A program made the translations under genes and the position numbers. This document shows positions 1-25,609 of a stretch of 25,609 bases of DNA, in pieces. Below the pieces are notes generated by a model. It had not been told where the DNA came from and searched no databases. It saw only the letters and a program-made list of their open reading frames with translations. Each line of letters starts with the position of its first letter. Positions within the stretch are counted from its first letter, which is position 1. The DNA comes from a virus (taxonomy: Duplodnaviria; Heunggongvirae; Uroviricota; Caudoviricetes), in IMG/VR virus record IMGVR_UViG_3300030339_000018, one strand, 5' to 3'.

Positions 1-2556
1 GTGTATATGATGGCTTATGCATTAGATGCAAATGGTATGTATGAAAATTGGTCTCCATTATTTGATTATTCAAGTAAAGAAGCTTTAGATTTATCTGAAA
101 AACTTCCTATACCAACTGGTATTCCTACTAATTTTCAAATTATGTCTACTAAAGAAATTAAAGGATTAAATAGAACTGGAGTTGATTTAACTGATACAAT
201 TAAAACAGCAAATGGTAAATTAAATCATATAGAAACTTTGAATTTAATTAATGATTTACTTCCACGTATTAATAAAAATCCTGATGAATTCTTTTATAGT
301 AAAATAGCAGATGAAAGTGGATTAATGGATAAAATTAATCAACATAATACATATAGTAATCAAAAAGAAGGATTAAAAAATAATGTAGTAACAATGGTTC
401 ATAATGTAAATATGGATTTAGAAAATCAAGTATCTGCATATACCTCTATTGATTCTGGAACAGCACCATGAACTGAACAAGTTAAAAAAGCTGATACAGG
501 AGATATTTTATCTGCACATAGTGTAGTTTCATTATATAAACTTAAAGAAACAAATTCTGTGGGTAAAGATACAGTAGGTGTAATGGCTAATGGTTTAAAA
601 ACATTTTTTGCATTAACTCAATATTTTAATAAATACTATAAATCAACTGACAGTATTTCTCCAAATGATAATGCTTATTTTATAAAGAAATTTAATATAG
701 GTGGTGGAGATAAATATGTTAGTACAATTGGAGATATTAGAATTACTAGTGAACAAGCTGATATGATTAATAATTATATTAATAAAGTAGCTGATACTGA
801 TAATACTTATATGTATTTTAATAATAATGATATTTCAATTTCATTATCTGCATTAACTAGTTTAGCAGTAGATAATGCTAAAGAATTGGCATTGGCAAAA
901 CTTAATGCTGGATTAGAATTAGCAAGTATGCATATTTATTTAACTATATTAGGATTCACACCAAAAATGGTTGCAGATTATATGATGGGGCCTAATGTAA
1001 GTAGATTAGTTGCTTCTCTTAAATACAATTTCTTTACAGATGAAAAAACATCAGTAGATGATTTAGTAACTAAAAGTGGAGATAGACAATTTATTCAAAT
1101 TTATCAAGGGGCTAAAGAATTAAGAGCATTAAATACCTTTTTGGCTTTAAATCAAGGAGTAAAATCTAATATCTATGAAATTCATGGTTCTTTAGAATCT
1201 ATGAATCAAATTATTTATACTAGAGAAAGTATTTTATATAAAGGCAATACTGGAAATATGCAAAATAATTTTGATACAACTGTAGATAAAATGGTAAAAG
1301 AAATTAGTGTTAATAAACCATACTTAACTAAAGAATATATTAAAAATACATTAATACAAGCTCATAAAGAGAATATAATAATGCAGAATTTTAATTTAGA
1401 TAAATATCTTAATGATCCTATGTATAGAAAAGTAATTGTAGATTATTATAATATATTAAAACATACTATTAATATCTTTGATAGTATAAATAATCTTCCT
1501 CATTTTTATCAAATGTTACAATCTTTAAATTCATCAGTAAATTTATTAAAAGTAACATCAGCTAGAGTAAGTTTTATTGAAGATACAGTTCCAGTAGTTT
1601 TAAAATATTATAAAGATACATTAAAAAAGAAAATCACTATTAACAATGATCCCTTTGCACCATTAATATATTCTAAAGATGGGGCAAAAGCAATGAGTAC
1701 TTTATTTACTGATCATGTTATATATGAATGAATGAAGTCTCCTGATTTAGATTTTTTTAGTCTTAATTTAGAACAAATTGCAAACTTAACATCTAATTCT
1801 AAAATTGAATATTTTAATGATAAAGGTAGATTTTCAAATGATAATGTAGAAACTACTGCTGGGAATGTAATTATAGATACTAAATCTTTAGATAATTTAG
1901 CTACAATTAAAGTACTTATGGAGAAATATTTGATTCCTTATTTAAAAGAAAATGAATCTGATAATACATTTGTTAAATATTTAATTAAAGCTACTAATAA
2001 ATATTCTAAAAGAGAATTCTATAAATTAAATATTAACATGAGTGCTTTAAATGATAGTATATCTGGACCATTATTTAATGAATTACTTAGTTCATTTAAT
2101 GAATTATCAGATAAAAATAGTGGTTTAACTGGAGAAAATGATACAAACTTAAATTGAGGTGACATATTTTTTGTTTATAATACTATTATAAATAAAAATG
2201 CAATTGGAAATGAAAGAATGAGTAGAATTTTTGATGATTATGTACAAAAACCAAATTCATTAGCTATTAAATTACCAATATTTTTTGCAGAATTTGATAA
2301 TAAAACTAGAACTTTAGATATTAGTCCATATGATATAATGTATAGTTTATATAATAAACATGGAGTATTAGACCTTGTAAAAAAATCAGGGGAAAAAACA
2401 ATACCAGAATCATTAGAAATATTAAATCAACATTATACTTTAAATGTGGATTTAATTCCTTCAAATAATGAATCTAAATTAAAAAATCAATTATTAACCA
2501 AAATTATGAATGCTATGAATAATGGGCATTTCACAATAGATTTAAACTGTAACTAA
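1..2556 (+). CDS. 5'-truncated giant virion protein, probably the C-terminal part of the crAss-type two-barrel virion RNA polymerase; read through 3 TGA codons (851 aa in window)
   Basis: Track ORFs 1..471, 559..1731, 1732..2157 and 2218..2556 share one frame and are separated only by TGA (469, 1729, 2155), with no TAA/TAG in the gaps; ends TAA 2554-2556. VGVMANG...AVDNAKE resembles, from memory, the LGxIxN...AVDxxK segments of QDE-1/crAss-type two-barrel polymerases. The catalytic DxDxD is not in the window, so the product call is tentative while the ORF structure is solid. Confidence 0.6.
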
Positions 2557-3404
2557 TGGCTTGTGACTATATAATAACAACTAAAGATGGAGGTACTTTT
2601 AAAGTACCTTCACCTTTTGATACGAAATCTGATACATTATTTTCTAGTATTTTATCTAATTTAGATACTAAAACTTTAGGGCAATTAATGTCTACTATTC
2701 AAACTTCTATAAATAAAAAGATACCTAATAAACCAGTAATATCTGAAGAAATAATAAAACCAACAGATAATAATGAACTATTAGATACAATATTAACAGA
2801 AATGACTTCTAAATTTGGTATACAATTTGTACAATTTAATAAAGATAATTATGCAGATATACAACAATTATCAGTAGAAGATTTAAATAAAGTTAAAGCA
2901 TTTGCAAAAGATGGTGTAATTTACTTTAATAAAACAGAAGGAACTATTGAAGAACCTTTACATGAATTTATGCATTTGATTTTAAATACATTAAAAGTTA
3001 GAAATCCAACTTTATTTGAAAATATTGTAAAAAATATGTATAAAGTAGAAGGATATCAACAAATTGCAGATTTATATCCAAATTTAACAAGATTAGATTT
3101 AGGTGAGGAAGCATTTGTAAGATTATTTTCTAGTAAAGCAACAGAATTAATGCAAAGTACTGATTTAATGACAGCTGTTAAACAATCATTAAACGATATA
3201 TTACAACCAACTAAAGATACTTCTAATATATCTACTGAAGATTTACTTGATTTATCTATAACAGACTATATAAATCAATTTGGAAGTGAATTAATACAAG
3301 GTAAACAAGGTTTATATAATAAAACAGATAGTAATTTAGGAACTCAAATCTTAAATATAAAACAAAATTTAATGGAATCTAAAGAATTAGGAGAAAAATG
3401 TTAA
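2556..3404 (+). CDS. Zincin-like metallopeptidase domain protein (putative virion cargo protein), 282 aa
   Basis: HEFMH (HExxH) at 2961-2975 plus downstream GEEAF (3102-3116). TAATG overlaps with both neighbours. Contains no Trp codon of either kind. Confidence 0.7.
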   Translation: MACDYIITTKDGGTFKVPSPFDTKSDTLFSSILSNLDTKTLGQLMSTIQTSINKKIPNKPVISEEIIKPTDNNELLDTILTEMTSKFGIQFVQFNKDNYADIQQLSVEDLNKVKAFAKDGVIYFNKTEGTIEEPLHEFMHLILNTLKVRNPTLFENIVKNMYKVEGYQQIADLYPNLTRLDLGEEAFVRLFSSKATELMQSTDLMTAVKQSLNDILQPTKDTSNISTEDLLDLSITDYINQFGSELIQGKQGLYNKTDSNLGTQILNIKQNLMESKELGEKC

Positions 3405-6400
3405 TGGAGGGATGTAAATATATATTAAAAAGTAAAGGAATGGAATTTGATTCTGAATTAGAATTAAATGATTATATTAAAAATAATATTGATGATTTTG
3501 ACCATACTGGTAATATTGTTTATAGTTTGGCAGATAAAAAAGAAATTAATGTTTCTAAAATAAAAGAATTAATTAAAACTTACAGCCAACGTGTAAGTGA
3601 TGGTACTTCTTTATCTGTTAATGATTTTCTTGTACAAGAACATCAAATTGGAGAAAATACTGAAAGATTAGTTCCAGAATATATTGAGGAAAATAGAATT
3701 AAAAATACTATTACTCAAATTATGAAAAATAATCCTAGTTATACTGAAGCATTTGCTAGAGCAGAAATATTAAATACTATTGCTCAAGAAAATAAGATGG
3801 TAAATGTAGGTACATGAATGCATAAACTTTTACAAAAAGGGTGAAAAAGTACTTCTAGCTCAGATTTTATATCTGAGTTAGCAGGTATGGCTCAATTTAA
3901 AGATGTATTAGGTACAACAGATGAAACCGCACAACGAAAAGTTAGTGATGCTATTATAGAAGTTATAAGATTAATTTCATCAACACATCCAAATGCAACA
4001 TCATTTCCTAATCTTCAAATTGTAACTGAAGATATGCTAGGTAGAAAAGTTAATGGAAAAATTGATTTACTTTTAATTGGCGAAGATGGAAAAGCTCATA
4101 TTTATGATTTAAAAATATCTACTAAAGCATTTAATGATTGGGATTCTGCTAAAAAATTAAATACTAATTATCAATTGGGAGCATTAAGACAAATGTTATC
4201 TGCAAATGGAGTTAATATTCAAGATGCAACATTAAATGTAATTCCTATTACTATACCATTTGGTAATATAAATAGAATGCAAACTGATATAAAAATTGAA
4301 TTATTAAATCCTAAAACTCAATTAAATAATAAATTAAATTATTTTCAAGGAGATGTAAGTTTAAAACTTAAAAAATACTTACCATCTACTATATCTAATG
4401 CAGATGTTGAAAATGTTCATTTAGATAATACTTTAATTGATCAATTAGGTGTTTTATTTCCTAAATTTAATTTTGAATCTCAACAAATTAAAGTTAATTC
4501 AGAAGAATTATTTAATAACGCATCTAAAACTAAAAATTCAAATGGTGAATTTCAATTCTATAATAAATTACAAGGTAAACGTACTACAGCAAAAAATGAA
4601 ACTGAATTAAAAGAAAAAATTGATCAGTATGTTATAGATTTAGATCAACAAAAACATACAGTTATTGAGGGTTTATATGAACAATTGGATGGTTTTATAA
4701 AAACTGGACAAAAGCCTGAAAATTTATTTGGTAAAAATACTAATGCAGTTTTAAATGAAGCTATTTCATATAATTTTGATAAATACATGGATGGTACATG
4801 GAATCTTATTAAAATAGATGCATTAATGTCTGCTGGTATTTTAGGTTTTCAAAGTGAAAATGGCATGCTAGAATTCATGGTTATTTCAACTAATAGAAAA
4901 AATATATCTTATAAATTACCAGAAGGTAATTCTTTATTAGGTAAATTTCTTAATAATGAAAAAGCAAGAGAATTCTTTCCAGAAGTATTAGAAGCAACTA
5001 CTAGTAATATTGAATTAATGAAAGTATTAACTGTACTAAATTCAATACCTGAAATCTTTAATGGATATACATTAGGAGATATAAAATTTCTAAATTATCT
5101 TGAAGGTAAAGCTGATTCTAAAGATTTAAATATATTAATTAGAAATTTTAATGCATTAGCTGAAAAAGGAGGTATTGAAAGTAATTTTAAAAATAGTAAA
5201 ATTAAACCTGTTGAAACATTAGATTATATATATAATAATTTAAATTCAATTCTTAAAGTAAGTACAAATGCTGCATTGACAGATATTTTTAATGCTGTTG
5301 AGAGAGAAGATTTAATTACATTAAAACTTGAAACTTTACAAGAATTAAGACAAAAGATTTTAGATATGCCTAATCAAGCTTATTTAAAAAATAAATCTCC
5401 TAATGAAATGCTTAATTTTAATACACAAGAAGAATATGCATTATATTTAGTTAGTTTAGGAATTGCCTATTATTCTGGAATTACTAATAATGGAGATTAT
5501 ATTATCCCTCAATTAGGAATAAGTGGTGCTAATACTGTAGATGTTTTAAAGTCACCATTTACTTATAATGAAACTTCAAGAGATAAACAAGGTAATAAAG
5601 TTGTAGGGTTTCTTGGAGGTTTAACATTTGCAACTGCAAGTACACTACCTTCTAAAGATTTACATAGTATTGTAAATTTAGTAAGTATTGGTAATCAAAG
5701 AATTAGAGGTGAATATGAAAAAGTATTAACTGAAATTATACCACATACTAAAAAATATTATAAAGATTCAGGATATTCTGAAGTTTATCAACATATAATT
5801 GGTAACACATATCCATTACATGATAATTTTTATAAAAGAATGTCAGATGATACTTTAGATCCAGCAATGATGTTTAAAAATCCATATGATGAACATGAAT
5901 CTTTATTAGTGCCTCAAAGAGACTATTTAATGAGAATGTTATGGGAAATAAATAAAAGACGTTTAGGATTATCTATAGAAGAAAAACAAACCGATTATAA
6001 AAAAGCAGATAAATTAGAGAAAGTTATAAAAGCTGGTGATAAATATTTCGAAGTACCATTAATGAGGGGTACAGATGCTTCTAAATTGCATAATATAACA
6101 CTTAAAAATACTCTTGAATCTATAAAAAATAAAGTTGATGAAGTTAGAGATTATATAGATCCTAGAGAATTAACTGAAGAACAACGTATTAATGTAGTTA
6201 AACAAAAAAATAATTATCAAAATATGTACAATCAATTTAGAATGTCTGAAAATTCAAGATCTAAAATGATTGCAAATAAAGGAGTTAAATATTTTGAGAC
6301 TAATCTTGATAGAATAACATTAGAATATGTATATGCTGATATAAAAGAAAATATAATGAATAATGTATTAAGTAAAATGAATTCAGCAATTTATTTACTT

Positions 6401-7957
6401 AAATTTTATGCTAAACAATCTGGGGATGATATATCTTCAACTCTTCAATATTTTCAAGATTACATACAATCAAATATATATAATGAACCTATAATTTCAT
6501 CAGAATTACAAGATGTAGTTAAATGAGTAGAAGCTGCAAAAGGTTTTACAAGTAAATTAATTATGCCTTTTAGACCTGCAATGTTAGTAAAAGAATTAAG
6601 TATGGGAACAATTGTTAATGTTTCAAGAGCTTTTACACAAATTTATGGAGAAAATTCATTTAATATTAAACATTTAGCAGAAGCATATAAAGTTATGATA
6701 GGATCTAATAAACAATTTTCAAGAGATTTTAATAAAGTAGATGCTGTTAATAATGCCTATGGTGTAGTAAATTTAGATATGAATGTACTTGTTAATAAAA
6801 CAAGAACAGATAGAGTTGGGGCATTAAATGCATTTAATGAATGGATGTATTTTACTGCAGGACATGGTGATTATGTAAATAGAATGACTTTATTTATTGC
6901 ACAAATGATACATGATGGTGTATGAGATGCTCATACTGTAAATGAAGATGGGCATTTAATTTATGATTTTGAAAAGGATACTAGATTTGCAGAATATAAT
7001 GCTCATAAAAACTCTAAAAATTATACTTCAAAAGCATTTTTAGATCAAAAATCTCTCTATAAAGTAATTCTACAACAATTTAATACAGAAGGTTATACTA
7101 AAGAAGATGGTTCCTTGTATACAGAAGGAGATGCATTACCACAAGCATATACAGTTAAAGATAAAGAAAGTTTAAAATCTTTTGCTGATTTAGCTTATGG
7201 TTTTTATGATCATGAACGTAAATCTATGTTTAATAAAACTGCAACAGGTATTGTATTTATGCAATTTATGACATTCTGGACTGCTAAAAAAGCCTTATGG
7301 TTTACTAAACCTGGAAGTACAGAAAATAGTCAAGGTATGTGAAAAACTAAAGAAGTTATAGATCCTACTGATGGTATAAAGAAAACAGTATTTAAACGTG
7401 AATTTAAAGATGAAAATGGTATTATAGAGCATGTAGAAGAAACATTTGAGAATGATGGTAAAATGGAACCAGTAAAATATTGGGAAGGTAATCCACATGT
7501 TGGATTATTTTATGCATTAACTCATACTTTTAGAGATTTAAGTAGAGGTAATTTTAAAGAAGCATTTGCAGATACTAAACGTAATAATAGATCAAAACAA
7601 GCTTTACATGATATACTTGCTGTAATGTTTTATGCATTTATTGCAAGATTAATGTTCGGAGCAGCTAGAGAAGCTATGGGAATGGATACAACAGTTGATC
7701 CATTAAAACCAACTAAAAATGGTGGAGATTTAACTATAGTACAAAATTCATTATCATTACTTGAAAAATCCCAATTAAAAGCCTTTGGTGAATTTAATCC
7801 AGTATCAAATATTTTTGGTGGATTTAGTTGGGAACCAGCATTTGCTACTAAAGTTACAAATGTAGTTACTGGAGCTCAAAATGTAATTTTTGGTGATGGA
7901 GATCTTCTTAACTATGCTAAAAAGAATGTTACAATGTTAGAAAATTTCAATATTTAA
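3404..7957 (+). CDS. Giant (1517 aa) putative virion cargo protein with an N-terminal PD-(D/E)xK nuclease domain; read through 5 TGA codons
   Basis: One frame from ATG 3404 (TAATG overlap) to TAA 7955-7957. Interruptions are only TGA at 3815, 3842, 6524, 6923 and 7340; the gaps were translated by hand and are stop-free. Motifs: GT[W]MH, KIDLLLIGEDGKAHIYDLK, YQL. Confidence 0.8.
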
Positions 7958-7961
7958 AAAA

Positions 7962-8001
7962 AATAGCCCCTATATATCGGTTAAGATACATAGGGGCTAT
8001 T
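7962..8001. terminator. Bidirectional intrinsic terminator between the convergent blocks
   Basis: AATAGCCCCTATATATC-GGTTAA-GATACATAGGGGCTATT: 17-bp stem (one A-C pair on +, G-U on -), with an A-tract on the left and a T-rich tract on the right. Confidence 0.9.
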
Positions 8002-8011
8002 ATTATTTTAA

Positions 8012-8719
8012 TTAAGAATTATAAAATTTACGAGCATATTGTCGTCTTAAACTCTCCATTTTTGCATTTGGTGCAGGATTTTCAAAATGTTTTCTAAATA
8101 ATTCAGCTGCATCTTCTGGAGTTTTTGCTTCTTTTATCTTAGAAAGAACACCACTATAACTATTATTTAATTCATGCCATAGATATTCCATTTGACCATT
8201 TACAGAGGTATTATCTAATCCTCTTGCAGTTGAAAAGTTTTTTAAATTAGTCCATCTTCCTTGACCTACAGTTGGATCTCTCCATTGTGCTAACCCAAAA
8301 GATGTACCTTTATCCCCACCTGCTGTGGTATTTAATCCAGATTCAACCATTAAATTACCAACTACACCAGAAGCTGCTTCTTTAGATAAACCTTTATTAG
8401 TTAAAAAAGAAACCATATCTTTAGCTACACCTGTTTGTCCTTTACTAATTTTTATATTAGCAGTAATTGGGGTTTCTTTAGGTACAATTGGTGTTACAAT
8501 TTGTGGTGTAGAAGTTGAAAATAAAGGACTAGTAGATTTTATAACATCAGGTATATTATAATTTGGTAGAGTTGGTGTTTGTATATTAGTTATTGGTGCT
8601 GTATAAATAGGTGCACCTGTATATTGTACAAAAGGTAAAAGTACAGAGGTTTCTCCTGGATTATATTTATTCATATACTCTGCATATTGATTTATATCAT
8701 TTGTTGTATCGTAGTCCAT
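8012..8719 (-). CDS. Phage tail lysozyme-family (Phage_lysozyme2-like) muralytic enzyme with a Pro/Thr-rich N-terminal linker
   Basis: GVVGNLMVESGLN, GTSFGLAQW, GQMEYLWHEL and AAELFRKHFENP motifs. ATG 8719 (MDYDTT) is preferred over the track's GTG 8806, which lies inside a terminator hairpin. Confidence 0.8.
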   Translation of the reverse strand: MDYDTTNDINQYAEYMNKYNPGETSVLLPFVQYTGAPIYTAPITNIQTPTLPNYNIPDVIKSTSPLFSTSTPQIVTPIVPKETPITANIKISKGQTGVAKDMVSFLTNKGLSKEAASGVVGNLMVESGLNTTAGGDKGTSFGLAQWRDPTVGQGRWTNLKNFSTARGLDNTSVNGQMEYLWHELNNSYSGVLSKIKEAKTPEDAAELFRKHFENPAPNAKMESLRRQYARKFYNS

Positions 8720-8741
8720 ATTTTTAGATTTATTTAATTTG

Positions 8742-8749
8742 TAAAGGTA
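8742..8749 (-). promoter_or_regulatory. Possible Bacteroidota-type -7 element for the lysozyme gene (TACCTTTA, 1 mismatch)
   Basis: One mismatch to TAnnTTTG, 23 nt upstream of ATG 8719; no good -33 TTTG. Confidence 0.25.
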
Positions 8750-8785
8750 CAAAATAAAACCTATAAAAAATACTAAAATATAAAT

Positions 8786-8828
8786 AAAAAAAAATAGCCT
8801 AACCACATCATCACGACGGGGTTAGGCT
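8786..8828 (-). terminator. Intrinsic terminator ending the ligase operon
   Basis: Minus strand AGCCTAACCCCGTC-GTGAT-GATGTGGTTAGGCT (14-bp stem with one mismatch and one G-U) followed by ATTTTTTTTT. Confidence 0.85.
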
Positions 8829-8879
8829 TCACTACTTTATAAACAAAAAAGTATTTTTTACGTGTACTACACGTTATAT

Positions 8880-9229
8880 TTAAGAAAATAGTTTACTCCA
8901 GGCAGATTTTCTGGATAAATTATTTTCTAATTGAGTTTTAAATTCTTCTTTATTATTGTTATCAATTGATATTCTTTGATTAATACCAAGTAATAATTCA
9001 ATAATTTTTGATTCTAATGCTTCTACTGATTCTGTATTGACTCTGTAGAATTTATCTCCCTATTAAAAGGAGATAAATCTATAGATCTACATGAATAACT
9101 ATCAGTTTTAAAATAAATATAAGTATAAAATTTATTTTTATTTATTTCTATATTTAGTCTTTTATTTTCTTCTAACATTTGATCATATTGCCATTTAGGC
9201 ATTGTAATTGTTATTTCATCTCTATTCAT
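8880..9229 (-). pseudogene. Frameshifted hypothetical gene (116 aa if one base is restored near 9058-9060)
   Basis: ATG 9229 overlaps the ligase stop and its frame ends at TAG 9023-9025. A second frame, GGA 9059 to TAA 8880-8882, is open for 59 codons with no ATG (GDKFYRVNTESVEALESKIIELLLG...KSAWSKLFS). Confidence 0.55.
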
Positions 9230-10397
9230 AATCACGAACGCATTTAAATACAGGTTGACTTGGAATACCATCATCTGACCAACTAAAAAATGTAACAGAT
9301 GCTTTTTTACCAACTAGGTCTTCCCATGTTGCTAAATATTCTGCTCTTACTTCCCTAGTTCCCATTGGTTTTGCATCAAAACTCTTCCCTGTTTTAGTTT
9401 TTAAAGTGAAACAGAAATCTTCATCACGAAGTCCTTCTGATACACCTATTATTTCAAATTCTTCTTCCATACGTTCTTTTAGTTTAACCATAAGAACACT
9501 AGAACGCTTTCCAATACCATATGGTTTATTAGGATTACGCATTACTAAACCTTCATAACCTTCTCTTACAAATTGATCATGAGTTTTTTTAATTTTTAAA
9601 TATCCAGATAATAAATAATGATCTATAACTGTAATTTTAGGTTCATCTTTCATTATTTCTTGTAATTCCATTAATAATTCATATCTATCAACAAAATTTA
9701 AAGTTGGATGATATATATCATAAATCCAATAATTTAATACATCACATTTAGATTCCCATTCTTTAACTCTAGCCATACCAGACAGTTTTTGAAGAGAAGT
9801 ACCATGATTATATAATTCACCATCCAATTTTAAATCTGGATTAGCAATAAACCATTTAATTAATTTTTCACTAGCTCTAATTTTAGTAGTTGGTATATTA
9901 TATTCTCCACCACCACGACTTGCACTATGTATCTCATTATCTTTAAGAAATAGGCAACATCTAACTCCATCAAGTTTTCTTGAACAATACCATTCTTTTT
10001 CAAATATATTTGAAGAACACTTTTCAGAAGATACTGCAAGCATGGGTTTTGGTACACCATTTTGATCTTCTTTGTCAGTATTTACTAATTCATCAATTTC
10101 AGAATCTGATAAATCTTCAAAAGAGATTTCAGTTAAATCTTCAATTTTTGTATATCCTTTATCCATATATTTTTTTAATATGGATTTATATTCTAATTCA
10201 GCTTGTTGGATTGGAGTTCTTTTTACTTTACCACTAGTTATAGTAATAACAGGTTGAGGAGTTATCTTTCCAGCCAATTGACTTGTAAATCTTTTTATTT
10301 CAAATGAGGTAGTATTTTGTTCACAAATAGTATGAACAATTTGTACTTTACCTCTAACATTTCTACTTACTAAGTAGTTTTCAAATACTATTGCCAT
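9222..10397 (-). CDS. ATP-dependent DNA ligase (N-terminal WGR-like region)
   Basis: Motif I RKLDGVR, III LDGELY, IIIa WIYDI, IV EGLVMR, V VKLK; ends TAG. Confidence 0.93.
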   Translation of the reverse strand: MAIVFENYLVSRNVRGKVQIVHTICEQNTTSFEIKRFTSQLAGKITPQPVITITSGKVKRTPIQQAELEYKSILKKYMDKGYTKIEDLTEISFEDLSDSEIDELVNTDKEDQNGVPKPMLAVSSEKCSSNIFEKEWYCSRKLDGVRCCLFLKDNEIHSASRGGGEYNIPTTKIRASEKLIKWFIANPDLKLDGELYNHGTSLQKLSGMARVKEWESKCDVLNYWIYDIYHPTLNFVDRYELLMELQEIMKDEPKITVIDHYLLSGYLKIKKTHDQFVREGYEGLVMRNPNKPYGIGKRSSVLMVKLKERMEEEFEIIGVSEGLRDEDFCFTLKTKTGKSFDAKPMGTREVRAEYLATWEDLVGKKASVTFFSWSDDGIPSQPVFKCVRDYE

Positions 10398-10753
10398 TAA
10401 ATTTTTTTATTTTGTTCTAATTTATCTAATTCCCAACCAATACATTCTTCAAGGCAAGTTCCACCATTATAAAAACCCACTCTAAATTCATACATATCAT
10501 TTCCTAATGGATTTAGACTACAATCATCATCATTAACTTCCGAATGATCAAATATCCAATAAAGATCATTGTTATGAACCATATAAGTTTCATAACTATC
10601 TTCATATACTAAATAATCAATCCAATCTTCTACTTCTTCAGTAGGATAATCATGGGTTTCTAAATAAATACGTTTACATTGTTCATCTAATGGTTCAAAT
10701 TTTAATCTTGGTAATAATTTTAATTTACCAATATGATATTCTATATCACTCAT
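10397..10753 (-). CDS. Hypothetical acidic protein, 118 aa
   Basis: ORF with TAATG coupling to the ligase. Confidence 0.8.
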   Translation of the reverse strand: MSDIEYHIGKLKLLPRLKFEPLDEQCKRIYLETHDYPTEEVEDWIDYLVYEDSYETYMVHNNDLYWIFDHSEVNDDDCSLNPLGNDMYEFRVGFYNGGTCLEECIGWELDKLEQNKKI

Positions 10754-10759
10754 AATTTA

Positions 10760-10945
10760 TTATTCTATTACTGTCCAACAAGAATCAATGTTTTCCCACA
10801 TCCAAGCTTCATATTCACCTTGAATTATTTGATCTGGATCTTTATCACAATCATAATCATCTGGTATAGATATAATTTTAATATGTTCTCTTTCTGAACC
10901 TTGACATCCTGTTGCTACATAAAAATTTACTTTTATATTTTTCAT
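10760..10945 (-). CDS. Hypothetical protein, 61 aa (MKNIKVNF...)
   Basis: ATG 10945 is preferred over the track's GTG 11017, which lies inside dut. Confidence 0.7.
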   Translation of the reverse strand: MKNIKVNFYVATGCQGSEREHIKIISIPDDYDCDKDPDQIIQGEYEAWMWENIDSCWTVIE

Positions 10946-10983
10946 TCTACAAATACCTTTTGTATTGTTTTTTCTGTATTCAT
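10942..10983 (-). CDS. 13-aa mini-[16 protein letters not shown] (TGA stop)
   Basis: TAATG overlap with the dut stop and ATGA overlap with the next start; fills the gap exactly. Confidence 0.4.
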   Translation of the reverse strand: MNTEKTIQKVFVE

Positions 10984-11468
10984 TATTTTGTTCCTGTTGA
11001 GTTAAAGCCACCTTCACCTCTGTCTGTTTTATCTAAATGAATTACTTCATTCCATTCAATTAAAGATACTTTAGCTAAAACTAATTGAGCTATTCTATCT
11101 CCTTGTTGTATTTCAAATACATCATCACTTAAATTCATAAGTATAACACCAATTTCTCCACGGTAATCACTATCAATCGTTCCAGGTGTATTTAATACTG
11201 TTACCCCAAATTTTAATGCAGTACCACTTCTTGGTCTTACTTGTAGTTCATATCCTGGAGGAAATGAAGTGTATAATCCTGTTGGGATTAATACTCTACC
11301 ACCACTGAATACTAATAATGTATTTCTTTCTTCATCAAATGCTGCTCCGAACATATATTCAGAATTTAAGCCATTGGTAAAGTTAGCACGGAGATCCTGT
11401 CCTGAATCTCCGGGTTTCGCATATGTTGGGAGGGCATTCCCTCCATCATTTATTACGTTTACTTTCAT
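10983..11468 (-). CDS. dut: Trimeric dUTPase
   Basis: Five motifs: [38 protein letters not shown]. Confidence 0.95.
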
Positions 11469-11607
11469 CGTTTATTTTTTCTTTTTCTAATTTCTTAATT
11501 AACTCAACAAGATTATAATAACCTTGGCATTTAGTACTCATATCACTAAGAATACTGAAATGAAGTTCAATATATTTAAGAGTGTATAAATCCAGTTTCT
11601 TTTCCAT
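11446..11607 (-). CDS. Hypothetical protein, 53 aa ([18 protein letters not shown]...ESKRNK), TGA stop; not in track
   Basis: Translated by hand. ATG 11607 to TGA 11446-11448; overlaps the dut start by 23 nt. Confidence 0.6.
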
Positions 11608-11755
11608 TATTTTGTATTATTTCAAGTACTTTTTCTAATTCAACATATTTTTTAGTTACTGGACAGAATTTTATACTAATCCATTTATTCTCTATTATAT
11701 TAATAGTTTTTAATTTATTAATTTTTAATTCTATTTTATCCGACTCTAAACTCAT
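11576..11755 (-). CDS. Hypothetical protein, 59 aa (MSLESDKIELKINK...GFIHS); not in track
   Basis: Translated by hand; fills the gap between neighbours with short overlaps. Confidence 0.6.
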   Translation of the reverse strand: MSLESDKIELKINKLKTINIIENKWISIKFCPVTKKYVELEKVLEIIQNNGKETGFIHS

Positions 11756-11945
11756 TGTCTTTTAATGTATTACTAATTAATATTTCATAGTGTTTATAAC
11801 TACTTAATCTAGTACCATCTTCTTCAATACCTATGCATAATTCTTGTAGAAGAACCGTAGCAGTAGTTGAATTCATAACAATGAACTCAACTACTCCTTT
11901 CATACTCTTACTAATTATTGCTTCATTTAATAATTTTTGTATCAT
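11736..11945 (-). CDS. Hypothetical protein, 69 aa
   Basis: ORF in a tightly packed operon. Confidence 0.7.
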   Translation of the reverse strand: MIQKLLNEAIISKSMKGVVEFIVMNSTTATVLLQELCIGIEEDGTRLSSYKHYEILISNTLKDNEFRVG

Positions 11946-11955
11946 TTATTTTTTA

Positions 11956-12210
11956 TTAATTATCATAGTATACTTCATCTAATGGAACTGTTACTATTGA
12001 TTCTAGATGTTCCTCACTCCAATAACTATATTCACCATCTTCATCATTAGTATCAATCACACATTCTCTATCTGTATTGAATTTGAATTCTCCTTTATTA
12101 ACCCAACCTTCAATAAATCCTACTATAAACCCAGTATAAAGATCACCACATTCAGTAAACCAAACTTCATCTCCTACAAAAAACTTTTTCTTCCCCATTT
12201 CTATGCACAT
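11956..12210 (-). CDS. Hypothetical protein (F-x-VGDEVW start, SH3/KOW-like); alternative start ATG 12198
   Basis: ORF overlapping the nrdJ stop. Confidence 0.7.
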   Translation of the reverse strand: MCIEMGKKKFFVGDEVWFTECGDLYTGFIVGFIEGWVNKGEFKFNTDRECVIDTNDEDGEYSYWSEEHLESIVTVPLDEVYYDN

Positions 12211-14762
12211 TTCGAATTACCGCAATTAAGACATTGCTTGCATCCTGATTGATAAACAATTGTCTCCATTCCACATTCTGTACAAATTTCTCCATGAGAT
12301 TGTGTACCATCTTTTACAAATGGTTTTAATGATCTTTCAATACCATTTTTCCAGTTATTCATTCCTTTATTAGTGAACATTAATCCACCAACAACTTTAA
12401 TAACTTGTTCAATAGGAGTTTTATGTCTTAATAATGCTGATACAAATCGAGCATAATTCCAAAATTCTTTATCAAAAATACGAGATAATCCTCCTAATGT
12501 ATTAGTATATCCATAAGAATCAATATATCTAAAATCATATCTTGAGGTTCCATCATTTTGTTGTACTTTAATAATTTGTCCACTAGTTACAAAAGATGGA
12601 ATTGGAAATACATCCATATCTTTAGGGCCAGTAAATATTTCATAAGGTAAATCATTCATAATTCCTATAAATGCAACCCAATCTTTTTTCTCATTTTTAA
12701 ATTGTTCAACTTTACATTCTAATTCAATAGGTCTTTCTTCTAGAATGTCAGAAGATACATCTGCAGTTTTAGTTAAAATACCAGCTCTACATCCATCACG
12801 ATATACAGTTGTCCCTTTTAAATCATACTTCCATGCTAATCTATAAAGAGTATCTATAGTTTCCTTAGGAGTATCACTTGCTAAATTAATAGTAGAACTA
12901 ATAGAATGAGTAGTATATTTTTGTAATAAACTCTGAGTTTGAATTCTCACTTCTGGAGTAATATCTTCAGCCATATTATTATACCAAGGAGAGTTTTCAA
13001 TTAAGAAATCTAACTCAGCATCTGGCATTTTCATTAATACTTCAATAGTACTTAATGGATTTTTTGATATATACCATTTCTTAAAACTACCATGAATAAC
13101 TCTATTATTAGTATAACCTTGGCCACTTAAATCAATAAAATCAGGAGTTTCATTTCCATTACATTTCTTTCTGCGATTGTAATATGCCATAAATAATGGT
13201 TCACAACCACTTGTTGTACCTGCTTCAATACTGATAGTACCAGTAGGTGCAATTGTGCTCCAACTAATATTTCTCCTGCCATATTTTTTCATTTTTTCAT
13301 ATTGAGGTCTAAAATTAGTTCTCAAAAATTGATAAAATTGATTACCTGCCGACTCAAGATCTCCATCTAAAGGGTATTCTAAATCTTTATCATAAACAGG
13401 AAATGGATCATTAATAATTGCTAAATCAATAGTTGCATCTGATTCAGCTTTCATTTTGAGAGCCATGATTTGTTTAGTGATAGCTACATCTCCATAATCT
13501 ACACCTAATGCAGCACATAAATCTCCATAACCAGTTATACCTACTCCTGTACGTCTGCCATTTTGACCTACTTCATAAATTTTTTCCCAAAGGACTTTTT
13601 CATCTCCTATTGTTGCATCAATTATTCTTTGTACATGTTCAAGTTCTAAATCAACAAGAATATCACCAATTACTTGTGCTTCATAAAATACTTTATAAGC
13701 CTTATCTATATTAATTGTAGCATTGTCTTCAAATTGATTATCTACTAAATTGAATAAATTCACTGCAATTAATCTACAAGAATCATAAGGTGAGAGTGGA
13801 ATCTCTCCACAAGGATTTGTGCTAATTGCTCTAAATTCTGGATATACACTTGCAGGATCATTATCAATGATGGTATCCCAAAATAAAATACCAGGTTCTG
13901 CTGTATTCCAAGCACATTGAATTATAGAATCCCATAATTCTTTTGCTTTAATTTTCTTTGCATATGCAACTAATACACCATCTACTTTAATACTTTTTAA
14001 AATATTATAAGGAAATTCCATTTCAGATTCAAGTAATTCATTACATTCATAATCAACTGGCCACCTTAGTATATAATCTTCATTTGCTTCAACAGCTTTC
14101 ATAAATGTATCTGTTAATCTTACAGATATATTTGCCCCATTAATTTTAGTTAAATTTTGTTTAGCTAAAATAAATTCTGGAGAATCTGGATGATCAATAC
14201 TTAATGAAAGCATTAATGCTCCACGTCTACCATCTTGTCCAATAGTTTCAGTAACTTTACTGTATAATTCTGCAAATGGTACAATACCACCAGTAGTTTT
14301 TGCTGCATTATTTACATAAGCTTTTGCAGGTCTAATAGGAGATAAATCAGTCCCATTACCACCTCTACGTTTATAAATCTGCGACATATCTCTTGCTGTA
14401 TTAAAAATATCAGCAATAGAATCATCTGTTGGCGTAACAAAACAATTAGATAATGATACTAATTTTCCACTACCTAATCCTGCTAGTACAGAACCACCAG
14501 GAATTATATATTTAAAATCAGTAAATAATTCTAATAATTTTTCTTTAAAATCTTGATCATTTCGTTTTTTTCCATAATCTGATAAATCCGCATATTTTTC
14601 AGGAGATATTTTATTAATATTCATAAAATTATCTTTTCTTGCAAATTCTGATGCTAAACGATTAAAAAACTCAGATAAAGTTTCGTCATTTAATCTATAT
14701 TTATCAACCCACACTTTTCGTGCTAAATCATCGTTTTTGAAGTAATCTTCAATTTCTATCAT
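12201..14762 (-). CDS. nrdJ: Class II (adenosylcobalamin-dependent) ribonucleotide reductase, 853 aa
   Basis: TNPCGEI thiyl-radical Cys motif, SNCF, TIAPTGTIS and C-terminal CTECG...GCKQCLNCGNSKC. No ATP cone and no nrdB nearby. Start ATG 14762 lies downstream of the promoter; the track's TTG 14798 is inside it. Confidence 0.9.
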   Translation of the reverse strand: MIEIEDYFKNDDLARKVWVDKYRLNDETLSEFFNRLASEFARKDNFMNINKISPEKYADLSDYGKKRNDQDFKEKLLELFTDFKYIIPGGSVLAGLGSGKLVSLSNCFVTPTDDSIADIFNTARDMSQIYKRRGGNGTDLSPIRPAKAYVNNAAKTTGGIVPFAELYSKVTETIGQDGRRGALMLSLSIDHPDSPEFILAKQNLTKINGANISVRLTDTFMKAVEANEDYILRWPVDYECNELLESEMEFPYNILKSIKVDGVLVAYAKKIKAKELWDSIIQCAWNTAEPGILFWDTIIDNDPASVYPEFRAISTNPCGEIPLSPYDSCRLIAVNLFNLVDNQFEDNATINIDKAYKVFYEAQVIGDILVDLELEHVQRIIDATIGDEKVLWEKIYEVGQNGRRTGVGITGYGDLCAALGVDYGDVAITKQIMALKMKAESDATIDLAIINDPFPVYDKDLEYPLDGDLESAGNQFYQFLRTNFRPQYEKMKKYGRRNISWSTIAPTGTISIEAGTTSGCEPLFMAYYNRRKKCNGNETPDFIDLSGQGYTNNRVIHGSFKKWYISKNPLSTIEVLMKMPDAELDFLIENSPWYNNMAEDITPEVRIQTQSLLQKYTTHSISSTINLASDTPKETIDTLYRLAWKYDLKGTTVYRDGCRAGILTKTADVSSDILEERPIELECKVEQFKNEKKDWVAFIGIMNDLPYEIFTGPKDMDVFPIPSFVTSGQIIKVQQNDGTSRYDFRYIDSYGYTNTLGGLSRIFDKEFWNYARFVSALLRHKTPIEQVIKVVGGLMFTNKGMNNWKNGIERSLKPFVKDGTQSHGEICTECGMETIVYQSGCKQCLNCGNSKCA

Positions 14763-14784
14763 ATTTATTCTTTTAAATTGTATA

Positions 14785-14816
14785 CAAAGATACAACAATT
14801 TTTCAATTCTCGCAAG
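14785..14816 (-). promoter_or_regulatory. Bacteroidota sigmaA-type promoter for nrdJ
   Basis: Minus strand CTTG-N20-TATCTTTG. The 11-mer TATCTTTGTAT is identical to that in the promoter at 21001-21011. Confidence 0.8.
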
Positions 14817-14860
14817 TATTAAAAAATGTTAACTCTCTATATATTATATGTTTATAGATA

Positions 14861-15133
14861 TTACATATCTAAAAATTCTTGGATTAACTCAGGTGTTAAT
14901 TCCTTTTTACTTTCAGGCCAATATGCCGCATATTCGACCACATTTTCATTCTCAAATATTAAAATAGGTAATTGTTTAGCCCCATGTCTAGTCATTAAAA
15001 GAATAGCATTTTTACGTTGTTTATAATTATCAAAATTATATGTTTCTAAATAAATAGGATATGTAACTTTATCTAATATACTAAAAACATTATCTTTTGT
15101 TTCATTATTATAAACTAATTTAATTACTCTCAT
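14861..15133 (-). CDS. Thioredoxin/glutaredoxin-fold-like protein with no Cys
   Basis: HGAKQLPILIF resembles the cis-Pro segment of the Trx fold; adjacent to nrdJ. Fold call is from memory. Confidence 0.45.
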   Translation of the reverse strand: MRVIKLVYNNETKDNVFSILDKVTYPIYLETYNFDNYKQRKNAILLMTRHGAKQLPILIFENENVVEYAAYWPESKKELTPELIQEFLDM

Positions 15134-15389
15134 TTTCTATATAATATTTAATTATTTGTCCATTTTTATCATATAAGATAGTTAATGGAATATCTAGTTT
15201 AATACATGATAATTTTACTGCATATAATAAATCAAATTGATGGGTTCTTATTAGTTGAACTATATTTTGTAAATCTACAGGAGTTGGTTGTTGTCGTCCA
15301 AATAAGTCTGTAACATTTACAATAAATTGATTTAACTCACCTATTGTCATTTGAGTATTATTAATAATTTTCTCAATTATTTCTTTCAT
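15120..15389 (-). CDS. Hypothetical protein, 89 aa
   Basis: ORF overlapping the downstream start. Confidence 0.8.
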   Translation of the reverse strand: MKEIIEKIINNTQMTIGELNQFIVNVTDLFGRQQPTPVDLQNIVQLIRTHQFDLLYAVKLSCIKLDIPLTILYDKNGQIIKYYIENESN

Positions 15390-15429
15390 ATAATATTTTT
15401 TAGTTGTGAGTAGTATTTAAAATCATTTT

Positions 15430-15474
15430 AATTAATTGTAATACCAAAACTGAATAATGGTATTACAATTAATT
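15430..15474. repeat. Perfect 17-bp inverted repeat with an 11-nt spacer
   Basis: AATTAATTGTAATACCA (15430-15446) / TGGTATTACAATTAATT (15458-15474), intergenic. Confidence 0.95.
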
Positions 15475-15495
15475 TTAAATGTTTAAAATGAAAAA

Positions 15496-15723
15496 TTATA
15501 CATTAATAGATAAATAATCTATTTCATAATCTCCATGTAATAATTCTTTAATAAGATTCTCATTTTCTTCATCATACACCTCACTCAATTCTTCTGCTGT
15601 TATATCAGATGGGATTGTAATAAATTTAGTAATACAAGCTTCAACTAGTACTTCTTGAGTATTTTGATTCCAAGGTGCATCTTCTGTATGTTCTGATACT
15701 CCAGGTGGATAATTTGATAACAT
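15496..15723 (-). CDS. Hypothetical acidic protein (N-terminal SNYPPGV...APWN motif)
   Basis: ORF; YPPG...APWN is a recurrent motif in small phage proteins. Confidence 0.8.
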   Translation of the reverse strand: MLSNYPPGVSEHTEDAPWNQNTQEVLVEACITKFITIPSDITAEELSEVYDEENENLIKELLHGDYEIDYLSINV

Positions 15724-15724
15724 A

Positions 15725-16165
15725 TTAATTTCTTTTTAAAAAAATATAATCTACACCTTTATAATAGTAAATTTCTCTTGGTTCAGTATCTAATATATCT
15801 TCATAATTATTCAAACAATATTCTTCAAGTTCATCTTCATCTACTATAAAAGTGGATGGCATATAATTTGAATTTCTCATATTATATTTTAAATCTTGTT
15901 CTGCATTATAAATTTCATTAGGTAATAATTCATATTTAATTAAATTATGCATTTCTGTTGCTGTATAAATTAAATAATTATATTCATCTTCATCATTATA
16001 AGTAGCTTTGAAATTATTATCATCATCACTATCTTCATCTAACTCTACAATTTCTAAATCATCACTATCTATTTCTAGAAATTCTTCTAAAGCTTCAATT
16101 TTTAAAATTACTACTTGTTGTTCTTCAGTAAGGATTATTTCCTCTACATTTTCTAAATTATTCAT
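15725..16165 (-). CDS. Highly acidic hypothetical protein, 146 aa
   Basis: Hand count: 41 D+E versus 9 K+R. Confidence 0.85.
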   Translation of the reverse strand: MNNLENVEEIILTEEQQVVILKIEALEEFLEIDSDDLEIVELDEDSDDDNNFKATYNDEDEYNYLIYTATEMHNLIKYELLPNEIYNAEQDLKYNMRNSNYMPSTFIVDEDELEEYCLNNYEDILDTEPREIYYYKGVDYIFLKRN

Positions 16166-16466
16166 ATACTACTATTGTTTTTGTTATTGGAAATACTTCC
16201 TTTATCTCTTCTATTTCAAAATAATCATAACCATGTATACTAATCATACAAAAGTATTTATTATCTGAAATCCTTTTAAATATTGTTTCTCTAGTTATAG
16301 AACCACCATGACCTTCATCATAACTATCAATAGTAGAGTCAACTACTTCAAAAAGTAATTTTGAATCATCATCACAATCATCATCTATATAAATATCTTC
16401 AAAATAAGTAAGTTGATCAAAATTATATTTATCCCATTGGGATTTATCAATTATTTCTCTATTCAT
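16158..16466 (-). CDS. Acidic hypothetical protein, paralogue of 16459..16743
   Basis: FKRISDNKYF...EVFPITKTIVVYE. Confidence 0.85.
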   Translation of the reverse strand: MNREIIDKSQWDKYNFDQLTYFEDIYIDDDCDDDSKLLFEVVDSTIDSYDEGHGGSITRETIFKRISDNKYFCMISIHGYDYFEIEEIKEVFPITKTIVVYE

Positions 16467-16743
16467 AGATTGTAGTCATTACTTGTTTTGGTTGTACCTC
16501 CATTAAAATAAATTCTTCATCATCTTCAGTATAATCAGACATATTACAATTATAATTATAAAAAGCACTTGTACTAAAGAACTTATCATCAGTAGCTCTT
16601 TGAAGAATTACTTCAAATTCCCAAAGGTCATGATCAACTCCTAATAATTTTTTATAATCTTCAACTATTTCAAAATTATCAGATTCATTATCTAGAATTT
16701 CTATGAATTCTTTACCAAATATAATAACTTCTTCTTTAATCAT
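16459..16743 (-). CDS. Acidic hypothetical protein, paralogue of 16158..16466
   Basis: LQRATDDKFF...EVQPKQVMTTIYE; ends TAG. Confidence 0.85.
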   Translation of the reverse strand: MIKEEVIIFGKEFIEILDNESDNFEIVEDYKKLLGVDHDLWEFEVILQRATDDKFFSTSAFYNYNCNMSDYTEDDEEFILMEVQPKQVMTTIYE

Positions 16744-17509
16744 TAGTAACTCCTAATAAACGGTTAATAATCATAGTCTTTTCAAACTTATTCATAATAT
16801 CTTTTTTATCATCAGTTACTATTTGAGTAAATGCATTATATACATCAAATAGTGAAGGATCATGACCTTCTGGAATAAAATATTCACTCTCTTGATTAAT
16901 AAATAATTGTTTATATGCATCAATTGGAGTAGATACTGCAATTTTTACTTTACCAAAACCATAGTCTTGTGATTCTCTTAAAGAGTAGTCAACCCATTCT
17001 CCAAGATATTGTTTACGCATATCCCTACTAAGGAATTCACTTTTCATTTTTGCCATATTAATAGCAAAGTCATTAGTATATTCCATTAAATCCTTAATTG
17101 GTTTAAAATTAATTGGATCTCCTGGGATTAAATCTTGTACATTTAACCATTGAGGATTAAATACTGTTAAATTTGTACAGGCTTGATTCAAATATCCTCT
17201 ATAGATTTTAACTACTGGTTTCTTTACATCTATACCATATAAAAATCCTATAACTTCATCATGAGAATCAATACTGTATTTCTCAGGTAATACTGCTTGA
17301 ATTAAAACTCTATTAAAAGTTATATCAGTATTCTCTGTATTTGTGGTCATTTGATCAGGCATTTTTACTTGAATCCTAAAATCTTCTGTAAAAGCAGTCA
17401 TTCTTTCTAAAAATGGTTCTACATAATTTTTAGTTGCATTAAATTCTTTATTTTTTATAAGGGTTGACTTCCCTCTTAGCAATTCTGCTATACTTATTTC
17501 ATTTGCCAT
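16736..17509 (-). CDS. DUF932/DUF945-like conserved crAss-type protein
   Basis: GFLYGID...KIYRGYLNQACTNL resembles the DUF932 CxN motif region; family call is from memory. Confidence 0.55.
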   Translation of the reverse strand: MANEISIAELLRGKSTLIKNKEFNATKNYVEPFLERMTAFTEDFRIQVKMPDQMTTNTENTDITFNRVLIQAVLPEKYSIDSHDEVIGFLYGIDVKKPVVKIYRGYLNQACTNLTVFNPQWLNVQDLIPGDPINFKPIKDLMEYTNDFAINMAKMKSEFLSRDMRKQYLGEWVDYSLRESQDYGFGKVKIAVSTPIDAYKQLFINQESEYFIPEGHDPSLFDVYNAFTQIVTDDKKDIMNKFEKTMIINRLLGVTND

Positions 17510-17511
17510 TA

Positions 17512-17793
17512 TTAATCATTATTATTTTCATTTGCATATAATAAACCTTCATCATAACCTTCACTATATCCATTTTCGTACCCATTTTTATATCCATTTT
17601 CATATGCCCTGTCAGATTCTTCACTACAACCTCTATCATAACCTTCATCATAACCTTCAGCAGAACCATCAGCAAATGCTAAATTATATTCTTCAGCTAA
17701 CTGATCTTCAAAAATAGAATATAATTCTTCAACTAATTCATCTTCTTCATACTCGAAATTTTCAAGTAAAAATTCTCTTATATTTTCTTTCAT
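17512..17793 (-). CDS. Acidic protein with GY(D/E/K/S)x tetrapeptide repeats (FliH/Yae1-like GxxxG repeat)
   Basis: EGYDEGYDRG...ENGYKNGYENGYSEGYDEG. Confidence 0.8.
   Translation of the reverse strand: MKENIREFLLENFEYEEDELVEELYSIFEDQLAEEYNLAFADGSAEGYDEGYDRGCSEESDRAYENGYKNGYENGYSEGYDEGLLYANENNND
17544..17659. repeat. 20-bp direct repeat within a 12-bp-periodic coding repeat
   Basis: aaccttcatcataaccttca at 17544-17563 and 17640-17659. Confidence 0.9.
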
Positions 17794-17794
17794 A

Positions 17795-18160
17795 TTAATA
17801 ACTTATTTTTTTTCCACATTCAGGACAATAATTTTGTTCATTAAATTTTGCATCATCACAACAATTAACTATTTTTAATTCTCTTTTTTTAATTAAATAA
17901 CTATATTGTTTAACTAATTCATCTAAATTTAAAAATTCTAATTCTGGATATTCATCTGTATCTTCTAAATCTTCAGGATCATATAATAAATCTTTATTGA
18001 CATGATAATTTATATAATCTTGTATAAAACTCTCTAGTTCATAATTACTATAAATATCTATATCATTATCTTTAATAAATTCCTCAATATCAAATTCAAT
18101 ATCTGTATTAAATAATTTATTAAGTTGGATTGTATATCTGCTTTTTATTTTTACTATCAT
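17795..18160 (-). CDS. Acidic protein with a C-terminal zinc-ribbon-like Cys cluster
   Basis: NCCDDAKFNEQNYCPECG. Confidence 0.8.
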   Translation of the reverse strand: MIVKIKSRYTIQLNKLFNTDIEFDIEEFIKDNDIDIYSNYELESFIQDYINYHVNKDLLYDPEDLEDTDEYPELEFLNLDELVKQYSYLIKKRELKIVNCCDDAKFNEQNYCPECGKKISY

Positions 18161-18528
18161 AATTTACAATTTTCTAAATTAAATTCATATTCAAAATCTT
18201 CACTTTCTTCCATAAATTGAATAGGAGGAATTTCTCCATTCTTTAATTTATAAGTATAAAATTTATTATGTAGTAAAGGTAATCCTTCTACATCTGAATC
18301 ATATTCAGATTGCATATAAGCTATATCCTCTGCAAAGTTTAAATAAGGATAATCTTCTTCTTTAATATCTTCATCATCATATGATGTATTATATAAACCT
18401 GCTGGAGTTTGTTTTACATCATGAAAATATTTACAGAAATGATCAATAAAATCTTGATTAATTACTGTTTCATCTATTTCAACTGTATAAATCTTTTCAG
18501 ATTTAATTGTTACTTCTATTGTTTTCAT
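18157..18528 (-). CDS. Acidic hypothetical protein, 123 aa; TGA stop
   Basis: Ends TTA TGA TAG TAA; ATGA overlap with the next gene. Confidence 0.85.
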   Translation of the reverse strand: MKTIEVTIKSEKIYTVEIDETVINQDFIDHFCKYFHDVKQTPAGLYNTSYDDEDIKEEDYPYLNFAEDIAYMQSEYDSDVEGLPLLHNKFYTYKLKNGEIPPIQFMEESEDFEYEFNLENCKL

Positions 18529-20117
18529 TAGTATAATGTAGTATAAGACATTGTAAATTGATTAAATGTAATAGATTGTCTTTTGCCATGTTTATTTAAT
18601 GTTACTCCATTATATGCCCAGCCAGATAATCCACTATTATATCCATGTTGTTTAGAACATGAAATACCTACTTGATAACATCCTCCAACAATTGATGGTG
18701 AGTGCGAATGACCAATAATTGTTTTAGATGATAGTTGAGCAAATGATTTAATACTTCCTTTAGAACCATTAGGTCCTTTATGCCCATGTAATGCTAATTC
18801 TATATTATTTTTAATATAAGAATCATTAACTCCTAATGCAGTGATTTTATTAAATCTATCATTTATATAATAAGGTATAATACCATCTTTAGCTTTACCA
18901 GATAATGTTAATGATAACATTTCTACAAATAATTCAGCATTTTTAATATGTTCTTGCCAAGTAGTTTGATACATTGCTCTATCAAGCATATCATCATGAT
19001 TTGATCCTACTACTATAGTTTTTTTCATATTGTTATTAAACCAATTCAATTCAGTATTCATTTGATCTAATTCTTTCCTTAAATCATCTTTTCCTTCTTT
19101 CATTAATTGAAATTGCACTATTGGGTTTTTAATATTATGAACATTTATAGATTGACTATCCCAAACATCATGTAAGACTGACATTTCAATTTTTAAATCA
19201 TAGCATAATTTACGAAAAGCATTAGTTACACGATCTTCTTTTTGAGCAAAATGACTGTCCCCCCAAACTAAACATTCTACTGCTTCTTTTGTAACTACTC
19301 CATTTTGAACTCTATAAATTAAATCATTAAATTCTCCAAATTCATTAGCAGATACACTTCTAGTATGAACTACTTCATCACTTTCAATTTCTACTACTAT
19401 AAATCCATAAGAATGATTTTCAGCTGCTTTACCACCTGCAACAGTATCAGTAAAACTAGGCATAGTTACACTGCCAGTTGAAAAAAGAAATTTTTCTTTT
19501 TGACCTGGTAAAACTGCTACAGAACGCATTTCTATTTTAGGATTACCAACAATACAAGATGCATGTCCTCCAAATAACTCAATTCCACTAGTTGGACTAG
19601 GACAAGTTGCTTGTATTTTTAAATCAGCCAATACTACTAAATCATTATGTAGAAATTGTCTAGTTGCAATTAAATATTCTTGAACTTCTTTAGCCCAGAC
19701 ATCCCTTCCTTCACACCATATTGAAGTAGGATTTTTATATCTTGAAACTATAATTCCAATTTCTGCATCAATAAATTTTGCATAAGCTTTTATATTATTT
19801 AAAAAACTTATATTTACTGGAGATGCATTTTGAGCACTTGAAATTATGTATCTTTTTTTCTTTTTTAATGTATGTAGTTTAGCTGCTGAGAATTGAGTAG
19901 GATATAATACAATATTTAAAGATTCAAGCCAAATTTTTATAACATCTAATTCTACTTTGAAATGATCTGTTAAAATATCTAATTTACCTTGAATTGTATA
20001 TTCTTCATTTTTACAAATTCTTCTAATAGTGTCTTTATCAATATCAGAAAGATCTGGTTTAGTAATTTCAACTGTATTAACTGTTCCAACTTTTTCTACA
20101 TTTTCTTCTTTATTCAT
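18528..20117 (-). CDS. Calcineurin-like metallophosphoesterase, T5 A1-like
   Basis: WGDSH, LHDVWD, VGSNHD, HGH and GHSH motifs; the N-terminal YIISSAQNASPV...FLNNIKAYA segment is recalled from the A1 family. ATG 20117 is preferred over TTG 20123. Confidence 0.75.
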   Translation of the reverse strand: MNKEENVEKVGTVNTVEITKPDLSDIDKDTIRRICKNEEYTIQGKLDILTDHFKVELDVIKIWLESLNIVLYPTQFSAAKLHTLKKKKRYIISSAQNASPVNISFLNNIKAYAKFIDAEIGIIVSRYKNPTSIWCEGRDVWAKEVQEYLIATRQFLHNDLVVLADLKIQATCPSPTSGIELFGGHASCIVGNPKIEMRSVAVLPGQKEKFLFSTGSVTMPSFTDTVAGGKAAENHSYGFIVVEIESDEVVHTRSVSANEFGEFNDLIYRVQNGVVTKEAVECLVWGDSHFAQKEDRVTNAFRKLCYDLKIEMSVLHDVWDSQSINVHNIKNPIVQFQLMKEGKDDLRKELDQMNTELNWFNNNMKKTIVVGSNHDDMLDRAMYQTTWQEHIKNAELFVEMLSLTLSGKAKDGIIPYYINDRFNKITALGVNDSYIKNNIELALHGHKGPNGSKGSIKSFAQLSSKTIIGHSHSPSIVGGCYQVGISCSKQHGYNSGLSGWAYNGVTLNKHGKRQSITFNQFTMSYTTLY

Positions 20118-20159
20118 TTTCAATTTTTTATGGGTTGTACCCCGTTAATTCGTGTATTA

Positions 20160-20197
20160 ATGAAAAAAGGCCGATAGAATTTAATCTACCGACCTTT
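20160..20197 (-). terminator. Intrinsic terminator (possibly bidirectional) after the 207-aa gene
   Basis: Minus strand AAAGGTCGGTAGA-TTAAAT-TCTATCGGCCTTT (two G-U pairs), then a T-tract; also a T-tract on +. Confidence 0.85.
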
Positions 20198-20199
20198 AT

Positions 20200-20310
20200 T
20201 TTTTTATACTTTTATACTGTATTCAGTAAATGACTTACGACATTACTCGACTCAATATCCAATAGAGTTTCAGCTTCCTATTAACGGTAGAAGATTCCGT
20301 ATTGAATCTT
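20200..20310 (-). ncRNA. Candidate structured 3' UTR / small RNA (four adjacent hairpins)
   Basis: Hairpins at 20291-20310, 20250-20268, 20229-20244 (GUAA tetraloop) and 20215-20228. No family recognised. Confidence 0.3.
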
Positions 20311-20932
20311 ACAATTCAACTCCAAAAGCAACATAAGTTCCTTCTTTTGCAGAGATAGATGGAGTATAAACACCATAAGCTGCAATTGCACTTCCTTCTA
20401 CTACTTCTTTAGCAATTATAGTTACATAATCACGTTTTTCAGCAGAAATCCAATCTTTCATTTCGTCTAATGCTTCTGATTTTTTATCAGCAGTAGCTAC
20501 AACAGAACCTAAAGAAATAATTTCAGCAGTTAAAACTTCTTTAACTGTTACAATACCTTCTGCATCAGTTTCATTTACTTTAACTAATTTAGTAGCTAAT
20601 TCAGCTTCTACAATTTGGTGAGTACGTTTGAATTTACGAGCACCATCTGTAATAACAGAAATAACTTTATAAGGACGTTCACGAGTATCAGCAATACCTG
20701 ATTCAACAATTACATAAGCTCCTAGACCTTCTTTAAATTTGGTTTTCTTTTTTAATTGTTCAGAAGCGAATACCTTGAACGCACTAGTACCATTTGCAGG
20801 TTTTCCAGCTTTAATCCATGCTTGTGTAGCATTTGAACCTGACAATGTTAATACATCAAATCCGATTTTTTCTGTTGCTAATGCTTCTACTTTGGTAAAT
20901 CCTGTTGCTTCTTTAATTTTTACTTGATTCAT
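20309..20932 (-). CDS. Conserved hypothetical protein, 207 aa, monocistronic, with a high-expression codon pattern
   Basis: Own promoter and terminator; Arg is encoded by CGT instead of the AGA used by most neighbours; Ala/Val/Lys-rich. Confidence 0.9.
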   Translation of the reverse strand: MNQVKIKEATGFTKVEALATEKIGFDVLTLSGSNATQAWIKAGKPANGTSAFKVFASEQLKKKTKFKEGLGAYVIVESGIADTRERPYKVISVITDGARKFKRTHQIVEAELATKLVKVNETDAEGIVTVKEVLTAEIISLGSVVATADKKSEALDEMKDWISAEKRDYVTIIAKEVVEGSAIAAYGVYTPSISAKEGTYVAFGVEL

Positions 20933-21003
20933 AATTTTAATTTTTACTTATTAATTCATTAATATTTTATATCTAATTGTATTTATTATCTCCTTTTGTT
21001 ATA

Positions 21004-21035
21004 CAAAGATACTGCTTTTTTTCCATTTCACCAAA
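21004..21035 (-). promoter_or_regulatory. Consensus Bacteroidota sigmaA promoter
   Basis: Minus strand TTTG (21035-21032)-N20-TATCTTTG (21011-21004); A-rich leader without a positioned SD. Confidence 0.88.
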
Positions 21036-21103
21036 TGTTTTGGTAAATATTTTCAAAAAAAGTATCTTTTTATTACACAACATTTTTTTAATTTTTATTT
21101 AGA

Positions 21104-22042
21104 TTAAAATCCTAATACAGGTTTGTTATGTTCAAAACTGTCATATCGTTTCTTAGTTAAAGGATTTTTAATCTGTTCAATAACTTGATCAAAATTATTA
21201 CCTAAAACATAAGTTCCAATAAATAATTCTTTTAATTGAGATATAGAGAATTTTGTAGTACTATTTACAAATTTTTCTATATCAATTTTTTCAACACCTT
21301 TATTTTCAAAAAATATTGTTCTAGATTCTGAAGATGGGAAATCAATAATAACTCTCATATCTATTCTACTAGGACGTAATAATGCATCTGACAATCCAGA
21401 TGAATCATTTGTTGTAGCAATAACTAAATGATGATTTATTGACATTTTACCATCCAAAAAATCCAGTAATTGAGGTTCAATTGGTCCTGTTGCAATTTTA
21501 TCAATATCCTCAATGACAGTGATTATTTTGCGAGTTGGTTCAATTTTTCTTAATATATTTTTATAAAAATCATATATTATTGTGAAATCTTGTGAAGAAC
21601 CTACTAAAAATACAATTCCATCTTCCTTTAATAATTCATTTATTAATAAAGTAATAGTGGCAGTTTTACCTGTACCTGGAGGACCTTCCAATAGAATTCC
21701 TCTTTTATGTATCATCCCATACTCAGCAAATTTAGGAGTTCTCTCCCAAAATTTCTTTGATTCTTGAAGAATTGTAATAGTTTGAGAATCTGGTAATAAA
21801 TATAAAGAATCTGAAATAAGTTTTTGTGGAATACACGTAACTTTATCTCCAAGAACTCCTAATTTATAAACTCCAGACTTTACTCTCTTAACTACTTCTA
21901 CTTCAATAGCAGGATAATAATTTCCTTTCTCATAAATCCAACTAGAAAAATTATTTTCCAAATAGTATTTTTCAACATCTGAATTTTCTAATTCTCCACT
22001 AGCAACTAAACTATTAATAGTTATTTTTTTAGTATCACTCAT
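21104..22042 (-). CDS. AAA+ ATPase (classic clade)
   Basis: Walker A GPPGTGKT, Walker B VIEDID, sensor TTN, SRH DALLRPSRID. Confidence 0.93.
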   Translation of the reverse strand: MSDTKKITINSLVASGELENSDVEKYYLENNFSSWIYEKGNYYPAIEVEVVKRVKSGVYKLGVLGDKVTCIPQKLISDSLYLLPDSQTITILQESKKFWERTPKFAEYGMIHKRGILLEGPPGTGKTATITLLINELLKEDGIVFLVGSSQDFTIIYDFYKNILRKIEPTRKIITVIEDIDKIATGPIEPQLLDFLDGKMSINHHLVIATTNDSSGLSDALLRPSRIDMRVIIDFPSSESRTIFFENKGVEKIDIEKFVNSTTKFSISQLKELFIGTYVLGNNFDQVIEQIKNPLTKKRYDSFEHNKPVLGF

Positions 22043-22045
22043 ACT

Positions 22046-22423
22046 TTAAAAAGGTAACCATTCAGCTAATAGTTCTTTAATACGTTTAATAATTTCCCCA
22101 GAAGACGTACATCCTAAAGAACTAATATCATCTACTCCAAACATCATATCATCACATACAATACTTAATCCTATTAGGAAATTATCATATGCATTATTAT
22201 AATTTAATACATGACCTACTATTTTTTCAATTACATCTTTAGTTGTAACAGTTTTACTATCAGTAGACATTTTTTGACTAACTAAACAAATTAATGTTAT
22301 TAAGTCTAATTTATTAACTAATTTACCTGAGGTTTGATTTCCCATAGTAAATAAAGAGGAATATAAAGTCCTCTTATCATCATAAGATGCATTAATAATA
22401 ATTTTTTCTATTTGTTCTTTCAT
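22046..22423 (-). CDS. Hypothetical protein, 125 aa
   Basis: ORF with TAATG coupling. Confidence 0.85.
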   Translation of the reverse strand: MKEQIEKIIINASYDDKRTLYSSLFTMGNQTSGKLVNKLDLITLICLVSQKMSTDSKTVTTKDVIEKIVGHVLNYNNAYDNFLIGLSIVCDDMMFGVDDISSLGCTSSGEIIKRIKELLAEWLPF

Positions 22424-23520
22424 TATTCTTCTTCATTTATTACAACATCATATCCATTTAATTCATGGAATGCTACTCTACATAATAATTCTTTTAATTC
22501 AGTCATTCCAGCAGCAATAAATTTTTGTGGTACATTATGTAAACGAGTATTAAAATCTGGAAGAGATTGTACTACTGCTACATTTACTTTATAAGAGTAC
22601 CCATCATATCCTAATGATTTACAATACATTTGTAAAACTATTAAATATAAAGCTAATTGTCTTGCATAATGATACTTTTGAAAACTACCATCAATCCAAT
22701 ACATATTACCATTTCTATTTCCTTTATCATCTAATTCAGGAATATTATTACCCATAAAATAATCAACATTCTTAGCACTAGTTTTTAAATCATTAAGATG
22801 TATAGTTTTCTCTGAAGGGTCAATTCTATAGTTATCTAATTTACTTTTTAAAGGTATAATAACTGATCTGCCATCAGGTAAAGTTACATTCACATCTACA
22901 AATAAAGCATCTTCATTATAAATTATACATGAATCAAAGAAATTTTGTCCAAATAGTGCATATCTTAATTTAGGATTACTATTTAAATTCTTAATACAAG
23001 ACTTGCAATCATCTTGTTGTTTTCTACTAAGTACTATAACTTCTCTACCTTGCGCATCTTCATATAATCCATGCATTACTGCTAGATAATATGGTAGACT
23101 TTTAGTAATAGCTGTTTTAATAATTTTATCAGATAACTTACCACTATAATAATCAGCACTTACAGAAGCTTCTATAGATGCATCGATCAGACTTAAACCT
23201 TTCAATCTAAACTTTCTAAATTCATCAACAAATACTCCTAATTTAGCAGTAGGTTTTTCACTATAATCACTTAATACAAAATCATTTGGTTGAAGAAATA
23301 AAGCATGTACTGCTGATCCAAAATCAAATGAAGAATTATAAGATGATTTCAATCCATCTCTATATTTTTGTGGAGAACCATCCTGTGCAGGATTAATATA
23401 AGATAATTTAGAGTTACTCGAATACCCTTTATAGGCATCCGAGAAGTACTCTACATCTGACATTTCTTTTTTATTTACTGTTTCAAGTAAAAAATTAACT
23501 TTATAGTTTGTTAAATTCAC
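22423..23520 (-). CDS. PD-(D/E)xK (RecB/Cas4-like) exonuclease
   Basis: FGSAVH, KSKLDNY, LNDLKTS and YARQLALY motifs; GTG start. Confidence 0.85.
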   Translation of the reverse strand: MNLTNYKVNFLLETVNKKEMSDVEYFSDAYKGYSSNSKLSYINPAQDGSPQKYRDGLKSSYNSSFDFGSAVHALFLQPNDFVLSDYSEKPTAKLGVFVDEFRKFRLKGLSLIDASIEASVSADYYSGKLSDKIIKTAITKSLPYYLAVMHGLYEDAQGREVIVLSRKQQDDCKSCIKNLNSNPKLRYALFGQNFFDSCIIYNEDALFVDVNVTLPDGRSVIIPLKSKLDNYRIDPSEKTIHLNDLKTSAKNVDYFMGNNIPELDDKGNRNGNMYWIDGSFQKYHYARQLALYLIVLQMYCKSLGYDGYSYKVNVAVVQSLPDFNTRLHNVPQKFIAAGMTELKELLCRVAFHELNGYDVVINEEE

Positions 23521-23995
23521 TATATTTTTCTTTAATTTCCGCTAGAGTTAGCGTATAAATACGATAAGGAGTTTCAAATCCTTGATTATGTGGGGCATCC
23601 ATTAAAAGACATGGAATTCCAGATTTATTAATTTTCATAAAATTACTAATAGAATCATCCACAAATACATCTACTTTACCTTTTATCATAGTAGATTTAT
23701 CACCCCTTTGATAGTACATTTGATATACACTTCTTTCTGGAAAATGATTAGCAGCAAGCCAATCTTTAGTCCAAGTTTTTGGTGAAATTCTTTTTGTACA
23801 GTAAATGGCGGGAACAAAATCAATATCTCTTAATTTTGGAAGTGTTACCCAAAATTCTCTATTAGTTTTTAATTTTAATACATTTTTGGTAATGTTAGCA
23901 TCTACCATATCTTTTGGTTTGGTAAATGTTACTTTATACATATCAAAAAAGCCTGCTAAGACATCATCTATGTCTAATCCTATTCTTAAATTCAT
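23501..23995 (-). CDS. HAD-superfamily 5'(3')-deoxyribonucleotidase-like phosphatase
   Basis: IGLDIDDVL (DxD motif I) and VFVDDS (motif IV). Confidence 0.85.
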   Translation of the reverse strand: MNLRIGLDIDDVLAGFFDMYKVTFTKPKDMVDANITKNVLKLKTNREFWVTLPKLRDIDFVPAIYCTKRISPKTWTKDWLAANHFPERSVYQMYYQRGDKSTMIKGKVDVFVDDSISNFMKINKSGIPCLLMDAPHNQGFETPYRIYTLTLAEIKEKYSEFNKL

Positions 23996-23996
23996 A

Positions 23997-24527
23997 TTAT
24001 TTTACTTCTTCTTGTTTTTTAAATAAATTCCAAAACTGTCTATTTCCTTTTAACCAATGTTGATTATAATTATACTCTGGAGTATTACGTCTACAGATAT
24101 TACGTTCAACTAAAGTACGACCTGTACCTGGTATTATGATATGATAATCTAAATTACTAGACAATGTCATACCTGCATCACGTTCTTCTAATGAAGTAAA
24201 TCCACCAATTAAAATAAAGTTTGCAGCAATATTTTTTGGAGTTTTACCTGTATGAAATACATTGACCCTTGATTTATCTTCCAATAAACGATCAAATATT
24301 TGTTGTAGCATTACTGCACAACCATTATCATCACTTATATTAAAATAAATATTTGGATCTTTTACTAATTCAGAAATTTGAACAGCATAATAATTTAAAA
24401 ATTGTTTTTCTGTCAAATTTGTGTTACCAGACATAAAGATTACTTTTTTATTTTCATTAATTACTACTTCTGATCCTGCATTAACAGTTTCTGGATTTCC
24501 TTGTTTTAATTCTTGTTCAATTACCAT
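23997..24527 (-). CDS. Divergent SLOG-superfamily (YspA/DprA-like) protein
   Basis: IFMSG...ISDDNGC...GGFTSLEERDAGMT pattern recalled from phage SLOG proteins. Confidence 0.45.
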   Translation of the reverse strand: MVIEQELKQGNPETVNAGSEVVINENKKVIFMSGNTNLTEKQFLNYYAVQISELVKDPNIYFNISDDNGCAVMLQQIFDRLLEDKSRVNVFHTGKTPKNIAANFILIGGFTSLEERDAGMTLSSNLDYHIIIPGTGRTLVERNICRRNTPEYNYNQHWLKGNRQFWNLFKKQEEVK

Positions 24528-24832
24528 TAAATACTATTTGCTATTGTTATTAATAAATTACAAAGTAATGGATAATCATCATTATCAATTTCTTCAATAT
24601 CTTCTTTTATATCTTTAAAGAATTCTCCTGCATATTTAAATGATAAAGTACTCATCATTGTATACGGAGAAATTTGTTTTTCAGTAGAAAATAATTCTTC
24701 TTGAATAATCTCCAAAGTGTCATTAAAATCTGAACCATTCTCTTCTAAATAATTGTTGATTTCTTCTATTAAATCATTATATTCTTTAAATTCAAAATAT
24801 AGTGTTATTTGTGTTATTATATCTATAATCAT
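24527..24832 (-). CDS. Acidic hypothetical protein, 101 aa
   Basis: ORF with TAATG coupling. Confidence 0.8.
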   Translation of the reverse strand: MIIDIITQITLYFEFKEYNDLIEEINNYLEENGSDFNDTLEIIQEELFSTEKQISPYTMMSTLSFKYAGEFFKDIKEDIEEIDNDDYPLLCNLLITIANSI

Positions 24833-24841
24833 ATTGTTCTT

Positions 24842-24997
24842 TTATAAATTATCATTATCACGATCACATTGATCATAACCTTGTTCAAAGGCCATTTCTA
24901 ATATATTAACTAATTCATCATACAATTCTTGACTATATTCAATATTGTATATTCTTAAAATTGTAGTTAAGTGTTCTGTTAAATCTTCTTTTTCCAT
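24842..24997 (-). CDS. Hypothetical protein, 51 aa (MEKEDLTEHL...AFEQGYDQCDRDNDNL); not in track
   Basis: Translated by hand; TAATG coupling; resembles 17512..17793. Confidence 0.75.
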   Translation of the reverse strand: MEKEDLTEHLTTILRIYNIEYSQELYDELVNILEMAFEQGYDQCDRDNDNL

Positions 24998-25203
24998 TAT
25001 TCTTTAATATGTAAATTACTTAATGTTAATATTCCCTCCATTTCAGTATATTCTTCTTTAATCATAAATTTAGAGTATATTCCTACAATATCATTTTGTA
25101 TATCACTATAAAGAACTACTCCTTCAAAATATTTACTAGAATCTATTTTAGTACACATTACTATAGTTCTACTTTTATTTATATATATTTTTCCTTTTAC
25201 CAT
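24997..25203 (-). CDS. Hypothetical protein, 68 aa (MVKGKIYINK...)
   Basis: ATG 25203 overlaps the upstream stop; preferred over GTG 25245. Confidence 0.7.
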   Translation of the reverse strand: MVKGKIYINKSRTIVMCTKIDSSKYFEGVVLYSDIQNDIVGIYSKFMIKEEYTEMEGILTLSNLHIKE

Positions 25204-25412
25204 TCTATCTGTGTATAAAATGGTTGTCTCTCTGAACCACCACAAATATTAATTTCATAATGATTTTCTAATAACTTAGTTTTTGTTATATTAGATATTA
25301 TATAATTTAAATCAAGATATAATCTACCTTGATTTATCTGATTATCAATTAATTGTAAAATATAATTATATTCATTATTTAATGATTGTTTTCTTGCTTC
25401 TTCTGCTACCAT
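25197..25412 (-). CDS. Hypothetical protein, 71 aa (MVAEEARKQS...)
   Basis: ATG 25412 is preferred; the track's start 25445 is inside a terminator hairpin. Confidence 0.7.
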   Translation of the reverse strand: MVAEEARKQSLNNEYNYILQLIDNQINQGRLYLDLNYIISNITKTKLLENHYEINICGGSERQPFYTQIEW

Positions 25413-25430
25413 ATTAGTATTTATTTCATA

Positions 25431-25459
25431 AAAAAAGGATACCATATGGCATCCTTTTT
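25431..25459 (-). terminator. Intrinsic terminator-like hairpin (possibly bidirectional)
   Basis: Minus strand AAAAAGGATGCC-ATAT-GGTATCCTTTTTT (one G-U). Confidence 0.75.
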
Positions 25460-25460
25460 A

Positions 25461-25609
25461 TTACATTTTTTCTTTAATCATTTTAATACATTCATCAATC
25501 TGTTTATGATTTTTTGGCATATATAAATCATAGTTCAGATTATTTTCAAATAGATATCGTTTAAATAATTTCCATCTCATAGGAAAAGCTTCATTCTGCC
25601 TTCCTTTAG
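25461..25609 (-). CDS. 3' end of a probable phage endonuclease I-like / Holliday junction resolvase (PD-(D/E)xK); not in track
   Basis: Hand translation KGRQNEAFPMRWKLFKRYLFENNLNYDLYMPKNHKQIDECIKMIKEKM*; matches a recalled (ET)KG...FPxRWKLFK pattern. Confidence 0.65.
   Translation of the reverse strand, partial: KGRQNEAFPMRWKLFKRYLFENNLNYDLYMPKNHKQIDECIKMIKEKM

Follow-up and report, generated by a model that had tools for sequence, protein, structure and literature searches.

Two giant genes continue through in-frame TGA codons

The first 7,957 nucleotides of the window, by which we mean the whole 25,609-nucleotide stretch of viral DNA analyzed here, carry nine standard-code open reading frames set apart by TGA, and the question is whether these are separate genes or pieces of larger ones in which TGA has become a sense codon. 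The initial annotation proposed that they collapse into two giant genes. Indeed, gene 1 is made up of four of them and gene 3 of the other five. Gene 1 enters the window with its 3' 851 codons (1..2556, plus strand), and the full gene (L005:22-8670, 2882 codons) contains 3 TGA and 15 TGG, with no TAA or TAG within. Gene 3 (3398..7957, plus strand) comprises 1519 codons if it starts at the ATG at 3398 and 1517 if it starts at the TAATG-coupled ATG at 3404, and has 5 TGA and 8 TGG. The two giants are separated by a 282-amino-acid gene (2556..3404, plus strand) carrying neither TGA nor TGG. All eight in-frame TGAs were found at the expected sites on the plus strand, namely 469..471, 1729..1731 and 2155..2157 in gene 1 (residues 2188, 2608 and 2750), and 3815..3817, 3842..3844, 6524..6526, 6923..6925 and 7340..7342 in gene 3 (residues 140, 149, 1043, 1176 and 1315). 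The other features first read from this block also stood: 8 TGA versus 9 TGG in the window's two genes, no TAA or TAG in the 187 codons of the gaps following the TGAs, TAA as the true end of both giants and of the 282-amino-acid gene, with TAATG overlaps at 2554-2558 and 3402-3406, and the contexts GT[W]MH, HDGV[W]DAH and VVK[W]VEA in the translation.

The frequency of TAA and TAG is 0.07-0.12% per codon in frame versus 8.6-13.5% in the off frames, and in 500 shuffles of gene 3 the longest frame free of these two codons reached 175 codons versus the 1519 observed. The open frames running through the eight TGAs are far beyond chance. Assembly errors, which had been named as a possible cause, were not found: independent assemblies from JGI, ENA, Logan and IMG/VR agree at every TGA, and contigs of four further peat runs differ from positions 1-7957 only at 83 and 128, the TGAs being invariant.

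Tryptophan codons face the TGAs in relatives

The suggestion that TGA encodes tryptophan was borne out by comparison with relatives that are 49-79% identical, since all eight TGAs of the window match TGG in at least one of them. The three TGAs of gene 1 are TGG in L004. For gene 3, the relatives L003 (79% amino acid identity) and L004 (52%) both carry TGG at residues 140, 1043 and 1315; residue 149 is TGG in L003 and TTG in L004, and residue 1176 is TGA in L003 and TGG in L004. Across the family, column 1176 holds W, Y, F or TGA, and column 1315 is F or Y in distant homologues. The relatives, in turn, have TGA at further columns where Trp is conserved; in L004 this is so at gene 3 column 468, where 8 of 9 homologues have W. 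In an alignment of 35 family members, W is enriched 13.6-fold at the 98 TGA columns, TAG columns show an enrichment of Q, and glycine lies outside the eight commonest residues at the TGA columns. With a Trp background of 0.7%, tryptophan at 8/8 columns would be expected by chance with a probability of the order of 1e-16. The dN/dS ratio relative to L003 is 0.16-0.36 for each inter-TGA segment; every segment between TGAs is thus under purifying selection. The interchange of TGG and TGA, together with the identity elements of the phage tRNA described below, points to tryptophan as the residue probably inserted at UGA.

Other meanings of these codons, such as glycine (code 25) or selenocysteine, as well as pseudogenes or assembly errors, have next to no probability in our estimate. 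Aligned columns in close relatives hold TGG and never GGN or TGY, the low rank of glycine at the TGA columns argues against code 25, and TGAs fixed across assemblies, with dN/dS well below 1, speak against decay or error. ARAGORN does label the phage tRNA(UCA) as 'SeC', but this label comes from the anticodon alone, and a tRNA of 73 nt with no long extra arm and with G73 is hardly that of selenocysteine.

TGA codons of the late and early genes

The window comes from a crAss-like peat phage of ~167.5 kb and 25-27% G+C. Its genome was closed by combining a 168-kb record with the IMG/VR contig G008, which overlaps this record at both ends with 99.8% and 100% nucleotide identity. A search of viral contigs with window positions 22423-23520 as query gave no match. 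The late block comprises 33 genes over 61.8 kb on one strand, of which gene 1 and gene 3 are the last two large ones, and includes portal-like, capsid, muzzle and endolysin genes as well as the RNA-polymerase-like giant and the nuclease-bearing giant. TGA occurs in 24 of these 33 genes (70 TGA, 81 TGG in total), and all 33 end in TAA (30) or TAG (3), never in TGA. The share of TGA among Trp codons varies from 17% in gene 1 and 38% in gene 3 to 88% in the muzzle gene, which has 15-17 TGA versus 2 TGG. Since the nucleotides that follow the sense TGAs (A 21, G 15, T 7, C 2) resemble the first-position background, no context signal is claimed.

These counts bear on the possibility that the TGAs are leaky terminators, with low read-through throttling the giants and truncated products dominating. 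The small number of TGAs in the window genes (3 and 5) and the double TGA just ahead of the nuclease core could suit such a role. However, the purifying selection on all downstream segments, the TGA-rich muzzle gene and the dedicated tRNA(UCA) argue against it, and we consider it very unlikely.

On the opposite strand the picture is different. The window's minus-strand block (8012..25445), with genes for lysozyme, DNA ligase, dUTPase, ribonucleotide reductase, a T5 A1-like protein, an AAA ATPase and an exonuclease, carries 61 TGG and no internal TGA, versus 8 TGA and 9 TGG on the plus strand (Fisher 1e-6). Over the whole early strand TGG occurs 256 times and internal TGA hardly at all. TGA terminates 18 of 135 early-strand ORFs, often in ATGA overlaps, and in 14 of these 18 TAA or TAG follows within 20 codons; at 18151..18159 (minus strand), for instance, a TGA stop in an ATGA overlap is directly followed by TAG and TAA. 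The split of recoding by strand is not strict, as long in-frame TGA extensions occur in four early-strand ORFs and a minus-strand gene cluster in G008 bears TGAs.

A host that itself reads TGA as tryptophan (code 4), with the phage sharing its code and no switch at all, is a scarcely credible explanation. The very low G+C (25%) is like that of code-4 bacteria, but the numerous TGG and the 18 TGA stops of the early strand, as well as the phage's own tRNA(UCA), go against a code-4 host, and Bacteroidota, from which crAss-like phages are known, use the standard code (PMC7886860). That early genes stop at TGA and carry none inside would instead suit a standard-code host.

A phage-encoded tRNA(UCA) as the probable decoder

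A tRNA with anticodon TCA, for which the initial annotation proposed a search of the rest of the genome, was found on G008 at L162:5287-5359 (minus strand), with an Infernal score of 50.9 bits and the anticodon tca assigned by ARAGORN. It lies on the late strand ~77 kb past the window's end, in a TGA-free stretch, and the first late gene with a TGA follows ~10.8 kb downstream. The sequence was taken from the IMG/VR contig of the same phage, obtained from a different sample than the window's own record; the same 24 peat runs contain gene 3 and the tRNA(UCA) locus, and no RNA run is listed among the sequencing runs that hold the phage. Along public contigs covering ~80% of the genome no UCA tRNA was seen, and PhoH, marking the spot syntenic with the tRNA(UCA) of relatives, gave no match attributable to this phage. 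The tRNA has an A1-U72 pair together with G73, which we take to be Trp-type identity elements, as known from E. coli. Orthologous tRNA(UCA) genes are present in the relatives G003, G004 and G005, likewise away from the main tRNA island. On the other hand, tRNA(UCA) may not be the only route, because none was seen in the TGA-recoded relatives G006 and G007. Neither the precomputed Pfam lists nor our own, non-exhaustive scans showed a gene for an RF1-like factor, another release factor or a TrpRS.

We put at roughly 0.9 the probability that this crAss-like peat phage reads TGA as tryptophan in its late block, keeps the standard code in its early genes and supplies its own opal-suppressor tRNA(UCA). 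The early genes of replication and nucleotide metabolism on the minus strand would then be translated in the standard code with TGA kept as a stop, whereas TGA would mean tryptophan in the one-strand block of 33 late genes. Before tRNA(UCA) accumulates, translation of late genes would stop early at the TGAs. Once it has accumulated, presumably charged with tryptophan by the host TrpRS, ribosomes would pass the TGAs, making full-length late proteins possible; the switch would probably be timed in this way, and the giant proteins would presumably be packaged in the virion.

A second candidate reader of UGA

Near-cognate reading of UGA through a C:A wobble is known from Blastocrithidia, Zinderia and Hirsh-type suppressors. 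The phage tRNA-Trp(CCA) (L047:12331-12402) could similarly read UGA, mainly or additionally, since its anticodon stem is loosened to 4 bp by an A27.C43 mismatch and it has a U11:A24 pair, while the stems of the relatives' tRNA-Trp(CCA) are fully paired. In E. coli, 4-bp-stem tRNA-Trp(CCA) raises UGA read-through (PMC13092985). Moreover, the HNH-like gene that follows tRNA(UCA) has a paralogue after tRNA-Trp(CCA). However, 4-bp stems occur in 8.9% of bacterial tRNA-Trp(CCA) genes, mostly in standard-code genomes (PMC13092985), as well as in G002, and efficient decoding would be required for the many TGAs of the muzzle gene. Since the cognate tRNA(UCA) is in the genome, a near-cognate reader is not needed, and we consider this alternative unlikely.

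A more speculative arrangement, to which we give a small chance, would combine both readers, tRNA(UCA) and tRNA-Trp(CCA) with its unpinned 27:43 pair and A24, with a gene-specific TGA density that tunes both the timing and the amount of each virion protein. If true, two readers and a graded TGA density would amount to a graded translational timer and not to an on/off code switch.

Comparison with known recoded phages

The lead towards Crassvirales was supported by the block upstream on the same strand, which contains a Crass_capsid gene (PF23898, L150:4620-5723; E 9.4e-10, 37.9 bits with a cut-off of 27) together with a crAss_MUZ gene (PF25731, E 7.7e-32), and by the DxDxD motif of gene 1. A terminase was not identified in the annotated stretches. 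The features of the phage fit the published Zeta group, a placement suggested by its gene features. As the initial annotation stated, the phenomenon itself is known, TGA-to-Trp recoding of late genes in large crAss-like phages having been published (Yutin et al. 2021, PMC7886860; Borges et al. 2021, bioRxiv 10.1101/2021.08.26.457843). In Zeta-group crAss-like phages TGA is reassigned to Trp and the recoding is limited to late genes; TGA-recoded, TAG-recoded and standard-code members belong to one clade, and a suppressor tRNA is not always found (PMC7886860). The peat phage resembles this group in its genome of the 145-192 kb class, which has numerous tRNAs as well as introns and homing endonucleases, in its RNR, Thy1 and dUTPase, and in a block of giant proteins of which one has DxDxD (PMC7886860). 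Unlike the group, it comes from peat and not from the human gut, and its recoding is sparse in the window genes and heavy in the muzzle gene.

A similar organization is found in Agate and Jade phages (Borges; bioRxiv 10.1101/2021.08.26.457843), where structural and lysis genes have in-frame TGA, replication genes retain the standard code, and a suppressor tRNA(UCA) lies in a standard-code stretch upstream of recoded genes. Only 35% of the genomes of these authors' code 4 phages showed a suppressor tRNA (bioRxiv 10.1101/2021.08.26.457843). In contrast to them, the phage studied here belongs to a crAss-like clade and an environmental habitat, and no TrpRS/RF1 'code change module' was seen in it. 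As in code 4 of Mycoplasmatales and Spiroplasma, a tRNA-Trp(UCA) would read UGA as Trp; however, there the change covers the whole genome and leaves no TGA stops, whereas here TGA still stops early genes. The phage is a new example of the published TGA-to-Trp recoding and adds no new principle. With it, mixed-code crAss-like phages are known from peat as well as from guts, and the decoder tRNA, its TGA-free stretch and the recoded late genes can be placed on one closed genome.

Products of the giant genes

Standard annotation mis-calls this block, as had been anticipated: it yields nine fragments for the two giants and dozens for the 62-kb late block, thus hiding RNA-polymerase-like and nuclease-bearing proteins. 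Gene 3 encodes an N-terminal PD-(D/E)XK nuclease domain (PDDEXK_1, residues 129-272), and no family was matched outside of it. Searches of the giant proteins with PHROGs and Pfam returned only this domain and weak P-loop matches in an upstream 2909-amino-acid gene. Sequence and profile searches against solved structures gave no credible match for gene 1, gene 3, the alignment A1 or the 2909-amino-acid gene. The label of virion proteins would follow from the position of the giants and from the crAss analogy. Indeed, as in the virion RNA polymerase/cargo block of crAss phages (phi14:2 gp66; PhicrAss001), the giant genes follow downstream of the muzzle gene and gene 1 has a single DxDxD motif (ADFDID) conserved in a relative. 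Unlike that block, they lack a sequence match to solved structures, and gene 3 has the nuclease. At the level of this motif, which is of the RNAP B'-type, gene 1 may encode a giant crAss-type RNA-polymerase-like protein. Its sole DxDxD (GADFDIDK, residues 2026-2030) lies just outside the window, ending one codon ahead of position 1, and the counterpart in L004 reads GSDLDIDK.

In-frame TGA codons of the giant genes

Under the standard bacterial code (table 11), the first 7957 nt of the window carry ten plus-strand ORFs, whereas with TGA read as Trp (table 4) these become three genes: the RNA-polymerase-like gene 1 (1..2556, its 5' end cut off by the window), a middle gene (2556..3404) and gene 3 (3398..7957), which contains a PD-(D/E)XK domain. 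The eight in-frame TGAs listed by the initial annotation in genes 1 and 3 (469, 1729, 2155, 3815, 3842, 6524, 6923 and 7340) are all exact, as is its count of nine TGG for the two genes together. The proposed gene ends were also confirmed, since TAA terminates all three genes and neighbouring genes overlap at TAATG (2554-2558 and 3402-3406). TAA and TAG make up about 0.1% of codons in frame versus 8.6-13.5% in the off frames, and the TAA/TAG-free frame of gene 3 spans 1519 codons, compared to a maximum of 175 in 500 shuffles. Thus, the in-frame TGA pattern is real and far exceeds what chance would give. The JGI/IMG gene calls already include the exact code-4 product of gene 3 (1519 aa).

Assembly errors were considered as a source of these TGAs and rejected. 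This phage recurs in JGI, ENA and Logan data, where at least 35 assembly blocks show the same ORF breaks; the TGAs are identical across three of its assemblies (L001, L005 and L006), and the window differs from L005 by one base over 16.5 kb. Gene 3 is present in 24 peat-metagenome runs, and contigs of four runs not marked as the window's possible source depart from 1-7957 only by C>T at positions 83 and 128.

Comparison with relatives

Gene 3 shares 79% identity with its relative P0004 (locus L003) and 52% with P0006 (L004). In codon alignments, the window TGAs at columns 140, 1043 and 1315 face TGG in both relatives; column 149 has TGG in L003 and TTG in L004, and column 1176 has TGA in L003 and TGG in L004. 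An L004-specific TGA lies at column 468, where the residue is W in eight of nine homologues, and all three TGAs of gene 1 are opposite TGG in L004. A further 80 IMG/VR loci encode a gene 3 homologue: in-frame TGAs number 4-22 in about 70 of these, in-frame TAGs occur in eight (including L002), and one locus lacks both codons. At TGA columns of a 35-sequence gene 3 alignment, W accounts for 9.5% of residues versus a background of 0.7%, F and Y are enriched about 2.3-fold and Gly is outside the top eight; TAG columns show an enrichment of Q. Every inter-TGA segment has a dN/dS against L003 of 0.16-0.36, including one downstream of a TGA common to both phages. The facing TGG codons, the W enrichment and the low dN/dS past the TGAs indicate that TGA is read, and that it is most probably a sense codon for Trp, as was initially proposed from the window.

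Some phages of the gene 3 family have TAG instead of TGA in frame (L002/G002, L054, L093, L113 and L126). G002 encodes a tRNA(CUA), and another relative, G005, encodes both a tRNA(CUA) and a 96-nt tRNA(UCA) with a long extra arm.

Extent of the late block

Public contigs of this phage that overlap one another supplied the sequence of the rest of the genome. The late block comprises 33 genes over 61.8 kb, of which 24 carry TGA (70 TGA versus 81 TGG), and ends its genes with 30 TAA and 3 TAG. The full gene 1 has 2882 codons; its single DxDxD motif, a hallmark of the large RNAP subunit in crAss-like phages (PMC7886860), stops one codon short of the window start; it reads GADFDIDK here and GSDLDIDK in L004. 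Upstream on the same strand lie a 2909-aa gene, an M15 peptidase/endolysin (3 TGA, 0 TGG), a crAss muzzle homologue (PF25731, E 7.7e-32; 15-17 TGA versus 2 TGG), a Crass_capsid gene (PF23898, 37.9 bits), a tail-fibre-like gene and a portal-like gene. The capsid ORF covers only positions 113-384 of the 496-position profile and precedes a NUMOD3 endonuclease gene; an intron may split the capsid gene (L150:4620-7755).

A candidate decoder of TGA

The window contains no tRNA. A tRNA island 35-42 kb past its end holds 19 ARAGORN tRNAs, an Asp(GUC) tRNA and a CAU tRNA, the latter with a 64-nt insertion right after the anticodon (L047:6498-6628) and perhaps intron-bearing; no UCA anticodon was found in the island. 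In the TGA-recoded relatives G003, G004 and G005, tRNA(UCA) is located outside the tRNA island. A viral-contig search with a gene at ~134 kb recovered G008, an IMG/VR contig of the same phage, which overlaps both ends of a 168-kb ENA record (1681 nt at 99.8% and 1728 nt at 100% identity), so that the genome closes at roughly 167.5 kb. This circle is about 680 nt shorter than the 168,189-bp record, a difference that suggests a terminal repeat.

G008 encodes a 73-nt opal-suppressor-type tRNA with a UCA anticodon, A1-U72 and G73 (L162:5287-5359, minus strand), nearly identical to that of G003, so that the tRNA with anticodon TCA sought elsewhere in the genome does exist. It lies ~77.5 kb past the window end on the window plus (late) strand, in a TGA-free stretch ~10.8 kb ahead of the first late gene to contain TGA. 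A 197-aa Zn-ribbon/HNH-like gene comes after it, an arrangement shared with G003 and G004. The locus and gene 3 are present in the same 24 runs. Neither a release factor nor a TrpRS gene, also looked for, was seen in our scans of genome stretches or in precomputed Pfam lists.

Reading of UGA by the near-cognate tRNA-Trp(CCA) of the island (L047:12331-12402) seemed plausible at first, since an A27.C43 mismatch leaves this tRNA a loosened, 4-bp anticodon stem, a basis for such reading (PMC13092985); it is unlikely, however, given that G003, G004 and G005 carry tRNA(UCA), and so does G008 of the same phage. The tRNA-Trp(CCA) also has U11:A24, a U12.C23 mismatch and C54, and just downstream of it is a second copy of the HNH-like gene, a paralogue.

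TGA as a stop on the early strand

No TGA lies inside a gene on the window minus strand, where TGG occurs 61 times; this strand encodes lysozyme, ligase, dUTPase, RNR, a T5 A1-like protein and further replication genes. Genome-wide, TGA terminates 18 of 135 early-strand ORFs; 14 of these reach TAA/TAG within 20 codons, and ATGA overlaps are frequent. Being sense in the late block and stop on the early strand, TGA carries two meanings within one phage genome. A TGA-TAG-TAA triple stop lies within an ATGA overlap at 18151-18159 (minus strand).

Such late-gene recoding is already published: TAG-to-Gln or TGA-to-Trp changes, chiefly in late genes, are known from 243 crAss-like phages (Yutin et al. 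2021, PMC7886860), and Borges et al. reported the same pattern with a code-switch model (bioRxiv 10.1101/2021.08.26.457843). The initial annotation was therefore right not to regard reassignment itself as new, and the present phage is a further example, a peat member with the same kind of recoding. In the Zeta group (genomes of 145-192 kb with many tRNAs, introns and RNR/Thy1/dUTPase genes), closely neighbouring branches can differ in their code, and a suppressor tRNA does not always accompany recoding (PMC7886860). Our data match the published model, in which the unmodified host would translate the early genes, the suppressor tRNA would be produced from standard-code DNA, and the late genes would then become translatable. 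Trp charging, the timing of the switch, the host code and virion packaging of the giants are inferred.

Four early-strand ORFs ending in TGA (L047:9040-9825, L047:18164-19267, L045:6830-7633 and L045:8843-9997) remain open in the same frame for another 69-219 codons, which takes them into the following ORF call, so recoding is not strictly limited to the late strand. Within the TGA-free stretch, a cluster of four opposite-strand genes with 9 TGA and 2 TGG (G008 reverse-complement 14053-17509) gave no family match.

Several independent assemblies (L150:1, L152 and L151) break at the same genome position, which G008 spans. Other contig stretches contain two lone, atypical tRNA-like genes, one with anticodon GCA, C33 and an anticodon stem that bulges by 3 nt (L153:6669-6746) and one with anticodon AAA at only 30 bits (L157:215-285), as well as a full-length tmRNA gene (L153:2994-3413; RF00023, 75.5 bits).

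Follow-up and report, generated by a model that had tools for sequence, protein, structure and literature searches.

The window, the whole stretch of 25,609 nt that was analysed, carries recoded genes on its plus strand and standard-code genes on its minus strand. The first plus-strand gene (positions 1–2556) consists of the 3′-terminal 851 codons of a gene with 2882 codons, which encodes a homologue of phi14:2 gp66, the RNA polymerase packaged in virions of crAss-like phages; it forms a single open frame under code 4. Its sense TGA codons at 469, 1729 and 2155 correspond to residues 2188, 2608 and 2750, all three downstream of the catalytic DxDxD motif (residues 2026–2030). The next gene (2556–3404, plus strand) has 282 codons, no family match and no tryptophan codon, neither TGA nor TGG. 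It is followed by a 1519-codon gene (3398–7957, plus strand), read in a code 4 frame, with an N-terminal PD-(D/E)XK nuclease domain, the only domain found when the giant proteins were compared with PHROGs and Pfam. Here sense TGA occurs at 3815, 3842, 6524, 6923 and 7340 (residues 140, 149, 1043, 1176 and 1315), in addition to eight TGG. Under code 4, the plus-strand genes contain eight in-frame TGA and nine TGG. A terminator-like hairpin of 17 bp (7962–8001) lies within the 54-base gap where this recoded block meets the minus-strand module head to head.

The minus-strand module (8012–25445) encodes, among others, a phage tail lysozyme-domain protein, a DNA ligase, a DUF7167 protein, a dUTPase, a ribonucleotide reductase and an AAA ATPase. 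The 30 minus-strand ORFs of the window contain 61 TGG and no internal TGA, and end in TAA (24), TAG (4) or TGA (2); calling them with code 11 or with code 4 makes no difference, apart from one ORF that gains a codon. The uneven use of TGA and TGG on the two strands is significant (Fisher p = 1.0e-6). A sequence-only reading of the window had noted that long minus-strand genes lack internal TGA, that NrdJ uses 13 TGG, and that 8 of 17 plus-strand tryptophan codons are TGA; all these counts are reproduced, NrdJ being the homologue of the ribonucleotide reductase large subunit at 12201–14798 (minus strand), with TGG at 13 of its 13 tryptophan codons. The same reading listed three ORFs ending in TGA, two of which stand. 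The first (123 codons, 18151–18528, minus strand) ends, as had been described, in the triple TGA-TAG-TAA (18159–18151), whose TGA shares an ATGA with the start codon of the next gene (17795–18160). The second (53 codons, 11446–11607, minus strand) overlaps the start of the dUTPase gene and is a gene call in most other assemblies of the region; it matches no family and lacks a homologue in a relative of the phage, G001. Readthrough of its TGA would add 20 codons, and two stable hairpins are situated 3′ of this TGA. The third is a frame of 13 codons (10942–10983, minus strand), from a TAATG at the dUTPase stop to an ATGA where DUF7167 probably starts, and it cannot be shown to be a gene. It overlaps the DUF7167 start, which is probably the ATG at 10945 (residue 25 of the 85-aa ORF), as residue 28 is the first of the domain.

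The in-frame TGA codons occur in conserved genes at sites where relatives have tryptophan or other aromatic residues. In the polymerase, sequence and profile searches against solved structures give no match, and fold comparison alone gives one: residues 1800–2420 align with 6vr4_A over 302 positions (Z 12.3, rmsd 4.5), the runner-up reaching Z 5.2. The DxDxD motif is unchanged across ∼118 homologues, and residue 2608, encoded by TGA, is tryptophan in 42 of the 64 homologues present at that column. Thus, the suggestion that the recoded genes include an RNA polymerase is borne out by both fold and motif, the first plus-strand gene being homologous to the virion RNA polymerase of phi14:2. The 2882-aa protein shares with phi14:2 gp66 (PDB 6VR4) the fold of the catalytic centre, the invariant DxDxD and the same kind of giant-gene block. 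It differs in having no sequence match, in being ∼700 residues longer and in carrying three TGA past the catalytic motif; gp66 is packaged into virions, as its homologue may be. The 1519-aa protein has 735 representative homologues, most of them ∼1500 aa long and uninterrupted. Its TGA columns, less conserved than its TGG columns, are occupied by W, Y, F or hydrophobic residues; the closest relative has W at 1043, 1176 and 1315, and G001 has TGG opposite the TGA of residue 1176. All eight TGA codons of the window are unchanged in the nine loci compared, which come from eight different records.

The window appears to derive from an uncultivated crAss-like phage of ∼168 kb, resembling the Zeta group and found in peat and fen metagenomes, a placement made through G001. 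It overlaps contig ena:ERZ27249832:k141_1775190 by 11,731 bases with no differences; a scan of viral contigs for exact matches gave none. Contigs of this phage genome measure 163–168 kb and the DNA has a GC content of 26%. The genome encodes a replication set (primase, DnaB, helicases, RNR, a Thy1-like protein, dUTPase and ligase), ∼20 tRNAs, mobile elements (split helicase and HNH genes) and a transcription block of giant proteins that includes the DxDxD RNA polymerase. Codon usage was tabulated over 119 kb of the 168-kb contig k141_1775190, leaving aside positions 1–33,272 and 152,354–168,189 (49 kb); counts are approximate, since ORFs were called by a simple longest-first scheme.

Over these 119 kb, the partition of TGA is sharp (Fisher p ∼1e-15 to 1e-17). 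A 90-kb minus-strand module for replication, nucleotide metabolism and tRNAs comprises 167 ORFs and 25,413 codons, in which TGG occurs 309 times and sense TGA hardly at all; 23 of its ORFs (14% of early-module ORFs) stop at TGA. The proposal that replication and metabolic genes keep the standard code is thereby upheld, and so is its extension to the other early genes within these 119 kb. In 20 of the 23 TGA-ended ORFs, the next TAA or TAG follows within 20 codons. The idea that such backup stops are a feature of TGA ends finds no support, as the median distance to the next TAA or TAG in this module is 3 codons after TGA vs 8 after TAA (Mann–Whitney p = 0.13); for DNA of 26% GC, this does not exceed chance. 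A NUDIX gene with an in-frame 65-codon ORF past its TGA was considered as a case of readthrough and rejected; it looks like two genes in one frame by chance. Past a sense TGA, the median open stretch of the frame is 343 codons in the giant genes and 108 in block D, a four-gene minus-strand block with a lysozyme-like member.

Sense TGA codons total 22, of which 14 are on the minus strand. Their minus-strand carriers are block D (9 TGA vs 2 TGG), located beside a suppressor tRNA gene, a tail-fibre gene for 596 aa (3 TGA), a 267-aa phrog_8119 gene and an HNH gene (one TGA each). Residues 51 and 377 of the tail-fibre protein, both encoded by TGA, are W in nearly all alignments that span them, and the HNH family model extends across the TGA of the HNH gene. 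Block D proteins match nothing in PHROGs and Pfam, nor the lysozyme-like block of G001 by BLASTP. Expressed as a share of tryptophan codons, TGA accounts for 0% in early genes, 25% in giant genes and 80–82% in block D and the tail-fibre islet. The claim that virion cargo genes are recoded holds in that they do contain sense TGA, but the giant genes are the least recoded of the recoded classes (25% vs ∼80%). Within the giant-gene block, TGA is used at none of 16 tryptophan codons upstream and at 8 of 16 in the last 2,500 codons; it is absent from polymerase codons 1–2187 and, in the 2390-aa giant gene before the polymerase, from the last 1109 codons, which are those covered. The plus-strand block C and two late-type genes, for the 282-aa protein and the tail-lysozyme-domain protein, also have no sense TGA.

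The suppressor postulated by the sequence-only reading has a candidate on contig k141_1775190. A tRNA(UCA) of 73 nt (L062:13770–13842, contig positions 145778–145850) scores 50.9 bits with the Rfam tRNA model, is assigned anticodon tca by ARAGORN and is found in three assemblies. It folds as a cloverleaf with a short variable region and looks like a tRNA-Trp: its nearest neighbour in the comparison set is a phage tRNA-Trp (70% identity), and its A1–U72 pair, G73 and CUUCAAA loop match those of bacterial tRNA-Trp. Recoding to selenocysteine was rejected in view of the 73-nt length and short variable region of the tRNA, and of TGA columns that are Trp or aromatic, not Cys or Sec. The tRNA(UCA) gene is located in a small standard-code block together with the replication-initiator gene, adjoining the most heavily recoded block. 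The window itself holds no tRNA, and the 19-tRNA array of the contig has no UCA anticodon, the suppressor being situated ∼36 kb beyond it. The 119 kb covered show no gene for a release factor or for a Trp-tRNA synthetase.

Collectively, these data make it very probable that the phage uses two codes, the standard one in its replication module and one in which its own tRNA reads TGA as tryptophan in virion and late genes. A host with the standard code could translate the replication-module genes from the moment of DNA entry. The tRNA(UCA) would be charged with tryptophan by the host enzyme and would compete with release factor 2, so that TGA-containing proteins would be completed only after the tRNA has built up. 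TGA stops of the remaining genes would become leaky and yet be harmless, because a TAA or TAG comes within a few codons. When readthrough takes place in this scheme, how efficient it is and which amino acid the tRNA carries are what we infer from sequence. The view of TGA as a ‘temporal gate’ on giant genes, as put forward in the sequence-only reading, is an interpretation of this kind, and the same model is already published (bioRxiv 10.1101/2021.08.26.457843; PMC7886860). As it shares its block with the replication-initiator gene, tRNA(UCA) may be made early, and a strict ‘gate’ is therefore weakened.

This mixed coding is real, yet phages of this type were already known to have it (Yutin 2021, Borges 2021), and no new principle is revealed. 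Zeta-group crAss-like phages use TGA for tryptophan chiefly in genes for virion structure, lysis and polymerase (PMC7886860; Lera PMC12386605). The present phage falls within their genome size (145–192 kb) and resembles them in its rich replication and nucleotide set, many tRNAs, suppressors, mobile introns, HNH genes and a giant-protein block with a DxDxD polymerase. It differs from them in being sparsely recoded (22 sense TGA in 119 kb) and in coming from peat and fen metagenomes, whereas descriptions of the group come from human gut and oral samples; moreover, its placement rests on the terminase of its relative, not on its own. That terminase, of G001 (174 kb), shares 64% identity with gut contig MT835470 and ∼30% with crAss-like phages that have names. 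G001 repeats the early/late partition of TGA: its early module has 320 TGG and 29 TGA stops (19% of ORFs) with no long extension, and its late module has 60 TGA and 218 TGG, 25 of 51 genes containing TGA. Its suppressor tRNAs, UCA and CUA, are the pair present in phage Lera (PMC12386605). On this placement, the mixed-code design of Zeta-type crAss-like phages would extend from gut to peat.

A code-switch model was proposed for Agate, Jade and other mixed-code phages (Borges et al., bioRxiv 10.1101/2021.08.26.457843). Like them, the present phage combines an inferred standard-code host, replication genes without the recoded codon, recoded structural and lysis genes, low GC and TAA-dominated stops, and its suppressor tRNA likewise lies within a standard-code block adjoining heavily recoded genes. 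Stop-codon loss was proposed to precede recoding in those phages, with TGA at 2.7% of the stops in a close relative that uses the standard code (bioRxiv 10.1101/2021.08.26.457843). Here, in contrast, the TGA terminator is not depleted (14% of early-module ORFs, and 19% in G001). In this phage, TGA often terminates genes of one class and serves almost freely as a tryptophan codon in another, a clean natural example that is useful to test recoding as a control of timing.

The most serious competitor of a regulatory role, with a probability somewhat below even, keeps the mechanism unchanged but has no adaptive gate. AT pressure would let TGG drift to TGA in genes translated once the tRNA is present, TGA would be purged from genes translated earlier, and the pattern would be a consequence of timing. 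A-ending codons make up 86–97% of two-fold pairs in every gene class, and block D and the tail-fibre islet, at 80–82% TGA, are near that equilibrium. The low conservation of the TGA columns in the 1519-aa protein and the proximity of tRNA(UCA) to the replication initiator fit drift as well. The giant genes, at only 25% TGA, do not: the confinement of TGA to the last 2,500 codons of their block points to selection on allowed positions, and the lysis-gene preference of the recoded codon reported by Borges et al. (bioRxiv 10.1101/2021.08.26.457843) also speaks against drift. TGA density is graded, not on/off. It is tempting, if rather improbable, to propose that tiers set by the suppressor level could fix the order and amounts of late proteins via one tRNA, including the ratio of truncated to full-length polymerase.

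A host using code 4 or 25, with constitutive readthrough and only one code, is very unlikely. The GC content of only 26% would suit such a host, and phages of code-25 hosts are known, but their TGA occurs in ∼90% of genes, whereas here it is not spread over nearly all genes. The replication module keeps its 309 TGG with essentially no sense TGA although A-ending codons otherwise make up 92–95%, 23 ORFs terminate at TGA, and the TGA columns hold Trp or aromatic residues instead of Gly. Because of these TGA-ended ORFs, the tryptophan codons of the early module and the kinship with Bacteroidota phages, a host with the standard code is most likely; the crAss-like kinship of the phage is the one feature that suggests a Bacteroidota host.

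Two-code usage in the phage is decided by gene class, not by strand, because block D, the tail-fibre gene and the HNH gene are recoded on the minus strand. The sequence-only reading was right about a split by module; a rule with plus-strand genes recoded and minus-strand genes standard, true within the window, is refuted, as 14 of the 22 sense TGA, including that of the 267-aa gene, break it on the same contig and as block C, the last 1109 codons of the 2390-aa gene and most of the polymerase gene lack TGA on the plus strand. Finally, that the plus-strand TGAs are real stops, in pseudogenes, assembly errors or separate small genes, is scarcely credible: code 11 gene callers do list the pieces separately, but every piece lies in one frame, the TGAs are identical in the nine loci, and hundreds of unbroken homologues (∼1500 and ∼3000 aa) span the sites. 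Unless the window is annotated with both codes, nine fragments stand in place of the virion RNA polymerase and the 1519-aa protein.

In the window (GC content 25–30%), three + strand genes (1–7957) converge with a long run of − strand genes (8012–25445). Code 4 joins nine + strand fragments, all in frame, into the three genes, whereas the − strand ORF set is the same under codes 11 and 4, save one ORF with one extra codon. The sequence-only reading, in which TGA stops − strand genes and encodes Trp in + strand virion genes, agrees with the codon counts in the window: the + strand has eight TGA and nine TGG, the − strand 61 TGG (13 within the ribonucleotide reductase gene) and no internal TGA (Fisher p = 1e-6). 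The eight TGAs are unchanged across nine loci from eight different records and are therefore not assembly errors. Two of three − strand ORFs said to end in TGA do so, namely a 123-aa ORF (18157–18528) with a TGA-TAG-TAA end and an ATGA overlap with the next gene, and a 53-aa ORF (11446–11607). The third TGA, at 10942, closes only a 13-codon frame; it merely overlaps a start codon, since the Met encoded at 10945 sits three residues before the DUF7167 domain. Two stable − strand hairpins (11372–11452; −25.3 kcal/mol, z = −3.6, equalled by 0 of 200 shuffles) begin one base past the TGA of the 53-aa ORF, within the dUTPase gene at its 5′ end, and may influence termination, re-initiation or the translation of dUTPase. 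Another hairpin, of 17 bp, GC-containing and with a T run, lies exactly at the junction of the + and − strand modules (7962–8001) and is likely a two-way terminator.

Exact-protein look-up found identical DNA in many peat or fen metagenome assemblies, including contigs of 163–168 kb. One, ena:ERZ27249832:k141_1775190, is identical to the window over an 11,731-base overlap (contig position = window position + 42,714). Its positions 33,273–152,353 were covered by stepwise look-ups, with a 7.3-kb gap bridged by a near-identical JGI contig through conflict-free overlaps. The whole sequence of IMG/VR contig G001 (173,865 bp, ∼45% protein identity) served as the comparison relative.

Tabulated genome-wide, as the earlier reading had proposed, TGA does split into terminator and sense codon between gene classes, but the − strand is not the dividing rule. 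The early module (− strand, contig 50.7–140.4 kb; 167 ORFs, 25,413 codons, 309 TGG) encodes primase, DnaB, helicases, RNR, ligase, dUTPase, a Thy1-like gene, NAMPT, a tRNA array and tmRNA. Among its 23 TGA-terminated ORFs, 20 have an in-frame TAA or TAG within 20 codons (median 3), whereas the median open frame past TGA is 343 codons long in the giant genes and 108 in block D, a four-gene − strand block at 147.0–150.5 kb with nine TGA and two TGG. The codon thus behaves as a stop in the early module but as sense in the giant genes and block D (p ≈ 1e-15 to 1e-17). In the early module, extensions after TAA are also short (median 8 versus 3 after TGA; p = 0.13), so that the triple stop at 18151–18159 needs no special explanation. 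Two of the module's three long post-TGA extensions are real recoded genes, both on the − strand: a tail-fibre-like gene of 596 aa (L050:7676-9463, in a stretch read from the contig; TGA at residues 21, 51 and 377) and an HNH endonuclease gene within the tRNA array (L055:17079-17861), whose HNH motif contains the TGA. The third, past a NUDIX gene, seems to be two separate genes that happen to share a frame. Recoding also extends to the phrog_8119 gene (267 aa) that adjoins the tail-fibre gene. Altogether, 14 of the 22 sense TGAs in 119 kb of contig are on the − strand; thus gene class, not strand, sets the rule. In the early module of G001 (151 ORFs, 320 TGG, 29 TGA stops), every post-TGA extension is ≤25 codons; in its late module, 25 of 51 genes contain TGA, and the codon counts are 60 TGA and 218 TGG.

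Use of TGA is graded. None of 28 Trp codons in four early genes is TGA, against 8 of 32 in the giant genes, 4 of 5 in the tail-fibre islet and 9 of 11 in block D. In the giant block, the first ∼3,300 codons hold 16 TGG and no TGA, and the last ∼2,500 hold eight of each. In two-fold codon pairs, the A-ending share is 86–97% throughout the phage genome. The most fully recoded gene seen is the diversity-generating retroelement (DGR) reverse transcriptase of G001 (L039:10493-11722; G001 30,493–31,725), with all six Trp codons TGA.

The earlier inference of a suppressor-dependent temporal gate is the early/late switch proposed by Borges et al. (bioRxiv 10.1101/2021.08.26.457843), in which early genes use the standard code and late genes are recoded. 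A small difference from that model is that TGA is undepleted here as a terminator (14% of early-module ORFs; 19% in G001). Yutin et al. 2021 (PMC7886860) described Zeta-group crAss-like phages whose late genes have TGA reassigned to Trp. Phage Lera (PMC12386605) reads TGA as Trp in its genes for structural proteins, lysin, holin and polymerase, and has UCA and CUA suppressor tRNAs. Collectively, the initial observation is real and statistically strong, with some details wrong, and its interpretation is right in substance but published before; the phage is a further, environmental example of already described mixed-code phages.

Glycine (code 25) and selenocysteine misfit the residues found at TGA columns. 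Tryptophan is indicated by homologues of the 1519-aa protein (735 representatives, most ∼1500 aa and unbroken), which have W, Y or F at TGA columns 1176 and 1315 and hydrophobic residues at the others; W stands at 1043, 1176 and 1315 in the closest relative, and G001 has TGG opposite 1176. At residue 2608 of the 2882-aa protein, 42 of 64 homologues have W, and tail-fibre residues 51 and 377 lie opposite W in nearly all spanning alignments.

No tRNA was found in the window, and the array of ∼20 tRNAs includes Trp(CCA) but no UCA anticodon. A 73-nt tRNA(UCA) lies on the + strand at L062:13770-13842 (contig 145,778–145,850), flanked by a 59-codon ORF and an HNH gene in block C. The 13 ORFs of this block, which lies directly upstream of block D, include a DnaD/O-like initiator and thioredoxin, and none of them uses TGA as sense or as stop. 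The tRNA was found in three assemblies, folds as a cloverleaf and scores 50.9 bits with the Rfam tRNA model; of the tRNAs it was compared with, a phage tRNA-Trp is the most similar (70% identity). Its A1-U72, G73 and CUUCAAA loop are shared with bacterial tRNA-Trp. In contrast to this Trp-like molecule, the UCA tRNA of G001 has 96 nt, a long variable arm and a 6-bp anticodon stem, is SeC-like by ARAGORN and is not listed by the Rfam tRNA search. A CUA (amber) suppressor tRNA is encoded by G001 as well, though TAG recoding is not evident; the two are at L038:1777-1872 and L038:2688-2760. The replication-side module of the TGA-suppressing phage carries a full-length tmRNA gene (L055:1672-2091, contig ∼122.3–122.7 kb; RF00023, 75.5 bits), and a RAGATH-1 hammerhead ribozyme match on the − strand (L062:5854-5949) is sub-threshold (44.5 bits, gathering score 56.3, E = 1e-4).

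The guess that the recoded cargo genes include an RNA polymerase proves right, given the motif and modelled fold of the 2882-aa protein, whose last 851 codons open the window. D-x-D-x-D is invariant in ∼118 homologues, and the predicted structure of residues 1800–2420 (pLDDT 79) has as its sole match the phi14:2 virion RNA polymerase 6VR4 (Foldseek E = 1.7e-4; Z 12.3, rmsd 4.5 Å over 302 residues; next best Z 5.2), pointing to a virion RNA polymerase homologue. All three of its TGAs are downstream of the catalytic motif. The gene is one frame here (L034:3350-11998) versus split in G001 (72,312–82,406), where genes of 2078 and 935 aa, broken near DxDxD, flank a 235-aa gene, a pattern resembling the mobile insertions reported for Zeta-group polymerases. 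Recoded genes of G001 also encode terminase, portal, tail proteins and a lysozyme-like protein, besides the DGR reverse transcriptase; the terminase is ∼30% identical to those of named crAss-like phages and phages of Flavobacterium, Cellulophaga and Azobacteroides. All four block D proteins (187, 391, 126 and 440 aa; L062:15040-18493, contig 147,045–150,501) share the N-terminal motif M-(K/R)-x-N-(I/P)-(E/Q)-x-L-(K/Q). The motif, absent from the rest of the 119 kb read and from G001, may be a shared signal for targeting or processing. In the 391-aa protein there is also a lysozyme-like E...T-x-AYG stretch. Finally, a helicase is called in pieces of 99 aa (ResIII), 388 aa (without family) and 328 aa (Helicase_C) at L047:9606-12184 (contig ∼74.6–77.2 kb), consistent with an intron with endonuclease.
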